This document shows, one piece after another, positions 1 through 64,000 of a stretch of DNA of 64,000 bases. The position numbers were made by a program, and so were the translations under genes. The DNA comes from Bacteroidales bacterium. GTDB lineage: Bacteria; Bacteroidota; Bacteroidia; Bacteroidales; JAAUTT01. The notes under the pieces are model-generated. The model was not told the DNA's origin. It worked only from the letters and a program-made list of their open reading frames with translations, and did not search any database. Numbering within the stretch: the stretch's first letter is position 1; each line of letters opens with the position of its first letter. The stretch covers positions 2,696-66,695 of the forward strand of contig JANYAP010000068.1 of NCBI GenBank assembly GCA_025361285.1, written 5' to 3'.

Positions 1-72
1 ACACTCTTTGCTAACTTATTTAAAACTATGTGGTTTAAAATTTTTATAACTCTTAATTCGCTTAATAACGAT

Positions 73-1155
73 TTACCATTTTTCAACTCTTTTCATAATA
101 TCAGGTTGAATTTTTTCATCGGCTGCAATACACAGCATTAGTCCTTTAGGATCCATAGCTGCAATAAAGTCCTCAATTTCATTTACTTGTAAATCAACCA
201 CTACCGATTTGCCAGCTGCCTGAATTTTTTTAATAAACGGCACCCATTGCATAATTGGTGTATCGTCGCCCATACCTTGTACCCATTGTATGGCATTAAT
301 TTCGGGCATTGCAAGTATATGATCTACATGTTTCGCAACACCTTTACCATCAAGATGGAACACATTATGGCTCATTGGTTTAATTTCGTTGCGTATCTCT
401 TCTAAAGTAAACTCCTCGAATTGTTCAGGCGAAATCATTGCCGCAAAGTCGCAGCTCGGAATGTGCATTTTACCATACGATGGAATTGCCATCCAAGCCA
501 CCGATAGTTGGTTGTGTTTTTTTAATATATCGTCGTAATAATCAAATATTTCTTGAAAATGTTTATTCGATAATTTTATAAGTTCCTTAGTTTCATAGGG
601 GTACATTAACAAGTCGAGGCATAAATTTTGAGGATCGCGCCACGCTGCTGCACAGTCCATGCCTGGGTGCAAATCGGTATAACCAACCATAAATTGACCT
701 TTACATTTTTCGAGTGCCATATAGGTTAGCTCGTCAATTTTTTTAAAGTACGGATTATTTCTATCGAACTTCACTTTTCCAATTTCGGCCCAATCTTCAA
801 TATGCGGTATTGCATACGATGTAACATCTTGGTATTCAAGCTCACAACCATGGTATGCTGCATATACTTCAGGTCCGAGATTGGGGGCAAACACAGGAAA
901 AGTTTCGGCATAAAATTTTTGATTTTTTATTGAATCGATAAACAAATCTACCTGATACTCAGCATCGAACCACCTGTCTTTAAGCGATGCCCATTTTTTT
1001 ACAAGATGAGGCGAAACAGAATATTGTGCGTTGTGAGCGGCAAACCTAATAGGGGCGCGGTCAACAATTTCCTGCTCGTACCAGGCATAAATGCGTTCCA
1101 TAGCCTTGTCGAAATCAGGTTTTTTTTCGAGTTCTAATGTCCATTTCTTTTCCAT
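73..1155 (-). CDS. hypothetical cytoplasmic enzyme, possibly uroporphyrinogen-decarboxylase-like (URO-D superfamily) protein
   Basis: 360-aa ORF with no signal peptide or TM segment. Overall resemblance to URO-D/MtaA-like TIM-barrel proteins, recalled from memory only. Lies next to a sugar symporter and a GntR regulator. Confidence 0.4.
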   Translation of the reverse strand: MEKKWTLELEKKPDFDKAMERIYAWYEQEIVDRAPIRFAAHNAQYSVSPHLVKKWASLKDRWFDAEYQVDLFIDSIKNQKFYAETFPVFAPNLGPEVYAAYHGCELEYQDVTSYAIPHIEDWAEIGKVKFDRNNPYFKKIDELTYMALEKCKGQFMVGYTDLHPGMDCAAAWRDPQNLCLDLLMYPYETKELIKLSNKHFQEIFDYYDDILKKHNQLSVAWMAIPSYGKMHIPSCDFAAMISPEQFEEFTLEEIRNEIKPMSHNVFHLDGKGVAKHVDHILAMPEINAIQWVQGMGDDTPIMQWVPFIKKIQAAGKSVVVDLQVNEIEDFIAAMDPKGLMLCIAADEKIQPDIMKRVEKW

Positions 1156-1210
1156 TGTAGTGTTTTTTAATTAGTTATTTGAGTTTAATTCTAACAACGC
1201 CAACCAAATA

Positions 1211-1268
1211 ATTGAACGCAGAGGCGCGGAGGCACAGAGTTTTCTATTTAAATGCCTCTGCGTTCAAT
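1211..1268 (-). terminator. 15-bp perfect inverted repeat (ATTGAACGCAGAGGC / GCCTCTGCGTTCAAT) with a 28-nt loop, downstream of the symporter gene
   Basis: Arms at 1211-1225 and 1254-1268. The flanking A/T run is weak, so this may be a palindromic element rather than a classic terminator. Confidence 0.4.
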
Positions 1269-1276
1269 TTTATATA

Positions 1277-2317
1277 TCAATTTAAAGTGGCCGCAAAGCC
1301 AACTATTACAATTCCTACAAAAAGTAGCGATAAGCCTCCAATCATATAACGTACAGGGGTTATTCCTGAACCTTTCCATTCGCCTGTAACCATTCCCCAA
1401 AAGTTTCCGCTACCTACCGCCATGCTCTGAATAATGGCAAAGCCTATTGATGCTCCCAACACGCCAAGATTAGATACCGACATGCCGTAGAACGCTACTC
1501 CGCCATACCACATTGCGCCCATAATAAACGTAAATAACCAGTTTATTCCAGTGCCTTTCGAAAAAAATACGGATACATTTCTATTAATTTTAAAGAGATA
1601 GATGCAATATATTAGCGTTACCACAAAACCACCTGCCAAAGCTATAACCCATGTAGGATTTGCAGCATTTAACGGCGATGTACCAAGTTCAATGGCAATA
1701 ATCTCGATAGGTTTCCCATTTATAAGGGCAAAATTGAACATTCCGCCGAAAATCCCTGATACTATGCATATTATAAAGCCTTTAATGAAAAGAGAATTAT
1801 TCGATTTTTTTGTGTCGGTTGCCGAGTCGTTCGAAAGTGCTTTTTCGCGTTTCAGCCCTGCTATAGCACATACTACTATCCCTGCTATCATAATAAGTAC
1901 AGCAAATGAAAGAGTTAACCCACTTGGTTGAAAAAGCTTTTCGGGTGAGTATAAAATAACGGGTAAAATTGCCCCAATGGCGTTATTCAACCCCAAAACA
2001 ATAGCTGTTCCCATGGCTAGTCCAACAATTTTAAGTCCCATTCCGTAGGTAACATTCGCCACTCCCCAACCTGCACCAAACAAAAATACTACAGCTATTA
2101 CTGCTATTGGCGTTTGCACGAAAACCGAAAATATGTTTGGCACGGTAATAATTGCCCATATTAGCGGTAGCACAATGGTTGCCCATAACGAGAACATCAC
2201 CCAAGTATGTTCCCATTGCCACGTTTTAACTTTTTTCATAGGTAAAGCAAACGATCCGAGAAGGATACCTGCTACAATTCCGAGGGTAATACCCATTGAC
2301 ACATTTGTTGGTTCCAT
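1277..2317 (-). CDS. RhaT-family sugar:H+ symporter (L-rhamnose-proton symporter-like)
   Basis: 346 aa with about 10 hydrophobic helices. The N-terminal 'FALPMKKVKTWQWEHTW' resembles E. coli RhaT 'FYAPFKKVKKWSWETMW', and the length matches. Confidence 0.7.
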   Translation of the reverse strand: MEPTNVSMGITLGIVAGILLGSFALPMKKVKTWQWEHTWVMFSLWATIVLPLIWAIITVPNIFSVFVQTPIAVIAVVFLFGAGWGVANVTYGMGLKIVGLAMGTAIVLGLNNAIGAILPVILYSPEKLFQPSGLTLSFAVLIMIAGIVVCAIAGLKREKALSNDSATDTKKSNNSLFIKGFIICIVSGIFGGMFNFALINGKPIEIIAIELGTSPLNAANPTWVIALAGGFVVTLIYCIYLFKINRNVSVFFSKGTGINWLFTFIMGAMWYGGVAFYGMSVSNLGVLGASIGFAIIQSMAVGSGNFWGMVTGEWKGSGITPVRYMIGGLSLLFVGIVIVGFAATLN

Positions 2318-2351
2318 AGTTGTTTTAATTAGTATAAAGTATTGATTAATA

Positions 2352-2386
2352 AGTAATTAGTATTGAGTAATTAGTACTCAGTACTC
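2352..2386. repeat. heptamer-periodic tract (AGTAATT AGTATTG AGTAATT AGTACTC AGTACTC)
   Basis: Five consecutive 7-bp units, read directly in the spacer between two minus-strand genes. Confidence 0.7.
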
Positions 2387-2390
2387 ACTT

Positions 2391-3791
2391 CTAACTATAA
2401 ATCATCTTCAAATAATATTCCTTTTCTTTTAATTCCGTTTCAATATCTGCGTTTTCGAAAAGTATTCGGTGAATAGCATCTTTACACAAAAGCATTGCCT
2501 TCTCGAACATTGGGTTATGTGCGTTTAGTACCGTTGATTGCTGCAACTGCTCCTTAAATGACTGGAAAAAAGGTGTTTCAAATGTTGGCGTAGCCAGTTG
2601 TTGCTTACTAACTGGAAGCATGCCCGATTCGTTGAAAAAATATTCGCTGTTACTATTATTGCCTGTTAATAGTTCTATAACTTTTGCCGAGGCTTTTTTG
2701 TTAGGGCTTTGCGAACAAATGGCCAACGAATGATTGTATTGCCACGAATACGATTTGCCGTTACCATTTGTAGGGTTTGGAAGTATTGTGAAATTGTTTT
2801 CGAAGTCTTCGCGGGTATGCTCCTTCATTATAAATCGAATCCACGACCCATCGGACATAAAAGCTATGTTACCGCGTGCAAACATGCGCCTTATGGTAAA
2901 AATATCGGATGTAAAAACTTTGTGCGTTGAAATAAACTGCCGAAACCATTTTAAGGCCAATATGTTTTCGGGAGTATCGATAATACTGACATTTTGTTTG
3001 GTATCGAACCCTCCGCCAAATGCAATAAGAAATGGGTAAATGCCTAAAAAATCAATCTCGTCGTTCGAACTAACTAATCCGTACGAATACTGATCGTTGC
3101 CTAAACAAGTTCTATCAATGTTTGTACAAATTTCCGAGAAATAATCGAGCGTAAACGGTTTGGTAATATCAACACCTACTTTTTTGATAATAAGATTGTT
3201 TGCCACATGCGCCACAGGGCATAAACCCCACGATACGGAGTATAATTTTCGGTTTATAATACCGCCCAATAAATCGGCTTTGAAAAAGCGATCGTCGAGG
3301 TTTTCTTTAGTAATAAGCTCATCGAGTGGCTCTAATGCGCCCATGGACGAAAAATAGCTAGTCCAAAAATTTGCTAATTGAACCAAGTCGGGCGCCGATC
3401 CATTAGCAATAAGGTTTACCAAATCGTTTTTAAGATTACCATAGGTAGTTGAAACAACTTCAACCTTAATGTTTGGTAATGTGTTGTTTACCTTTTCAAT
3501 TAATTTATTCAAAATTCGTTCGCCTTGCGGACTTTCGCCATACCAAGTAAGGAATTTTATAATCGTTTTTCGATCGGTAACAAAAGTGCCTTTTCCTTGT
3601 TTTTTATCAAGAACGCCATCGGATACCAATAACGACAGTGCCTGACGAATAGTTGATATGCTTAAATTAAACTCCTTCGACAATTCGGCCTCCGATGGAA
3701 TAGCCGATTTAGGTAAGTAAACCCCCGAAGATATTCGTTCGGATAACACCTCTTTTACCTGTAAATACAGTGGTTGATAATTAATTGTCAT
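2391..3791 (-). CDS. GntR-type winged-HTH regulator fused to a family-1 extracellular-solute-binding-protein-like (MalE-type PBP) domain
   Basis: The N-terminus 'PLYLQVKEVLSERISSGVY..PSEAELSKEFNLSISTIRQALSLLVSDGVLDKKQGKGTFV' is a classic GntR HTH. The remainder ('GSAPDLVQLANFWTSYFSSMGALEPLDELI') resembles sugar ABC substrate-binding proteins. There is no signal peptide. Confidence 0.75.
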   Translation of the reverse strand: MTINYQPLYLQVKEVLSERISSGVYLPKSAIPSEAELSKEFNLSISTIRQALSLLVSDGVLDKKQGKGTFVTDRKTIIKFLTWYGESPQGERILNKLIEKVNNTLPNIKVEVVSTTYGNLKNDLVNLIANGSAPDLVQLANFWTSYFSSMGALEPLDELITKENLDDRFFKADLLGGIINRKLYSVSWGLCPVAHVANNLIIKKVGVDITKPFTLDYFSEICTNIDRTCLGNDQYSYGLVSSNDEIDFLGIYPFLIAFGGGFDTKQNVSIIDTPENILALKWFRQFISTHKVFTSDIFTIRRMFARGNIAFMSDGSWIRFIMKEHTREDFENNFTILPNPTNGNGKSYSWQYNHSLAICSQSPNKKASAKVIELLTGNNSNSEYFFNESGMLPVSKQQLATPTFETPFFQSFKEQLQQSTVLNAHNPMFEKAMLLCKDAIHRILFENADIETELKEKEYYLKMIYS

Positions 3792-3817
3792 GGATAAAAA
3801 AATTCATACAGTCATCA

Positions 3818-3831
3818 GTCATTCGAATGAC
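3818..3831. promoter_or_regulatory. perfect 14-bp palindrome GTCATTCGAATGAC, candidate GntR-type operator
   Basis: Sits 27 nt upstream of the GntR-SBP start codon. It fits the loose GT-N-AC dyad typical of GntR operators. A GTCAT half-site is repeated at 3811-3815. Confidence 0.3.
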
Positions 3832-4155
3832 CAAATGTAAACATTATTTTAAAATATCAACATGCTGAACAAAAAAAGTTTAAAGTGGTTATCCAATAAA
3901 TATTAATTCGGTAATCTATTTTAATAATGCTATTTTGATTGTTCGAAATATGCTGAAATACAATATCATATTGAAATATTTCTATTTATTTTAGCATAAT
4001 TTATAACAATACTTCGGTAAACAGGATTTTGGCGACTTGGTGGCTATTGTATAATTTTTGCCACCATATCATAAATACACTAAATTGCCCCAAATCAAAT
4101 AGTTAAAAAAATAATTTGAAAGTTTCCCAAACTATTAATTAAACAATATGAACCC

Positions 4156-4803
4156 ATGAAAACAATAGCATTATTCGGGATATCTGGAAAAACAGGTTCA
4201 ATTCTAGCAAAAAAGCTTGTTGCGAAAAAATTTATTGTTAAAGCATTGGTTCGCAACCCTTCAAAAGTATTTTTTTCGTCGCCTAAGATTTCAATTATTC
4301 AAGGCGATGTTTTAAACTTCAACCAAGTGCTTGACACTATTAGAGATGCAGATGCTGTAATTAATGTAATAGGACACGTAAAGGGTTGCCCAAAAAACCT
4401 TCAAACTATTGCCACGGGTCATATAATAAAGGCTATGAACGAATTACATATCAGTAGATTAATCGATCTAACTGGAAATGCGGTAACTGTAGAGGGCGAT
4501 AATCCTGGAATTATCGACCGTGCATCATTTTTTGTAATGAAACACTTGGCTGGCTTAGCTATGAAAAATCGTTTTAACGATGGTGTTGAGCACACAAGGC
4601 TAATTCAAAATTCAGATCTTGAATGGACTGTTATTCGCGCTCCAGTATTGTTGCCAAAGCCCGCAACAGCTAAAACTTATATAGGAATGGTTGGGCATAT
4701 ACCTGGCCATAGTCTTACTTACGACGATTTAGTTAACGAAATAGTTAACATATTGGTAAATAAATCATTTATTCGACAATTACCATATATTACTAATGGT
4801 TAA
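4156..4803 (+). CDS. NAD(P)H-binding atypical SDR (NmrA/BVR-B-like) protein
   Basis: N-terminal Rossmann motif 'IALFGISGKTGSILAKKL' and about 215 aa in length. Confidence 0.7.
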   Translation: MKTIALFGISGKTGSILAKKLVAKKFIVKALVRNPSKVFFSSPKISIIQGDVLNFNQVLDTIRDADAVINVIGHVKGCPKNLQTIATGHIIKAMNELHISRLIDLTGNAVTVEGDNPGIIDRASFFVMKHLAGLAMKNRFNDGVEHTRLIQNSDLEWTVIRAPVLLPKPATAKTYIGMVGHIPGHSLTYDDLVNEIVNILVNKSFIRQLPYITNG

Positions 4804-4825
4804 TCAATTATCTGTTAATAGTATC

Positions 4826-5320
4826 TTATCCGCGCGCCGATTCCCATATTTCCAAATCCTTAATATTACTGCCATCTATTAAAAACCGAACGGCAGTTTT
4901 TACATTGTGGAAGCCTGTATTGCCCGCAGCACCCGGATTTATATGCAGAAGGTTATATTTCTTATCGAATATTACTTTTAATATATGCGAGTGCCCACAA
5001 ATAAAAAGCTTTGGCGCATTTGTTTGAATAATCGATCGCACCGATGGCTCGTAATTGCCCGGATATCCGCCTATGTGAGTGATTAACACATCGGTTAGCT
5101 CACATTCGAACCTCTGTATATGCGGATAACTTATTCGCACCTTATAATCGTCGATATTGCCATAAACACCTCGAAGCGGTTTAAACGAATCTAAATTATT
5201 AGCCGTTTCCATGTTTCCAATATCGCCTGCATGCCATATCTCGTGGCAGTTTTCGAAAAATGTGTATAACCTATCGTCGATAAAACCATGTGTATCCGAT
5301 AGAAGACCAATTTGTTTCAC
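4826..5320 (-). CDS. YfcE/MJ0936-family metallophosphoesterase
   Basis: Motifs 'LLSDTHG', 'HAGDIG' and 'ICGHSH' in a 164-aa protein. Confidence 0.8.
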   Translation of the reverse strand: MKQIGLLSDTHGFIDDRLYTFFENCHEIWHAGDIGNMETANNLDSFKPLRGVYGNIDDYKVRISYPHIQRFECELTDVLITHIGGYPGNYEPSVRSIIQTNAPKLFICGHSHILKVIFDKKYNLLHINPGAAGNTGFHNVKTAVRFLIDGSNIKDLEIWESARG

Positions 5321-5385
5321 GTAAAATTCGGGTTTTCTGCGTTTCTTTGTAGCGGGGTAATAATTTAAAACTTGGTGTTTTTTAT

Positions 5386-5524
5386 AGTACTTCGGTAATA
5401 GTTTGGCAACTTACTTAATTTTAAATACTTGAGAAATAACTTTAAATACATAGAAACATTTCAACTTGTTTTCTATCTATTTCAACTTGTTAATTATAAG
5501 TAAGTTGAAAAATGTGCCGAAGTG
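5386..5524. repeat. imperfect palindromic intergenic element containing the TTTCAACTT-N13-AAGTTGAAA hairpin
   Basis: Outer arms are TACTTCGGTA (5386-5395) and TGCCGAAGTG (5515-5524). The central hairpin is at 5480-5510, and an extra TTTCAACTT half-site lies at 5459-5467. Confidence 0.55.
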
Positions 5525-5588
5525 TTGTTTAAAAATCTCAATAAATTAACCTTCCGCCTATTTTTCTAATTGTAAAAGTATAAGTTTT

Positions 5589-6287
5589 ATGCAAATTTTC
5601 TACACGCCCGATATTAAAGGGATGGAATATTGTTTTAGCGAAGATGAATCGAAACACGCCATTCGTGTGCTGCGCCTTAATGTAGGCGATGCGGTTCATT
5701 TAGTTGACGGCAAAGGCAATTTATTTGAAGGCGTAATTGAAGACCCTAAGCCTAAAAAATGTAAAGTACTTATAACAAATGTTGTAAACGAATTCGAAAA
5801 ACGGAATTACCACCTACACATTGCCATGTCACCTTTAAAAAACCCCGATCGTTTCGAGTGGTTTCTCGAAAAGGCTACCGAAATTGGTATCGACGAGATA
5901 ACGCCCATATTATGTGAGCGTACCGAAAAGAAAAATCTGAATCACGACCGCTGCAACCGCATTATCGAATCGGCTATGAAACAATCGCTTAAAGCGTATC
6001 ACCCTGTAATGCACAACTTTATAAAATTCGACGAATTTGTTGCTCAGTCGGGTAATTCCATAAAGATGATTGCCTCCTGCGAGGGCGAACGCAAGCTTAT
6101 GAGAGATTGCTATAAAGCTGGTAAACGTTCAACTATTTTGGTAGGACCCGAAGGCGATTTTACCCCTAACGAACTTGCTAAAGCCAATAATGCTGGGTTT
6201 ATACCTATTACAATGGGCTCAGCGCGGTTACGAACCGAAACAGCTGGTGTGGCTGTTTGCCATTCAATTAGCTTTCTTAATTTATAA
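5589..6287 (+). CDS. rsmE: 16S rRNA (uracil1498-N3)-methyltransferase RsmE
   Basis: 232 aa. The PUA-like N-terminus carries 'HAIRVLRLNVGD', and the C-terminus carries 'VGPEGDFTPNE...LRTETA'. Confidence 0.85.
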   Translation: MQIFYTPDIKGMEYCFSEDESKHAIRVLRLNVGDAVHLVDGKGNLFEGVIEDPKPKKCKVLITNVVNEFEKRNYHLHIAMSPLKNPDRFEWFLEKATEIGIDEITPILCERTEKKNLNHDRCNRIIESAMKQSLKAYHPVMHNFIKFDEFVAQSGNSIKMIASCEGERKLMRDCYKAGKRSTILVGPEGDFTPNELAKANNAGFIPITMGSARLRTETAGVAVCHSISFLNL

Positions 6288-6309
6288 TATATACTTATTA
6301 ATGAACTAA

Positions 6310-6480
6310 ATACAAATTACATGTTTTGAGTAAGCAAATAAGGTAATAAGGTTTGTTTTCGGTTCTAATTTGTTCTTCTTCTAAGATTAAAAACCTTATA
6401 TTCATTTATTTAACCTTAGTAGAAAATATAATAAGTTACCTATTTTACCTTATTACCTTATTCCATATTAAAATTTGTAT
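6310..6480. repeat. ~170-bp imperfect palindromic intergenic element
   Basis: Termini are ATACAAATT (6310-6318) and AATTTGTAT (6472-6480). The inner arms AATAAGGTAATAAGGT (6337-6352) and ACCTTATTACCTTATT (6447-6462) are perfect complements and are themselves 8-bp tandem duplications. Confidence 0.6.
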
Positions 6481-6656
6481 GAAAAAATATAAAAACTAAA
6501 GTATCAAAAAAAAACATACCACACTATGCCTGTCGAAGTGTTATTCAGTACCATCTTTTTTCGTTTTTTGCCTACCAGCATCCTTTAGCGCGGTTTAGAA
6601 AAATATTAACTAATAAGTGCCAATAAAATAAATAGTTACCAATAATTACAAGTATT

Positions 6657-7358
6657 ATGACCGGAAAACTATATCTACTGCCGAATCTTTTGGGAGAAGG
6701 AGACCCCAACGAACTATTACCTACAAATGTTTTGCTTATTATTAAGCAATTACGATTTTTTATTGTTGAGGATATTCGCACAGCAAGGCGTTTTCTGTCG
6801 AAAGTAGGTATGGGCGTATCAATTGATACTCTTACGTTTTACACATTAAATGAGCATACTACGGCAAAGGAGTTAGTAAATTACCTCGATCCGTTAAAAG
6901 ATGCCGATATTGGCATACTATCTGATGCTGGCGTTCCAGGTGTTGCCGACCCTGGTGCTGATATTGTGCGTATTGCCCATAAAAATGAGGTTAAGGTAGT
7001 GCCGCTGGTTGGGCCGTCGTCGATACTTATGGCCGTTATGGCATCGGGGCTTAATGGGCAAAGCTTTGCGTTTAATGGCTATTTGCCAATAAAACGACCC
7101 GAAAGAATAAACAAGATAAAATTTTTCGAGAAACGAGCTATTACTGAAAATCAAACTCAGCTTTTTATCGAAACTCCATACCGAAACAATTCCTTGTTGG
7201 AAGACATTGTAAATACTTGTTTACCAACTACTATGATTGGCATAGCTGCCGACATAAGCCTCGAAACCGAATTTATACAAACCAAAACTGCCGAGAACTG
7301 GAAAAAAAACATGCCAGAACTGCATAAACGACCTGCAATTTTTATGATAGGAAAATGA
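6657..7358 (+). CDS. SAM-dependent methyltransferase of the tetrapyrrole-methylase fold (RsmI/YraL-like)
   Basis: 'GKLYLLPNLLGEGD' at the N-terminus and 'LSDAGVPGVADPG' motifs. Confidence 0.6.
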   Translation: MTGKLYLLPNLLGEGDPNELLPTNVLLIIKQLRFFIVEDIRTARRFLSKVGMGVSIDTLTFYTLNEHTTAKELVNYLDPLKDADIGILSDAGVPGVADPGADIVRIAHKNEVKVVPLVGPSSILMAVMASGLNGQSFAFNGYLPIKRPERINKIKFFEKRAITENQTQLFIETPYRNNSLLEDIVNTCLPTTMIGIAADISLETEFIQTKTAENWKKNMPELHKRPAIFMIGK

Positions 7359-7461
7359 ATGCCGTTTGTTTAAGCAAAATAGCTTATTTTAGTATTTATT
7401 TTAAATATATCGATAACAAAATAAGCTCAATACCGTATAACTGCCTATAAAAATTTACCTT

Positions 7462-10400
7462 ATGAACAAAACAGCCATTCTAATACTCGCAACTATTCTT
7501 TTAACTAGCTTTGGTTTAGCGTATTCTCAAACTCCTACAATAGTGCAAATCGACACCATTGCTATTAAAGGAATGCCCCTTCAACCAGTATTGAAAATAT
7601 CGATAAATGTGCCTAATAATAGCTACTCTCTTAAAAAACTGGTAATTAAATCGTATTGCGAAGATTTTTTGGATGTCGATAGCGTTGCCATTTATCGAAC
7701 TAAATATAATAGGTTTTCTGCCGCCGACTTACCCGACGATTGGAGTCATGTTGCGTTAATTACAAAACGCAAAAGCATTTCGGTAACCGATTCCCTTGTA
7801 TCGTTCAGCAACTTGTCGTATCCTTTAAAAATTGGCGATAATTTTATATGGATTTTCCTCGATTTGTCGAAGCAATCAATTGCAGGTCATTCACTTAAAG
7901 TTTCTATTCCAAAGGATTCAATAATAATTAATACTTCGAAGTACCCAGCCACAACTACTTTTTCGAATGTAATTCCTATTCGCCAACTGTATTTCAGCGA
8001 AAATTTCGAAACATTCAATCCTACATCCTTGGAACCAATTGGTTGGACCCAGGACGTACTGTACAATCCTGCTAATTTTCCTGGACCTAATTGGCAATCG
8101 AAGCAAGGTGGATTTGGTTCACCTGATGTAGTTGGTAGTCGAACTCCCGATGCAGCCAAATCGGGAACCTATAATGTGCGCTTGGTTAATCCATCATCTC
8201 AGCCATACATAGTTATGCTTAAACCGAACCCTATTAACTTAGGCTTATCAACAAAGCCTTTTTTAACTTTTTACCACGCACAGGTTGAATGGGATAATTT
8301 AAGTGATTCGTTAGGTGTATATTATAAACTAGGCTCAACAGGAACTTGGAAATTTTTGCGCAATTACACTTTGGCTACAGATTGGAAAACACCTTGGGTA
8401 AAACGCACAATAGTGCTTCCCGACGAAGTTATTAACGATAATTTTTATTTAGGCTTTAAAGGTACAGCACAATACGGATGGGGTGTTTGTATCGATAGTA
8501 TTAAGATTTTCGAAACAGGTATCGAAAACCGATTTATTAAATCGATTGTTACCCGACACCCAAATTTAGGATTTGTGCCTCAAAGTGCTACAAAAAACCC
8601 AATATTGCGTGTAAATGTTAAAGTTAAAGGTAACCAAAATGCTCTTATTCTTAACTCATTAACTGTTACTTCAGGCAATACAAACGATAACGATATTTCA
8701 GCATTGGGTGTTCGTCTTTACACTACCAGCGATTCGGTTTTCGACTTACCTAAACAAATTGGTACTGGCCAAACATTTGCGGCTGGCAAGGTAACTTTCG
8801 GTAGTTTAAACAAAAAAATTGAGTCGGGCGACAACTATTTTTGGGTAACGTACGATGTAAATAGTAATGCTAACCCCTTTAATATTTTAGATGCCTCAAT
8901 TAATGCGGGCGATATGTCGATAAGTGGCGTTGCAGGAAGTTATCCGGCTACCATTCAATCTCCTGCAGGCAACCGAATTGTAAAACAAAGTGTTTTTTTT
9001 GACGATTTCGAAACCGATAAATTATGGGGATTAAGTAGCCAATTTCAACGAGGAACGCCCATGGGCAAGGGAGGTGCAAACGGACGCTCCGATCCTAGCT
9101 TTGCCTATTCGAATAGTAATGTTATAGGTAACGACCTCTCTTTTGATGGCGATTATTCCACTAATTTAACATATGCTACGGCCGATACTGCTACTTCGCC
9201 AATAATTGAAGCTAAATATTTTAAAAACACACAATTAAGCTTTTATCGTTGGTTAAATGTAGGTACTCAGGACTCGGCAATTGTGGAATACAAATACGCG
9301 GGCGAAAGTGCATGGAGGTTTCTTTGGGGGGCAAAAAACAATTCTTATCAGGAATCGAAATGGACTCTTCAAGAATTTAATTCCTCAACAATTATCGATC
9401 GAAAAAACCTTCGAATTCGTTTCCGATTAGGGCCTACAGGTAATTTTAAATTTTCGGGATGGAATATCGATTATTTTTATGTAACTGGCGACAGCGTAAA
9501 ATACGACATTGGCGTAAGTAAATTTATTAGCCCTAAAAGTGCGAGTGGATTAACAGCCAACGAATACCTAAAAGTACGAGTTAAAAATACAGGACCAAAA
9601 ACACTTTCTAATATTCCCATTAAAGCTTCGGTAGATGGCGGAAAGCATTGGATTACCAATACAATTGCAGGACCAATTTTGGTCGACGATTCTATCGATT
9701 ACCAGTTCACAACCGCTACCGACTTAAGCAGGGCTGGTATATACGATGTTATTGTAAAAACTGCCTACTTGTTAGATAATTACTCCAAAAACGATAGCGT
9801 TCTTTTTAAACTCACTTCTATACCAACTTACACTTTGCCATATAAAACTGGTTTCGAAGAAGATACTGTCTTTTGGACGTCGGGAGGTGTAAATTCTTCA
9901 TGGTTGCACGGAACTCCAAATGTTGGTATTATTAATTCGCCTGGCGAAGGTGTTAAGTCTTGGAAGACTAGTAATTGGGACAACGAAGGTTATTATAATT
10001 TAAATGAGAATTCGTACGTTGAAAGCCCTACGTTTAATTTTACTGGAAACGTTGCGCCGATCATCGATTTTAAAAATGCGTTTAATACACAATTTAAGGC
10101 CGATGGTGCTCATTTAGAGTATTCTATAAATGGCGGTGGTTCTTGGTTATATGTTCCTGGCGACACATCACAATTTTCGTGGCCGTGGTATAACGATACT
10201 GTTCAATCGTTATCAAGTAAAATGGGATGGACTGGTTTGGTAGGAGGCTCGGTGCAGTCCTGGCAACGATCAAAGCATTACTTTCCTGAACTATACAATC
10301 AAGCTAATGTAGTGTTTCGCTTTGTGTTTAAGTCCGATAACCCTCCAGTAATTTCTCGCCGAGCAGGTTTTGCTTTCGACGACTTTCGATTATATAATGC

Positions 10401-12921
10401 GCCGTATGATGTTGGTGTTAAGTCGATTGATAATTTGGTAACACCTTCATGTCAGTTCGGAATAACTGCAAATCCCAATAAAGTTAGCGTTACAGTGCAA
10501 AACTACGGTATTAGAGATGTTCAACAAAACGATACTATAATTATTGGTTTTAAATGTAATAACCAAACTGTAATCGACACCTTTAAATTAAGTAGCTCCA
10601 TACCTATTGGTGGTACTCAGGTTTTTACCATGAAAAAAGCAATCGATATAGTATTGCCACAAGTATATAATATTATGGCTTTTACAATGATTGAAAAGGA
10701 TGTGCATTTTTATAATACCAATAACGATACAGCCAAGTTAACTTTGGTGGTCAATCCAAATCCAGTTGCGGGTATTCCCGACACCCTAAATACCAATCGA
10801 CCACAAAAAGCAATCATTCAAGCCAATCATTCAACCGATTATGATTACGATTGGGTATATCCTAAAACAGCTTATACACAGCATAATCCCGACTATTTGG
10901 AAGTAAAAAATACTGGCTTGGGGCTTCATCTACTTACTGTTACTAATAAAATATCGCTTTGTACAACAGCCGATAGTACTTACGTAAAGCTTTTAATTTC
11001 CGATATTGGTGTAAATAAGGTTATTAGTCCTATTACTAGTTGTGGTTATGGTACAAATATGAACCCAATTGTAATAATTAAAAATTTTGGTACCGATACT
11101 CTTAATATCAACGATACCATACCTCTTAGATTGATATTAGATGGAGGAGCAGAGGTGAAAGACACCCTTTTCCTTTCTAGGAAACTTATCCCTGGCGATA
11201 CCATTCGGGCAACTCTTTCAAAAACATCGTTAAGCTTGGCTAATACTAGTTCTCATACTTTAAGCATATCCACAGCTTACCCCGCCGATACTACATCTAG
11301 CAACGACGAAATTCCTGTTGGTTACCGTAACTTCCAAATTTATGGCTATCCTACTGTAGATCTGGGTCCCGATGTATTTTTACAAAAAGCGAGATACTCC
11401 ATTCGACCCATCGCCAAAAGTGGAGTTACTTCATACAAATGGAGCGATGGTAATACTACCGACTCTATGGTGGTTACTAAATCGGGTAAATACTTTGTTA
11501 CCGTGGCTAATTCAAATGGTTGCGAAACAATTGATTCAGTTACTGTAAGGTTGAAAATACACGATTTAGGCGTTAAGAAGCTTGCGGGTCCTTTAAGTAC
11601 CTGCACTTTGCCTAACGACACTGCCATAAACATGGTGGTTACTAATTTCGGTACCGACACTATATACACAACCGAAACAATACAAATGAGATATAGGATT
11701 AACGATACGGCCTTTTACACCCAACCATGTACTATCCTTAAAGATCTTTGGCCTGGTGATACTCTGATATTTATCTTTAATAAAAAAGTTAACCTTAAAA
11801 AGATTGCCGCCAACAAAATTATGGTTGCTGCTATTTTAACAGGCGATATCCGAACCAGCAACGATAGCATTGTTGAAACTGTTCAAATATTTGGTTTTCC
11901 AAAGCCTGACCTTGGCCCCGACAAGATTGCAACGGCTTTAACACATACTCTCGACCCAGGTATAGGTTATGCGAAATATTTATGGCAGGACGGGTCAACC
12001 GCTTCTACTTATGTAATTTCGCGAGAAAATAACAACAACCCTTCTACTAAATATAAAGTTACAGTAACAGATGTAAATGGATGTTCTGCTAAGGATTCAG
12101 TAAATATATTCTTAAAAGTTTACGATTTGGAAATTACATCCATTGAGGTTGATAATGCTTGCACAAAAACAAATAAGGAAGCTATATCTTTGAAAATAAC
12201 TAATTTGGGAATGAATGCTAATGTGGATAATTATATTGATGTAAAATGCATCATTAACAATAACGATACGCTCATCGCAAATTTTAAGCTGAATTTAGAT
12301 GTAACAAAGTCGTATGTTTATACTTTCTCTAAAAAGGTAAACATGTCGGCTATAGGATCTTATAAAATAAAAGCTAGCTTGACCTACGGTTTCGACGTTG
12401 CACCTACAAACGATACTCTTTCGAAAACTGTAAATGTATATGGTTATCCAGTAATAAGCTTGGCCGATACTGTAAAGGGCACGTTGCCAGTTACTCTCGA
12501 CGCTGGTGCAGGCATTGGATACGCTTATCTTTGGAATACAAACGCAACAACACAAACCATTTTGGCCAATGCCGATGGGTTATATAAGGTAGATGTTACT
12601 TTAGGTGGTATTTGCACATCAACAAAATCGGTAATTGTTAATAATTATACCGGAATAGGGTTGGTTAGCGATAAGGCCGAAATGACAATATACCCCAACC
12701 CAGTGCGCGACATACTAAACATGCAGCTTACACTGAAAAAGACCGAAGATGTAATTGTACAAATATATTCGGCCGATGGTAAAATGCTTATGATGCGACA
12801 ATTAAGCGGATTCACGCAATACCTCGAACAAATTAGCGTAAACGCTTTAAACAGTGGTATATACTACATTCGGGTTTCCTCTAATAATTGGGTAGTTAGC
12901 GAAATGGTGGTTGTGGAATAG
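7462..12921 (+). CDS. giant secreted T9SS cargo protein with MAM / choice-of-anchor-J-like and CARDB-like modules and a type-A Por C-terminal sorting domain
   Basis: Signal peptide present. 'F(S/D)(E/D)NFET...GW' modules occur three times. Modules of about 183 aa repeat ('G(Y/F)P..DLGPD...Y.W.DG.T....V...G.Y.VTV.D.NGC...DSV'). The C-terminus reads 'IYPNPVRDILNMQL...GIYYIRVSS...VVVE'. Confidence 0.8.
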   Translation: MNKTAILILATILLTSFGLAYSQTPTIVQIDTIAIKGMPLQPVLKISINVPNNSYSLKKLVIKSYCEDFLDVDSVAIYRTKYNRFSAADLPDDWSHVALITKRKSISVTDSLVSFSNLSYPLKIGDNFIWIFLDLSKQSIAGHSLKVSIPKDSIIINTSKYPATTTFSNVIPIRQLYFSENFETFNPTSLEPIGWTQDVLYNPANFPGPNWQSKQGGFGSPDVVGSRTPDAAKSGTYNVRLVNPSSQPYIVMLKPNPINLGLSTKPFLTFYHAQVEWDNLSDSLGVYYKLGSTGTWKFLRNYTLATDWKTPWVKRTIVLPDEVINDNFYLGFKGTAQYGWGVCIDSIKIFETGIENRFIKSIVTRHPNLGFVPQSATKNPILRVNVKVKGNQNALILNSLTVTSGNTNDNDISALGVRLYTTSDSVFDLPKQIGTGQTFAAGKVTFGSLNKKIESGDNYFWVTYDVNSNANPFNILDASINAGDMSISGVAGSYPATIQSPAGNRIVKQSVFFDDFETDKLWGLSSQFQRGTPMGKGGANGRSDPSFAYSNSNVIGNDLSFDGDYSTNLTYATADTATSPIIEAKYFKNTQLSFYRWLNVGTQDSAIVEYKYAGESAWRFLWGAKNNSYQESKWTLQEFNSSTIIDRKNLRIRFRLGPTGNFKFSGWNIDYFYVTGDSVKYDIGVSKFISPKSASGLTANEYLKVRVKNTGPKTLSNIPIKASVDGGKHWITNTIAGPILVDDSIDYQFTTATDLSRAGIYDVIVKTAYLLDNYSKNDSVLFKLTSIPTYTLPYKTGFEEDTVFWTSGGVNSSWLHGTPNVGIINSPGEGVKSWKTSNWDNEGYYNLNENSYVESPTFNFTGNVAPIIDFKNAFNTQFKADGAHLEYSINGGGSWLYVPGDTSQFSWPWYNDTVQSLSSKMGWTGLVGGSVQSWQRSKHYFPELYNQANVVFRFVFKSDNPPVISRRAGFAFDDFRLYNAPYDVGVKSIDNLVTPSCQFGITANPNKVSVTVQNYGIRDVQQNDTIIIGFKCNNQTVIDTFKLSSSIPIGGTQVFTMKKAIDIVLPQVYNIMAFTMIEKDVHFYNTNNDTAKLTLVVNPNPVAGIPDTLNTNRPQKAIIQANHSTDYDYDWVYPKTAYTQHNPDYLEVKNTGLGLHLLTVTNKISLCTTADSTYVKLLISDIGVNKVISPITSCGYGTNMNPIVIIKNFGTDTLNINDTIPLRLILDGGAEVKDTLFLSRKLIPGDTIRATLSKTSLSLANTSSHTLSISTAYPADTTSSNDEIPVGYRNFQIYGYPTVDLGPDVFLQKARYSIRPIAKSGVTSYKWSDGNTTDSMVVTKSGKYFVTVANSNGCETIDSVTVRLKIHDLGVKKLAGPLSTCTLPNDTAINMVVTNFGTDTIYTTETIQMRYRINDTAFYTQPCTILKDLWPGDTLIFIFNKKVNLKKIAANKIMVAAILTGDIRTSNDSIVETVQIFGFPKPDLGPDKIATALTHTLDPGIGYAKYLWQDGSTASTYVISRENNNNPSTKYKVTVTDVNGCSAKDSVNIFLKVYDLEITSIEVDNACTKTNKEAISLKITNLGMNANVDNYIDVKCIINNNDTLIANFKLNLDVTKSYVYTFSKKVNMSAIGSYKIKASLTYGFDVAPTNDTLSKTVNVYGYPVISLADTVKGTLPVTLDAGAGIGYAYLWNTNATTQTILANADGLYKVDVTLGGICTSTKSVIVNNYTGIGLVSDKAEMTIYPNPVRDILNMQLTLKKTEDVIVQIYSADGKMLMMRQLSGFTQYLEQISVNALNSGIYYIRVSSNNWVVSEMVVVE

Positions 12922-12925
12922 AAGT

Positions 12926-12966
12926 CCGAAGTCCGAAGTCGGAAAAAGTCCGACTCCTGACTTCGG
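12926..12966. terminator. bidirectional hairpin between convergent genes
   Basis: 18-nt arms CCGAAGTCCGAAGTCGGA and TCCGACTCCTGACTTCGG pair at 16 of 18 positions, with an AAAAG loop. The hairpin is embedded in a heptamer-periodic tract (12921-12987). Confidence 0.65.
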
Positions 12967-12986
12967 TCTTCCGCCTTCCGCCTCCT

Positions 12987-15083
12987 CTACTCCTTACTCA
13001 ATATCTTAAACTCAACGCGGCGGTTAAGCTGACGACCTTTCGAAGTTGTGTTTGGCGAAATAGGCTGTAACGATCCGTAACCCTTCGATACCAGTTGCTC
13101 GCGAGGAATGCTGTGTACAAACAAGTAATCCACAACGGCCTGTGCGCGTAAACCGGAAAGCTTTGTGTTAAGTGCCGCCGATCCAACGTTGTCGGTATGT
13201 CCAGAAATTTCAACCTTAATTTCGTTGTTATCTTGCAGAAAAGTAACTAGTTTGTCTAATTCGGTACTCGAAGCTGGCGTTAATTTTGCTTTGCCCGACT
13301 CGAAGTATATGTTTTTTAGCACTATTTTTGAACCTACCTCTATTTTGGTGAGCGCTACACTTTTCCACATTTCCTTGGAGGCAGGTTTTGCTGGTATGTT
13401 AACTATATCCATGTAAAACATGTAGTCTTTGGCCCGTACTTCTATGCCATAATTTTTCATTTCGGGTATTTTAAGGTCGTAACGCCCTGTTTCCGAAGTA
13501 ATTGTAGTGGCAATTACTTGGCTTCTCTCAATGTCAATCAATTCAATTTTGGCAACAACGGCTGTTTTTCGCTTAACATCGGTAATCATGCCTCTTAAAT
13601 AGAATTCATTTTCAACTTTTGGAGTTTCAATGTTAAGGGGCATTGCTTTTCGAGCAAATATTTCGGCAATTGGCTTATCGAAATATGCGATAAGTTGATC
13701 TTCGGTGCTAAGTATCATTTTTTTCTCTTCGCCCAAATATATCACTTTGTAAATATCAAATCCGCCGTGGGTATCGTTTCTACGAGCCGAATAATAGGCA
13801 ATTTTTGGTATTTCGGTAGGGCGATAAAACAAGTCATCGTCGGGTGTATTAATGGGGTATCCTACATTTTCTGGTTTCATCCAATTGCCAATTGCGTCCA
13901 TCTCGGAGCGGAAAACATCGTAGCCACCCATCCCATTGTGTCCGCAGGAACTAAAATACATTGTTTTGCCATCGGGCGAAAGGCTTACGGCTTCTTCGTT
14001 GTATTTACTGTTTAGCACTGCACCAATATTTGCAGGCGAATCCCATCGTCCTTTTTTGTTTTTGCGGGCGAAATAAATATCCTTGCCCCCAAAACTTTCA
14101 TCCTGATCGTTGCTCACGAAATAAATTGTATTCCCATCCTTCGTAACGCTTATTGAGGTTTCGGAAAAATCGGTGTTAAATTTTCGTCCAAGTTTCTTAG
14201 GATTAGACCATTTACCTTTTTTGAAGTTTGAAACTAGAATGTCGCCGTTATGGCGATAGCCATCGAATAGGTAACGAGTATTGCCATCGGTTGAAACCCA
14301 AACAATTGCGTCGTTTCGTTTTGTGTTAAAGTTATCGTCCTCTAAAAATTTCGCTTTCTGCCAATCGGTATTTTTTTTATAGGCAACGTAAATATCTTCG
14401 TCGTACATGTTTAACAGTTTGTCTGGTCGTGGTCGTTTTCCCGATGGTCGTCGCGATGTGAAGTACATCATCGAATCGTTATGTATAACCAACGAGTTGT
14501 AATCGTCGAAAGATGAGTTTATTGAATCGCCCAAATTAATAAATACAGCCCTATTTGGTTTTTTAACCATATCAATACCTGTTTTACATTCCTGTATGCT
14601 TTTAAAAACTTGTTCGGCATATTTTTTTTGCTCGCGAAGTTTAAGCATTTTGTAAAACTCGGTATATTTTTCAACAGCCTTATCGAATTCTAAATTGTAT
14701 TGATATGCCTTTCCGAGAAGAAGCAACCCGTCCTTATGTATTGTTGAGTCCTTATTATACGATGCTTTTAAATAGTCGATAGCCTTATGCTTTTGATCGG
14801 AGCGTAAATAACACAAGGCAATTTTCATGTTAAGTTCGGCACAATTATTATTATAATCGTAGGCTTTTTTATAACTTTCAATAGCTTTAGGTATAGCACC
14901 TTTCCCTTTACGAACCCATTTGTCGCCATCAGCAACATTTTGCATGGCTTCGAGCAATCCCTCGTTTGTAACTTTAAGAGACGATCGGGGAATCCTAATA
15001 TTGTTCTGAGCACTAACATAACTATATGTAAAGCATTGAAAAACAATTGCTAATAAGATGATTCGAATGTTTATGATACTCAT
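12987..15083 (-). CDS. OmpA-family outer-membrane/peptidoglycan-associated protein with TPR, TolB-like beta-propeller and CarboxypepD_reg-like regions
   Basis: Signal peptide present. C-terminal OmpA motif 'ISGHTDNVGSAALNTKLSGLRAQAV..NRRVEF'. Contains repeated 'YF.S.R..G.GG.DIY'-type PD40 motifs. Confidence 0.8.
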   Translation of the reverse strand: MSIINIRIILLAIVFQCFTYSYVSAQNNIRIPRSSLKVTNEGLLEAMQNVADGDKWVRKGKGAIPKAIESYKKAYDYNNNCAELNMKIALCYLRSDQKHKAIDYLKASYNKDSTIHKDGLLLLGKAYQYNLEFDKAVEKYTEFYKMLKLREQKKYAEQVFKSIQECKTGIDMVKKPNRAVFINLGDSINSSFDDYNSLVIHNDSMMYFTSRRPSGKRPRPDKLLNMYDEDIYVAYKKNTDWQKAKFLEDDNFNTKRNDAIVWVSTDGNTRYLFDGYRHNGDILVSNFKKGKWSNPKKLGRKFNTDFSETSISVTKDGNTIYFVSNDQDESFGGKDIYFARKNKKGRWDSPANIGAVLNSKYNEEAVSLSPDGKTMYFSSCGHNGMGGYDVFRSEMDAIGNWMKPENVGYPINTPDDDLFYRPTEIPKIAYYSARRNDTHGGFDIYKVIYLGEEKKMILSTEDQLIAYFDKPIAEIFARKAMPLNIETPKVENEFYLRGMITDVKRKTAVVAKIELIDIERSQVIATTITSETGRYDLKIPEMKNYGIEVRAKDYMFYMDIVNIPAKPASKEMWKSVALTKIEVGSKIVLKNIYFESGKAKLTPASSTELDKLVTFLQDNNEIKVEISGHTDNVGSAALNTKLSGLRAQAVVDYLFVHSIPREQLVSKGYGSLQPISPNTTSKGRQLNRRVEFKILSKE

Positions 15084-15106
15084 TATAATAATTTTAAGGA
15101 TTAGGT

Positions 15107-16162
15107 TTATTTATATTCGTTCAGGTAATCGGTAGCTTGCTTGTTTCCGAGCTTGGCGGCTGATTGCCAGTCGGTATATGCACCCTTTAGGTCTCCCGAC
15201 GATTCTTTTAAGCTGCCACGGTTTACATAAGCTGTTCCGAATTGACTGTTTAACTCAATGGCTTTATTGAAGTTGGCGAGCGCCGATTTAGCATCCTTTT
15301 CATCGAGTTGTGCAGCACCTAGGTTATTAAGCGCCGATAGATAGTCGGGACGAATAGAGAGTGCTTTGGTGAAATCGTTGATAGCACTTTGCTTATCGCC
15401 CGAAAAATAATATGCCTGTCCACGATTATTAAACGCTAAATAGAAATCGGGGTTAAGCTCTGTAGCTTTTGTAAATGAGGCTATTGCTGCTTTATAATCG
15501 GCTTGTTCGAGTTTCACAACCCCTAAATTGTTGTATGCCAGTACAAATTTAGGTTGAAGCTGAATAGCTTTTTCGTAATCGGCTTGAGCACCAGCATAAT
15601 CCTTCATTTTTAATTTCGAGCTTGCTCTGTCGTGGTAGGCATAGGCAAAGTTACTTCGTTTATCGATAGCATTAGTAAAATCGAGGTTTGCGCCGCTATA
15701 ATCCTCTTTTACCATTTTTACAACTCCTCTATGATAATAGGCAATTGGTTCAGTATAATTGTTTGTTATTGCAGCGTTAAAGTCGAGCAAAGCATCGTCG
15801 TATTTATTCTGAAGGAAGGATATGTAGCCTTTTTCATAATACGCTTCGCCTTCTTTATTATTTAGTTGCAAGCATTTATTAAAATCGGCGAGAGCCAGTT
15901 CTTTTTTATCTAATTGTAAAAGTACCTTTCCGCGTTCGAGATAGCCAATTGCGAAACCAGAATCGGCACTAATTACCTGATTTAAATACGTTTGAGCCTT
16001 CGAATAATTCACCGCCTTAATGCTTTGCAAAGCGTCGTTATACAGTTTTTTCACCCTGTTTTTACTTTCGTAGGTGGCATCGCTAATGGGTTCTGCTGTA
16101 GTTTGAGTATAGCCTGAAAGAGAAAATAGCGCAAAGAAAATAAGTGCAGTAAGTTTTTTCAT
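15107..16162 (-). CDS. secreted tetratricopeptide-repeat protein
   Basis: Signal peptide 'MKKLTALIFFALFSLSGYTQ' followed by about 8 consecutive 34-aa TPR units ('A..Y...A..L.P....AY.N.G'). Confidence 0.8.
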   Translation of the reverse strand: MKKLTALIFFALFSLSGYTQTTAEPISDATYESKNRVKKLYNDALQSIKAVNYSKAQTYLNQVISADSGFAIGYLERGKVLLQLDKKELALADFNKCLQLNNKEGEAYYEKGYISFLQNKYDDALLDFNAAITNNYTEPIAYYHRGVVKMVKEDYSGANLDFTNAIDKRSNFAYAYHDRASSKLKMKDYAGAQADYEKAIQLQPKFVLAYNNLGVVKLEQADYKAAIASFTKATELNPDFYLAFNNRGQAYYFSGDKQSAINDFTKALSIRPDYLSALNNLGAAQLDEKDAKSALANFNKAIELNSQFGTAYVNRGSLKESSGDLKGAYTDWQSAAKLGNKQATDYLNEYK

Positions 16163-16318
16163 ATAGTTTTTATTAACAAAGATATTAGGAATTTAAGAAT
16201 CGCTAAGATGTTCCTTTGATAAGATTACGTAAATCTTTGCGATATAAAAAATAAAATTATAAAAAAATCAAATATATCAAACCATTTGTTCATTTATATA
16301 ATTTTTGGATGTATATTT

Positions 16319-16342
16319 AAAATCGATTTTAAAATCGATTTT
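16319..16342. promoter_or_regulatory. two tandem 12-bp perfect palindromes AAAATCGATTTT abutting the Hpt start codon
   Basis: Read directly at 16319-16330 and 16331-16342. The ATG is at 16343. Confidence 0.35.
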
Positions 16343-16684
16343 ATGATTACAGATTTAACATATTTGAAGAACATGTCGGGTGGAGATACCGAAATTATTA
16401 AGGAAATGATTGAAATCTTCAACGAACAAGCTCAAGAGTACATGGTAGAAATGCCACGACTTCTTACCGAAAAAAATTATCATTTGCTTGGCAAATTGGC
16501 GCATAAAGCAAAATCGTCAATTTCAATTATGGGTATGAGTGATGTAGCTGCCGACTTAAAAACCCTTGAATTACTTACAAAGAATAATGAAGAAACGGAT
16601 AGATATCAGAAAATTGTCGATAACTTTGTGTCGCAAAGCAAAATAGCAATAGTTGAATTAACAGATATAGCAACTAAGTTATAA
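16343..16684 (+). CDS. stand-alone Hpt (histidine phosphotransfer) domain protein
   Basis: 113 aa, all-helical. 'LGKLAHKAKSSISIMGM' matches the Hpt H-x-x-K-G/S motif. I chose the ATG start rather than the upstream TTG given in the ORF track. Confidence 0.7.
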   Translation: MITDLTYLKNMSGGDTEIIKEMIEIFNEQAQEYMVEMPRLLTEKNYHLLGKLAHKAKSSISIMGMSDVAADLKTLELLTKNNEETDRYQKIVDNFVSQSKIAIVELTDIATKL

Positions 16685-16736
16685 AGTGCTAATCAACAAA
16701 TCGTTTCAATAATTTACCCTAAAAAATGTATTTACC

Positions 16737-17078
16737 ATGTTGAAGGTTGAACAAATTAATAACATTTATGTAGCTTCGTTCGAAAACATTTCGAGGTTTA
16801 ATGCATTGATAACCGAGCCTGTAAAAGAACAATTAAACAATTTGTTTAATAAACCGAATACCCGACTGATTTTGAACCTCGACGGTATTAGTTTTATTGA
16901 TAGCTCTGGATTCGGTGTTTTTTTGTCGGTTATGAAAACGGCAAGTATTAATTACGGTCATTTTAAAATATGCAATATTAACCGCGAGGTAATGGATTTG
17001 TTTAAGCTGCTACAGTTACACAATGTGTTTGAGATATATAGCAATCTCGATGATTGTGTTAATAGCTACAATAGCTAA
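16737..17078 (+). CDS. STAS-domain anti-sigma-factor antagonist (SpoIIAA/RsbV-like)
   Basis: 113 aa. 'LNLDGISFIDSSGFGVFLS' carries the conserved phosphorylatable Ser in the DSSG motif. Confidence 0.8.
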   Translation: MLKVEQINNIYVASFENISRFNALITEPVKEQLNNLFNKPNTRLILNLDGISFIDSSGFGVFLSVMKTASINYGHFKICNINREVMDLFKLLQLHNVFEIYSNLDDCVNSYNS

Positions 17079-17085
17079 TAAATAT

Positions 17086-17113
17086 ATCCCGAATGTAAAC
17101 TTCGGGATTTTTT
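17086..17113 (+). terminator. rho-independent terminator after the STAS gene
   Basis: Stem ATCCCGAA / TTCGGGAT, 7-nt loop, then TTTTT. Confidence 0.7.
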
Positions 17114-17213
17114 CTTTTAGCATTAATTACGTGCAAAATATTTATTTGTTGGGTTACACAATTTAGCTATATATAATGCCGTTAATTAATTTAAATATTT
17201 AACTGTGTTGCCT

Positions 17214-17399
17214 ATGCAAAAATGTTCTACTCTAGTTTATTTGGTTGACAATCGTAATTTATTTTCATCGGAATGTATCGACATTAGCGCATTCCACAGC
17301 GAAACAGATATAGTTATTAATAGGTTATTCAATAATGTTGAATTTGCTATTCCTAACGACATTGTTTCCAAAACGTTGAAACGTGTCAACGCAAGCTAA
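17214..17399 (+). CDS. possible small protein (61 aa) or non-coding transcript
   Basis: A short ORF lying exactly between two good terminators. I recognise no family. Confidence 0.25.
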   Translation: MQKCSTLVYLVDNRNLFSSECIDISAFHSETDIVINRLFNNVEFAIPNDIVSKTLKRVNAS

Positions 17400-17425
17400 T
17401 TCATTTGGTTGATTGATTGGTTTTG

Positions 17426-17456
17426 AAGCTATCTTGAGAAAGATAGCTTTTTTTTT
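17426..17456 (+). terminator. rho-independent terminator
   Basis: Stem AAGCTATCT / AGATAGCTT, 6-nt loop, then a long T-run. Confidence 0.7.
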
Positions 17457-17472
17457 GATATTGACAATTTAA

Positions 17473-17480
17473 TATATTTG
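17473..17480 (+). promoter_or_regulatory. Bacteroidota -7 promoter box TATATTTG (TAnnTTTG)
   Basis: Exact match to the consensus, about 100 nt upstream of the DUF4139 gene start. Confidence 0.3.
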
Positions 17481-17578
17481 TAGTTAATTTTTATTTTTGA
17501 GGTGTATAATCAATTTACACCTCAAAAATGAATTTACAAATTTTTCATTGTATATACCTTATTAAAATACTAATAAAT

Positions 17579-19201
17579 ATGAAAAAACTAATAATTACCT
17601 TATTTACAGCACTTCACACGTTTTTGTTAACTTACTCGCAGAACACACCATTGCCTGTAACCTCGCAAATTAAGGAAATAACCGTTTTTGCAAGTGGAGC
17701 GCAAGTAACTCGCAATGGGTCGGTATCGTTAAAATCTGGTAATCAGCAGTTAGTATTCGAAAATCTTCCGCAATCTATTAATGCTCAAAGTATTCAAGTT
17801 TCCGGCAAAGGTAATTTTACTATATTATCGGTTAATAATCAGATTAATTATCTAAAACCTCAGCAAAAGTCGAAAGAAATTTTAACGTTGGAAGATTCGC
17901 TGGAAACACTTCAAAATAAGCTTAATGCAAACAGTGCATCGTTAGAGATTTTAAAGGACGAGGAATCGCTTCTCAAAGCTAATCAATCATTGGGAGGTTC
18001 GCAAACTGGCGTAAAGGTGGACGAGCTGAAAGCCGCCGTGGACTTGTTTCGCACTTACTTAAACGACATAAAAACAAAATCGCTTAAGCTATTGGCCAAC
18101 AACAAACGCCTTAACTATCTTATAAATAATGTTAATAACCAGTTAACTCAACTTCGCAATAAAACAAATACGCCTACCAGCGAGGTAGTGGTTACGGTGT
18201 TAGCTCCGATGCCTGTAAAAGCACAATTAACGCTTTCGTATTTGGTGTCCGAAGCCTCATGGATTGCTGCTTACGATGTGCGTGCAACCGATGTTGACAA
18301 GCCAGTTGAGTTAACTTACAAAGCAAAAGTTTCGCAGTCGTCGGGCGAAAGCTGGGATAATGTAAAACTTACCCTTTCTACTGGCAATCCAGCAGTTAGC
18401 GGCAGTTCGCCTGAACTTTACCCATGGTATCTCACTATTATTGAGCCACAACCAATATCTCGATTAAAATCGAAGAGAGCCGAAGTTAGTTCTGCATCAC
18501 CAATGGCAGTTGATAAGGTTATGGAAGAAGATATGTACGAATTAAACGAAGTAGCCACAACCTCGCAACTCTATACAGAGATTAAAATGAATCAAACTTC
18601 AACCGAATTTGCTATCGACCTTCCTTACAACATTCTTACTGATGGAAAACAGTACACCGTTGAGGTTAAGTCGTTTACGCTTTCGGCAACATACCAATAT
18701 TATTGCGTGCCAAAAATTGATACCGATGTATTTTTACTTGCTAAAATTACTGGTTGGGAGGACTTGAACCTAGTGTCGGGCGAAACAAGTTTATTTTTCG
18801 AAGGCACATATGTGGGTGCGGCTTATATCGACACTCAAAACACTAAGGATACCATGAATGTTTCGCTGGGGCGCGATAAAAGCATTGTAGTTACCCGAAC
18901 TCGCCAAAATGACTTTACCTCGAAAAAACTTATCGGTTCCACCCGAAAGGACACACGCTCATTCGAAATTACAGCTCGCAACACGAAGAAAAAGCCAATA
19001 AACATAATTATTGACGATCAGATACCAATTTCAACTACCAAAGAAATTGAAGTTGAATCGACCAATATTGTAGGCGGAACTCTCGATAAGGCTACGGGAA
19101 AAATATCGTACCGAATACAATTGCAGCCTGCCGAAAGTAAATCATTTATAAATAGTTATACTATTAGTTATCCCAAAGGTAAAACGGTAGTGCTAGAATA
19201 A
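17579..19201 (+). CDS. DUF4139/DUF4140 (MuiA-like) secreted protein
   Basis: Signal peptide 'MKKLIITLFTALHTFLLTYSQ', a central coiled coil and a beta-rich C-terminus. Family call is from memory. Start moved to the second ATG. Confidence 0.6.
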   Translation: MKKLIITLFTALHTFLLTYSQNTPLPVTSQIKEITVFASGAQVTRNGSVSLKSGNQQLVFENLPQSINAQSIQVSGKGNFTILSVNNQINYLKPQQKSKEILTLEDSLETLQNKLNANSASLEILKDEESLLKANQSLGGSQTGVKVDELKAAVDLFRTYLNDIKTKSLKLLANNKRLNYLINNVNNQLTQLRNKTNTPTSEVVVTVLAPMPVKAQLTLSYLVSEASWIAAYDVRATDVDKPVELTYKAKVSQSSGESWDNVKLTLSTGNPAVSGSSPELYPWYLTIIEPQPISRLKSKRAEVSSASPMAVDKVMEEDMYELNEVATTSQLYTEIKMNQTSTEFAIDLPYNILTDGKQYTVEVKSFTLSATYQYYCVPKIDTDVFLLAKITGWEDLNLVSGETSLFFEGTYVGAAYIDTQNTKDTMNVSLGRDKSIVVTRTRQNDFTSKKLIGSTRKDTRSFEITARNTKKKPINIIIDDQIPISTTKEIEVESTNIVGGTLDKATGKISYRIQLQPAESKSFINSYTISYPKGKTVVLE

Positions 19202-19249
19202 AGAGCTGAATTAAATAAGGAAAGAATTAAAGAATTATTTATATGTATC

Positions 19250-19387
19250 CCTTTGTCTTCCTATGTCTTCCTATGTCTTCCTATGTCTTCCTATGTCTTC
19301 CTATGTCTTCCTATGTCTTCCTATGTTTCCTTTGTATTCCTTTGTCTTCCTTTGTCTTCCTATGTTTCCTTTGTCTTCCTTTGTCTT
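19250..19387. repeat. 10-bp tandem repeat CCT(A/T)TGTCTT, 14 units (six consecutive identical)
   Basis: Read directly. The perfect units span 19260-19319, and the variant units (9-10 bp) follow. Confidence 0.95.
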
Positions 19388-19416
19388 TCAACTTTTTAAT
19401 AATAAACAAGTTGAAA
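19386..19416. promoter_or_regulatory. TTTCAACTT-N13-AAGTTGAAA hairpin/dyad (second copy)
   Basis: Same 9-bp arms and 13-nt spacer as at 5480-5510. Ends 81 nt upstream of the next start codon. Confidence 0.5.
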
Positions 19417-19496
19417 TAACATCCCGAAATATGTTTTTTAAACACAGCATTATAATTTGTATATAATCTTATCTTTGGAATTCGCAACAAACAATT

Positions 19497-20576
19497 ATGA
19501 CCGAAACAGAATCGAATCCGTTTAAAAAAATATCTGGCATCCGTGTCATTTACCCTGTAATTATTGGGCTAGGTGTAGTTTTCTATTTTTTTTTTAAGGA
19601 ATTTAATTACCAAGCCTTTTCAATTGTTACATTTAGTAATAGAATGGTATTATTTCTGTTTATTGCTATTTTGTTTATGGTAATGAGAGACTTAGGCTAT
19701 ATTATTCGAATTCGAGTGCTTAGCCATAACGAACTTACATGGAGGCAATCACTTCGAGTTATAATGCTGTGGGAATTTTCGTCGGCTGTAATGCCATCGG
19801 CTGTTGGAGGCACTACCATTGCCATGATATATATTAATAAGGAAGGCATTAATTTGGGAAGAAGCACCGCGGTAGTGATGGCCACCTCGTTTCTCGATGA
19901 AGTTTATTTTATTCTTATGTTCCCTTTACTGCTGCTAACTATAAAGGTGCAAAAGCTTTTTACGGTTGGCATGGGAGTGTCGGGCTTCGACGTTATTTCT
20001 ATTACCAACGAATTTTTATGGTTTGCCGTAATTGGTTATACCTTAAAGCTAATTTTCACTATTGTATTAAGTTACGGGCTGTTTGTAAATCCCCGGGGCC
20101 TTAAATGGTTATTAATGATTGTGTTTAAACTTCCTTTTTTGCGAAAATTTAGGTATTCGGCTCATATTACTGGTACCGACATTATTACAAGTTCCAACGA
20201 ACTAAAAATGCAAAATATTTGGTTTTGGCTAAAAGCCTTCGGGGCAACTTTTTTCTCGTGGACTTCACGTTATCTTGTAGTTAATGCATTGCTTCTCGCT
20301 TTTTTTGCAGTATCCGATCATTTTTTACTTTTCGCTCGGCAGTTAGTTATGTCTAACATGATGCTGGTAAGCCCCACACCAGGCGGAAGTGGTTTTTCGG
20401 AATACATTTTTACCCGATACCTCGGCGATTTTATTCCCGTTGATGCTGCAATTGCTGGCGGCATTGGTATTGTACTTGCATTGCTCTGGCGCATAATAAG
20501 TTACTATCCGTATTTGGTTATAGGCGCAATAATGCTGCCAAACTGGATTAAAAAAAAAATCGCAAATGCCAGTTAG
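19497..20576 (+). CDS. flippase-like / lysylphosphatidylglycerol-synthase TM-region family membrane protein (UPF0104)
   Basis: About 8 TM helices and the family-typical 'SPTPGGSGFSEY' motif near the C-terminus. Confidence 0.7.
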   Translation: MTETESNPFKKISGIRVIYPVIIGLGVVFYFFFKEFNYQAFSIVTFSNRMVLFLFIAILFMVMRDLGYIIRIRVLSHNELTWRQSLRVIMLWEFSSAVMPSAVGGTTIAMIYINKEGINLGRSTAVVMATSFLDEVYFILMFPLLLLTIKVQKLFTVGMGVSGFDVISITNEFLWFAVIGYTLKLIFTIVLSYGLFVNPRGLKWLLMIVFKLPFLRKFRYSAHITGTDIITSSNELKMQNIWFWLKAFGATFFSWTSRYLVVNALLLAFFAVSDHFLLFARQLVMSNMMLVSPTPGGSGFSEYIFTRYLGDFIPVDAAIAGGIGIVLALLWRIISYYPYLVIGAIMLPNWIKKKIANAS

Positions 20577-20658
20577 ATCAACGTGTTTAGGCATATATAC
20601 ATCGAATTTCTTAAACTAACATACTATCTTTTAACGCACTAATTTACAGTTTACAATT

Positions 20659-20758
20659 TCTCAACTCTTGGCTTTTGGCACTTGGCTTGAATCTTGAATC
20701 TTAGTTCTTGGCTCTTAGTTCTTAGTTCTTGGCTCATGGCTCTTGGTTCTCAACTCTG
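20659..20758. repeat. degenerate heptamer tandem tract (TCTTGGC/TCTTAGT/TTGAATC..., ~14 units) bounded by TTCTCAACTCT direct repeats
   Basis: Read directly. The plus strand is pyrimidine-rich. Confidence 0.85.
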
Positions 20759-20915
20759 GATATCAACACCCGTTATCACACCCCTAACAAAAAGAAATAG
20801 CCTATTTTGAAATTAAATTGAAGTTTTATGCAAATTGTCGAGCTTTTTAACTAATTTAGGAATATCAATTAAACACTATATTGTTAGATAACTGAAAAGG
20901 TTAATAAACATTTTA

Positions 20916-20923
20916 TAGATTTG
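20916..20923 (+). promoter_or_regulatory. Bacteroidota -7 promoter box TAGATTTG (TAnnTTTG)
   Basis: Exact consensus match 37 nt upstream of the cheR ATG. Candidate promoter for the signalling operon. Confidence 0.35.
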
Positions 20924-20959
20924 TAATTTTAGTAAAGACTGAAGACTCTCGCTTTTATT

Positions 20960-21841
20960 ATGACGATAACCAGCCTTGATTTAGAACAGTTTATAACTGC
21001 TATTAGAAATTATTCGAATTACGACTTAAGCGAGTATTCCGACAAGTCGTTAAAGCGAAGATTGGCTAAGGTATTGGTGGATTATAAGCTCGAATTAAGC
21101 GGCTTGATTACCCAAATGAAAAACAACCAACAAATTGTAGAGCAAGTTGTTAAGGATATCACAGTAAATACCACCGAACTTTTTCGCGATCCTCTTGTTT
21201 GGCAGCATCTGCGATACGTTACACTGCCCAAACTTCAAAACCAGCCAACTATAAATATTTGGCATGCAGGCTGTTCAACAGGGCAGGAAGTGTATTCGAT
21301 GCTTATGATTTTGAACGAACTCGACCTTTTGAATCGTACTAAACTGTACGCCAGCGACATAAATACCGATGTACTTCAAACCGCAAAAAAAGGTCAGTAC
21401 AAATACCGGTTCAATATTGCATACCTCGACAATTTCGATAAAGTAATGAAGGAAAACCCATTCAATTACGAACAGTTTTTCGATATTCCTTATTCGAAAT
21501 ATTTTGAAATTGATAAAGAGAAAGACTTTATTAAAATGCATCCATTTCTTACCGAAAAGCCTATATTCAAAAAGCTCGACTTGGTTAAGGATTGTAACTT
21601 ATTTTATGTTAAATTCGACATTATTATATGTAGAAACGTAATTATATATTTTAATTACGATCTTCAGAACAAAATTTTCGACCTTTTTCATAACAACTTG
21701 TATAACAACGGCTACTTATGGCTCGGAATGCACGAATCGATACTTGGGCCTTTTGCACCTAAATTCGACAAAATTGGACAAGTTTATCAGAAAAAGGAAC
21801 ACGTATTTCCGAATCTCGACATTGGGAAAAAGAATAAATAA
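20960..21841 (+). CDS. cheR: CheR-type protein-glutamate O-methyltransferase
   Basis: 'TELFRDPLVW', 'IWHAGCSTGQEVYSMLMIL', 'ASDINTDVLQTAKKGQY' and 'ICRNVIIYF' match the CheR N-domain and SAM-binding motifs. Confidence 0.85.
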   Translation: MTITSLDLEQFITAIRNYSNYDLSEYSDKSLKRRLAKVLVDYKLELSGLITQMKNNQQIVEQVVKDITVNTTELFRDPLVWQHLRYVTLPKLQNQPTINIWHAGCSTGQEVYSMLMILNELDLLNRTKLYASDINTDVLQTAKKGQYKYRFNIAYLDNFDKVMKENPFNYEQFFDIPYSKYFEIDKEKDFIKMHPFLTEKPIFKKLDLVKDCNLFYVKFDIIICRNVIIYFNYDLQNKIFDLFHNNLYNNGYLWLGMHESILGPFAPKFDKIGQVYQKKEHVFPNLDIGKKNK

Positions 21842-21945
21842 ATATATTTATGCACCAGATATTTTAAAATTGAGCATAACATACTATATTTGAGCAATGG
21901 AGGATGTACAAAAGCAATTAAATATCGAAAACTGTTTTAAATCAG

Positions 21946-24633
21946 ATGATAAGAATTAATCAAAATATAAAATCAAGGCTTACTCGCTTTACGGGAACCA
22001 TTGTTCTCCTGTTCGGTTTATTCTTTATTTTTTCGTACAACGATTTTTTCTTTGCTCGCAAAACATTCGATTTTCAAAATCGCATTAATGTTTTAAACAC
22101 CACACCTGGGCAATTAGTTTTACTTCATAACTCCTTTATAAAGAGCGATATTTTGAGTGAGCGGTTTTATTATAGCGAGAAAAGTATATCGCTCGATAGC
22201 CTATTTTTTATAACTGAACTATTTCAAAATCAACTCGATAGCTTAAGTAGTTCGCAATATTTTTCACCTAAAAATGTAACCCGCATTCAAATTAAGGCAC
22301 TTAATATGCAGTGCAGTAAGTTGCGCGACACATACACCGCTCTTAAACAACAGATTGTAAAGCGAGGATACCTTAAAACTGGTCAGGCTGGTGAAATTGA
22401 CCGGTTTATGAACTTTCTTTTAGAGTTTGCAGCTGCCGAAAAAAATATATCCCTTATGAGGTCTATTGTCGAAATCAATAGAATTCAATCGGCATATCAG
22501 TTGGAAAAAAACAATGAGCAAATTCAACTTCTTTTCGACCGTGTTGACATACTCAAAGTGCTTCTTTCAATGCAAGATAGCAAAGTTTGCGAGGGTATGT
22601 CGGAAACAAACAGGCTTAAGCTAATAAAAGAACTCGGCACATACGCCGCACTAGTGGTGGAACTGCAAAAAACCGATATTAAAATTGGGTTTTCGGAAGG
22701 CGAAGGTACCATAGGCGAAGCACAATTGCAATTGGCTATTTTAGGCGACAAGGCGAAGGCTATTTATGGTGATATTAATGCCGAAATAAATAGAAAAATT
22801 TTAATTCAGTTTCTAGCTAAAACGTTATTGCTGATAGTATTACTAGCTTTTTATTTGTGGTTTATGTTGCGGTTTTCGAAGTCGGTGGCGCAATCGGTAC
22901 AGCAAATTAAAATTTTCGCTTCGGAATTGGTACTTGGTAAAATGCCTAAACCACTTACACTTACAACTAGCGCCGACTTTATATCAATCTCGGAACTTTT
23001 AAACAAATTCGCAACAAGCTTACGCGAAAAAATTCGGTTCGCATCAAAACTCGGTTCCGAAAAAGCTAATGTTACCATGTTGCCTCTTAGCGACGACGAT
23101 ATACTAGCTAATGCCTTGCTAAACATGGAGAAAAGCCTTAAAAAAGCTACCGAGGAAGATCAAAAATATAAGGTTGAAGAGCAAAAACGAGCTTGGACCA
23201 ACGAGGGTTTGGCGAAATTCGGCGAAATACTTCGCATGCAAACCGACAATCTGGCAACGCTATCCGATGCCATTGTAACTAATCTCGTAAAATACCTTAA
23301 TGCCAATCAAGGCGGCATATTTCTTTATAACGACGATAATAAAAACGACATACACCTTCAACTTATTTCAGCATTCGCGTTCGATCGAAAAAAAATTCTT
23401 ACCAAACGAATTGAACTAGGCGAAGGTCTTGTAGGCACTTGCGCTCTCGAAAAGCAAACCATTATTATTACCGATATTCCCGATGGTTATATGGAAATTA
23501 CATCAGGCCTTGGTGACGCTGCACCGCGAAGCATATTGATTGTACCGCTGAGGTCGGAAGAGGTTATTTTCGGAATATTAGAAATTGCATCGCTTAATTT
23601 TTTCCAACCTCACGAAATAGAATTTGTCGAAAAAATTGCCCAGAGTACAGCATCCACCTTTGCCACAGTAAAAATTAATATAAACACATCGCAATTATTG
23701 GCTCAGTCGAAAAAGCAAGCCGAAGAAATGGCTCAGCAAGAAGAGGAAATGCGCCAAAACCTCGAGGAATTGCAGGCTACACAGGACGAGTCGGAACGTA
23801 GAGAAGCCGAAATAAATAGCTTACTTGTTGCCGTCGACGCTTCGGCGCTGGTTATTCAAACCGACATGGAAGGTCGAATAATTGAGGTTAATAAGAAATT
23901 TGCGTCGATAGTTAAAATGGTTCGCGATGAGCTTGTGGGAACATATTTGAGAAGCATTTTTGTGTTTAACGCCGAAACCGACGAATATTACAACCTACTT
24001 TCCGAATTAAAACACGGCAAAATAATTAACCGAAACGAAATATTGGAGTTCGCCGACTGTAGCAAAGAATATCTCGTTCTTAACTATTCACCAATACTCG
24101 ATATCGATGGTAAGCCATATAAAGTGCTGGGCATAGCCACCAACATTACCGATAAAATTGTGCTAGAAAAGGCTATATCGAATAAAGACAATGAGTTGCA
24201 CGACATGGAATATCATCTTTCTCATTTCAACCAACTTATCGATGCAGGCTTTATAAAATGCGAATTGTCGGCCGACGGAATTGTAATTAACGCCAACGAA
24301 AATTACGCCCAAATATCGGGTTATACTATTCAGGAGTCGTTAAATACCGACTACCGCTCGTTTTTAAAACCCGACGAGCTAAATCAATTTGAACTTATTT
24401 GGACTGAAGTTTTAAAAGATAAGCCAAGTAAAATTGTAGTGAAGCGAACATCGCCCGTGGGCGACGAACATTGGCTTATGGCTAGTTTCGTTCCTTTTAA
24501 AAACAAATTAGGAGAAATAACCAAAGTAATGTTGGTAGCGCAAGATATTACCGAAAAAAAATTGCGATATCAGGTTTTGGAAGAAGCTAATAAAGAGATT
24601 GAACGACTAAAAGGAATGCAAAACCAAGGCTGA
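21946..24633 (+). CDS. membrane sensor: 2 TM + HAMP-like linker + GAF + Glu/Gln-rich coiled coil + 2 PAS; no enzymatic output domain
   Basis: TM helices at about aa 18-30 and 293-310. GAF region: 'GEGLVGTCALEKQTIIITDIPDGYMEITSGLGDAAPRSILIVPL'. Coiled coil: 'AEEMAQQEEEMRQNLEELQATQDESERREAEI'. Two PAS-like blocks follow, and the protein ends without a kinase, cyclase or phosphatase domain. Confidence 0.75.
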   Translation: MIRINQNIKSRLTRFTGTIVLLFGLFFIFSYNDFFFARKTFDFQNRINVLNTTPGQLVLLHNSFIKSDILSERFYYSEKSISLDSLFFITELFQNQLDSLSSSQYFSPKNVTRIQIKALNMQCSKLRDTYTALKQQIVKRGYLKTGQAGEIDRFMNFLLEFAAAEKNISLMRSIVEINRIQSAYQLEKNNEQIQLLFDRVDILKVLLSMQDSKVCEGMSETNRLKLIKELGTYAALVVELQKTDIKIGFSEGEGTIGEAQLQLAILGDKAKAIYGDINAEINRKILIQFLAKTLLLIVLLAFYLWFMLRFSKSVAQSVQQIKIFASELVLGKMPKPLTLTTSADFISISELLNKFATSLREKIRFASKLGSEKANVTMLPLSDDDILANALLNMEKSLKKATEEDQKYKVEEQKRAWTNEGLAKFGEILRMQTDNLATLSDAIVTNLVKYLNANQGGIFLYNDDNKNDIHLQLISAFAFDRKKILTKRIELGEGLVGTCALEKQTIIITDIPDGYMEITSGLGDAAPRSILIVPLRSEEVIFGILEIASLNFFQPHEIEFVEKIAQSTASTFATVKININTSQLLAQSKKQAEEMAQQEEEMRQNLEELQATQDESERREAEINSLLVAVDASALVIQTDMEGRIIEVNKKFASIVKMVRDELVGTYLRSIFVFNAETDEYYNLLSELKHGKIINRNEILEFADCSKEYLVLNYSPILDIDGKPYKVLGIATNITDKIVLEKAISNKDNELHDMEYHLSHFNQLIDAGFIKCELSADGIVINANENYAQISGYTIQESLNTDYRSFLKPDELNQFELIWTEVLKDKPSKIVVKRTSPVGDEHWLMASFVPFKNKLGEITKVMLVAQDITEKKLRYQVLEEANKEIERLKGMQNQG

Positions 24634-24644
24634 AAACAACTTAT

Positions 24645-25463
24645 ATGCTCGAACTGGGAATAGTTGATACAAGAAATGTTATTCGAACAATAGCCGAAAA
24701 GTATAATTACGACTTTTCCGATTATTCGTTAACGGCTTTCAAACGTCGGCTTGAGAAAATTATTGAACAACAAAACCTTAAATATTCCGATGTTTTAATT
24801 ACAAAACTACGAAACAACAGCGGTTATTTCGAGCAATTTATCGACGAACTGGCAATACCGTCAACTGAAATGTTTCGCGATCCATCGCTTTGGCGAGTTT
24901 TACGATACGAGTTATTACCTTCATTAATAAGCGAGTACGGTAATAATTTTAAAATATGGCTTCCCAATTCAGTATCGGGCGATGAGCTTTTTTCGTTGGC
25001 AATAACATTACACGAGTTAAATATGCTTAACAAAGTGCAAATATTTGTAACTGCCTTAAGCACAATTTCTATAGATAATATACAAAGTGGAACTTTGGCA
25101 GCAAGCAAGCTCGAATTAAGCACCGACAATTACATACGTGCCAATGGAACTAGCGAGTTTACTAATTATTACAAAACAGAAAACAACAAAGTATTTAGAG
25201 ACAAATCGTTAATTAAAAACGTTACTTTTTCCCGACAAAGCTTGAATATAGAGCCTCCAGCACAAGGCATTAAACTAATTTTGTTTCGAAATAAAATGAT
25301 ATATTACAACCAAACCCTTCAAAGCAAGGTGTTAACACAATTGTTTAACTCTTTAGTAACTGGAGGGCATTTAATTGTTGGAACCAAGGAATCGATAAAC
25401 ACGTTTTTTGGTAGCAACGAATTTTCATTAGTTAACAATACCGAAAGCATCTATAAGCGCTAA
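24645..25463 (+). CDS. divergent CheR-like protein with degenerate SAM-binding motifs
   Basis: 'TEMFRDPSLWRVL' is conserved. The Gly-rich loop reads 'IWLPNSVSGDELFSLAITL' (CheR consensus W-S-A-G-C-S-T-G-E-E), 'ATDI' is replaced by 'VTALS', and 'CRNVLIYF' by 'FRNKMIYY'. Confidence 0.7.
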   Translation: MLELGIVDTRNVIRTIAEKYNYDFSDYSLTAFKRRLEKIIEQQNLKYSDVLITKLRNNSGYFEQFIDELAIPSTEMFRDPSLWRVLRYELLPSLISEYGNNFKIWLPNSVSGDELFSLAITLHELNMLNKVQIFVTALSTISIDNIQSGTLAASKLELSTDNYIRANGTSEFTNYYKTENNKVFRDKSLIKNVTFSRQSLNIEPPAQGIKLILFRNKMIYYNQTLQSKVLTQLFNSLVTGGHLIVGTKESINTFFGSNEFSLVNNTESIYKR

Positions 25464-25465
25464 AA

Positions 25466-26023
25466 ATGATTTATAAGGCAATTATGATAGGAGGGTCGGC
25501 CGGAAGTTTTCAGGTGGTGACAAAAATACTGAGCGCGCTGCCTAAAACGCTTAATATGCCCGTGTTTTTAAGTCTTCATAGACTAAAGCACGTTCGGTCG
25601 GGTTTTCTCGAAGCCTTGTCGTTAAAATCGAACCTTCCAATTATAGAGCCCAACGATAAAGAGCAGATAAAACCAGGAAGAGCATATTTGGCACCAGCTA
25701 ACTATCACATGTATATCGAGTTAGGAAACCGAATTGCCTTATCAACCGAGGAAGCTGTGAATCATTCCCGCCCTTCTATCGATTTGTCGTTTATAACTGC
25801 TGCTCAGGCTTATCGCGAAAAGCTTATCGGAATTATGCTGTCGGGAGCCAACAGCGATGGTGCTTACGGAATGAAAAAGGTAAACGAACATAATGGTCTT
25901 ACCATAGTTCAAGATCCGAACGAATGCCAGGTAAAAACAATGACCGAGGCAGCAATAAAAATTACCAATATAAATCATGTTTTTTCTACTGAACAGATTA
26001 TTAATTATTTACTAAAATTATAA
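25466..26023 (+). CDS. cheB: CheB-type protein-glutamate methylesterase, catalytic domain only (no receiver domain)
   Basis: 'IMIGGSAGSFQ' (Ser), 'SLHRLKH' (His), 'SRPSIDLSF' and 'LSGANSDGAYGM' (Asp) match the order of the CheB catalytic triad. The protein is only 185 aa. Confidence 0.8.
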   Translation: MIYKAIMIGGSAGSFQVVTKILSALPKTLNMPVFLSLHRLKHVRSGFLEALSLKSNLPIIEPNDKEQIKPGRAYLAPANYHMYIELGNRIALSTEEAVNHSRPSIDLSFITAAQAYREKLIGIMLSGANSDGAYGMKKVNEHNGLTIVQDPNECQVKTMTEAAIKITNINHVFSTEQIINYLLKL

Positions 26024-26037
26024 AAAGAAACCGTTCC

Positions 26038-26808
26038 ATGAAGCTGAACCTTTCTTATAAATACTTGAACCTGATTATATTCCTTCTTTTTGTTGGATTA
26101 GTTTTTGCGCTTTTCGGTGCAATTAGTAATATTTCGTATAATAGTGCCGATAAACCAATAATAACATACATTTTTCTGTTTTTATTACTTATTCTTGGTA
26201 CAGCCTGGTTTTTAGTTACATATAAAAATTGCGAAAATTCCGAAGTGCTTTCTACGGCGACCTCATTGGTGAGCAATGCATCGAAACAAACCGATAGTTA
26301 CACAAATAAATCGATAGATGAGAATCAAGAAATTGCTAGCAACCACGATGTTACCCATTTAATTCCCGCTAATTGCAAAACTACCGATGAATTTTGCGAA
26401 ACCCTACTTCGTAATGTTGCTCAGGAATTTAGCATTGTGCAGGGTTTAATGTACTTAAAAAATGAAAATGCCGACTTTTACGAGTGCAAAGCACAGTACG
26501 CTTATTTCTCCGAATCGAAACCTCAGGATTTTAAGTCGGGCGAAACTTTACCCGGACAAGCGGTAAAAAACAGAACCATTGTAACCCTTGCCGATGTGCC
26601 TGATAATTATATGACTATTGCTTCGGGGCTCGGGAAAAGCGATGTTACATATTTGGTTTTTGTACCATTGTTAATTAACGAAACCGTTGTAGGGCTGATA
26701 GAGTTTGCAACTTTTACGCAAATAAAGTTCGATACTCCTAAAATGCTCGAAAGTATTGCAGATAAAGCTGCTGAGATTATTGTAAAAATCAATAAAAAAG
26801 TAAAATAA
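26038..26808 (+). CDS. small membrane-anchored GAF-domain protein
   Basis: Two N-terminal TM helices, then a GAF domain paralogous to its neighbours ('VPDNYMTIASGLGKSDVTYLVFVPLLINETVVGLIEFA'). Confidence 0.7.
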   Translation: MKLNLSYKYLNLIIFLLFVGLVFALFGAISNISYNSADKPIITYIFLFLLLILGTAWFLVTYKNCENSEVLSTATSLVSNASKQTDSYTNKSIDENQEIASNHDVTHLIPANCKTTDEFCETLLRNVAQEFSIVQGLMYLKNENADFYECKAQYAYFSESKPQDFKSGETLPGQAVKNRTIVTLADVPDNYMTIASGLGKSDVTYLVFVPLLINETVVGLIEFATFTQIKFDTPKMLESIADKAAEIIVKINKKVK

Positions 26809-26812
26809 TTAT

Positions 26813-29428
26813 ATGTTGGTAAAGGTTAACTATATGCTCGATAACGCAAAAGCACGTGCCGTAATTATCGGAGTGGCTGTGAGCATTGTTGTTCCGGTTA
26901 TTGCCTGGATGATGGATATAATTGTGGCTGGCCAAATACTCAGCCTTGCTAATCTTTTGCAAATACATTTAAATCATCCTAGCCTTTTTCTTATCGATAT
27001 TATACCAATTGCGGTTGGGGTAATTATCTATATATCAATTAGTATAAGAGAAAAAGAAAAAAGCTTCTTCGAAGAAAAAATACTTCAACGCGATGAACGA
27101 ATAAATAAAAACGCATCGTTTGCAAAACGCATTGGCGAAGGCGATTATACAAGTCCTTTCGATTCGTCGGCTGGAGACGATGCACTGGGCGAATCGTTGC
27201 TTTTAATGCGCGACAACCTAATTTTAAATACCCATAAGGAAGCCGAACAAAGCTGGATAGCTGCTGGAAAGGAACAAATATCGAATGTTCTTCGTATTCA
27301 TAATAAAATTGATGTTCTTGCCTACGAAACATTGGTTTCGCTTACCAAATACATTAATGCAGTGCAAGGTGCTTTCTATTTGTTCGACGAAAACAAACAA
27401 GTGCTTACCAATATTTCAACTTATGCATTTAACCGCAAAAAATATATTAATCAGGAGTTTAAGGTAGGGCAGGGGCTTATTGGCGAGTGCGCTTACGAAA
27501 TGGATTTGGTTTATCGAACCGAAATTCCCGACGATTATGTTACAATTACCTCTGGTATTTTGGGCGATAAACGTCCTAAATCGATACTTATAGTTCCGCT
27601 AGTTTCCGACGAAAAGCTTCAAGGTGTAATAGAATTTGCATTTTTACTCGACGAGCTACCAGCACTTACTCGTCACTTTATGAAAGAGTTGGGCGAAATT
27701 ATTGCCCGTACAGTATTTAACCTTAGCGTAAACGAAAAAACGGAAACACTGCTCGAAGAATCGCGGCAAATGACAGGCGAACTTCAGGAAAACGAAGAGC
27801 AACTTAGGCAAAGCGCCGAAGAAATGCGTGCTACACAGGAAGAACTTCAGCGCTCAAACGAAAAACTCGAAGGACAAATTACCGAAGTGGAAAATGCACA
27901 AAAACGGCTTCACTCACTTCTCGAAAATGCTTCGGAAATTATTTTTATTTATGATGAAAGTCTTAATCTGGCATATATAAGTCCTTCAGTATCAAGCATA
28001 CTTGGATTTACGCCCGATGAAATGATGAAAGGAAAGGATTTCGACCGCCTTACACGTAAAGGCGAAGCCGAACTCCGATCCATGTTTAATCGATTGCTCG
28101 AAAATCCTACTGAACCTATTACAATTCAGTACACTTATATGAAAAAGGATGGGCAAAAAATATTTCTCGAAACAACAGGAAGGAATCTATTGTCCGATCA
28201 GGCATTGCATGGCATAATACTAAATTCGCAGGATATAACCGAACGTAAGCGCGCCGAAAAAGAAGAGCGGATGAAAAGCAAGATGCAAGCCCTCTCCGAA
28301 AACTCGCTCGATTTAATTATTCGGTTAAACATGCATGGTATGTTCTTCTACGCCAACCCAGTAGTGGAAGATTATATTGGCATGAAAAGCACTGAAATTA
28401 TGAATAAAACAATTCAGGATACTCAGATGCCCGAAAGTTTGCTAAACTACTTTCAAACAACACTCGTTGAGGTAAAAGCCTCGCCACAAAAGCGTAACAA
28501 CCAAATTTCGATTGCCGTTCAACTAGGCGAAAAGGAAGTGCAACGCATAATGAGCCTCGATGCTATTCCAGAATTTAATGAAAACGAATTGGAAACGATA
28601 TTGTTTGTAGGGCACGATATAACTGAGGCTAAACGTATTGAATTAGAAATTGCCGACAAAAATCGTAAAATTGAAGACAGTATAAACTATGCCGAAAGAA
28701 TTCAGTCGGCCATACTTCCCGACAACGACTTTATACGCGAATATCTGCCAAAATCGTTCATATTTTATAAGCCTCGCGATGTTGTTAGCGGCGATTTTCC
28801 TTGGTTCTTTAAGCGCGACGATACTCTTTATATTGCTGTAGTAGATTGTACAGGGCATGGTGTGCCAGGAGCTCTTCTTTCGTTCGTAGGCTATTTTATA
28901 CTTAATAATGTGGTGGATCACGATCGCGATTATTCCGCAGCCGAAGTATGCGATTTGCTGCATAATGGTGTGCGACATACACTTAAACAAAATCGCGAAG
29001 ATTCGCAGGGTAGAGATGGCATGGATATTGCCTTGGTAAAGTATAACCCGAAGAAAAACGAAATGCAATATGCAGGAGCCCACCGCCCTCTTTATTTTCT
29101 TCGCAATGGCGAACTAATTGAATATAAGGGCGATAGAAAAGCTATTGGCGGAATACCTTTAGGCAGCAAGCCCGAAAAGAACTTTACTAACTACGTTATT
29201 CCTCTCGAAACTGGCGATAAAGCATTCTTTTTTTCCGATGGATTAACCGATCAGCTTGGCGGTCCCGAATTTAAGAAATTTTCGCCAGGACGAGTACGCG
29301 AAATGATATCGCAAAATTCGAATAACACAATGGAAGAATATAATCAATTGTTCGACAAGGAGTTCTTTATATGGAAAGGCAAAGAAAAGCAAATTGACGA
29401 TGTTTTATTAATAGGAATTGAATTCTAA
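26813..29428 (+). CDS. membrane GAF-PAS-PAS sensor fused to a PP2C/SpoIIE-family Ser/Thr phosphatase (SiaA/RsbU-like)
   Basis: N-terminal TM helices. GAF region: 'GQGLIGECAYE..IPDDYVTITSGILGDKRPKSILIVPL'. Coiled coil: 'ENEEQLRQSAEEMRATQEELQRSNEKLE'. Two PAS blocks follow. The C-terminal 'ERIQSAILP...DVVSGDFPWF...VVDCTGHGVPGALLS...FFFSDGLTDQ' is typical of SpoIIE. Confidence 0.85.
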   Translation: MLVKVNYMLDNAKARAVIIGVAVSIVVPVIAWMMDIIVAGQILSLANLLQIHLNHPSLFLIDIIPIAVGVIIYISISIREKEKSFFEEKILQRDERINKNASFAKRIGEGDYTSPFDSSAGDDALGESLLLMRDNLILNTHKEAEQSWIAAGKEQISNVLRIHNKIDVLAYETLVSLTKYINAVQGAFYLFDENKQVLTNISTYAFNRKKYINQEFKVGQGLIGECAYEMDLVYRTEIPDDYVTITSGILGDKRPKSILIVPLVSDEKLQGVIEFAFLLDELPALTRHFMKELGEIIARTVFNLSVNEKTETLLEESRQMTGELQENEEQLRQSAEEMRATQEELQRSNEKLEGQITEVENAQKRLHSLLENASEIIFIYDESLNLAYISPSVSSILGFTPDEMMKGKDFDRLTRKGEAELRSMFNRLLENPTEPITIQYTYMKKDGQKIFLETTGRNLLSDQALHGIILNSQDITERKRAEKEERMKSKMQALSENSLDLIIRLNMHGMFFYANPVVEDYIGMKSTEIMNKTIQDTQMPESLLNYFQTTLVEVKASPQKRNNQISIAVQLGEKEVQRIMSLDAIPEFNENELETILFVGHDITEAKRIELEIADKNRKIEDSINYAERIQSAILPDNDFIREYLPKSFIFYKPRDVVSGDFPWFFKRDDTLYIAVVDCTGHGVPGALLSFVGYFILNNVVDHDRDYSAAEVCDLLHNGVRHTLKQNREDSQGRDGMDIALVKYNPKKNEMQYAGAHRPLYFLRNGELIEYKGDRKAIGGIPLGSKPEKNFTNYVIPLETGDKAFFFSDGLTDQLGGPEFKKFSPGRVREMISQNSNNTMEEYNQLFDKEFFIWKGKEKQIDDVLLIGIEF

Positions 29429-29458
29429 TTTACTCAATCAAACTAAAATGTAACTGGT

Positions 29459-30043
29459 ATGGGCACAAATGAAAAGAGAGATGTAAGGGGATTTTTGGAA
29501 TTTGTTTACGAGTTCTATAAATCGATGAAAGAACACGAAATTACGCTTGTTTACGAAGGCGAAATTACTCACCAAATTACCAAGGCATTCACCTCCCTCA
29601 CCGAGTCGAATATGGCGAAAGAGGAGGAATCGAATATGGTACAAAAAAAGGTGTTTCACGTAATGGTGGAATGTTTGCAAAACATTAGTAAGCACGCCGA
29701 CGATTATGGCGCCAACGATTATTTATTCTCGGGCCGTGGTATTTTTATGGTGTCGAAAGGGAAGGACGAATATTCCGTAACAACTGGTAATGCAATTGAG
29801 CATACCCGCATGCCCGAGTTGAAACGTATGCTCGAACAGGTAAATAGCCTCGATAAAGACGAACTTACCGAGCTATACAAGAAACAAATTAAAGAAGGAA
29901 GATTATCAGATAAAGGTGGTGCAGGTCTTGGTTTTATTGACATTAAGCGCAAAACAGGCCGTAATCTCGAATATCACTTTCTGCCAATTAACGATAACTC
30001 ATCGTTCTTCTTATTAACATCTACTATTTCACGAAATGCTTAA
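29459..30043 (+). CDS. SiaB-like (RsbW/SpoIIAB-type GHKL) protein kinase
   Basis: 194 aa. 'VMVECLQNISKHA' (N-box-like) and 'GGAGLGFIDIKRKTG' (G2 box). It sits immediately before a DUF1987 gene, as in siaB-siaC. Confidence 0.65.
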   Translation: MGTNEKRDVRGFLEFVYEFYKSMKEHEITLVYEGEITHQITKAFTSLTESNMAKEEESNMVQKKVFHVMVECLQNISKHADDYGANDYLFSGRGIFMVSKGKDEYSVTTGNAIEHTRMPELKRMLEQVNSLDKDELTELYKKQIKEGRLSDKGGAGLGFIDIKRKTGRNLEYHFLPINDNSSFFLLTSTISRNA

Positions 30044-30059
30044 ATAAAATATTGAAACT

Positions 30060-30437
30060 ATGGAAGTTTTCAAAATTATGGGTACTGACGATACCCCAGC
30101 AGTTACACTCGATGCCGCAAACAACATATTCGAAATCTCAGGTCGTTCGCTACCTGAAGATGTAAATGCTTTTTACAAGCCAATAATAAGTTGGATCGAT
30201 AAGTACAATATGGCGCCAAACGCAAAAACTATCTTTAACTTCAAGCTTGTATATTTTAATACAGCTTCGTCGAAGATGTTGCTCGATGTACTCATGAAAC
30301 TTGAAGATCTATTTAAAGCTGGTAAAGATATTACTGTTCGCTGGCAATATCCTGATGATGATGAGGATATGAAAGAGGCAGGCGAGGAATATGCCGATAT
30401 TGTTGATGTTCCGTTCGAGCAAATTGCAATATCCTAA
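30060..30437 (+). CDS. DUF1987 / SiaC-like regulatory phosphoprotein
   Basis: 125 aa. 'TPAVTLDAANNIFEISGRSLPEDVNAFY' and 'FKLVYFNTASSKMLLDVL' are family-typical. Residue 68 in the FNT motif is Thr. Confidence 0.7.
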   Translation: MEVFKIMGTDDTPAVTLDAANNIFEISGRSLPEDVNAFYKPIISWIDKYNMAPNAKTIFNFKLVYFNTASSKMLLDVLMKLEDLFKAGKDITVRWQYPDDDEDMKEAGEEYADIVDVPFEQIAIS

Positions 30438-30546
30438 TTCGAGTCTCTAGAAAAACAAATTTAATGCTCTATCTTATAATTGGGGCATTTATAATAATTA
30501 ATTGCCATAACCGGCTATACATGGCTTTTCATCAGAATAGAAATTT

Positions 30547-33500
30547 ATGAGTGAAGAGATTTTAAAAGCGTTGATGCAACTGTTTGCAATTATTGCTAAA
30601 CAGGATGAGGGTGTGGAACTTAGCGAACGAGAGTACGTTAAAACGTTCCTTACCCTACAGTTGAATGACGAAGCTGTAAATGAATATCTGGCACTGTTCG
30701 ATAGTTTTGCAGGTCTCGATAAAACCAGCGACGACAGCAACGAAGAGACTAGCAAAAAAAAGCTTACCTCGGTAAAGGATTCGGTTCGCATATTGGGCAT
30801 CTGTAAAAAAATTAATAAAACCCTTACGCAGGAGCAGAAGGTAGTTGTATTGGTGCGCCTTTTTGAGTTGGTAAATGCCGATCGCAAGTTTACCGATCAA
30901 CGAATGGCTATAATTAACACCGTTGCCGAAGTTTTTAATCTCGCTAAAGACGAGTTTAAGAGCATCGAAACATTTGTGGTTAAAAATCGCCCCGAAGCAC
31001 TCGATCAGCCCGATGTGTTGGTAATTGCCGACAAACCCGTTGCTAACCAACACAGCAAATTTATTCAAACCGAAAAACTCGATGGAAACCTTTATATTCT
31101 GCGAGTTGCTAGTGTCGACTTGTATTTCCTTAAATATACCGGTCGCGAGGATTTAATGCTTAACGGACTCGGTATTTCTAATAGGCGAATATACTTGTAT
31201 GCCAGTGGCAGTGCGGTAAAAATGCCCAAAGGAAAACCAGTTTATTACAGCGATGTGGTTGCTCACTTTCTGGCCGATATTACCTCTAACCGAATTTCGT
31301 TCGAAGTTACTAACCTCGAATTCCGCTTCCCCAATGGAAATGTAGGCTTACGAAATATTAGCTTTTCCGAGGGACAAGGCAAATTAATTGGAATAATGGG
31401 CGCTAGTGGAGCAGGCAAAACAACCTTGCTAAACGTATTATGTGGCTCGGAATTGCCATACAAGGGCGAAGTAATTATTAATGGTCATAATCTTCATAAA
31501 GAGAAGTATAACCTCGAAGGCGTTATTGGGCTTATTCCACAGGACGACCTACTTATTGAAGAACTAACCGTTTATGAAAACTTATATTATAACGCAAAAC
31601 TGTGTTTTAAAGACCAAACCGAAGAGGAAATAAACGACCGTGTAATCCGCACACTTTCTAGCCTTGGATTGTTGGAACGTAAGGATTTAAAAGTTGGTTC
31701 GCCACTTAACAAAACCATAAGCGGAGGCCAGCGGAAACGCTTAAATATAGCGCTCGAATTAATACGCGAACCATCTATTTTGTTTGTAGATGAGCCTACC
31801 TCAGGGCTTTCATCGCGCGACTCGGAAAACGTAATGGATTTACTTCGAGAACTTGCGCTTAAAGGAAAGCTTATTTTTGTAGTTATTCATCAACCATCGT
31901 CGGAAATATACAAGATGTTCGATAAGATGATTATCCTCGACACTGGTGGTTATCTGATATATTACGGAAATCCAGTTGAGGCAGTAATGTATTTTAAACG
32001 CATTGATGCTCAAATTAATAGCGATGTGGGCGAGTGCCCAGTTTGTGGAAACGTTAATCCCGAATTAATTTTTAATATAATTGAAGCTAAGGTAGTTGAC
32101 GAGTTTGGGCGATATACCGACAAGCGTAAAATTACTCCTACAAAATGGGAAGGTGTTTATGCCGACAACTTTCACCCCGAAAAAATGATGTCGGTGATGG
32201 AGGATCCCCCAAAATCGTTAAATATCCCAAACTGGCTAAACCAGATAAAAATATACACCATACGCGATTTTGTTTCGAAAGTAAGTAACACGCAATATAT
32301 AGCTCTAAATCTGCTCGATGCGCCTTTACTAGGCTTTATTTTGGCCTATGTTATAAGGTATATCTCCGATCCGGGTTCCGATGTTTATATTTTCCGTGAA
32401 AACGAAAATATTCCTATTTATATTTTCATGAGCCTTATAGTGGCTCTGTTTCTGGGGCTTATAGTTAGTGCCGAAGAAATATTTCGCGATCGAAAAATTC
32501 TAAAGCGCGAAGGTTTTCTTAACCTCAGTCGATCGAGTTATCTGCTTTCGAAAATCTTTATCTTATTCGTAATAAGCGCAATACAAAGTTTTACATTTGT
32601 GTTTATAGCAAATTCCATTCTGGGTATTAAGGATATGTATTTTACATATTGGTTTGCACTATTCACAACAGCTGCCTTCGCTAACATGCTGGGCTTAAAC
32701 GTTTCAGCTTCGTTTAATTCGGCTGTAACCATCTACATACTTATTCCTTTGTTAATGATTCCGATGATGATTCTTAGCGGAGCAATGTTTAGTTTCGATA
32801 AACTGAACAGGAACGTAGGAAGTGTGGATAAAGTGCCGCTATTAGCTGAAGTAATGGTAACTCGTTGGGCTTACGAAGCTTTGGTTGTGCATCAATATAA
32901 GGACAATAAGTTTGAAAAAGCGTTCTACGAAATTGAAAAGCGCGAAAGCAATGCAGATTTTAAGCAAGTTCACCTAATACCAGAGCTACAAAAGCGTTTG
33001 GACGATTGCAATGCCGAATTTTCGGTATCAGGAAAAATTACAAAAACCAAAGTTCAACTCGATGTGCTTAGGAACGAAATAGGTAAAGAATTGACAGTTA
33101 ATACTGATTTACCATTCCAAAACGCCGATGGAATTATTGCCGAAAAGTATAATGCAAAGATGGCTAAAGCGTTACAGTCTTTTATTGATAAAATGAAAGA
33201 TTCGTACACCAAAAAGTTTATGCAAGCCAATAAGGAAAAGGAAGATAAAATTGGTAACGAGCTTAAGAAAGATCCAGAAAGGTACCGACAGTACAAAAAT
33301 GCATATCACAACGAAAACCTGTCGGATTTGGTTAAAAAGGTACTCGAAAAAAACAAAATCCTCGAATACAATGGCCAACTAGTTCAACAAGTTGATCCTA
33401 TATACATGGATCCAACCATAAGTAATGAATTAAGCGTGCGCTCTCATTTTTTTGCGCCACGTAAACCGTTGTTAGGCAATTATTACGACACCTATTGGTA

Positions 33501-33621
33501 CAACATGGTTGTAATATGGCTTTTCACCATAATTTTGTACCTAGCACTTTACTTCGAATGGTTTTTAAAATTCATGAATTTGTTCGGAAAACTAAAACTT
33601 ACAAGAGAAAGTTCAAAATAA
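30547..33621 (+). CDS. ABCG/ABC-2-type ATPase-permease fusion with a ~270-aa N-terminal extension (TerB-like helical module + beta-rich module) and a C-terminal coiled-coil/TM tail
   Basis: Walker A 'GIMGASGAGKTTLLNVL', signature 'ISGGQRKRLNIA', Walker B 'ILFVDEPTSGLS'. Six TM helices at about aa 600-790. The N-terminus 'ILKALMQLFAIIAKQDEGVELSEREYV' is TerB-like. Confidence 0.85.
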   Translation: MSEEILKALMQLFAIIAKQDEGVELSEREYVKTFLTLQLNDEAVNEYLALFDSFAGLDKTSDDSNEETSKKKLTSVKDSVRILGICKKINKTLTQEQKVVVLVRLFELVNADRKFTDQRMAIINTVAEVFNLAKDEFKSIETFVVKNRPEALDQPDVLVIADKPVANQHSKFIQTEKLDGNLYILRVASVDLYFLKYTGREDLMLNGLGISNRRIYLYASGSAVKMPKGKPVYYSDVVAHFLADITSNRISFEVTNLEFRFPNGNVGLRNISFSEGQGKLIGIMGASGAGKTTLLNVLCGSELPYKGEVIINGHNLHKEKYNLEGVIGLIPQDDLLIEELTVYENLYYNAKLCFKDQTEEEINDRVIRTLSSLGLLERKDLKVGSPLNKTISGGQRKRLNIALELIREPSILFVDEPTSGLSSRDSENVMDLLRELALKGKLIFVVIHQPSSEIYKMFDKMIILDTGGYLIYYGNPVEAVMYFKRIDAQINSDVGECPVCGNVNPELIFNIIEAKVVDEFGRYTDKRKITPTKWEGVYADNFHPEKMMSVMEDPPKSLNIPNWLNQIKIYTIRDFVSKVSNTQYIALNLLDAPLLGFILAYVIRYISDPGSDVYIFRENENIPIYIFMSLIVALFLGLIVSAEEIFRDRKILKREGFLNLSRSSYLLSKIFILFVISAIQSFTFVFIANSILGIKDMYFTYWFALFTTAAFANMLGLNVSASFNSAVTIYILIPLLMIPMMILSGAMFSFDKLNRNVGSVDKVPLLAEVMVTRWAYEALVVHQYKDNKFEKAFYEIEKRESNADFKQVHLIPELQKRLDDCNAEFSVSGKITKTKVQLDVLRNEIGKELTVNTDLPFQNADGIIAEKYNAKMAKALQSFIDKMKDSYTKKFMQANKEKEDKIGNELKKDPERYRQYKNAYHNENLSDLVKKVLEKNKILEYNGQLVQQVDPIYMDPTISNELSVRSHFFAPRKPLLGNYYDTYWYNMVVIWLFTIILYLALYFEWFLKFMNLFGKLKLTRESSK

Positions 33622-33675
33622 TTATTAAATTTGTATTAATAGCAATAAAGTAAACAATAATTTAATTATCCTGCT

Positions 33676-34578
33676 ATGATTAAGCAACTAGTTTATTTAT
33701 TTATATGTAGCGTATTGGTGTTATCTTCCTGTAAAACAGGTGGATCAAAAAGTGGTGGAGAATTTGGCGAAAGCGACAGTTTAGCCAATGATGGAGCTTT
33801 ACCGATTTCGAAGGGCGCTATGGAAGATTTAGTTCAAAACATATCGTCGCCAATAGAAATGGCGGCTTTAATTAAGAGCCTTGGTGTACCTTTTTCACAG
33901 AAATATTTGGCACCAACTGATAATCTCGATAACTATAACACCAGCAATGCAAAAGCTGTAAATTTGGGCGTTTTTGGAGCCGATTTAGGTTATCTTAATA
34001 TGTACAGCAAAACATCGTCGGTGCTGTCGTATATTTCGGCAATAAAAACATTGTCCGATGGAATAAATGTTGGTCAGTTTTTTGATTTTACTACGTTAAA
34101 GCGGCTTGCAACCAATAACGAAAATATCGATTCGTTAATGTACATCTCCATACATAGTTTTAATGTAATGGACGAGTATTTACGTAAAAACAATAGGAGT
34201 AACCTTAGCGCCCTAATGGTTGCAGGTGTTTATATCGAGGGGCTTTACCTAATGACACAGGTGGCTAAAGAAAAACCCAATAGAAAATTGGCCGAAAGTA
34301 TTGGCGACCAGAAAACAATTTTCGAACAGATGCTGCTGATATTGAAAAACTATTCGAAAGACCCGTATTTCGCCGAGTTGATAAAAAATATGGAATTACT
34401 TAAAAAAGAGTTTTCGGAAATTACAATAACAATTGAAGTTGGTGAACCTAAATCGGTTGAAAAAAATGGAATGCTTACTATTATTCAAACCTCTAAAAGC
34501 ACCGTTCATATTACCGACGAACAATTAAAAAGAATTATACAGCAAACCGAAATATTACGTAACAGTCTTATTAAGTAA
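33676..34578 (+). CDS. hypothetical lipoprotein (mainly helical)
   Basis: Lipobox 'VLVLSSC' followed by a Gly/Ser linker. No family recognised. Lies 54 nt after the ABC gene. Confidence 0.6.
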   Translation: MIKQLVYLFICSVLVLSSCKTGGSKSGGEFGESDSLANDGALPISKGAMEDLVQNISSPIEMAALIKSLGVPFSQKYLAPTDNLDNYNTSNAKAVNLGVFGADLGYLNMYSKTSSVLSYISAIKTLSDGINVGQFFDFTTLKRLATNNENIDSLMYISIHSFNVMDEYLRKNNRSNLSALMVAGVYIEGLYLMTQVAKEKPNRKLAESIGDQKTIFEQMLLILKNYSKDPYFAELIKNMELLKKEFSEITITIEVGEPKSVEKNGMLTIIQTSKSTVHITDEQLKRIIQQTEILRNSLIK

Positions 34579-34657
34579 CTATTAGTGGTTTTACATTTCG
34601 TTATTTACTTTAAGTTTAGTAGTTTATTATATCTTTACAAAATAAAAATTGCACAAA

Positions 34658-35101
34658 ATGAAGCATATAACATATATTCTGGCGATAGTATTCCTGTCAA
34701 TGGGTTATATTGCAAATGCGCAAACGGAAGCGCAAAAAGTTGATATTTGTTCTGGTACAGCTGGTCTCGATGCTACATATCAGAAGGACTTTGTTGTTGA
34801 GCTAAATGCAGCACAGGGTAACGAAAAAGCCCCTACGGCCAAATATTCCCTTATCCTGCAAAAGGATACCAAGTATCGTTTAACCATCTGTACCGACGAC
34901 GATTCTCCAGGAAAAGGATATGTTCAACTTTTAGATACCAATACGCTATTAGGCAGCTCATATAATCCGCAAACAGGTAAGGAGTATAAAGGGTTCGATT
35001 TCGATTGTCAGAAAACAGGGGTGTATCATATTTTTGCTCAGTTTCAGGAAGGTAAAGCAGGCAAATCAATTGTAATTCTTTCGTTTATAAAAAAGCTCTA
35101 G
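34658..35101 (+). CDS. hypothetical small secreted protein
   Basis: Signal peptide 'MKHITYILAIVFLSMGYIANAQ'. An ATG was chosen over the upstream TTG. Confidence 0.55.
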   Translation: MKHITYILAIVFLSMGYIANAQTEAQKVDICSGTAGLDATYQKDFVVELNAAQGNEKAPTAKYSLILQKDTKYRLTICTDDDSPGKGYVQLLDTNTLLGSSYNPQTGKEYKGFDFDCQKTGVYHIFAQFQEGKAGKSIVILSFIKKL

Positions 35102-35139
35102 GCTCAAAATATAGACTTGAAAATATAGTTTATTAGAAA

Positions 35140-35166
35140 GGTTGACTCAGAAAGTCAGCCTTTTTT
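35140..35166 (+). terminator. rho-independent terminator closing the 20.9-35.1 kb co-directional block
   Basis: Stem GGTTGACT / AGTCAGCC, 5-nt loop, then TTTTTT. Confidence 0.75.
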
Positions 35167-35171
35167 GTTTA

Positions 35172-35295
35172 AGTAATATGTATTAAATAATCTCCTACTG
35201 CGTTGTTGATAAAATTTTAAAGCCTCACATACTTCAGTATGCTGCGTTTTAAAATTTTATCACGCCTTGTAGGAACTTATTTTCTACACATTACT
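35172..35295 (+). mobile_element. ~124-bp palindromic MITE-like element, copy A
   Basis: About 92% identical to the reverse complement of 37527-37649. Terminal inverted repeats AGTAATATGTA / TACACATTACT. Internal dyad TGATAAAATTTTAAA / TTTAAAATTTTATCA. Confidence 0.7.
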
Positions 35296-35317
35296 AATTT
35301 GTAATCAGAAATTTATG

Positions 35318-35341
35318 TTCAAATATAAATTTATATTTGAA
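35318..35341. promoter_or_regulatory. perfect 24-bp palindrome TTCAAATATAAATTTATATTTGAA
   Basis: Read directly. Lies about 140 nt upstream of the tonB-like start. Confidence 0.3.
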
Positions 35342-35479
35342 AAATCAGTGTATTTATCCAGAAAGGCATCATTTTTGCTAAGCATTTCTGCTTGCTGCGA
35401 TGCTATAAATTGAATATGAAAAAACACTTGTTTTTTTCATAAATAATTTAGCTACAAGGTATTGTGAGACTAAAAGAGA

Positions 35480-36169
35480 ATGCAGAATAACCATAATACA
35501 TTGATTTTGAAACGATATCGCATAGTATTTATATTGCTGTGTGTTGTAATTATTCTTTGCTTTATGGTTTTTACCATTACCTGCAGCTCTCAACCCTCTA
35601 AATCAGACGATTTAAGTAAAGTTGAATATTCGCCTGAAACACCAACCTTATTTACCGATAATTTGCCTAAAGATCAAGATACATATCCTATACCATTACA
35701 GTTAACTCCTTATGAAACATCAGTTTCCGACAGTAACATACAGATAGACGACGAAATAAAAATAGACCCTAGGTTTTTAAAGGATTTTGTAATCCGTCCG
35801 ATTGAAATACTTGCAAAACCTAAAGAAGAGGAAAATACTTCTCCCAACAAGCTATTTGTTAAAGTTGAGGAAATGCCATTATTTAATGGAGGAAATGCTA
35901 ATTCGTTCAGGGATTGGATTCAGAAGAATATAAAATACCCTGAGATAGCTAGCGAAAATGGAATTAGCGGTAACGTGCTTATTTCGTTTACTATAAATAC
36001 AATAGGCGAAGTGTGCGAGGTAAAAGTGCTTCGTGGTGTAGATCCAACGCTTGATAAAGAGGCTGTTAGAGTAATTTCTTCTTCGCCACGGTGGACACCA
36101 GGAAAGCAAGGCGGGCGTATTGTAAAAGTACAATTTAACTTCCCTGTTAGATTTGTTTTACAAAATTGA
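35480..36169 (+). CDS. TonB-family energy-transducer C-terminal-domain protein
   Basis: N-terminal TM anchor, a Pro/Glu-containing linker, and the C-terminal 'VEEMPLFNGG...YPEIASENGISGNVLISFTINTIGEV..VKVLRGVDP.LDKEAVRVI...W.PG.Q.G..V.V.F..P..F'. Confidence 0.75.
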   Translation: MQNNHNTLILKRYRIVFILLCVVIILCFMVFTITCSSQPSKSDDLSKVEYSPETPTLFTDNLPKDQDTYPIPLQLTPYETSVSDSNIQIDDEIKIDPRFLKDFVIRPIEILAKPKEEENTSPNKLFVKVEEMPLFNGGNANSFRDWIQKNIKYPEIASENGISGNVLISFTINTIGEVCEVKVLRGVDPTLDKEAVRVISSSPRWTPGKQGGRIVKVQFNFPVRFVLQN

Positions 36170-36223
36170 CTATTTTCGAAACTTTAAGTTTCAATAATTT
36201 GTTGAGCAATCTAACAATTCTAT

Positions 36224-37417
36224 ATGTCAAATCTACATTCAACAGAAGTAGTACCAGAAAAAGCTATATTGATAGGAGTAATAAACCAGCAACAAGGTGA
36301 ACGTCAGGTAAATGACTATCTGTTAGAGCTAGCATTTTTAACCGAAACTGCGGGTGCGGTTCCAGTTAAAACATTTATTCAAAGGCTCGATTCTTCACAT
36401 CCGCGTACATTTGTTGGAACTGGTAAACTAACTGAAATTCAATTATATATTAAAGAAAACAAAATTGATTTGGTTATTTTCGACGACGAACTAACAGCCA
36501 CTCAACTTCGTAACCTCGAAAAGGCTCTTGAAGCGAAAATTATCGACCGAACAAATCTTATTCTTGACATCTTCGCAAAGCGAGCTAAAACGTCATACGC
36601 CAAAACTCAAGTCGAACTTGCTCAATATCAATATTTACTTCCTCGATTAACCCGCATGTGGACACATCTCGAACGTCAGCAAGGGGGTATTGGGATGCGG
36701 GGTCCGGGCGAATCGGAACTTGAAACCGACCGAAGGATTATTCGCGATAAAATCGACGACTTGAAAGAAGACCTCAAACGTATTGACAGACAGATGTCAA
36801 CGCAACGAAAAGGGCGCGGAAACATTGTTAGGGTTGCATTGGTTGGTTATACCAATGTTGGTAAATCGACCATAATGAACATGTTAAGTAAATCGGACGT
36901 TTTTGCCGAAAACAAGTTGTTTGCAACGCTCGACACTACTGTACGAAAGGTTGTAATAGGTAATCTTCCGTTTTTACTATCCGATACGGTTGGGTTTATT
37001 CGCAAATTGCCACATCAGTTGGTGGAATCGTTTAAATCGACATTAGACGAGGTTAGGGAAGCTGATATTCTTTTGCATATAGCCGACATCTCGCACCCCG
37101 ATTTTGAAGATCAAATTGCGGTTGTTAATCAAACACTTGCTGACTTAAAGGCGACAAATAAAAAAATTATTTTGGTTTTTAACAAGGTTGATGCCTATAC
37201 ATACACCGCCAAGGACGATGACGACCTTACTCCAATAACTAAAGAAAATTTATCGTTAGACGACTTGAAACAATTGTGGACGAACAAACTTGACAACCAG
37301 TCGTTATTTATTTCGGCAATAGAAAAAACAAATATCGAAGAGCTACGAAATACACTTTACGAGGAGGCTAAAAAGATTCATATTCAGCGTTATCCCGGCG
37401 AGGTGTTTTTGTATTAG
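36224..37417 (+). CDS. hflX: GTPase HflX
   Basis: '[12 protein letters not shown]' (G1), 'DTVGFI' (G3), 'NKVD' (G4), and the HflX N-domain '[29 protein letters not shown]'. Confidence 0.9.
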
Positions 37418-37526
37418 TTCATTACAAAATATTTATTTGGTTTATTCCTTTATTCTCTATATATTTATATAAGCTTATTAGGATGGTTTATACGAACGTC
37501 CTGTTTGTGAAAGCATAAGTTAATTA

Positions 37527-37649
37527 AGGAATGTGTCGAAAATAAGTTCCTACAAGGCATGATAAAATTTTAAACCGCAGCTTACTTAAGTATGTGAGGA
37601 TTTAAAATTTCTCAACAACGCAGTAGGAGCTTATTTAATACATATTACT
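37527..37649 (-). mobile_element. ~123-bp palindromic MITE-like element, copy B (inverted relative to copy A)
   Basis: The reverse complement aligns base by base with 35172-35295, with about 9 substitutions in the 117-nt core. Confidence 0.7.
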
Positions 37650-37673
37650 AAGTAAAATCTTAAATTTATCTTT

Positions 37674-38162
37674 ATGATGGACAAGCAACCCGCTCTCACA
37701 ATTTTTATTATCGAAGATGCTGAGTTTTATAGTACGCTAATTGTTAATTATTTAAAATCTAAAGGGTACGGCAGTATTTATTCATTTTTAACAGGACAGG
37801 AGTGTCTTTTGAAATTGGAAGAAATGCGCCCTGATATTGTAATTATGGATTATGAATTGCCTGGAATGAATGGTTTAGATGCCATGAGGGCAATAAAGGC
37901 TCGTCATCCATTATGCGAAGTTATTTTTCTATCGGGTCAAACCGACTTGAAAGTTGCCTTACGAATATTACGCGAAGGTGCTTACGATTATATTATGAAG
38001 GATACGCATGCCAAGGAAAACCTATTGTTTAAGGTCGAAAAAATTGCAAACCTTGTTAAGGAAGCAAAAGAGAAACGCGTTTTACGAATCGGAACTTGGA
38101 TTGTATTTGGAGTCTTGTTCTTAACTTGGCTTATTTTGTATTTAATACCTAAATTCTTATAA
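37674..38162 (+). CDS. single-domain response-regulator receiver with a C-terminal transmembrane anchor
   Basis: 'IIEDAEFY...PDIVIMDYELPGMNGLD...IFLSGQTD...K' is the REC signature. The last ~25 aa, 'IGTWIVFGVLFLTWLILYLIP', are hydrophobic. Confidence 0.8.
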   Translation: MMDKQPALTIFIIEDAEFYSTLIVNYLKSKGYGSIYSFLTGQECLLKLEEMRPDIVIMDYELPGMNGLDAMRAIKARHPLCEVIFLSGQTDLKVALRILREGAYDYIMKDTHAKENLLFKVEKIANLVKEAKEKRVLRIGTWIVFGVLFLTWLILYLIPKFL

Positions 38163-38181
38163 AAGAACTAATTAGTAAAAT

Positions 38182-38238
38182 AAAAGGTAAAGTATTGAAA
38201 TAACCCTAACATAGGTTGCTCAACTCTTTACCTTTTTT
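38182..38238. terminator. hairpin between convergent genes (10-bp stem, large loop, T-run)
   Basis: AAAGGTAAAG ... CTTTACCTTT followed by TTTTGTTTTT. The loop of about 33 nt lowers confidence. Confidence 0.4.
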
Positions 38239-38242
38239 GTTT

Positions 38243-39250
38243 TTATAGCATTTTGTTTTTAATCATATATTCGGCAATTTGAACGGCATTTAACGCTGCG
38301 CCTTTCTTTATCTGATCGCCAACGCACCAGAATGTCATACCTTTCGGATTGGCAATATCCTTACGCAAACGACCAACAAACACAGGGTCTTGATCGGCAA
38401 CAAACAATGGCATTGGATATTTGCTAGTCTTTGGATCGTCCTCAACTACCAAACCATCAGCTTTTTGCATTGCTGCGCGCACAGCTTCAACCGAAAGTTC
38501 CTTTTCAGTTTCGGCCCAAATTACCTCCGAATGTGCACGATATACCGGAACCCGCACTGTTGTAGCGCTTACCATCATATCGGAATGCATAATTTTACGT
38601 GTTTCGTAATGCATTTTCATTTCCTCCTTAGTGTAATCGTTGTCGGTAAAAACATCAATTTGCGGAATGAGATTAAATGCTAGCTGATATTTAAACTTAT
38701 CAACTTTAACAGGGTCGTTACCAATTACTTGCTTAATCTGATCTTCGAGTTCCTGCATTGCTGCAGCACCTGCTCCACTAGCTGCCTGATAAGTAGCTGC
38801 ATGAATGCGAGTTATAGGCGAAAGATCGTGCATCGGTTTCAATGCAACCACCATAATTATTGTTGAACAGTTGGGGTTTGCAATTATATTACGAGGACGA
38901 TTTTTGCAATCGAGTGGGTTAACTTCCGGAACAATCAACGGAACATCGGCGTCCATGCGGAAAGCGCTCGAATTATCAATCATTACAGCACCGTATTTTG
39001 TAATGTCGGTAGCAAATTCCTTCGATATACTAGCTCCGGCCGATGTTAAAGCAATGTCGATACCTTTAAAATCATCGTTATGTTTAAGTTCTTTAACCGT
39101 AATGGTTTTACCTTTAAAATTATAGGTGGTTCCTGCACTTCGCGACGATCCAAACAGAACCAGTTCATCGGCGGGAAAATTTCTTTCTGCTAGTACCTTC
39201 AGGAATTCCTGCCCTACAGCCCCGCTAGTTCCTACTACTGCAATTTTCAT
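38243..39250 (-). CDS. asd: aspartate-semialdehyde dehydrogenase
   Basis: '[15 protein letters not shown]', the active-site region 'IANPNCSTI', and 335 aa in length. Confidence 0.9.
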
Positions 39251-39478
39251 GACTTTATAGTTTATGTTAATTTGTAAAATGCAAAATTAGTACATTTACT
39301 ATAAAATCTGTTTAATAACATCATTTTTTTGTTTTCATTTTCTAAATTAGAAACAATTTAGTTAATTTAACAAAATATATGTAAAACACAGATTGATCGA
39401 CTTATTAGTTACCTTTTATATATTGTATTGTATTTATATAAGTTATTATAGTATTGATTATTAGCTAACATCTGGAAC

Positions 39479-42073
39479 ATGGCTACACGTTTATTATTCT
39501 CCTGCCTGCTTTTTTTATCTTTAGAAGTTACTGCCCAATGGAATGATAATTTCGGCGATAGCGATTTTAAAGCAAACCCCGTATGGACTGGCGATACATC
39601 GAAGTTTATTGTTAACGATGCGTTTGAATTGCAGTTAAACGATACAATTGCTGGCATGTCGTATTTATCTGTTCCTTCGAGTGTTGAAACAAAGGCCTCG
39701 TGGAAGTTTTTGGTAAAGATGGGGTTTAACCCTTCTGCCGATAATTATGCGAAGGTTTACCTTATGTCGGATAAAGCGGATTTATCGGGTTCGCTTAGTG
39801 GCTATTTTTTGCGCATTGGATATACTAACGACGAACTTTGCTTGTATAGGCAGGATGGTACTAAAGAAACTCTTATTGCAAACGGTAGAGATAAGGTTTT
39901 TAATACAGCTACTGTAAACGCGAGCATTATGGTAACGCGCTCTGAACAAGGAGAATGGAATTTATTTTGCGATACTTTGGGAGGCCTAAATTATAGTCTT
40001 TCGGCTACGTGTACCGACAATACTATTTTGAAATCGGAATATTTTGGAGTTCGCTGCATTTATAGTGTTACTCGAGCGAAAAAAATATTCTTCGACGATT
40101 TTGATATTACAGGTGAGGTGTTTACCGATGGCGTAAAACCAACTATAGATTCTATTGAGATAATCGACGAAAAACATGCTGCCATTTCATTTTCCGAACC
40201 AATCGATTCAACTGCTGCAGTATTAACGGGTAACTATTTAATTAACAGTAACACAGTTACAAAAGTTGTATATAATAACACTTCAAAGACCGATATTGAA
40301 CTGACATTTTTAAATAAGTTTGCTTGTGAACAATATAATGAATTAAATATCAGTAACATAACCGATTTGTTTGGACTTAAAATGAGAGACACAACTCTTA
40401 TCTTTCGGTACTGCACACCCCAAACCAACGACATTGTATTTAACGAAATTATGGTAAAGCCCATTACCGTGAGAGGCTTGCCCAATGCTGAGTATATCGA
40501 GATTTATAACCGAACTAAAAACACATTCGATATTACTGGTTATAAGCTAATTATAGGTGCTTACAGCTATACATTTCCAGAAGTGAAATTTTCGGGGGAA
40601 AGTTATCTCTTACTATCTTCGAAGACTAATCAACCTGTACTTGCTCAATTCGGAACTACGCTGGGGCTATATACTTCGTCATCAGCACTCACCAACACGC
40701 TTGGCAAACTTCAGCTCAAAAATAAATCTGGCGCACTTATCACTCAACTTAATTACAGCGATGCTTGGTACAACAACGATTTTAAAGCTCAAGAAGGCGG
40801 ATGGTCGCTTGAGCAAATCGACCCTTGGAATCCGTGCGGAGGTATTATTAATTGGAGCGCTTCAAACGCAAACAAAGGAGGAACTCCTGGCTCTGTAAAC
40901 AGCATCGCGTCTAGTAATCCCGATTTAACGGCACCCGAAATTATTCACATAAACGTAATTTCGGCCAATCAAATTGATGTGTATTTCTCCGAACCGCTTG
41001 ATAGTGTTGTTGCTACAAATAAAAATACCTATCAAGCCTTCCCAACAATTGGGCATCCTACCAAAGCAGTTATAGTCGATCAGTTTTCCTCAACGGTGCG
41101 CTTAACTTTTGGCGTTCCTTTGGTTAAAGATAAAACCTATTCGTTGAAGGTTTTGAAGAATGTAACTGATTGTGTTGGCAATACGATGTCGCAGGAAGCT
41201 ACTCTTGCTTTCGCATATTCGTCGTTGCCCGATAGCGCCGATATTGTTATTAACGAAGTGTTATTCAATGCTAAAACTGGAGGCGCCGATTACATTGAGC
41301 TGTACAACCGATCGGCTAAAATTATCAACTTCCGTAATTTACTTGTTGGTTTAAAGGAAAATGGGCTGAATGTTGGACTTTGTCGAGTAAACGATAACGG
41401 AGGAATGTTCTATCCAAGTTCGTTTTTATTAATTTCGACTGATATTGAAAAGGTTAAGCCGTTTTATTCTGTGCACGACGAAAAGAGTTTGCTTACTGTG
41501 AAGGACTTACCTACGCTTAACGACAAGGCGGCAACCATTGTTTTGCTTAACGACACTTTCGGAATGGTGGATGAATTTTCGTATTCCGATGCAATGCATG
41601 TGGCTACGTTAAAAAATACCGAGGGCATAGCGCTTGAACGCGTAAATCCCTCGAAAATAACCTCTTTTCCTGGCAACTGGCATTCGGCGGCCGAAACAGC
41701 GGGCTATGGAACGCCCGGCTACGTAAATTCACAATATGTTGCCGATTCAATAATTACCTCGGAAATAAGCATTACCGATGAACTATTTAGTCCCAATAAC
41801 GACGGCTCTAAGGATATTCTTTCAATCTCATACAAATTTACCAAAACCGATTGCAGGGTTCACGTCCGTATTTTTGATGTTTCGGGACGAATTGTTAAGA
41901 CGTTGCTAAACAATCAGTTACTTGGTGCTGAGGGCTCGTTTAGCTGGGACGGAACTAACGATGCTGGCGATATGTGTACCGTTGGCTTGTACATAATTTA
42001 TGTAAGAGCTGTGTTTGGCGACGGAAGCGTGAGCGAATACAAAAAATCGTGCGTTTTGGTTACAACGAGGTAA
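39479..42073 (+). CDS. secreted lamin-tail-domain (LTD) x2 protein with a FlgD-Ig-like C-terminal domain
   Basis: Signal peptide present. 'IVFNEIMVKP...EYIEIYNRT' and 'IVINEVLFNA..GGADYIELYNRS' are LTD motifs. The C-terminus reads 'FSPNNDGSKDIL...VRIFDVSGRIVKTL'. Confidence 0.75.
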   Translation: MATRLLFSCLLFLSLEVTAQWNDNFGDSDFKANPVWTGDTSKFIVNDAFELQLNDTIAGMSYLSVPSSVETKASWKFLVKMGFNPSADNYAKVYLMSDKADLSGSLSGYFLRIGYTNDELCLYRQDGTKETLIANGRDKVFNTATVNASIMVTRSEQGEWNLFCDTLGGLNYSLSATCTDNTILKSEYFGVRCIYSVTRAKKIFFDDFDITGEVFTDGVKPTIDSIEIIDEKHAAISFSEPIDSTAAVLTGNYLINSNTVTKVVYNNTSKTDIELTFLNKFACEQYNELNISNITDLFGLKMRDTTLIFRYCTPQTNDIVFNEIMVKPITVRGLPNAEYIEIYNRTKNTFDITGYKLIIGAYSYTFPEVKFSGESYLLLSSKTNQPVLAQFGTTLGLYTSSSALTNTLGKLQLKNKSGALITQLNYSDAWYNNDFKAQEGGWSLEQIDPWNPCGGIINWSASNANKGGTPGSVNSIASSNPDLTAPEIIHINVISANQIDVYFSEPLDSVVATNKNTYQAFPTIGHPTKAVIVDQFSSTVRLTFGVPLVKDKTYSLKVLKNVTDCVGNTMSQEATLAFAYSSLPDSADIVINEVLFNAKTGGADYIELYNRSAKIINFRNLLVGLKENGLNVGLCRVNDNGGMFYPSSFLLISTDIEKVKPFYSVHDEKSLLTVKDLPTLNDKAATIVLLNDTFGMVDEFSYSDAMHVATLKNTEGIALERVNPSKITSFPGNWHSAAETAGYGTPGYVNSQYVADSIITSEISITDELFSPNNDGSKDILSISYKFTKTDCRVHVRIFDVSGRIVKTLLNNQLLGAEGSFSWDGTNDAGDMCTVGLYIIYVRAVFGDGSVSEYKKSCVLVTTR

Positions 42074-42869
42074 CGAGTTTTTTAATTAGCTGTGTCATTG
42101 AAGGTTCGGCTTTTTCGGCTACGGCTACAATTTCGGCAAGCGAAACCTTATGAATTTTGCCAGGAACGCCCAAATCGGTTATTATTGAAATAGCAAAAGT
42201 TGGAATATCCATTTGCCGCGCCACTATTACCTCTGGAACGGTTGACATTCCTACAGTGTCGGCTCCAATAATTCTCAGATAGCGATATTCGGCAGGCGTT
42301 TCGAGCGATGGTCCAGTAACAGCTGCATACGAACCCACTTGAACCTTAATACCCAACTGTTTTGCAATGCTTTTAGCTTTTTCAATCATCGCAATATCGT
42401 ATGGCTCACTCATATCGGGAAATCGTGGTCCTAATTCGGAATAGTTCTTTCCTATTAAAGGGTTGGATAACAGACTTATATGATCGTTCAAAATCATTAA
42501 ATCGCCAATTTCGTAATCGGGGTTCAATCCTCCGCTAGCGTTCGACAGAAAAAGAGCTTTTATGCCCAGCATTTTCATTACCCTAACCGGAAACGTAACT
42601 TGCTCCATTGTATAGCCTTCGTAGAAATGGAAGCGGCCTTGCATTGCCACTACTTTTTTTCCGCCAAGTAATCCAAAAATTAATTTCCCGTGATGGCTTT
42701 CAACAGTAGAAACCGGAAAGTTTGGAATATCCTGATATTCAATTACAATTTCGGCTTCTATTTCGGTAGCCAAACCACCAAGGCCTGTGCCAAGTATAAT
42801 GCCAAAATCGGGTAAAAAGCTGGTTTTACTTTTTATATAAGATACTGTTTCTGCTATTGTTTTTAACAT
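42060..42869 (-). CDS. purine nucleoside phosphorylase (PNP family I, inosine/guanosine type)
   Basis: 'GIILGTGLGGLA', 'HHGKLIFG..GGKKVVAMQGRFHFYEGY' and 'GADTVGMSTVPE'. Confidence 0.85.
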   Translation of the reverse strand: MLKTIAETVSYIKSKTSFLPDFGIILGTGLGGLATEIEAEIVIEYQDIPNFPVSTVESHHGKLIFGLLGGKKVVAMQGRFHFYEGYTMEQVTFPVRVMKMLGIKALFLSNASGGLNPDYEIGDLMILNDHISLLSNPLIGKNYSELGPRFPDMSEPYDIAMIEKAKSIAKQLGIKVQVGSYAAVTGPSLETPAEYRYLRIIGADTVGMSTVPEVIVARQMDIPTFAISIITDLGVPGKIHKVSLAEIVAVAEKAEPSMTQLIKKLVTSL

Positions 42870-43920
42870 ATTGTTGAATTTGATGGTTAAATTGTTCTTC
42901 TTCGTTCGATAAGAATGCCATTTTTATTGGCATATAGTACCATGCCTCAGGTAAAATATCGGTATCGGCACTATATGGCAAAAGCCGTGCAGCATCTTTT
43001 TCGGTGGTTATAATCACTTTTTCATCGGTATCAATAGAACTGTACCGAGCCAAAATAGTTGATATGTCGTCTTTTGTAAATAAGTGATGATCGGGATATT
43101 GCATCGAAACCACTTCTTTATAACTATCTGATAATTCAGCCTTTAAAAGTGACGGCTCGGCGATACCAGTTACCAATAGTACGGTTGTATTTTTTTTAAT
43201 GGTATTTAACCTGTTAGTTAATAGCGGATTACCGAATACAGGCGTTAACTCGCCATACGAAATAGAAGTAAAATAAACGGTTTGGTGTGGTTGTGCATTT
43301 ATATTGTGCTGAAAAAGACGCTTTTCCATAGGCGTTATATTGCGCGGCGTTTTAGATACTACAATAATATCGGCACGCTTTTTTTCCGACGACTTTTCGC
43401 GTAAGCGACCATAAGGCATTAGCCAGTCGTTGTTTAGCGGTCGGGTATAATCTATTAAAAGAATATTAATACCAGGCGTTACCCATCTATGTTGATAAGC
43501 ATCATCGAGCAGCACTATGTCCAAATCTGGTATATTTTCTAGGAGTTTATGAATACCATTTACCCGTTTATTGTCAACGGCAACTATTAATTCGGGGAAT
43601 TTACGCTTTATTTGCAATGGTTCATCGCCAATCATTTCGGAAGTAGATTGTTCGGTTGCTACGGTAAAATCGTGAGTTTTTCTTTTATATCCGCGACTCA
43701 AAAATGCTATTTTATAATCGTCCTTTAAAAGCCTTATTAATACCTCGGTATGAGGTGTTTTGCCTGTTCCGCCTACTGTAATATTTCCTACCGATATAAC
43801 TGGTATTTGAAATTCCTCCGACTTAAAAACCTTAAAGTCGAAAAGTTTATTCCTGAAAAAAACTACAAAGCCATATATTAGGGCAACTGGGAAAAGCAAT
43901 ATTTTAATCGCTGATTTCAT
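42826..43920 (-). CDS. lpxK: tetraacyldisaccharide 4'-kinase
   Basis: N-terminal TM helix and P-loop 'VGNITVGGTGKTPHTE', 364 aa. Confidence 0.85.
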   Translation of the reverse strand: MKSAIKILLFPVALIYGFVVFFRNKLFDFKVFKSEEFQIPVISVGNITVGGTGKTPHTEVLIRLLKDDYKIAFLSRGYKRKTHDFTVATEQSTSEMIGDEPLQIKRKFPELIVAVDNKRVNGIHKLLENIPDLDIVLLDDAYQHRWVTPGINILLIDYTRPLNNDWLMPYGRLREKSSEKKRADIIVVSKTPRNITPMEKRLFQHNINAQPHQTVYFTSISYGELTPVFGNPLLTNRLNTIKKNTTVLLVTGIAEPSLLKAELSDSYKEVVSMQYPDHHLFTKDDISTILARYSSIDTDEKVIITTEKDAARLLPYSADTDILPEAWYYMPIKMAFLSNEEEQFNHQIQQYVKNNSRNSILYKK

Positions 43921-44094
43921 TTGTGTGTTTTCAATTTAAAAAATAACCAATTTTGAAGGCTAAATATTTGAATATTAATAAGTTTAGTGCAAAACTTAAA
44001 CAAACCGTGAGTTTAAGCGAATAGATGATAATTGGTTTTTTCAGACTTTTTGCATAAGCCTAAAAACCTTTAGTCTAAACCGCTAATCACCTAC

Positions 44095-45858
44095 CTAATA
44101 AATATTTATCTCGCCAGGCATACGGGCAAGAATTCCCTGCCGACTTAAGGTGTTTTTAAGATTGTAGTAAATAGCCTTTTCGCTGCCTAGTTCGGAACTT
44201 ATTACCGAGGCTTTTATTTTTGCCGAAAAATCGTTCATTAGTAATGTTAGAGGGTCGTCCAGCTTAGGAAGATCTACAACGCGATAATCCTTCAAATGTG
44301 CTTTTGCGGCAGCAATTTCTATGGCTTTATCGAGTCCGCCAATTATGTCAACCAACCCTATTCGCTTGGCATCGGTGGCACTCCAAACCCTTCCTTGTCC
44401 AATAGAATCGACAGCTGTTTTGGTTAGCTTTCTACCATCGGCAACACGGCTTATAAATACGTCGTAAATATTCTCAACTTCTTGTTGTATAACCTCGCGT
44501 TCTTCGGGCAATAGTGGTCGGTATATCGATCCTATATCGGAATGAGTGTTTGTTTTGGCAACATCGGTGGTAATGCCCAGCTTTTTATTCAGAAAGTTTT
44601 TAGTGTTCAGCAGCACTCCAAAAACACCTATAGAACCAGTAATTGTGGTGGCATCGGCAACAATTGTGTCGGCAGCAGCGGCAATATAATATCCGCCCGA
44701 AGCGGCCACCGAGCCCATCGAAACTATTAGCGGTTTTGCTTTAGCTGCCAGACTTAGCTCGCGCCAAATAATATCGGAGGCTAGAGCACTTCCACCAGGC
44801 GAATTAATGCGAAGCACAATAGCTTTAATACTCGAATCCTGCCTAGCATCGCGAATGGCTTTCGAAAGCCCTTCGGAACCTATGGTTTCGTTATCGCCCA
44901 GCCCCATGCCAATTTCGCCACTAGCATAAACTAGAGCTATTTTATTTTTGCTGTATCCGCTTTTCGATTTAGGAACTTTATGGTACTTACTTAGAGTAAC
45001 AAATTCGAGCTTTTTCTCCGATTCTGCTCCCGAAAGTTTGGTAAGTAGGGCTAATACCTCATCTTTAAAGCGCACGCCATCAATAAGTTTATGTTCATAA
45101 GCTAGCTGGGCATTACGTATTACAAGCCCATCGGCTAGGCGGTTTAATTCGGTTTTGTCAACTTTACGTTTTTCGGAAACTCCATCGAGAATATGATTCC
45201 AAAAGTTTGACAATAAAGTAGTTAATTGTTCGCGATTAGCATCACTCATTTTATCGTTAGTTAAAGGCTCTATGGCACTTTTATACTTTCCGTGGCGAAT
45301 AATTTGCGGTTCCATATCGAGCTTTTCGAGTGCACCCTTAAAAAATAGTTGCTCGGAACGCAAGCCTATAAACGCCAAAGCGCCTTGCGGATTTAGAAAA
45401 ACGCTATCGGCCACCGAAGCCAGATAATACGAGCCGTGCGAATAGTAATCGGCATAGCTTATTATGAATTTCTTCGACGTTTTAAAGTCGATAAGTGCAT
45501 TTCGAATTTCTTCGATAGCTCCAAAACCAGCAGGTATAATGCTCAAATCGAGATAAATACCTCGAATGTTGGCATCGGTTTTTGCATGGCGTATATTTTT
45601 TAAAATATCGGTTAGCCCAATGGTTATGTTTGGCTTGAAATTAGCAAAATCGAAATTTTCGAACGGATTTTCCGACGATCTATCGGGTATTTCCTTGTCG
45701 AACTGCAGTTGTAATATGGAATTCGACTTAAGAGATACCTCTTTTTTAGTACTCGAAACTATTGCCCCAACAACCGCTAACATTATGAAAAACATTATTA
45801 ACGACGATAGCAAAACGCCTACAATTGATGCTAGTGTGAACTTTAGAAAACTTCTCAT
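44095..45858 (-). CDS. sppA: signal peptide peptidase SppA, 67K type
   Basis: 587 aa, N-terminal TM helix, duplicated ClpP-like halves ('NSPGGSALASD', 'ASGGYYIA'). Confidence 0.85.
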   Translation of the reverse strand: MRSFLKFTLASIVGVLLSSLIMFFIMLAVVGAIVSSTKKEVSLKSNSILQLQFDKEIPDRSSENPFENFDFANFKPNITIGLTDILKNIRHAKTDANIRGIYLDLSIIPAGFGAIEEIRNALIDFKTSKKFIISYADYYSHGSYYLASVADSVFLNPQGALAFIGLRSEQLFFKGALEKLDMEPQIIRHGKYKSAIEPLTNDKMSDANREQLTTLLSNFWNHILDGVSEKRKVDKTELNRLADGLVIRNAQLAYEHKLIDGVRFKDEVLALLTKLSGAESEKKLEFVTLSKYHKVPKSKSGYSKNKIALVYASGEIGMGLGDNETIGSEGLSKAIRDARQDSSIKAIVLRINSPGGSALASDIIWRELSLAAKAKPLIVSMGSVAASGGYYIAAAADTIVADATTITGSIGVFGVLLNTKNFLNKKLGITTDVAKTNTHSDIGSIYRPLLPEEREVIQQEVENIYDVFISRVADGRKLTKTAVDSIGQGRVWSATDAKRIGLVDIIGGLDKAIEIAAAKAHLKDYRVVDLPKLDDPLTLLMNDFSAKIKASVISSELGSEKAIYYNLKNTLSRQGILARMPGEINIY

Positions 45859-45893
45859 TTTATATGTTTTTTAGTAATTATTCGGGTTAATAG

Positions 45894-46007
45894 GTTGTAG
45901 GCTAGAGGCTGTAGGAACTTCGTTACAACCCATAAAACCGTGCTTTATACAAATTCAAAAAAATAATCTTAAACAGTTCTCATCGCAACCTAAAGCCTAC
46001 AGCCTGA
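45894..46007. repeat. heptamer-periodic tracts in inverted orientation (GTTGTAG GCTAGAG GCTGTAG ... CAACCTA AAGCCTA CAGCCTG)
   Basis: Tracts at 45894-45914 and 45987-46007. AGGCTGTAGG and CCTACAGCCT are perfect complements about 80 nt apart. Lies in the divergent sppA/folK promoter region. Confidence 0.6.
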
Positions 46008-46125
46008 AAAGTTATGTTTATACTTTAGCTAAAGTAACCAATATTTCGAATCCTTTTACTTTGTGTTTGCTTTTGCAATGTTATAAATATTTGTTCAATT
46101 TGCACTAATAAATTATACGCTATAA

Positions 46126-46608
46126 ATGGCAACAGTTTACCTTATATTGGGCAGTAATATGGGCAATAGGGCTGAATTACTGAATATTGCAAAAAATTGT
46201 TTGGGCGAACAGGCGGGAGTTATTACGCGTCAATCGGCTATATATGAGTCTGATCCTTGGGGATTTACACACGAAACAAAGTTTTTAAATCAAGTAATTA
46301 CAACCGAAACGTCCTTGCCACCACAATTATTGCTCGAAACAATAAAAACCATCGAAAATAATTTGGGTCGAGTGAAAGGTAAGGAGCGCTATACGGCACG
46401 TACCATCGATATCGACATATTGTTTTTCGACCGTTTAATTCTTGCATCACCCGCGTTAAACATTCCTCACCCCGAAATGCAAAATCGAAGGTTTGTATTG
46501 TTACCATTGGCAGAGTTGGCGCCTAATTTTGTGCATCCTCTATTAGGCTTAACTATATGCCAAATGCTTGCTAATTGTGGAGATAAGGGAGGTGTAACGA
46601 GATTGTAA
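46126..46608 (+). CDS. folK: 2-amino-4-hydroxy-6-hydroxymethyldihydropteridine diphosphokinase
   Basis: 'YLILGSNMGNR', 'YESDPWG', 'RTIDIDILFF' and 'PHPEMQNRRFVL.PL.E'. Confidence 0.9.
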   Translation: MATVYLILGSNMGNRAELLNIAKNCLGEQAGVITRQSAIYESDPWGFTHETKFLNQVITTETSLPPQLLLETIKTIENNLGRVKGKERYTARTIDIDILFFDRLILASPALNIPHPEMQNRRFVLLPLAELAPNFVHPLLGLTICQMLANCGDKGGVTRL

Positions 46609-46709
46609 ATAAACAGAATTATTTTTTTATATTATACCAAATTTGTTTATTTTTATTATGAAATAAATGAACCCTATTTTAATGTAATTAATTGATTTAA
46701 ACCTATTTT

Positions 46710-47387
46710 ATGAAAAAAATTATTCTTTCTTTAGTGGCACAAGCGCTGTGCGTTTTGGTTGTTCAATCGCAGGATTGCACTTACTATTTTCCTGTAAAAC
46801 AGGGTACTAGTCTGGAAATGAAGACCTATGATGCCAAGGACAAGGTAACAGGCACCATTAAACAAGTTGTAATAGGCAAAACCGAAAACTCGGTAAAGTT
46901 TAACAGTGAATTTCTCGACAAAAGCGGAAAATCCGTTTCGAAGGGCGACTACGAAGTTAAATGCCAAAATGGTGAATTTGTGGTAGATATGGGTAGTTTT
47001 ATTCGCAATATGGATATGAGTGGCTACAAAGACATGAACGTGAAGGTTGAAACCGACGACATGTCGATACCTGCAAACCCACAACCTGGGCAGCAACTTA
47101 AGAACGGCGAAGTGCGCATGAAGGTAAGCAACGAAGTAATGACACTTTTGAATATGACCATAAAAATTACAAACCGCAAAGTAGAAGGTTTTGAGGATAT
47201 TACCACACCAGCTGGCACATTTAAGTGTTTAAAAATAACCTACGACATTGAAACGAAAATGATGTTTACTTCGCGTAGCAAGGTTACGGAGTGGATTTCG
47301 CAAAAAGTAGGGTTAGTAAAAAGCGAAGCTTATAGCGAAAAAAACAAACTGTTAAGTTATACGCTTTTAACTATGTTGAAGGAATAA
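46710..47387 (+). CDS. hypothetical secreted beta-rich protein
   Basis: Signal peptide 'MKKIILSLVAQALCVLVVQSQ'. No family confidently recognised. Confidence 0.5.
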   Translation: MKKIILSLVAQALCVLVVQSQDCTYYFPVKQGTSLEMKTYDAKDKVTGTIKQVVIGKTENSVKFNSEFLDKSGKSVSKGDYEVKCQNGEFVVDMGSFIRNMDMSGYKDMNVKVETDDMSIPANPQPGQQLKNGEVRMKVSNEVMTLLNMTIKITNRKVEGFEDITTPAGTFKCLKITYDIETKMMFTSRSKVTEWISQKVGLVKSEAYSEKNKLLSYTLLTMLKE

Positions 47388-47391
47388 CCTT

Positions 47392-48636
47392 TTAATGCTG
47401 TTTAATTTTAATTGAAATAAGGTTATTATAAACATACGAAATAAAGAAAAACCAAAAGGGCATTGTAACATAAAACATTCGACGATAAGCACTTACTATA
47501 GTGCTTCCAGCAAGGTAAATTATTATAAATAAAAAAAGTATAATTAAAGCTTCAGGAAGTTTTTTATAGTAAACAATGCTAATAACAAGTGCTATAAAAA
47601 TAAACACTACTACGAACATATTAGGAATTAAGGTATAATATGTTTGTATTGTTTGTTCTTTTGAATGAGGATATGAAAACAACAAGCGACCAACATTTGC
47701 CATCCAATTAGAAAAATATTTTTTCGGATTACTTTTAATATTTACTATTGCAGCCTCTTTATACGCTTGGTCTCTTTGTAATGGATTTAACGATAAAATG
47801 CTATCCATAAATACTTTATGATTAGGGTTTTGTTGCAAATAGTCACTGTCAAACCAATCACCTAATTCGTTTTCATGAGGCGTACTCATTGTATATAACG
47901 ACATGTTGCCCGAATTTGTCCAATAAAAAAGCTTATTAGTTAAACTATAGGTGTACGTTAGCCATGGTAAGCAAAATATTAATGAAAATAAAAAAATGAA
48001 TACCGACTTTTTTGCCGAAGAACGCAACGAAGGAATAAAAAATATTAGAATTGATGCCAGAATCATCAAAGCAATCACGTATCCAAAAATCACTTTTGTC
48101 ATAGCAAGCAAGGCTATTGACAACGAAGTAAGAATGATATGTTTCCAGGAGGTGTTTTTTTGCTGATAGGTTTTTATCAATAAATAACCTATTAAGCTTA
48201 TTAAGAACCAAGTAAGGCATTCTGGCACAATTAATAACAGCATTTCAAATATTGGAAAATATAGCCCAAGAAGTACTGTAAATACGAAGGCGCTTCTTTT
48301 TGATGAAAAAATACTGAAAGTTTTGTAACTTATTATTAATGAAAAGTATAGAAGTAATCCATTTAATATCCGCAATGCTAAAAGCGAAAATTTCAGAAAC
48401 ATGAACGGGGCTATTAAAAATGGATACCCTGGTCCATTCCAAACATCGAAATTTGGCGCAGGAGGCGAATAGAAGCCATTTATTAAATTATTTGCAAACC
48501 ATAAATATCTATCTTCATCACCATCGCCAATGCCAATTCTACTGAAAAAAATGATAATTATTAGATAAAGAAATAAAAAAGGGAGCAACTTATAATATAT
48601 ATTCAACCTTGAATACCAAACGATTATATTTTTCAT
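47392..48636 (-). CDS. polytopic membrane protein, probably a GT-C (ArnT/PMT-like) glycosyltransferase
   Basis: At least 10 hydrophobic helices. The acidic first loop 'GIGDGDEDRYLWFANN' resembles the GT-C DxD/ExD loop. Lies directly downstream of a GT2-GtrA gene. Confidence 0.5.
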   Translation of the reverse strand: MKNIIVWYSRLNIYYKLLPFLFLYLIIIIFFSRIGIGDGDEDRYLWFANNLINGFYSPPAPNFDVWNGPGYPFLIAPFMFLKFSLLALRILNGLLLYFSLIISYKTFSIFSSKRSAFVFTVLLGLYFPIFEMLLLIVPECLTWFLISLIGYLLIKTYQQKNTSWKHIILTSLSIALLAMTKVIFGYVIALMILASILIFFIPSLRSSAKKSVFIFLFSLIFCLPWLTYTYSLTNKLFYWTNSGNMSLYTMSTPHENELGDWFDSDYLQQNPNHKVFMDSILSLNPLQRDQAYKEAAIVNIKSNPKKYFSNWMANVGRLLFSYPHSKEQTIQTYYTLIPNMFVVVFIFIALVISIVYYKKLPEALIILFLFIIIYLAGSTIVSAYRRMFYVTMPFWFFFISYVYNNLISIKIKQH

Positions 48637-48656
48637 GCCAAATTAAATTGATAATT

Positions 48657-49748
48657 TTACTTTTCGGAAAAAATAACATATTTTCTGACCAGAAAATTTA
48701 GAGTAAAGCCAATACCTGTTGCATATATCTTTGCTATTGCGGCACCAACACCTAATGATATAAACCCTATTGTAGAAACCATATCGATTGCTCCAATAGC
48801 CGAAACTGTTACAAAGTAAATAGCATATTCGGACCAAGTGCGCCAATATGCGTTTTTCTTAAATAACAAATGTATGCAAAGCCAATAGTTTAGAATGGCA
48901 GCACAATAAAATGCACTTATAGCCGAAACACTATTTGGCAATTGAGTTGTCAGAGCCAAAAAAATTAATAGGTTAAATACTGCAGAAACACCTCCAATAA
49001 AAAGATACACAAGGAATTGTAATGCAATTTTTGACCTGTGAGCATTATACCTAATTATGCAATATAAAGCCCGCACGGCATCCTTCCATCCAATTTTTTT
49101 CCCTTCTTCGTAAGTTCGACCATAATACGAAATGCCAACTTCGTAAATCCTTATATTTGGAATTCGTGTAATTTTTGCTGTAACCTCTGGTTCGAAGCCA
49201 AAACGTTTTTCCTTTAAATTAATTGCTTGTATTTTCTTAGTTTCAAATAACTTATAACAAGTTTCCATGTCGGTTAAGTTTAAATTAGTAAACATATTCG
49301 ACAGGGTTGTTAACATCTTATTTCCTATACTATGCCAGAAAAACAATATTCTATGTGGCCTACCACCCATAAAACGCGAACCATATACTACATCGGCAAA
49401 GCCATTAACCACGGGCTTAAGCAGGTCGTTGTATTCCTGTGGGTCGTATTCCAAATCGGCATCTTGAATAACTAGGTACTCGCCAGTAGCTTTGCTAATA
49501 CCAGTATGCAACGCCGCGCCTTTTCCCATATTAACCTCATGCTTAAAATATTGGATATTTAACGATGGGTTTTTAGCTATGTAATTTTCAATTGCGCTTT
49601 CGGTATCATCGGTTGAGTAGTCGTTAACTATAATTACCTCTTTTTCAATATTGTTAATTAAATTAACCTCTTTCACTTTGTTCAAAATAAAGTGAATTGT
49701 TCGTCCTTCGTTATAGGCGGGAATAATAATTGATAATTTCGATAACAT
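48657..49748 (-). CDS. family-2 glycosyltransferase (polyprenyl-phosphate sugar synthase type) fused to a GtrA-like membrane domain
   Basis: 'LSIIIPAYNE', 'VIIVNDYSTDDT' and 'IQDADLEYDP' are GT2 motifs. The C-terminal 4 TM helices are GtrA-like. Confidence 0.8.
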   Translation of the reverse strand: MLSKLSIIIPAYNEGRTIHFILNKVKEVNLINNIEKEVIIVNDYSTDDTESAIENYIAKNPSLNIQYFKHEVNMGKGAALHTGISKATGEYLVIQDADLEYDPQEYNDLLKPVVNGFADVVYGSRFMGGRPHRILFFWHSIGNKMLTTLSNMFTNLNLTDMETCYKLFETKKIQAINLKEKRFGFEPEVTAKITRIPNIRIYEVGISYYGRTYEEGKKIGWKDAVRALYCIIRYNAHRSKIALQFLVYLFIGGVSAVFNLLIFLALTTQLPNSVSAISAFYCAAILNYWLCIHLLFKKNAYWRTWSEYAIYFVTVSAIGAIDMVSTIGFISLGVGAAIAKIYATGIGFTLNFLVRKYVIFSEK

Positions 49749-50066
49749 AGTTTAAATTATTTTATTTTAAGAATTAATTTATATATTAAATATTTTAACG
49801 AGCCTTACCTATAATAGTTGCATGCTACCTAATAATATTTTGAGTGCCTATAATGTTTTGCTTTGCAGTAATTTAAACTGCTGGTCGATATGTTTTTTTA
49901 CTTACTAATCTAGTTTTCTTTTAGCAAAAACTTGAAATATAATAGATTTACAATACCGTATTTCCTTTTCAAGAGAAGTCTTCAAAAATACATTTTTTGT
50001 TAATAATTTATATTTAATTTCAATATATTTTAAACAATACTTAATCTAGATAAATCAGTTACCACT

Positions 50067-50101
50067 TAAAAGCAAAAGAGCCAGGGTGTTAGCCTAGCTC
50101 T
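50067..50101 (-). terminator. rho-independent terminator after pnp
   Basis: On the minus strand: stem AGAGCTAGG / CCTGGCTCT (1 mismatch), followed by TTTTGCTTTT. Confidence 0.6.
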
Positions 50102-50114
50102 TTAGTTAATTATG

Positions 50115-52349
50115 TTACTCGCTTTGTGGCGGTTGACGTTTGTGTATTTCGGGCTTTTCGTGCCTTTCGGAACGTTCTGGACGATCGGAACGCTCAGGTC
50201 TATCGGTACGTTCTGGTCGCTCAACATAACCCTCTGGTTTTGGTAATAACACCTTACGCGAAAGTTTCATTTTACCAGTTTTCTTATCAATATCGATAAG
50301 CTTAACTTCTAGTTCGTCGCCTTCTTTAATAATGCCATCGAGCGATTGTAGGTGTTTCCAATCTACTTCCGAAATATGAAGCAGACCATCTTTGCCAGGT
50401 AGAACTTCAATAAAAGCACCAAACTGAAGTATCGATTTTACTTTACCACGATAAATTTTACCAACTTCGGGCATTTCAACTATTGCGTTGATACGCGCCA
50501 AGGCTGCATCGATAGACGATTTGTTGTCGGCAAAAATATCGATAACTCCACGGCTGTCAATTTCTTCTAACACAATGGTTGCGCCAGTTACTGCTTGTAT
50601 TTCCTGAATTATCTTGCCACCTGTGCCAATAACAGCACCAATGTATTCGCGTGGTATCGAAATTTGTACAATACGTGGCGAATGCGCCTTGTAATCGGTG
50701 CGAGGCTCGGCAATACATTCGGTAATTTTGCCAAGTATGTGTAAGCGACCGGCCTTAGCTTGTTCTAGCGCTTTAGTTAATATTTCGTACGAAAGACCGT
50801 CAACTTTTATATCCATCTGCGCGGCAGTTATACCCTTAGCTGTTCCGGTAACTTTAAAGTCCATGTCGCCAAGGTGATCTTCATCGCCAAGTATATCGGA
50901 TAAAACGGCAAATTTTCCAGTTTTAGAATCGGAAATTAAGCCCATTGCAATACCCGAAACAGGAGCTTTAATATTTACGCCTGCATCCATTAGAGCAAGT
51001 GTTCCTGCGCATACGGTGGCCATCGACGACGAACCATTCGATTCCAATATGTCGGAAACAACGCGTATTGAATAAGGGTTAGCGGGAGCTTCGGGAATAA
51101 TAGCTTTTAATGCCCGGAAAGCAAGGTTTCCGTGCCCTATTTCGCGACGGCTTAAGCCACGAGGTGCTTTTGCTTCGCCAGTAGAAAATGGAGGAAAATT
51201 ATAATGTAAAACGAATTTTTCGATTCCTTTATACAATACTTCATCAACCTGTTTGGCATCGAGTTTTGTGCCTAAGGTAACCGATGTAAGCGATTGTGTT
51301 TCGCCGCGTGTAAATACTGCCGAGCCGTGGGCAGCAGGTAAATAATCAATTTCGCAAGCGATAGGGCGTATTTGGGTGGTGCTACGTCCATCGAGTCTAA
51401 TTCCCTCATCGAGAATCATATTACGCATTGCTTCTTTCTCAACATCGTGATAATAACGTATAACCAACGATTTTTTAGTTTCGCGTTCTGCTTCGGGTAA
51501 CGATTCTAAAAACTCGCTTCGAATAGCTTCGAAGGCTTCCGAACGCTCGTGTTTACCTTGTTGCGATTTCGCTACGGCGTAAACCTTATCGTAAGTAGCT
51601 TTTTTTATTACTGTACGCAAATCTTCGTCGTTAACTTCGTGACAATATGTACGTTTGGTTGTTTTCCCAACCATTTCCATAAGTTCGAGCTGCGCTTTGC
51701 AATGTTTTTTAATTTCGTCGTGAGCTACTTTCAAGGCTTCGAGCATTTCGGCTTCCGAAACTTCTTTCATTTCGCCTTCAACCATCATAATATTATCGAA
51801 AGTGGCAGCAACCATCATATCGATATCGGCCTTTGCTACTTCAGCAAAAGTGGGATTAATAACAAATTTACCATCGATACGAGCTACACGAACTTCGGAA
51901 ATTGGACCGTTAAACGGAATATCCGAAACAGCTATTGCGGCAGAAGCGGCTAAGCCAGCAAGGGCATCGGGCATAATTGTTTTGTCGGCCGAAATAAGAC
52001 TAATAGTTACAAATGTTTCGGCGTGATAATCGTCGGGAAAAAGTGGACGTAACGCTCTGTCAACTAGGCGAGAAACTAAAATTTCGTAATCCGAAGCTCT
52101 AGATTCGCGTTTCATAAAACCGCCAGGGAAACGACCTGCTGCAGAATATTTTTCCTTATATTCTACCGATAAAGGCATGAAATCGACATCTGCTTTTGCT
52201 TCGCGGGCTGTAACAACGGTAGCCAATAACATTGTTTTGCCGAATTTTAATACAACAGAACCATCGGCTTGTTTTGCAAGTTTGCCTGTTTCGAGGGTAA
52301 TAGTTCTACCATCACCAAGATCAATAGATTTTTCAAAAACCTTAAACAT
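50115..52349 (-). CDS. pnp: polyribonucleotide nucleotidyltransferase (PNPase) with an Arg/Glu-rich repeat tail
   Basis: Two RNase PH domains, a KH domain and an S1 domain ('[32 protein letters not shown]'). The tail reads '[25 protein letters not shown]'. Confidence 0.95.
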
Positions 52350-52393
52350 CTTTACATTATGATATTAAATGAATATTTATGTACATATAAATA

Positions 52394-52424
52394 GAAAAAA
52401 GGCAATTCGATAAAATTGCCTTTT
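52394..52424 (-). terminator. hairpin/terminator between rpsO and pnp
   Basis: On the minus strand: stem AAGGCAATT / AATTGCCTT, followed by TTTTTTC. This matches the classic rpsO-pnp arrangement. Confidence 0.65.
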
Positions 52425-52445
52425 CAATGATAAGTACGGTTTTAA

Positions 52446-52715
52446 TTATTTACGCAAGTTAAGCGCTTTAATTATTTCGCGATATCTTTCAATATCAATA
52501 TGTTTCAGATAATCGAGCATTCTGCGACGTTTACCAACTAACTTTAAAAGAGCCAACTGTGTGCTGAAATCTTTTTTATTACTTCGTAAATGGTCGGTTA
52601 AATGATTAATCCGAAATGAAAACAACGACACTTGCGACTCGGGCGAACCTGTGTTGGTGGCTGTTTTACCGTACTGTGTAAAAAGTTCTTCTTTCTTTTC
52701 TGTTGTTAAATACAT
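52446..52715 (-). CDS. rpsO: 30S ribosomal protein S15
   Basis: The 89-aa product starting 'MYLTTEKKEELF' and containing 'GSPESQVSL...INHLTDHL..NKKD..S...LLKLVGKRR..L.YL' is typical of S15. Start taken at the second ATG. Confidence 0.9.
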   Translation of the reverse strand: MYLTTEKKEELFTQYGKTATNTGSPESQVSLFSFRINHLTDHLRSNKKDFSTQLALLKLVGKRRRMLDYLKHIDIERYREIIKALNLRK

Positions 52716-52836
52716 CTTATCAATGATTTGTAAGTTCACACTCTAATTAAGACTCGCAAAAGTAATTAGTTTTTTTAAATATTCAATATCGAACGAATAA
52801 AAAACTCTAAAACATCAGTTCATATTAAATACATAG

Positions 52837-52989
52837 TAATTAGTGTGCATCCATAATGTAAATAATAAATGGAGTTACAGGCGAAACCTTTTCTAAAATA
52901 ACATATTATAATCTTATTACTGCGCATAATCGAATACTCAATGGAAAGGTTTCGCCTGTTAGCAGTATATTACGGATGGATACTAATTA
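52837..52989. repeat. ~150-bp imperfect palindromic element in the rpsO/grpE divergent spacer
   Basis: Outer arms are TAATTAGT (52837-52844) and ACTAATTA (52982-52989). The inner arms ACAGGCGAAACCTTT (52877-52891) and AAAGGTTTCGCCTGT (52945-52959) are 15-bp perfect complements. Confidence 0.65.
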
Positions 52990-53232
52990 AGCTAGGCAAG
53001 TAAATAGGCTGAATGAAAAAGATTATTAAAACCTCCTGAAGTAATAAGTTACAATGTCAAATTGTCGGATATTTTTCAATGGCAAGCATTTTGATAAGTT
53101 CCGTAACCATTAAGAATAATATTAAATAGAAATAGGTATTAAGTATTAAGTAAAATGTAATTAATCAACGTTTTAACTATTAATTTTAGTTATCTGAGAA
53201 TAACATTTTATATATAAAAACTAAAAATAAAC

Positions 53233-53880
53233 ATGAGCAAAGGGAAAAGTTCCATATTTGGGAAAAAAGAGCAAAAGCATGAAAACATCAGCGATACAGC
53301 GGTAAATAACAATAATGCGAATTCGGGAAAAAATTCTGAAACTGAAAATATGTCAGATTCTGAATTAAATACTGCTAATATTGCAGACGACGTAGAAAAC
53401 GTAGATTCCGCAGAAGTAAAAGGCGCCACAAATAATGAGGAAGAATTGCCAGCTCAGGTTAAAGACTTACAGGACAAGTATATACGTTTGATGGCTGAGT
53501 TCGATAATTTCCGCAAACGATCGTTAAAAGAGCGTATGGAATTGTTAAAATCGGCTGGCGAAGAAACTCTTGTTAACGTTCTTCCTATTATGGACGATTT
53601 TGAGCGTGGGTTGCAAGTAATTGATAATGCTGCCGATGTAGAGTCGGTAAAATTAGGAGTAATGCTTATTTATAATAAGTTTAAGGACTTTTTAACCCAA
53701 CGTGGAGTAAAAGAAATTGAAGCCATGAAAATGGATTTTAATATAGATTTACATGAAGCTATAACTAAAATACCTGCTCCCGAAGAAGGATTGAAAGGAA
53801 AGGTTGTAGATGTGGTTCAAAAAGGTTACTGCCTTAACGACAAAGTTATTCGTTACTCCAAAGTAGTAATTGGCGAATAA
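53233..53880 (+). CDS. grpE: nucleotide exchange factor GrpE
   Basis: 'YIRLMAEFDNFRKR' and 'LPIMDDFERGL', with a low-complexity N-terminus. Confidence 0.9.
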   Translation: MSKGKSSIFGKKEQKHENISDTAVNNNNANSGKNSETENMSDSELNTANIADDVENVDSAEVKGATNNEEELPAQVKDLQDKYIRLMAEFDNFRKRSLKERMELLKSAGEETLVNVLPIMDDFERGLQVIDNAADVESVKLGVMLIYNKFKDFLTQRGVKEIEAMKMDFNIDLHEAITKIPAPEEGLKGKVVDVVQKGYCLNDKVIRYSKVVIGE

Positions 53881-53926
53881 TTATCAACAATTAATTGAAT
53901 TCTTGCAAAATTAAGAAATAACCAAA

Positions 53927-55087
53927 ATGGCCAAAGGAGATTTTTACGAAATACTTGAAGTTCAGCGCAATGCTTCGAAAGAGGAGCTTAAGAAAGCATA
54001 CCGTAAACAGGCAATTCGTTTTCACCCCGATAAAAACCAAGGGGATAAGGATGCCGAAGAAAAGTTTAAAGAAGCTGCCGAGGCTTACGAGATTTTAAGC
54101 GACGACAATAAACGTGCCCGCTACGACCAATACGGCCATGCTGGGCTAGGCGGAGCTTCAGGTGGTGGTGGTGGTTTTGGCCAAGGAATGACTGTTGATG
54201 ATATTTTCGAACATTTTGGCGATATATTTGGTGGTTTTGGTTTTGGTGGAGGTGGCGGTTCGCGGCGTGGTGGCGGTCGTAGAGTATCGAAAGGCTCAAA
54301 CATAAGAGTTAAGGTAAAACTTAACCTTCAGGAAATAGCTCAAGGCGTAGAAAAGAAACTAAAAGTTCAGAAATATGTTTCGTGTCAGCATTGTAGCGGA
54401 ACGGGTGCCGAAAAAGGCTCGGCATATAGCGACTGCAGTACATGCCGTGGTACTGGGCAGGTTACTCGCGTTACGCAAACCTTTATAGGTCAAATGCAAA
54501 CAGCATCGGTTTGCCCCAGCTGCGAAGGCGAAGGGCGTATAATTCGTGCGAAATGCACCTATTGCTATGGCGAAGGAATGACTCAGGATCAGGAAGTTGT
54601 AACTGTTAAAATACCTGGTGGTGTTGCTAATGGTATGCAAATGTCGGTTAGCGGAAAAGGCAACGCAGCCCGCCGAGGTGGTGTAAATGGCGACTTGCTG
54701 GTATTAATAGAAGAAGAAGACCATCTGGAGCTTTTTCGCGATGGCAACGATTTGATATACAACTTATACCTTAGTTTTCCCGATGCTGCTTTAGGTGCAA
54801 CAGTAGAAGTGCCAACAGTGGAAGGAAAAGTGAAAATAAAAATAGAGCCTGGCACACAGCCTGGTAAAATACTACGCTTACGTGGCAAAGGATTACCTGA
54901 GGTAAACAGCTATGCCCATGGCGATTTGCTTGTGAATATTAACGTTTGGATACCTCGAAACCTCAATAAGGACGAAAAGAAAATAGTGGAGAAATTTGCT
55001 GAATCGTCGAGCTTTACACCGAACCCCGACCGTAGCGACCGCAGTTTTTTCGATAGAATGAAAAGCTATTTCGATCAGGGAAACTAG
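53927..55087 (+). CDS. dnaJ: molecular chaperone DnaJ
   Basis: J-domain 'DFYEILEV...[13 protein letters not shown]', a G/F region, and four CxxCxGxG zinc motifs. Confidence 0.95.
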
Positions 55088-55139
55088 GCGCAAATTATAT
55101 TTAGCTGTTTATTTTAACTTATACTTTATGTATCTGAAA

Positions 55140-55177
55140 CCCAAATTGTTGAATTGTCAATAGTTTGGGCTTTTTTT
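55140..55177 (+). terminator. rho-independent terminator after dnaJ
   Basis: Stem CCCAAA...TTTGGG with extra inner pairs, followed by C and TTTTTTT. Confidence 0.6.
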
Positions 55178-55545
55178 ATAAAAAAAAACTCCAGAGATAC
55201 CTCTATCTCCGGAGAAACCCTAAAATTTACCTAAAATTAAAACTACTACCTAAAAAAACCTATGAAAAAGCGACATCACGTCGGTTTGTATCTTAAAAAA
55301 ACTACGTTTAATTTTCTATACAAATGTACATTCGAAAAATGGCACATTAATTAACTTTTTAATGATATTGCTTACCACTATTTATAGAAGTTTATCACTC
55401 ATATTTGGTGATAAATGTTACCTTTTTGTTGATTTATTTAACCATAACTTCGAAATCAACTAAAAATTAATGCAATATTTTTGTTGTGTGTTATAATATG
55501 GTTAATTCTTTTTTTTGAGGTGCTATGGAGTTATATTGCTTTATT

Positions 55546-55648
55546 AAAAACGCTTCGCTAGGCTTCTCCTTGTCAGATTTCCTCCCCCCGCCCACATTGA
55601 AGCTGCCTGCCATTCCGAACAGAGTGAGGAATCTAGCGAAGCGTTTTT
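55546..55648 (-). terminator. 16-bp perfect inverted repeat spanning the acyl-CoA ligase stop codon, with a structured 71-nt GC-rich loop
   Basis: Arms are AAAAACGCTTCGCTAG (55546-55561) and CTAGCGAAGCGTTTTT (55633-55648). On the minus strand the distal arm is followed by TTTTTAAT. Confidence 0.45.
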
Positions 55649-57567
55649 ACCGAAGATTTCGTAAACCCCAGTTTATTAATATGTTCCATGTTTTTTCGGT
55701 TGCAAATATTCTTTCCTTCGGGGGTGTAAAGGAAGGTAACAATGTCGGCATAAGCATCGGTAATTTTTCCGCGAACCATTTTCATAGTGCTGTTTAGCAT
55801 TTGGTTATCCTCAGTAAAGCCCTCTGGTAATATGCAAATTGCCGATGGTAACCATCGCTGTGGAAACATATGGCCGTGCTTTTTTCCAGTACGATATTCG
55901 TGTATTTCACTTTCAATAAGTTTTAAGGCTGCGGTAGGCTCATCGCCATTATGTATATGCGAATGGTGTTTTTGCAGCCAGCGCTTAACGGCTTCTTTAT
56001 TAATGGCTACCAAGGCAATAGTGTATGCATTTTGGTTGTTGTACAACATACATTGCCCAATGTATTGCGATTGTGCCACAAAAGCTTCCTCAATGCCTTC
56101 GGGGCTGTATTTCTCGCCATCGTCGGCAATTAGTAAGCTTTTAAACCTTCCGAAAACATACAAAAATCCATCATCGTCCATCGACCCTAAATCGCCAGTA
56201 TATAGCCATCCGTTTTTCAACGCTTCGCTGGTGGCGGTGGGGTTATTCCAGTAACCTGCCATAACGTTTTCGCCGCGAATTACAATTTCGCCCTTTTCGC
56301 CTATCGGGACTTCGTTGCCGTTCACGTCGCAAATTTTTAGATCAATTGGTTTAACCAGAAAGCCCGACGAACCTAACTTGTGCCTTAGCGGTGCGTTCGA
56401 CGAAATAATTGGCGATGCTTCGGTTAGTCCATAGCCCTGATACATTGGGATGCCGATGGCATAAAAAAATCGTTGCAATTCAATATCAAGTAGCGCACCT
56501 CCGCCAACGAAGAACTCTAAGCGACCGCCAAATGCTTCGCGAACTTTCGAGAACAGAATTTTGTCGAACAAATTAACAAAAAGGTTAAGCATAAATCGCC
56601 ATCCTTTACCTTTATCGAAACCATTGCCGTTAAATGCATATCCTATTTTTAAGGCTAGGTTGAAAAGTGCAATAGTAACAGCCCCTTTAGCGCGTATTCC
56701 GTTTTCGATATTTTTACGGAAATTCTTAGCTAAAGCAGGCACGCTAAGCAGAAAGTGAGGTTTAATTTCCCTAATATTTACAGGAATATTTTTCAATGTA
56801 TCCATTGGCGTTTTACCCGTTTGAACCGATGCAATGCTTGCGCCCGATTTCATAAGTATATAAGGGCCAACAGTATGTGCAAATGCATGATCCCAAGGCA
56901 ATATTAGTAGCGAAATGTAATGCGAAGGAATGTTCATAAGCGAAAGCCCCTGTTCCACGTTTGCAGTATAATTGCGGTGGGTAAGAATAATTCCCTTCGG
57001 ATCGGCGGTGGTACCCGATGTATAACATATATTAGCATGGTCGGAAGGCTGTATCGATTTCCATGTCGATTCGAAATCGATGCGATTACTTTTCAGGTAT
57101 TCGCTACCTTGCTTAAGCACATCGCTAAAAAGAAGGTTTTTTTCGTGAACCGATTCGTCGGCTTCAAAAAGAATTACTTTTTCGAGCGATTCAAGTTCGT
57201 TTCGTAAACCATTTAACTTGCGCGATTGGCTTGCCGATGCTACTATAAAGCGCGCTCCCGAATGCATTAACCGAAATTTTATATCGGTAGCTTCGGCTAA
57301 TTTAACCGACAATGGAACATTAATAGCCCCAGCATACAAAATGCCTAACTCGCTAATTACCCAGTTATTACATCCTTCCGATAGCAATGCAATTCTGTCG
57401 CCTTTTTTAACGCCTAAAGCCATTAATCCGGCGGCTAATTTGTAAACTAACTCTTTGGTTTCGCCATAAGTAGTTGGTATATAACTGTTGCCAATTTTCT
57501 CCCACAGAAAAGTGTTGTTTTTGTATTTAGTGGCGCTTTCTTCGAATAAGTGTGTTATCGCATTCAT
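55633..57567 (-). CDS. long-chain-fatty-acid--CoA ligase (AMP-forming acyl-CoA synthetase)
   Basis: 'YTSGTTADPKGIILTH', 'GYGLTEASP', 'GWLYTGDLG'. Start taken at 'MNAITHLFEE'. Confidence 0.85.
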   Translation of the reverse strand: MNAITHLFEESATKYKNNTFLWEKIGNSYIPTTYGETKELVYKLAAGLMALGVKKGDRIALLSEGCNNWVISELGILYAGAINVPLSVKLAEATDIKFRLMHSGARFIVASASQSRKLNGLRNELESLEKVILFEADESVHEKNLLFSDVLKQGSEYLKSNRIDFESTWKSIQPSDHANICYTSGTTADPKGIILTHRNYTANVEQGLSLMNIPSHYISLLILPWDHAFAHTVGPYILMKSGASIASVQTGKTPMDTLKNIPVNIREIKPHFLLSVPALAKNFRKNIENGIRAKGAVTIALFNLALKIGYAFNGNGFDKGKGWRFMLNLFVNLFDKILFSKVREAFGGRLEFFVGGGALLDIELQRFFYAIGIPMYQGYGLTEASPIISSNAPLRHKLGSSGFLVKPIDLKICDVNGNEVPIGEKGEIVIRGENVMAGYWNNPTATSEALKNGWLYTGDLGSMDDDGFLYVFGRFKSLLIADDGEKYSPEGIEEAFVAQSQYIGQCMLYNNQNAYTIALVAINKEAVKRWLQKHHSHIHNGDEPTAALKLIESEIHEYRTGKKHGHMFPQRWLPSAICILPEGFTEDNQMLNSTMKMVRGKITDAYADIVTFLYTPEGKNICNRKNMEHINKLGFTKSSVKTLR

Positions 57568-57725
57568 AGTTTTTACGTTGTAGTTGCCGCCGAAAATACA
57601 CATCTTTCCTGAATAAGTAAAACCAATATTGCTACTATTATTTTGTAAAGATTTTTTTTTGTAAATTTTAATACGTTTATCATTGAATATAAGAATTGAT
57701 AAACCAACAGAATAAAAAATTATTA

Positions 57726-57733
57726 TATATTTG
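57726..57733 (+). promoter_or_regulatory. Bacteroidota -7 promoter box TATATTTG (TAnnTTTG)
   Basis: Exact consensus match 46 nt upstream of the secDF ATG. Confidence 0.35.
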
Positions 57734-57778
57734 CGCTCTACTTTAAAAAAACTAAATAATTTTTAAATTTTATATAAA

Positions 57779-60700
57779 ATGCAAAATAAAGGAGCAGTTA
57801 AATTATTTGCTATAGCCCTAGCGCTGGTGTGTTTGTACCAGTTGTCGTTTACTTGGTTTACAGTGCGGGTTGATAATAAAGCTAAGGTTTTTGCCAATGG
57901 CGATTTGAACAAGGAAAACAAATTTAAAGATTCTATATCGGGCGAAGTAGTTTACAACTTTTTAGGATTACGCAAATATACCTATCGCGAGTGCAAAGAG
58001 CGCCAGATAGCGTTGGGTTTGGACTTAAAAGGTGGTATGGACGTAATACTCGAAGTATCGGTAGTTGATGTAATTCGAGCATTATCGAATAACAGTACCG
58101 ACTCCACCTTCGTTAAGGCAATTGAACTAGCCAAAAAATACCAGTTAACATCTCGCGAAGATTTTGTAACTCTTTTTGGCAGAGCATTTACCAAAGTTGA
58201 CCCAAGTGCAAAAATGGCCGCCATTTTTTCGACTGTGGAATTGAAAGATAGGATAAATTTTAGTTCAACAAACGATCAGGTTTTAGCTGTTTTACACGAT
58301 CAAGCCAATGCCGCTATCGATAACTCTTTCAATATATTAAAGTCGCGTATCGATCGTTTTGGCGTTCTTCAACCAAATGTTCAGCAACTCGAAACTAAAG
58401 GTCGTATTCAAGTGGACTTACCTGGTATACAGGAACCAGAACGAGTTCGTAAACTGTTGCAAGGAACAGCCAATCTCGAATTTTGGGAAACTTATGAAAA
58501 TCAGGAAGTTTACGGATTTATGTTGGAAGCCAATAAAAAGCTTAAAGATGTTTTAGCTGCCGAAACATTAAAATCGGATTCTATTAATAATGTTAAGCCT
58601 ACAGCGGTAGCCAAAACTGTTGAAAAGAAAGATACTACAAAAACACTGTCGTTGTTGGATAAAATTGCCAGCGACTCCACAAAGCAAGATACGGCAGCAC
58701 TTCCTAATCAAGGTATTAAGGATTATCCTTTGTTTGCCTTACTTAACCCCGCCTCAAGCCGCGATGGAAAACTTCAAGAAGGTGCAATGGTTGGATACGC
58801 AAAAGTTAGCGATACCGCCAAGGTTAATTCGTACCTTCATTTAAAGCCAATTCGCTCAATTTTCCCTAGAGATATTCGCTTCCTATGGTCGAGTAAACCA
58901 ACCGAAGGCGACAAATCGATGACAATATACGAGTTATACGCTATCAAATCGTCAACGCGCGATGGACGTGCACCTTTAGATGGTAGTGTGGTAACCAATG
59001 CTCGTGGCGAATTTGGTCAAAATAAGTCGAAAGCCGAAGTTAGCATGACCATGAATGGCGAAGGTGCCAAAATATGGGCGCGATTAACAAAAGAAAATAT
59101 TGGAAAATGCATAGCTATTGTTTTGGACAATAGCGTACAAACAGCACCTCGCGTAAATGGCGAAATACCTAATGGTAGTTCGGTAATTACAGGTAATTAT
59201 TCAATTAACGAGGCACAAGATTTAGCCATTATTTTAAAATCGGGTAAAATGCCTGCCCCTGCACGCATTATCAGCGAAAACATTGTTGGGCCTTCGTTGG
59301 GTCAGGAATCGATTGAAGCTGGTTTAATGTCGTTTGTTATAGCATTTATAGGTGTATTGCTTTATATGTGGCTGTACTACGGTCGTGCCGGAAATGTGGC
59401 AAACATAGCCTTATTTACAAACGTTTTCTTCCTATTTGGTGTGTTTGCATCAATGGGCTTGGTGTTAACATTGCCAGGTATTGCAGGTATAGTTTTAACC
59501 CTTGCTATGGCGGTTGATGGTAACGTAATTATTTACGAGCGTATGCGCGAGGAAGTACGTGCTGGTAAAGGCGACAAAATGGTTGTTAAGGACGGTTTCT
59601 GGCATGCTTATTCGGCTATTATCGATGGTCACGTAACTACCATATTAACAGGTATTGTACTTTATATTTTCGGTCAAGGTCCTGTACAAGGTTTTGCAAC
59701 AGCATTGGTTGCAGGCTTACTATTATCTCTTTTTTCATCAATTTTTATTGCCCGTTTAATGTTCGAATGGATGCTTGATCGTAATATTGAAATTACACTC
59801 GGTAACAAATATACAATTGGTGCAATGACTAAAGTGAAAATTGACTTTATTGGTATTCGTAAACCAATGTACATTGTGTCGGGTATTATTATTACCATTG
59901 GACTTATTTCACTATTTGTTCGTGGATTAGATCAAAGTATCGATTTTAAAGGTGGTAGAACATATATTGTACGTTTCGATGCCGCCGTTGAAACACAGGA
60001 TGTTCGCGAATCTCTTACAAAATCGTTTGGAACTGCACCCGAAGTAAAAACTTTCGGTAACGACGATCAGGTAAAAATTACAACAGCGTATTTAATTGAT
60101 AATAAATCGAAACAAACCGATTCGATTGTTGAGAGCAAGCTATTTGAAGGTGTAAAAAGCCATTATAAAAAACCTATTACTTTTGCCGAATTTTCGCAGG
60201 GATCGAAAACAAAAACACGTGGCGAGCAAAGTTCTCAAAAAATCGACCCAATTATTTCAAACGAACTGATTTACAGAGCATTTATGGCTGTTTTCTTTGG
60301 CTTAATTATTATTTTCATATATATCGCTATTCGTTTCAAAAACTGGAAATATGGTATGGGAGGCGTGGCGTCGCTATTACACGACACACTTATTGTAATA
60401 GGAGTATTCTCGTTGTTCTGGGGAAGGCTACCTTTTAGCCTTGAAATTGGGCAGGATTTTATTGCCGCACTGCTTACCATTATTGGTTATTCAATTATGG
60501 ATACCGTAATTATTTACGATAGAATACGCGAGTACAAGCAATTATACCCTGCACGTGCTCTCGATGTGAATATTAACGACGCTATAAACCACACACTTGG
60601 GCGTACCATTAACACTTCGGGTATTACATTGGTAGTATTAATAGTAATTTTCATTTTTGGTGGCGAAATACTTCGCGGGTTTATATTCGCATTACTTGTT

Positions 60701-60814
60701 GGGGTTTCGGTAGGTACATACTCATCGGTATTTAACGCTACACCAGTAGCTTACGATATCATTAGAATGACCGAAAAGAAAAAGAAACTCGATTCAGGAA
60801 GTGTAAAAAAATAA
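57779..60814 (+). CDS. secDF: protein translocase subunit SecDF (fused)
   Basis: 1011 aa with 12 TM helices in two 6-TM blocks and large periplasmic loops. The fused form is common in Bacteroidota. Confidence 0.9.
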   Translation: MQNKGAVKLFAIALALVCLYQLSFTWFTVRVDNKAKVFANGDLNKENKFKDSISGEVVYNFLGLRKYTYRECKERQIALGLDLKGGMDVILEVSVVDVIRALSNNSTDSTFVKAIELAKKYQLTSREDFVTLFGRAFTKVDPSAKMAAIFSTVELKDRINFSSTNDQVLAVLHDQANAAIDNSFNILKSRIDRFGVLQPNVQQLETKGRIQVDLPGIQEPERVRKLLQGTANLEFWETYENQEVYGFMLEANKKLKDVLAAETLKSDSINNVKPTAVAKTVEKKDTTKTLSLLDKIASDSTKQDTAALPNQGIKDYPLFALLNPASSRDGKLQEGAMVGYAKVSDTAKVNSYLHLKPIRSIFPRDIRFLWSSKPTEGDKSMTIYELYAIKSSTRDGRAPLDGSVVTNARGEFGQNKSKAEVSMTMNGEGAKIWARLTKENIGKCIAIVLDNSVQTAPRVNGEIPNGSSVITGNYSINEAQDLAIILKSGKMPAPARIISENIVGPSLGQESIEAGLMSFVIAFIGVLLYMWLYYGRAGNVANIALFTNVFFLFGVFASMGLVLTLPGIAGIVLTLAMAVDGNVIIYERMREEVRAGKGDKMVVKDGFWHAYSAIIDGHVTTILTGIVLYIFGQGPVQGFATALVAGLLLSLFSSIFIARLMFEWMLDRNIEITLGNKYTIGAMTKVKIDFIGIRKPMYIVSGIIITIGLISLFVRGLDQSIDFKGGRTYIVRFDAAVETQDVRESLTKSFGTAPEVKTFGNDDQVKITTAYLIDNKSKQTDSIVESKLFEGVKSHYKKPITFAEFSQGSKTKTRGEQSSQKIDPIISNELIYRAFMAVFFGLIIIFIYIAIRFKNWKYGMGGVASLLHDTLIVIGVFSLFWGRLPFSLEIGQDFIAALLTIIGYSIMDTVIIYDRIREYKQLYPARALDVNINDAINHTLGRTINTSGITLVVLIVIFIFGGEILRGFIFALLVGVSVGTYSSVFNATPVAYDIIRMTEKKKKLDSGSVKK

Positions 60815-60835
60815 GATAGCTCCATTATACAGCAT

Positions 60836-60879
60836 AAAAGCCCCGAGGATATTGATATCTTCGGGGCTTTTGTATTTTT
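60836..60879. terminator. bidirectional rho-independent terminator
   Basis: Stem AAAAGCCCCGAGGATAT / ATATCTTCGGGGCTTTT, flanked by an A-run and a T-run. Lies between convergent secDF and the hipA-like gene. Confidence 0.8.
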
Positions 60880-60898
60880 AGGCAATAAAAAAATTACT

Positions 60899-61885
60899 TC
60901 AAGCTTTTGACAATTGCTTCAATCGCCTATTGTATGACTGCCAATAGTTTCCTTTCGTGAAATCGTTTAGGAATGAAGCAGATACCATTTTTGCCACAAT
61001 ATCGGATTTTGATAGCATCAACGTCATAATATCATTTAAAAACCTTTCGCTAATTCCTGCAATCTCTGCGAGTTTGAAAAATTGTGCTCTAATATTTCCT
61101 TGAGCGATATTTCTAGGTAATAATCCATCGTCTAAGGCAAAGTCTTTATCTTCAATATGTATCCGACTATTTAGGAGGTCCTAAGCAGGGCTTAACCTAT
61201 AGTCGCCCATTGGTGTTTCAAGCAGTGAAAAGTTTTTATAATGAGCATCGCCATTTGAAAATAAATAATTAAAGACAAGTATTTTCAAAAGTTTGGGTGC
61301 TTCTATTTTGTATGTAGGTAAATAATTCTGTATTAGTTGAAATAACTCCAAATAATTCCCCAAATACTTGTAATGTTCGCCATGGGTTTGTGGCGTTCTA
61401 CCTGCCAAGGAAGCAAAATCGTCCTGTGCAAGTTTTAATCCATCTTCTTTAATATCGAATCGCTTTGTTATATAAGCAGGAGAACCATTTTTAAAAAAAA
61501 TTACAGCGTTTTCATCGGTTTCTATTCCATATATCTGACGAGCAATTTGCATTGTAAGATGCTCGTTAGCTGGCATTTGGTTTAGGTTGTTACCAACACT
61601 CGGAATAGGTTTTAATATATATTCCCCACGTTCCCCTTCATTTATAAGTCGCAATGTATTTTTTTCAAGCAATAAAGAGAATTTTTCTTGTACGCCCGAG
61701 ATAGACATATGATTTCTGTTTTGTTCAAAAAGTTCATCTGTTTTAGAATTCGATGCTGGTGAATCATAAGGCAATATATGAGCTACGGCTTTACCCTTAA
61801 AGACTCTATTTAAACAGGTTCTGCTATATGTATTAAAACCTTTTGCCAAAGTACCAGGACAATATTTAGTGGCTAGTAAATTCAT
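60899..61885 (-). pseudogene. HipA/HipT-like Ser/Thr kinase toxin interrupted by an in-frame amber codon
   Basis: 'ISGVQEKFSL' and 'NGDAHYKNFSL' motifs. The ORF stops at TAG (61181-61183), where the conserved 'LSPAYDLLNS' would have Tyr. The same frame continues 'DLLNSRIHIEDKDF...' for 93 more codons, to a TGA at 60899-60901. Confidence 0.8.
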
Positions 61886-61887
61886 TA

Positions 61888-62205
61888 CTATACTATTTTT
61901 ACGACTCGAACCTCGCCAATACTATCATGTTTTGCGTAGTGATGAGTAATCCGAAGTAATCTGTTTGGTCAATTTTATTATGTTTACAAACCACTTGTTT
62001 GTTTGACCCCTTAGGAAGCATGTTATAGAAGAATGGAAATAAATATTTTGAATTAAAGGGTTGTTCAATTTTAGGCAAAGTAAGAAATATCAGGCTTGTT
62101 ATTATCTGCAATCCTTGTATCTTTATAACTGAAGTTAGTACCATCCTCATGTTGGGTTAAAACACCAGCTTCCTCGTCCTTATATAGTATTTTCGCCTTT
62201 CTCAT
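61888..62205 (-). pseudogene. HipA-N-terminal-domain (HipS-like) gene with two compensating frameshifts
   Basis: The frame starting at 62205 gives 'MRKAKILYKDEEAGVLTQHEDGTNFSYKDTRIADNNKPDIS', then TAA at 62071-62073. The conserved core 'LTLPKIEQPFNSKYLFPFFYNMLPKG...DQTDYFGLL' is in the +1 frame. The family-like end 'HHYAKHDSIGEVRVVKIV*' is back in the original frame. Confidence 0.65.
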
Positions 62206-62422
62206 TTGTTACGAGATACGTTTTAAGTTTTAAACAAAATTCCATACCCAGCACATCTACAATCTTTTGTAATGTTTTAATCGTAGGATTTCCTTTTCCA
62301 CTTTCAAAATGTTTTAATGTTCTTAAGCCAACACCAGATAATTGGGCTAAGGATTCCTGAGTAACTTTTAATGAATCTCTGCGTTTTTTTATTATTTTAA
62401 TCGAATTTTCAAACTGCTCCAT
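62180..62422 (-). CDS. XRE-family HTH protein (HipB-like antitoxin/repressor)
   Basis: 'LKVTQESLAQLSGVGLRTLKHFESGKGNPTIKTLQKIVDVLGMEF' is a Cro/C1-type HTH. It overlaps the start of the HipS-like gene. Confidence 0.8.
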   Translation of the reverse strand: MEQFENSIKIIKKRRDSLKVTQESLAQLSGVGLRTLKHFESGKGNPTIKTLQKIVDVLGMEFCLKLKTYLVTNEKGENTI

Positions 62423-62647
62423 ATCGTTGTTTTTATGTAAAAATACGATTAGTTTTTAAAAGAGCAATAAAAAGCACTATTTAGTGTATTACATTACATT
62501 TTGTGAGTTATTGCAAACTAAAGTGCAATATAATACACTATTTAACACTTTAATTCTGGTATTTTTTGAGTATTATCGGGGGCAATATATTATTTTGACT
62601 AAATATCTATTTTCATCCATTTTAAACATCAAGCAACGTGCATATTA

Positions 62648-62908
62648 TCAATTACTAAAACAGCATTTTTTTGCCTTTTTTCCACTTCCACAAGTGCAGG
62701 GGGCGTTACGGTCTATTTTTGCTGAAACTGCTTGTTGAATTGGGTTTTGCAATCTTTCAACATCGCTAATATCTTCCTCTTCACTGGGTTCGATACCTAC
62801 AATAACTTGCCAGCCGTTGCTGTCGCAAAGCTTCATAATTTCCATTGCACGTTGCTCTGTTTGTACCTTAATAACTGCAGGTTTTGCTTTTGTTCCTAGT
62901 TTGCTCAT
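62648..62908 (-). CDS. small SEC-C metal-binding-motif protein
   Basis: The C-terminal 'CTCGSGKKAKKCC' matches the SecA C-terminal zinc motif. 86 aa. Confidence 0.7.
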   Translation of the reverse strand: MSKLGTKAKPAVIKVQTEQRAMEIMKLCDSNGWQVIVGIEPSEEEDISDVERLQNPIQQAVSAKIDRNAPCTCGSGKKAKKCCFSN

Positions 62909-62943
62909 TATCTATTTGTTAATTAATGTTATGTGGGGAATTC

Positions 62944-64000
62944 TCATAATATTCCTTTTTCTCTAAGTTGTTGAAAAAGAAATACTTCGAAATTTTCAGC
63001 TGGCGATGGTGCTGGCGAAAGGGCTAGTTTTCCATCTCTATCTATCAGAAAATAAGTAGGAAACGTACGAATGTCGTATTCTTTAAGTATTTCGGGTTGG
63101 TTGCCAAAATGAAGAAACGTCCAATCGTATTTCATTTTCTTAGCAAACATCTTAGTGTCGGCAAGGGTTTCGTCGAACGAAATAGTAACAATTTTGAGTA
63201 GTTTACCGTGTTTTTCGTATAGTTTTTTAAGTAAATCGTATTCCTTTATACATGCGTAATTTTGTGTGGTACAGAACATTACATATACGTACGATCCTTT
63301 AAAGTCGGCAAGGCTAACCCAAGCACTATCCTGATTTAGCATTCTAAAAGGTGGTGGAGCATAACCAGGAAGAAGTCGAGTAACTTTTTGGCGAATGTCG
63401 ATGGCAATAGCCTTATGATTGTCAATTTTTGTTGTTAATTCGAGCGAATCGAGTATTATTAGTAATGCTTCGCGTGCAAATTGCATTTCGTAAAAGCCAT
63501 CGTGTAAGCCTTTTAAGACAACAAACTCTTTAAGTGTGTCGTTTGTAAGTACTTCATTTTGAGCCAATGTATGCTTTAAGCGTGTAAGGCTTTGGTATGT
63601 GTTAATGTCGTTGTAAATTTCTTTACCATTGTTGGTTCGTCCGAAGTACACAAAATATTTTTCGTAAACTTGGTTAAATAGCTCCATATACGCTGTGCTA
63701 TTGTATAACACTGGCTTGTTAAGGAAGTAATTATCGGATATATTGCGCGATTTAAACCGTGTGGACATAAACTTTAACAGACCCATGCGGTAGGTGTAAT
63801 ACGACCTAAAATAGGAGTTATTAATAGACGCAAAAGTTGTTTCAATTTTATGTATGGTAGTGTCTATAGCATTTACATTGTTTTTGGTGTAAATATTCGA
63901 TGCGTATTTAGCGTAAAAAGGGTCGAAATAATTATCGAACGATTGTATTAAGAGGTTTAACTCGTTATCGGGCAGTTCTGGAAGTTGTTTATTGTTTGAT
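62944..64000 (-). CDS. thioredoxin-fold (TlpA/AhpC-TSA-like) protein, 5' end beyond the window
   Basis: The C-terminal region 'YVYVMFCTTQNYACIKE...TFPTYFLIDRDGKL' resembles the redoxin fold, but with C-x6-C instead of CxxC. The reading frame stays open upstream of the listed ATG all the way to position 64000. Confidence 0.6.
   Translation of the reverse strand, partial: SNNKQLPELPDNELNLLIQSFDNYFDPFYAKYASNIYTKNNVNAIDTTIHKIETTFASINNSYFRSYYTYRMGLLKFMSTRFKSRNISDNYFLNKPVLYNSTAYMELFNQVYEKYFVYFGRTNNGKEIYNDINTYQSLTRLKHTLAQNEVLTNDTLKEFVVLKGLHDGFYEMQFAREALLIILDSLELTTKIDNHKAIAIDIRQKVTRLLPGYAPPPFRMLNQDSAWVSLADFKGSYVYVMFCTTQNYACIKEYDLLKKLYEKHGKLLKIVTISFDETLADTKMFAKKMKYDWTFLHFGNQPEILKEYDIRTFPTYFLIDRDGKLALSPAPSPAENFEVFLFQQLREKGIL

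Follow-up and report, generated by a model that had tools for sequence, protein, structure and literature searches.

What do CheR and CheB, the enzymes of chemoreceptor adaptation, do in a gene cluster that holds no chemoreceptor, CheA, or CheW? The cluster in question lies within a 64,000-nt stretch of DNA, here called the window, from a Bacteroidales bacterium (assembly GCA_025361285.1, contig JANYAP010000068.1, forward strand, positions 2,696–66,695). The reading we favor, at a probability of roughly 60%, is that these genes constitute the signaling half of an 11-gene cluster derived from the MAC2 class of sensor systems, wherein a PP2C sensor tuned by CheR and CheB acts through SiaB and SiaC on an exporter, g9. 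In other words, GAF sensors equipped with methylation enzymes appear to control a phosphatase/kinase switch, and this switch probably also controls the adjacent membrane exporter.

A conserved eleven-gene unit

Where does the cluster begin and end? A preliminary description had placed eight genes between position 20916 and the end of the SiaC gene. ORF calling reproduced their identity, order, and spacing exactly (gaps of 104, 11, 2, 14, 4, 30, and 16 nt). Both outer limits had to be moved: the CheR reading frame begins at the ATG at 20960, with position 20916 belonging to a non-coding, promoter-like box, and the conserved block runs on past SiaC through genes for an exporter, a lipoprotein, and a secreted protein. 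The resulting unit of 11 genes (20960–35101, + strand) and its flanking signals are:

20916..20923, + strand: promoter-like box TAGATTTG, 37 nt 5′ of the CheR start codon (sequence reading)
20960..21841, + strand: g1, CheR (ORF calling, Pfam)
21946..24633, + strand: g2, membrane sensor without output domain (ORF calling, Pfam)
24645..25463, + strand: g3, CheR paralogue (ORF calling, Pfam)
25466..26023, + strand: g4, stand-alone CheB (ORF calling, Pfam)
26038..26808, + strand: g5, small membrane GAF protein (ORF calling, Pfam)
26813..29428, + strand: g6, main sensor/effector with PP2C (ORF calling, Pfam/NCBIfam)
29459..30043, + strand: g7, SiaB-family Ser/Thr protein kinase (ORF calling, Pfam/NCBIfam)
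30060..30437, + strand: g8, SiaC-family phosphoprotein (ORF calling, Pfam)
30547..33621, + strand: g9, fused TerB/FHA-like/ABCG-type transporter (Pfam, PDB, AlphaFold model)
33676..34578, + strand: g10, predicted lipoprotein (lipobox LSSC)
34649..35101, + strand: g11, small secreted protein (signal peptide)
35140..35166, + strand: hairpin and T-run GGTTGACTCAGAAAGTCAGCCTTTTTT (sequence reading)

The box TAGATTTG conforms to the Bacteroidetes-type −7 box (TAnnTTTG), an equivalent (TAGCTTTG) lies 5′ of g1 in two related loci (L001 and L075), and we infer that it serves as promoter. GGTTGACTCAGAAAGTCAGCCTTTTTT likely marks the end of the transcription unit, and a consensus scan between g8 and g9 revealed no terminator-like site. 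Profile searches (Pfam, NCBIfam) upheld all domain assignments proposed earlier for the eight proteins. The absence of an array core and of a diguanylate cyclase from the window was likewise borne out: among all window ORFs of at least 150 aa, Pfam returned no match to CheA, CheW, MCPsignal, or GGDEF.

The cluster is conserved across many Bacteroidota. Starting from SiaC, we collected 320 relatives among the contigs of species-representative genomes and examined the best loci. Of the 62 best loci with sufficient upstream sequence, 59 showed g1, g3, g4, g5, g6, g7, and g8 in this order, so that the proposed neighborhood comparison came out in favor of a conserved arrangement. SiaC is followed by g9 and then g10 in each of the 67 related loci that reach far enough, and wherever g10 was found (67 loci), g11 comes next. 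The genes next in the window past g11, TonB and HflX, are not conserved. In 36 of the 59 complete related loci, g1 and g3 are separated by the additional sensor g2, which a rumen Salinivirgaceae group lacks, and a g5-type gene separates CheB from the PP2C sensor in PP2C-type loci, including those of Cytophagales. One cultured member of the latter order with a complete genome, Fulvivirga maritima, carries the whole set, as do further Cytophagales.

The partner switch and its putative output

How would such a cluster signal? The PP2C portion of g6 matches the NCBIfam model prot_phos_SiaA (3.8e-49) and aligns with the SiaA-PP2C structure 6K4E (2.2e-29), retaining RDVVSGDF, DCTGHGVPGAL, SDGLTDQ, and DDV. 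Its neighbor g7 matches Pfam DUF6272 (8.8e-42), NCBIfam SiaB_fam_kinase (171.8 bits; cut-off, 85), and chain 6KKO_A (2e-12), which we take to be P. aeruginosa SiaB (deposited name 'putative serine phosphatase'). For g8, matches were obtained to Pfam SiaC (3.6e-41) and to P. aeruginosa SiaC, 6KKO_C (3.9e-15), with YFNTAS opposite YLNTSS, the segment that holds N67-T68-S69. Both g7 and g8 score above Pfam/NCBIfam family or subfamily cut-offs, and none of g6, g7, and g8 reaches an NCBIfam equivalog cut-off. Thr68 of g8 (codon 30261–30263) is the predicted phospho-acceptor. In P. aeruginosa, T68 of SiaC is the target of SiaB (PMC7647112, PMC8457831), and the unphosphorylated protein binds and activates its neighbor SiaD, leading the authors to propose that DUF1987 proteins in general regulate the product of an adjacent gene (PMC8457831). 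Homology and the conserved threonine place g6–g8 alongside this system; the chemistry of their phospho-cycle would be that of P. aeruginosa SiaABC.

In the window, the gene adjacent to SiaC is g9, with Pfam matches to TerB, ABC_tran, and ABC2_membrane. A TerB helical domain (residues 1–152) and an FHA-like beta domain (157–232) precede the ABC ATPase and the ABC-2 (ABCG-type) membrane domain, after which a helical region extends to a TM segment at the C-terminus. Among PDB sequences, g9 best matches CDR1, ABCG2, and ABCG1, with the ABCG1 match spanning residues 266–754. In the AlphaFold model (pLDDT 85.6), Foldseek matched the beta domain almost exclusively to FHA folds among its top hits, at probabilities of 0.9–1.0 but with weak E-values of 0.008–0.05, and superposed it at an rmsd of 2.7 Å over 81 columns. 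R200, presumably the equivalent of the canonical phosphothreonine-binding arginine, is not conserved (commonest residues in 39 sequences: N, 12; K, 5), no S-x-x-H loop is evident in this domain, and N206-G207 are its sole invariant residues. Further downstream, g10 bears the lipobox LSSC with an invariant Cys19 and has 2810 homologues, those listed all being named 'hypothetical protein' in their sources; its model (pLDDT 79.7) depicts a helical bundle with a small beta sheet and found no match in the PDB (best E-value 1). The protein g11 (150 aa, TTG start) carries a signal peptide. Neither g10 nor g11 has a Pfam match.

The likely output of the switch is g9–g11. Taken alone, the adjacency of g9 to SiaC is no proof that SiaC controls it, and one locus (L163) has a TerB-ABC transporter with neither SiaC nor Che genes, so that the transporter is a separable module. 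Might the switch be genuine and SiaC act elsewhere, for example on a distant diguanylate cyclase, or on g2 and g6 through their coiled-coil stalks, rather than on the transporter? The SiaC-free transporter locus and the lack of a conserved arginine at the presumed phosphothreonine-binding position of the FHA-like domain would fit such a scenario. So would the stalks: in P. aeruginosa, the helices bound by SiaC are the parallel ones of the SiaD stalk (PMC8457831), and g2, devoid of any output domain, is best conserved in its coiled coil. Against this stand the invariable succession of g9–g11 behind SiaC (67/67 loci, two orders) with no conservation of the genes beyond, the g8–g9 gap free of a terminator-like site, and the lack of a GGDEF protein in the window. 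As for the g2 stalk, an entire subgroup retains SiaC yet lacks g2. On balance, we regard a SiaC target other than the transporter as rather unlikely.

Methylation enzymes and GAF sensors

Are the Che enzymes of this cluster functional? The first CheR, g1, matches Pfam CheR (1.8e-35) and CheR_N, aligns with B. subtilis CheR (5FTW; 6.6e-25), and retains the SAM motifs WHAGCSTGQE, A(T/S)D(L/I)N, and CRNVIIYF, invariant in 55 of 55 orthologues. It is predicted to be a catalytically competent methyltransferase. The second, g3, also belongs to the family (Pfam CheR, 2.3e-22) and had been called degenerate, a view that its SAM site supports. At the position of the first Asp in the A-T-D-I-D motif of B. 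subtilis CheR, which we take from CheR structures to be the SAM ribose contact, the three commonest residues in 62 g3 orthologues are Cys (24), Val (15), and Ala (6), with no Asp among these three; motif I, too, varies between orthologues. This makes g3 a predicted pseudo-methyltransferase. In two Bacteroidales loci (L144 and L153), the only CheR has Gly where the SAM ribose would be contacted, and we count them against our main explanation.

With 185 aa, g4 consists of the methylesterase domain alone (Pfam CheB_methylest, 5.9e-48), confirming that this CheB has no receiver. Residues S11, H38, and D131 align with the Ser of GASTGG, the His of QHM, and the Asp of GNDG in Salmonella CheB (1CHD), positions that presumably correspond to its catalytic triad S164/H190/D286. 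All three residues are invariant across a diverse set of 61 stand-alone CheBs. The closest relatives of g4 are overwhelmingly stand-alone proteins of ~190 aa. By homology, g4 would be a stand-alone methylesterase/deamidase. Since it lacks a receiver, CheA cannot control it, and any feedback would have to arise from a preference of the enzymes for certain substrate conformations instead of CheA phosphorylation.

What could the substrate be? The GAF motif said to be common to the three sensors is seen in their translations. In g2, a TM segment, an extracytoplasmic region, and a second TM segment precede a GAF domain (Pfam GAF_2, 2.4e-16), a coiled coil with EE heptads, and two PAS domains, with nothing recognizable past residue 872 of 895. 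The small membrane protein g5 has GAF (GAF_2, 3.6e-09) and no coiled coil. In g6, two TM segments and a HAMP-like segment are followed by GAF, an EE-heptad coiled coil, two PAS domains, and the SiaA-like PP2C (Pfam GAF_2, PAS twice, SpoIIE at 4.9e-19). HAMP, described earlier for g2, received no Pfam match in g2 or g6 and did receive one in the corresponding sensors of two related loci (L156 and L128), as well as a weak one in that of Fulvivirga maritima (L162). Neither HisKA nor HATPase_c was detected by Pfam in g2 or g6. The candidate methyl-accepting regions, both defined by EE(M/L) heptads, are:

23695..23820, + strand: coiled coil of g2, residues 584–625, beginning LLAQSKKQAEEMAQQEEEMRQNLEELQATQDE
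27749..27880, + strand: coiled coil of g6, residues 313–356, LLEESRQMTGELQENEEQLRQSAEEMRATQEELQRSNEKLEGQI

Conservation of g2 peaks in this segment of heptad-spaced EE(M/L) repeats (identity to consensus 0.87–0.92, as compared to 0.1–0.8 elsewhere). It includes EELQAT at residues 607–612, and EE[LM]xAT is kept in 29 of 31 orthologues, most of them just 33–40% identical to g2 overall. The counterpart in g6, EEMRAT (residues 336–341), is the sole E-E-x-x-A-S/T site of that protein and is kept in most orthologues, the remainder having EEMKIT, EEMRST, EEMQVT, EEMQQT, or EEMQKT. Across all 18,260 residues of window ORFs, E-E-x-x-A-S/T occurs just twice, once in each of the two coiled coils, and EE-heptad pairs are confined to the segments directly after GAF in g2 and g6. 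Both sites fit the classical short methylation consensus E-E-x-x-A-S/T; the 10-residue pattern [ASTG]2-x2-[EQ]2-x2-[ASTG]2 is matched by neither. Methylation helices of chemoreceptors such as Tar and Tsr likewise present acidic pairs at heptad spacing. The EE coiled coils of g2 and g6 are candidate sites of methylation by CheR.

Is this pairing peculiar to the window? For comparison, we assembled 79 stand-alone CheB loci from many phyla. CheR lies directly upstream of CheB in 65 of them, and 49 have a large GAF protein no more than 2.5 kb away, with EE-heptad pairs in 47 of these 49. When ORFs of 400 aa or more in the 79 loci are compared, the EE-heptad motif occurs in 53 of 58 GAF proteins versus 2 of 194 non-GAF proteins. 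A Tsr signaling-domain seed and a CheW seed had no match in any of the 79 loci. The same EE signature follows GAF in loci of the histidine-kinase type, with variable A-S/T positions, and most orphan CheR/CheB loci do without SiaC and the transporter. In a neighbor-joining tree, the CheBs of PP2C loci form one clade nested among those of GAF/coiled-coil/histidine-kinase loci, with canonical CheBs outside. A fusion protein of the composition CheB-REC-PP2C also exists (P0251).

Sensors of this kind have been recognized before. According to a bioRxiv summary (10.1101/2022.05.07.491037), Wuichet & Zhulin (2010) named the methyl-accepting coiled-coil (MAC) classes MAC1 and MAC2, experimentally uncharacterized sensor kinases with a coiled coil whose CheB/CheR are either fused to them or associated with them; ~80% of MAC-bearing species have other chemotaxis systems in addition. 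The preliminary description had considered the present combination uncharacterized, and this stands for experiment, MAC1 and MAC2 lacking such characterization, while the concept itself already bears a name.

Structure by itself could account for the conservation of an EE-rich heptad. The coiled coil would then be a signaling helix and nothing else, with CheR and CheB modifying another site (GAF, g5, SiaC, or the transporter). That the sites fit just the 6-residue consensus, that the flanking A-S/T positions vary in histidine-kinase relatives, and that MAC proteins are biochemically uncharacterized (bioRxiv 10.1101/2022.05.07.491037) leaves some room for this idea. Yet across phyla, orphan CheR/CheB are accompanied by GAF and an EE-heptad coiled coil irrespective of the output domain, most such loci contain neither SiaC nor the transporter, and the spacing of acidic pairs mirrors that of chemoreceptor methylation helices. 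A purely structural helix thus strikes us as quite improbable. Earlier, CheR and CheB had been suggested to act on the GAF sensors; the comparative support for this is strong (gene order in 59/62 loci, orphan pairs, E-E-x-x-A-T sites), and methylation as such is what we infer from it.

That CheR and CheB work for an ordinary MCP-CheA-CheW array whose genes lie elsewhere in the genome, their position beside GAF sensors being incidental, is hardly credible: it could draw on the ~80% of MAC species with other chemotaxis systems (bioRxiv 10.1101/2022.05.07.491037) and on a related MAG whose IMG annotation lists CheA and CheW (PMC6275135), but g4 is receiver-less and so beyond CheA control, operon spacings are 2–14 nt with the same order in 59/62 loci, MCP or CheW is near none of the 79 stand-alone CheBs, and the CheB clade nests within sensor-kinase loci, far from canonical CheB.

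A proposed PP2C variant of MAC2 and its relatives

MAC2 is defined by class-specific HMMs of MiST, and our placement, by CheB tree and gene neighborhood, suggests that the window cluster is a Bacteroidota offshoot of MAC2 with a single origin, in which the kinase was replaced by a SiaA-like PP2C feeding SiaB/SiaC. In common with MAC2, separate CheR and receiver-less CheB adjoin a sensor with a methylation-site-like EE coiled coil, in a neighborhood without MCP, CheA, and CheW. The sensor here ends in PP2C, however, whereas that of MAC2 ends in HisKA/HATPase plus receivers, and the window adds two GAF proteins, a presumably dead CheR paralogue, the SiaB/SiaC switch, and the exporter. In the literature searched, we found no description of a PP2C-output variant of MAC2. 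What is new here is this PP2C/SiaBC output; the class of coiled-coil sensors linked to CheR/CheB was already known.

How might the parts work together? At the membrane, g6, g2, and g5 would sense via GAF and PAS, g2 also via its extracytoplasmic region. Glutamates of the EE(M/L) coiled coil that joins GAF to PAS would be methylated by g1 and demethylated or deamidated by g4, while the SAM-site-deficient g3 would serve, without catalysis, as adaptor or competitor. The PP2C activity of g6 would be set by ligand and methylation state together and would remove the phosphate from Thr68 of SiaC-P, to be restored by g7 (SiaB). One phospho-form of SiaC would then bind the cytoplasmic TerB/FHA-like N-terminus of g9 and thereby gate the export of envelope cargo, handled together with g10 and g11. 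We hold only tentatively to this complete chain, in which chemoreceptor-style glutamate methylation adapts a PP2C sensor that is neither MCP nor kinase and whose signal passes through SiaB/SiaC to the TerB/FHA-like head of an ABCG-type exporter. If it exists, sensory adaptation would here govern envelope export instead of motility or gene expression.

Parts of this chain have precedents. In SiaABCD of Pseudomonas aeruginosa, too, phosphatase, kinase, SiaC, and target (a putative one in the window) follow one another in this order, and both systems have a PP2C, a kinase of the SiaB type, and a DUF1987 protein in which N67-T68 is conserved. The gene after SiaC, however, encodes an ABC exporter here and the diguanylate cyclase SiaD (GGDEF) there; moreover, the PP2C of g6 is preceded by GAF, a coiled coil, and a pair of PAS domains, and CheR and CheB are added. 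With canonical MCP-CheA-CheW adaptation, the cluster shares intact CheR SAM motifs (g1) and the CheB Ser-His-Asp triad (g4), whereas an MCP signaling domain, CheA, CheW, and a CheB receiver are missing from the window. In the Wsp system of Pseudomonas (the MCP WspA, the CheR WspC, the CheB WspF, and the cyclase WspR), CheR/CheB-type adaptation likewise tunes an output other than motility; unlike the window cluster, which has none of these, Wsp retains MCP, CheA, CheW, and a receiver-containing CheB. Rv1747 of Mycobacterium tuberculosis is an FHA-domain ABC transporter regulated by Ser/Thr phosphorylation, reminiscent of g9 in its ABCG-type NBD-TMD, its putative N-terminal FHA-like domain (a fold taken from the model), and the adjacent Ser/Thr phospho-signaling genes. 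In g9, by contrast, the presumed phosphothreonine-binding arginine is not conserved and a TerB domain precedes; upstream signaling is by a partner switch in place of a Hanks kinase, and the link to g9 is one of gene arrangement.

Should the proposed scheme hold, Fulvivirga maritima would offer a defined, genetically testable way into the MAC class. In its version of the cluster, a g2-like gene lies upstream of CheR and a 143-aa ORF occupies the position of g11.

Extent and conservation of the gene cluster

Which genes of this locus belong together? The preliminary description listed eight genes in a row, and their order, spacing and domain assignments were all reproduced when ORF coordinates were set out and Pfam was run on every protein:

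Genes of the core cluster, with Pfam domain content
20960-21841, + strand: g1, CheR with CheR_N
21946-24633, + strand: g2, GAF and two PAS domains, without output domain
24645-25463, + strand: g3, CheR, a weaker match than g1
25466-26023, + strand: g4, CheB_methylest, 185 aa, without receiver
26038-26808, + strand: g5, small GAF protein
26813-29428, + strand: g6, GAF, PAS, PAS, SpoIIE (PP2C)
29459-30043, + strand: g7, DUF6272
30060-30437, + strand: g8, SiaC

The ORFs are separated by 104, 11, 2, 14, 4, 30 and 16 nt. The start had been placed at 20916, a position that proved to be a promoter-like box (TAGATTTG), with CheR itself beginning at 20960. A HAMP domain had also been ascribed to g2; Pfam detects none in the sensors of the window, but does so in related sensors. 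As described, CheA, CheW and GGDEF proteins are absent from the window: scanning every ORF of at least 150 aa returned none of these and no MCP.

Among the species representatives of genome_contigs, g8 has 320 relatives, and the best 80 come from Bacteroidales-type genomes (Salinivirgaceae, Tenuifilaceae, Perlabentimonas and others). Within these 80, g1, g3, g4, g5, g6, g7 and g8 occur in this order in 59 of the 62 loci whose upstream DNA extends far enough; in 36 of the 59, g2 is located between g1 and g3, and a rumen-associated subgroup lacks it. Downstream, an exporter gene (g9, TerB/FHA-like/ABCG-type) and then g10 follow in all loci that reach far enough (67/67), and g11 comes after g10 wherever the latter was found (67/67). 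Beyond this, the flanks vary, with an LPG-synthase-like gene upstream in four loci, and TonB and HflX downstream in one. Because synteny is strict through g11 and the flanking genes are not conserved, comparative sequence evidence sets the conserved unit at g1-g11, 20960-35101. A hairpin with a T-run, read from the sequence, lies after g11 (35140-35166), and a consensus scan found no terminator-like site between g8 and g9. The cluster is a real, conserved and mechanistically suggestive finding.

Cytophagales have the set as well, in MAGs of Microscilla, Cytophagaceae and Roseivirgaceae and, as a whole, in the cultured Fulvivirga maritima, whose genome is complete. There the cluster lies at about 3.04-3.06 Mb of CP089980.1, in the order g2-like sensor, CheR, CheB, TM-GAF protein, PP2C sensor, SiaB, SiaC, TerB-ABC and two small proteins. 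One metagenomic copy of the cluster, itself full of frameshifts, has a receiver-containing CheB and a hybrid kinase (L164:2286-3374) directly before the CheR, CheB, GAF, PP2C, SiaB, SiaC and ABC set. The window itself encodes a stand-alone receiver-domain protein of 162 aa (37674-38162), ~2.5 kb downstream of the cluster and after HflX. In the 80 related loci, HflX is found in L001 only and the receiver gene in none, but L001 ends before its expected position.

Are the encoded enzymes likely to be functional? In NCBIfam, g7 scores above the SiaB-family cut-off and the PP2C end of g6 is similar to SiaA. Against solved structures, the PP2C domain of g6 aligns with SiaA-PP2C (2.2e-29) and retains its metal-binding motifs, g7 aligns to the solved chain 6KKO_A (2e-12), which we take to be SiaB, and g8 matches the SiaC structure (3.9e-15), its YFNTAS aligning with the N67-T68-S69 segment. 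Likewise, g4 aligns with Salmonella CheB, and the presumed catalytic positions, which we take to be the Ser-His-Asp triad, are conserved. By alignment, the predicted CheR, CheB, PP2C and SiaB-family folds are shown to be intact and SiaC Thr68 to be conserved.

Upstream of g1, the motif T(A/T)A(C/T)TAATTTAG(G/A)A (window about 20858-20872, 75-100 nt before the start) is kept in the window and four near relatives (L001, L002, L003 and L040) and could be a site for a regulator or an upstream element of the promoter. A 7-nt-periodicity array (TCTTGGC/TCTTAGT, about nine units; 20686-20750, 210-270 nt before the CheR start) was considered as a regulatory element and found unsupported: the corresponding regions of relatives, including L001, lack it, and the array is therefore not part of the conserved cluster. 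A sigma-70-type promoter scan was uninformative, returning fewer sites than in shuffled sequence.

Candidate methyl-acceptors and kinase-type relatives

What might CheR and CheB act upon? Directly after their GAF domains, g2 and g6 each carry a coiled coil with heptad-spaced glutamate pairs:

Candidate methyl-accepting coiled coils
g2, residues 584-625: ...QAEEMAQQEEEMRQNLEELQATQDE...
g6, residues 313-356: ...GELQENEEQLRQSAEEMRATQEELQRS...

Within these, EELQAT and EEMRAT fit Glu-Glu-X-X-Ala-Ser/Thr, the classical chemoreceptor consensus from Tar and Tsr. The match is to this short consensus only, the sites departing from the 10-residue methylation pattern. No further site of this kind occurs among the 18,260 residues of the window's ORFs, and EE-heptad pairs are confined to the same post-GAF segments. 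EEMRAT is retained in most g6 orthologues and EE[LM]xAT in 29 of 31 g2 orthologues, most of them only 33-40% identical to g2 overall, and the coiled-coil segment is the conservation maximum of g2. Judged by this pattern of conservation, the coiled coils of g2 and g6 are likely methyl-acceptors. CheB-CheR-PAS fusion kinases (KEGG K13924, MAC1-like) may carry EELxxxNEEL repeats directly behind CheR.

The two CheR proteins differ. All SAM-binding motifs of g1 are intact in 55 of 55 orthologues. For g3, the residues listed at the position of the first Asp in the A-T-D-I-D of B. subtilis CheR, presumably the contact to the SAM ribose, are most commonly Cys, Val and Ala across 62 orthologues, with no Asp among those listed. 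Given this replacement and a variable motif I, a conserved pseudo-enzyme is the most likely reading of g3. In Cytophagales loci there is a single, intact CheR, so that the pairing of a predicted active with a predicted dead CheR is a Bacteroidales feature. In two PP2C-type loci of Bacteroidales MAGs (L144 and L153), a single CheR has Gly in place of this Asp (VTGIN); either a further CheR is encoded elsewhere or the position is dispensable.

An exhaustive search of 50%-identity representatives identified stand-alone CheBs of ~190 aa as the nearest relatives of g4. The matches also include fusions of the stand-alone type, namely CheB-REC-PP2C(SpoIIE) (P0251, 608 aa), CheB-REC-HisKA-HATPase (P0157), CheB-REC with a C-terminal receiver (P0146/P0187) and CheR-CheB (P0163/P0225). 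As a predicted architecture, the CheB-REC-PP2C fusion is an independent link of the g4-type esterase family to SiaA-like phosphatases.

A diverse alignment of ten stand-alone CheBs retrieved 80 loci, 79 of them with a CheB ORF, spanning Bacteroidota, Nostoc/Anabaena, Leptospira, Desulfobacterota, Chloroflexota, Gemmatimonadota, Bdellovibrionota and others. CheR lies directly upstream of CheB in 65 of the 79, and a large GAF protein within 2.5 kb in 49, with EE-heptad pairs in 47 of these. As output, 41 loci have a hybrid histidine kinase and seven a PP2C. A post-GAF signature (LLEETQxQxEELQxQQEELRQxNEELEE...) marks 53 of 58 large GAF proteins as compared to 2 of 194 other large ORFs of the CheB loci, and a Flavobacterium example joins a chemoreceptor-type 4HB_MCP sensor to HAMP, GAF, coiled coil and kinase. 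Seeds for CheW and the Tsr signalling domain matched in none of the 79 loci. That CheR and CheB instead serve distant MCPs has a very low probability in our view, although a paper on a related MAG does list CheA and CheW annotations (PMC6275135).

In a neighbour-joining tree, the CheBs of PP2C-type loci form one clade nested within those of kinase-type loci, with canonical CheBs outside. At the level of this tree, a single evolutionary origin of the PP2C-type from the kinase-type loci is shown. L001, the closest relative of the window among the loci retrieved, belongs to a MAG that also has a kinase-type locus (L083, JANXXY010000339.1: CheR, CheB, then a GAF/EE-coiled-coil/HK/REC protein), and the lineage of the window thus probably operates two CheR/CheB-coiled-coil systems in parallel.

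How does the cluster relate to known systems? CheB/CheR-associated coiled-coil sensors were named the 'MAC' (methyl-accepting coiled-coil) class in 2010 by Wuichet & Zhulin, as cited in a preprint (bioRxiv 10.1101/2022.05.07.491037). The kinase-type loci correspond to its MAC2 category, with separately encoded CheB and CheR. The window cluster retains the adaptation half of MAC2 (CheR/CheB and coiled-coil sensor) but has no kinase, and hence lacks one defining MAC2 feature. Nor is it SiaABCD, since there is no cyclase and g6, g7 and g8 all fall below the NCBIfam equivalog cut-offs. The most fitting description is a MAC2-derived variant with SiaABC-like output. The non-MCP methyl-accepting sensor is a named, so far hypothetical, concept; the literature searched contained no description of CheR/CheB combined with PP2C, SiaBC and an exporter, and this PP2C/SiaBC/exporter wiring appears undescribed.

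The adjacent exporter and a proposed signalling route

What is the output of the switch? SiaC of P. aeruginosa, when unphosphorylated, binds to the stalk of SiaD, which is encoded next to it, and DUF1987 proteins have been suggested to generally modulate an adjacent protein (PMC8457831). Here, the gene adjoining g8 is the co-conserved g9, and by analogy the exporter is likely the output. Its core is an ABCG-type half-transporter, with CDR1, ABCG2 and ABCG1 as best matches among solved structures. The model of its N-terminus (pLDDT 85.6) shows a TerB helical bundle and, after it, a beta domain, whose top structural neighbours are nearly all FHA domains, at high probability but with weak E-values. 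A true phosphothreonine-binding FHA domain was rejected, as conservation is lacking at the Arg that we equate with the canonical pThr-binding residue; for the same reason, recognition of phospho-SiaC by this FHA-like domain is no more than hypothetical. The predicted lipoprotein g10 has no family match, and no PDB fold matched its model; g11 encodes a small protein that is secreted. Low-stringency Pfam searches were negative for g10, g11, the linker and C-terminus of g9 and the N-terminal regions of g2 and g6.

In one genome, a TerB-ABC transporter without SiaC (L163) adjoins a LytTR two-component system, and the exporter thus behaves as a module to which different regulators attach. Its ATPase and membrane domain are encoded separately in L163 and in Fulvivirga maritima (L162:10001-13082), where the two ORFs overlap by 17 nt; in the window they form a single fused gene of 1024 aa. 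This is either a real split or an assembly frameshift.

We propose that CheR and CheB would reversibly modify the coiled-coil glutamates, with feedback arising through conformation-dependent substrate preference, CheB being devoid of a receiver domain. PP2C activity would depend on methylation and ligand state together, the phosphorylation state of SiaC on the PP2C domain and SiaB, and SiaC in turn would gate the exporter. To our knowledge, biochemical evidence for CheR/CheB adaptation is limited to chemoreceptors signalling through CheA. The cluster is a compact, strongly conserved variant of the MAC class with candidate methyl-acceptor sites assignable residue by residue, an assayable phospho-switch (SiaC Thr68) and a physically adjacent exporter as its likely output, and the whole set is available in a cultured organism with a complete genome. 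Candidate acceptor residues are E336/E337 and E343/E344 in g6 and the EE pairs at 593-608 in g2. Proof of methylation would carry receptor-style adaptation over into Ser/Thr phosphatase signalling and transport control, and would make the much larger kinase-type MAC2 family (Nostoc, Leptospira, Flavobacterium, Desulfobacterota and others) accessible to experiment.

Other features of the window

Scans of the whole window found no Rfam families and no tRNAs. G+C content is lowest (0.31) at 16001-18000, a region that includes ~1.3 kb, between 16162 and 17528, without ORFs of 150 aa or longer. C-terminal sorting domains for type IX secretion are present in two large secreted proteins (7462-12921, 1819 aa, with Por_Secre_tail; 39479-42073, 864 aa, with Lamin-tail, Big_5 and CHU_C), which fits a Bacteroidota origin. 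On the minus strand, a 234-aa ORF (61181-61885) has a HipA_C kinase domain only and might represent the toxin of a HipAB-type toxin-antitoxin pair, in truncated or split form. Also on the minus strand, a GntR-type DNA-binding domain fused to a periplasmic solute-binding-protein fold (2391-3791) adjoins a RhaT-like sugar transporter.
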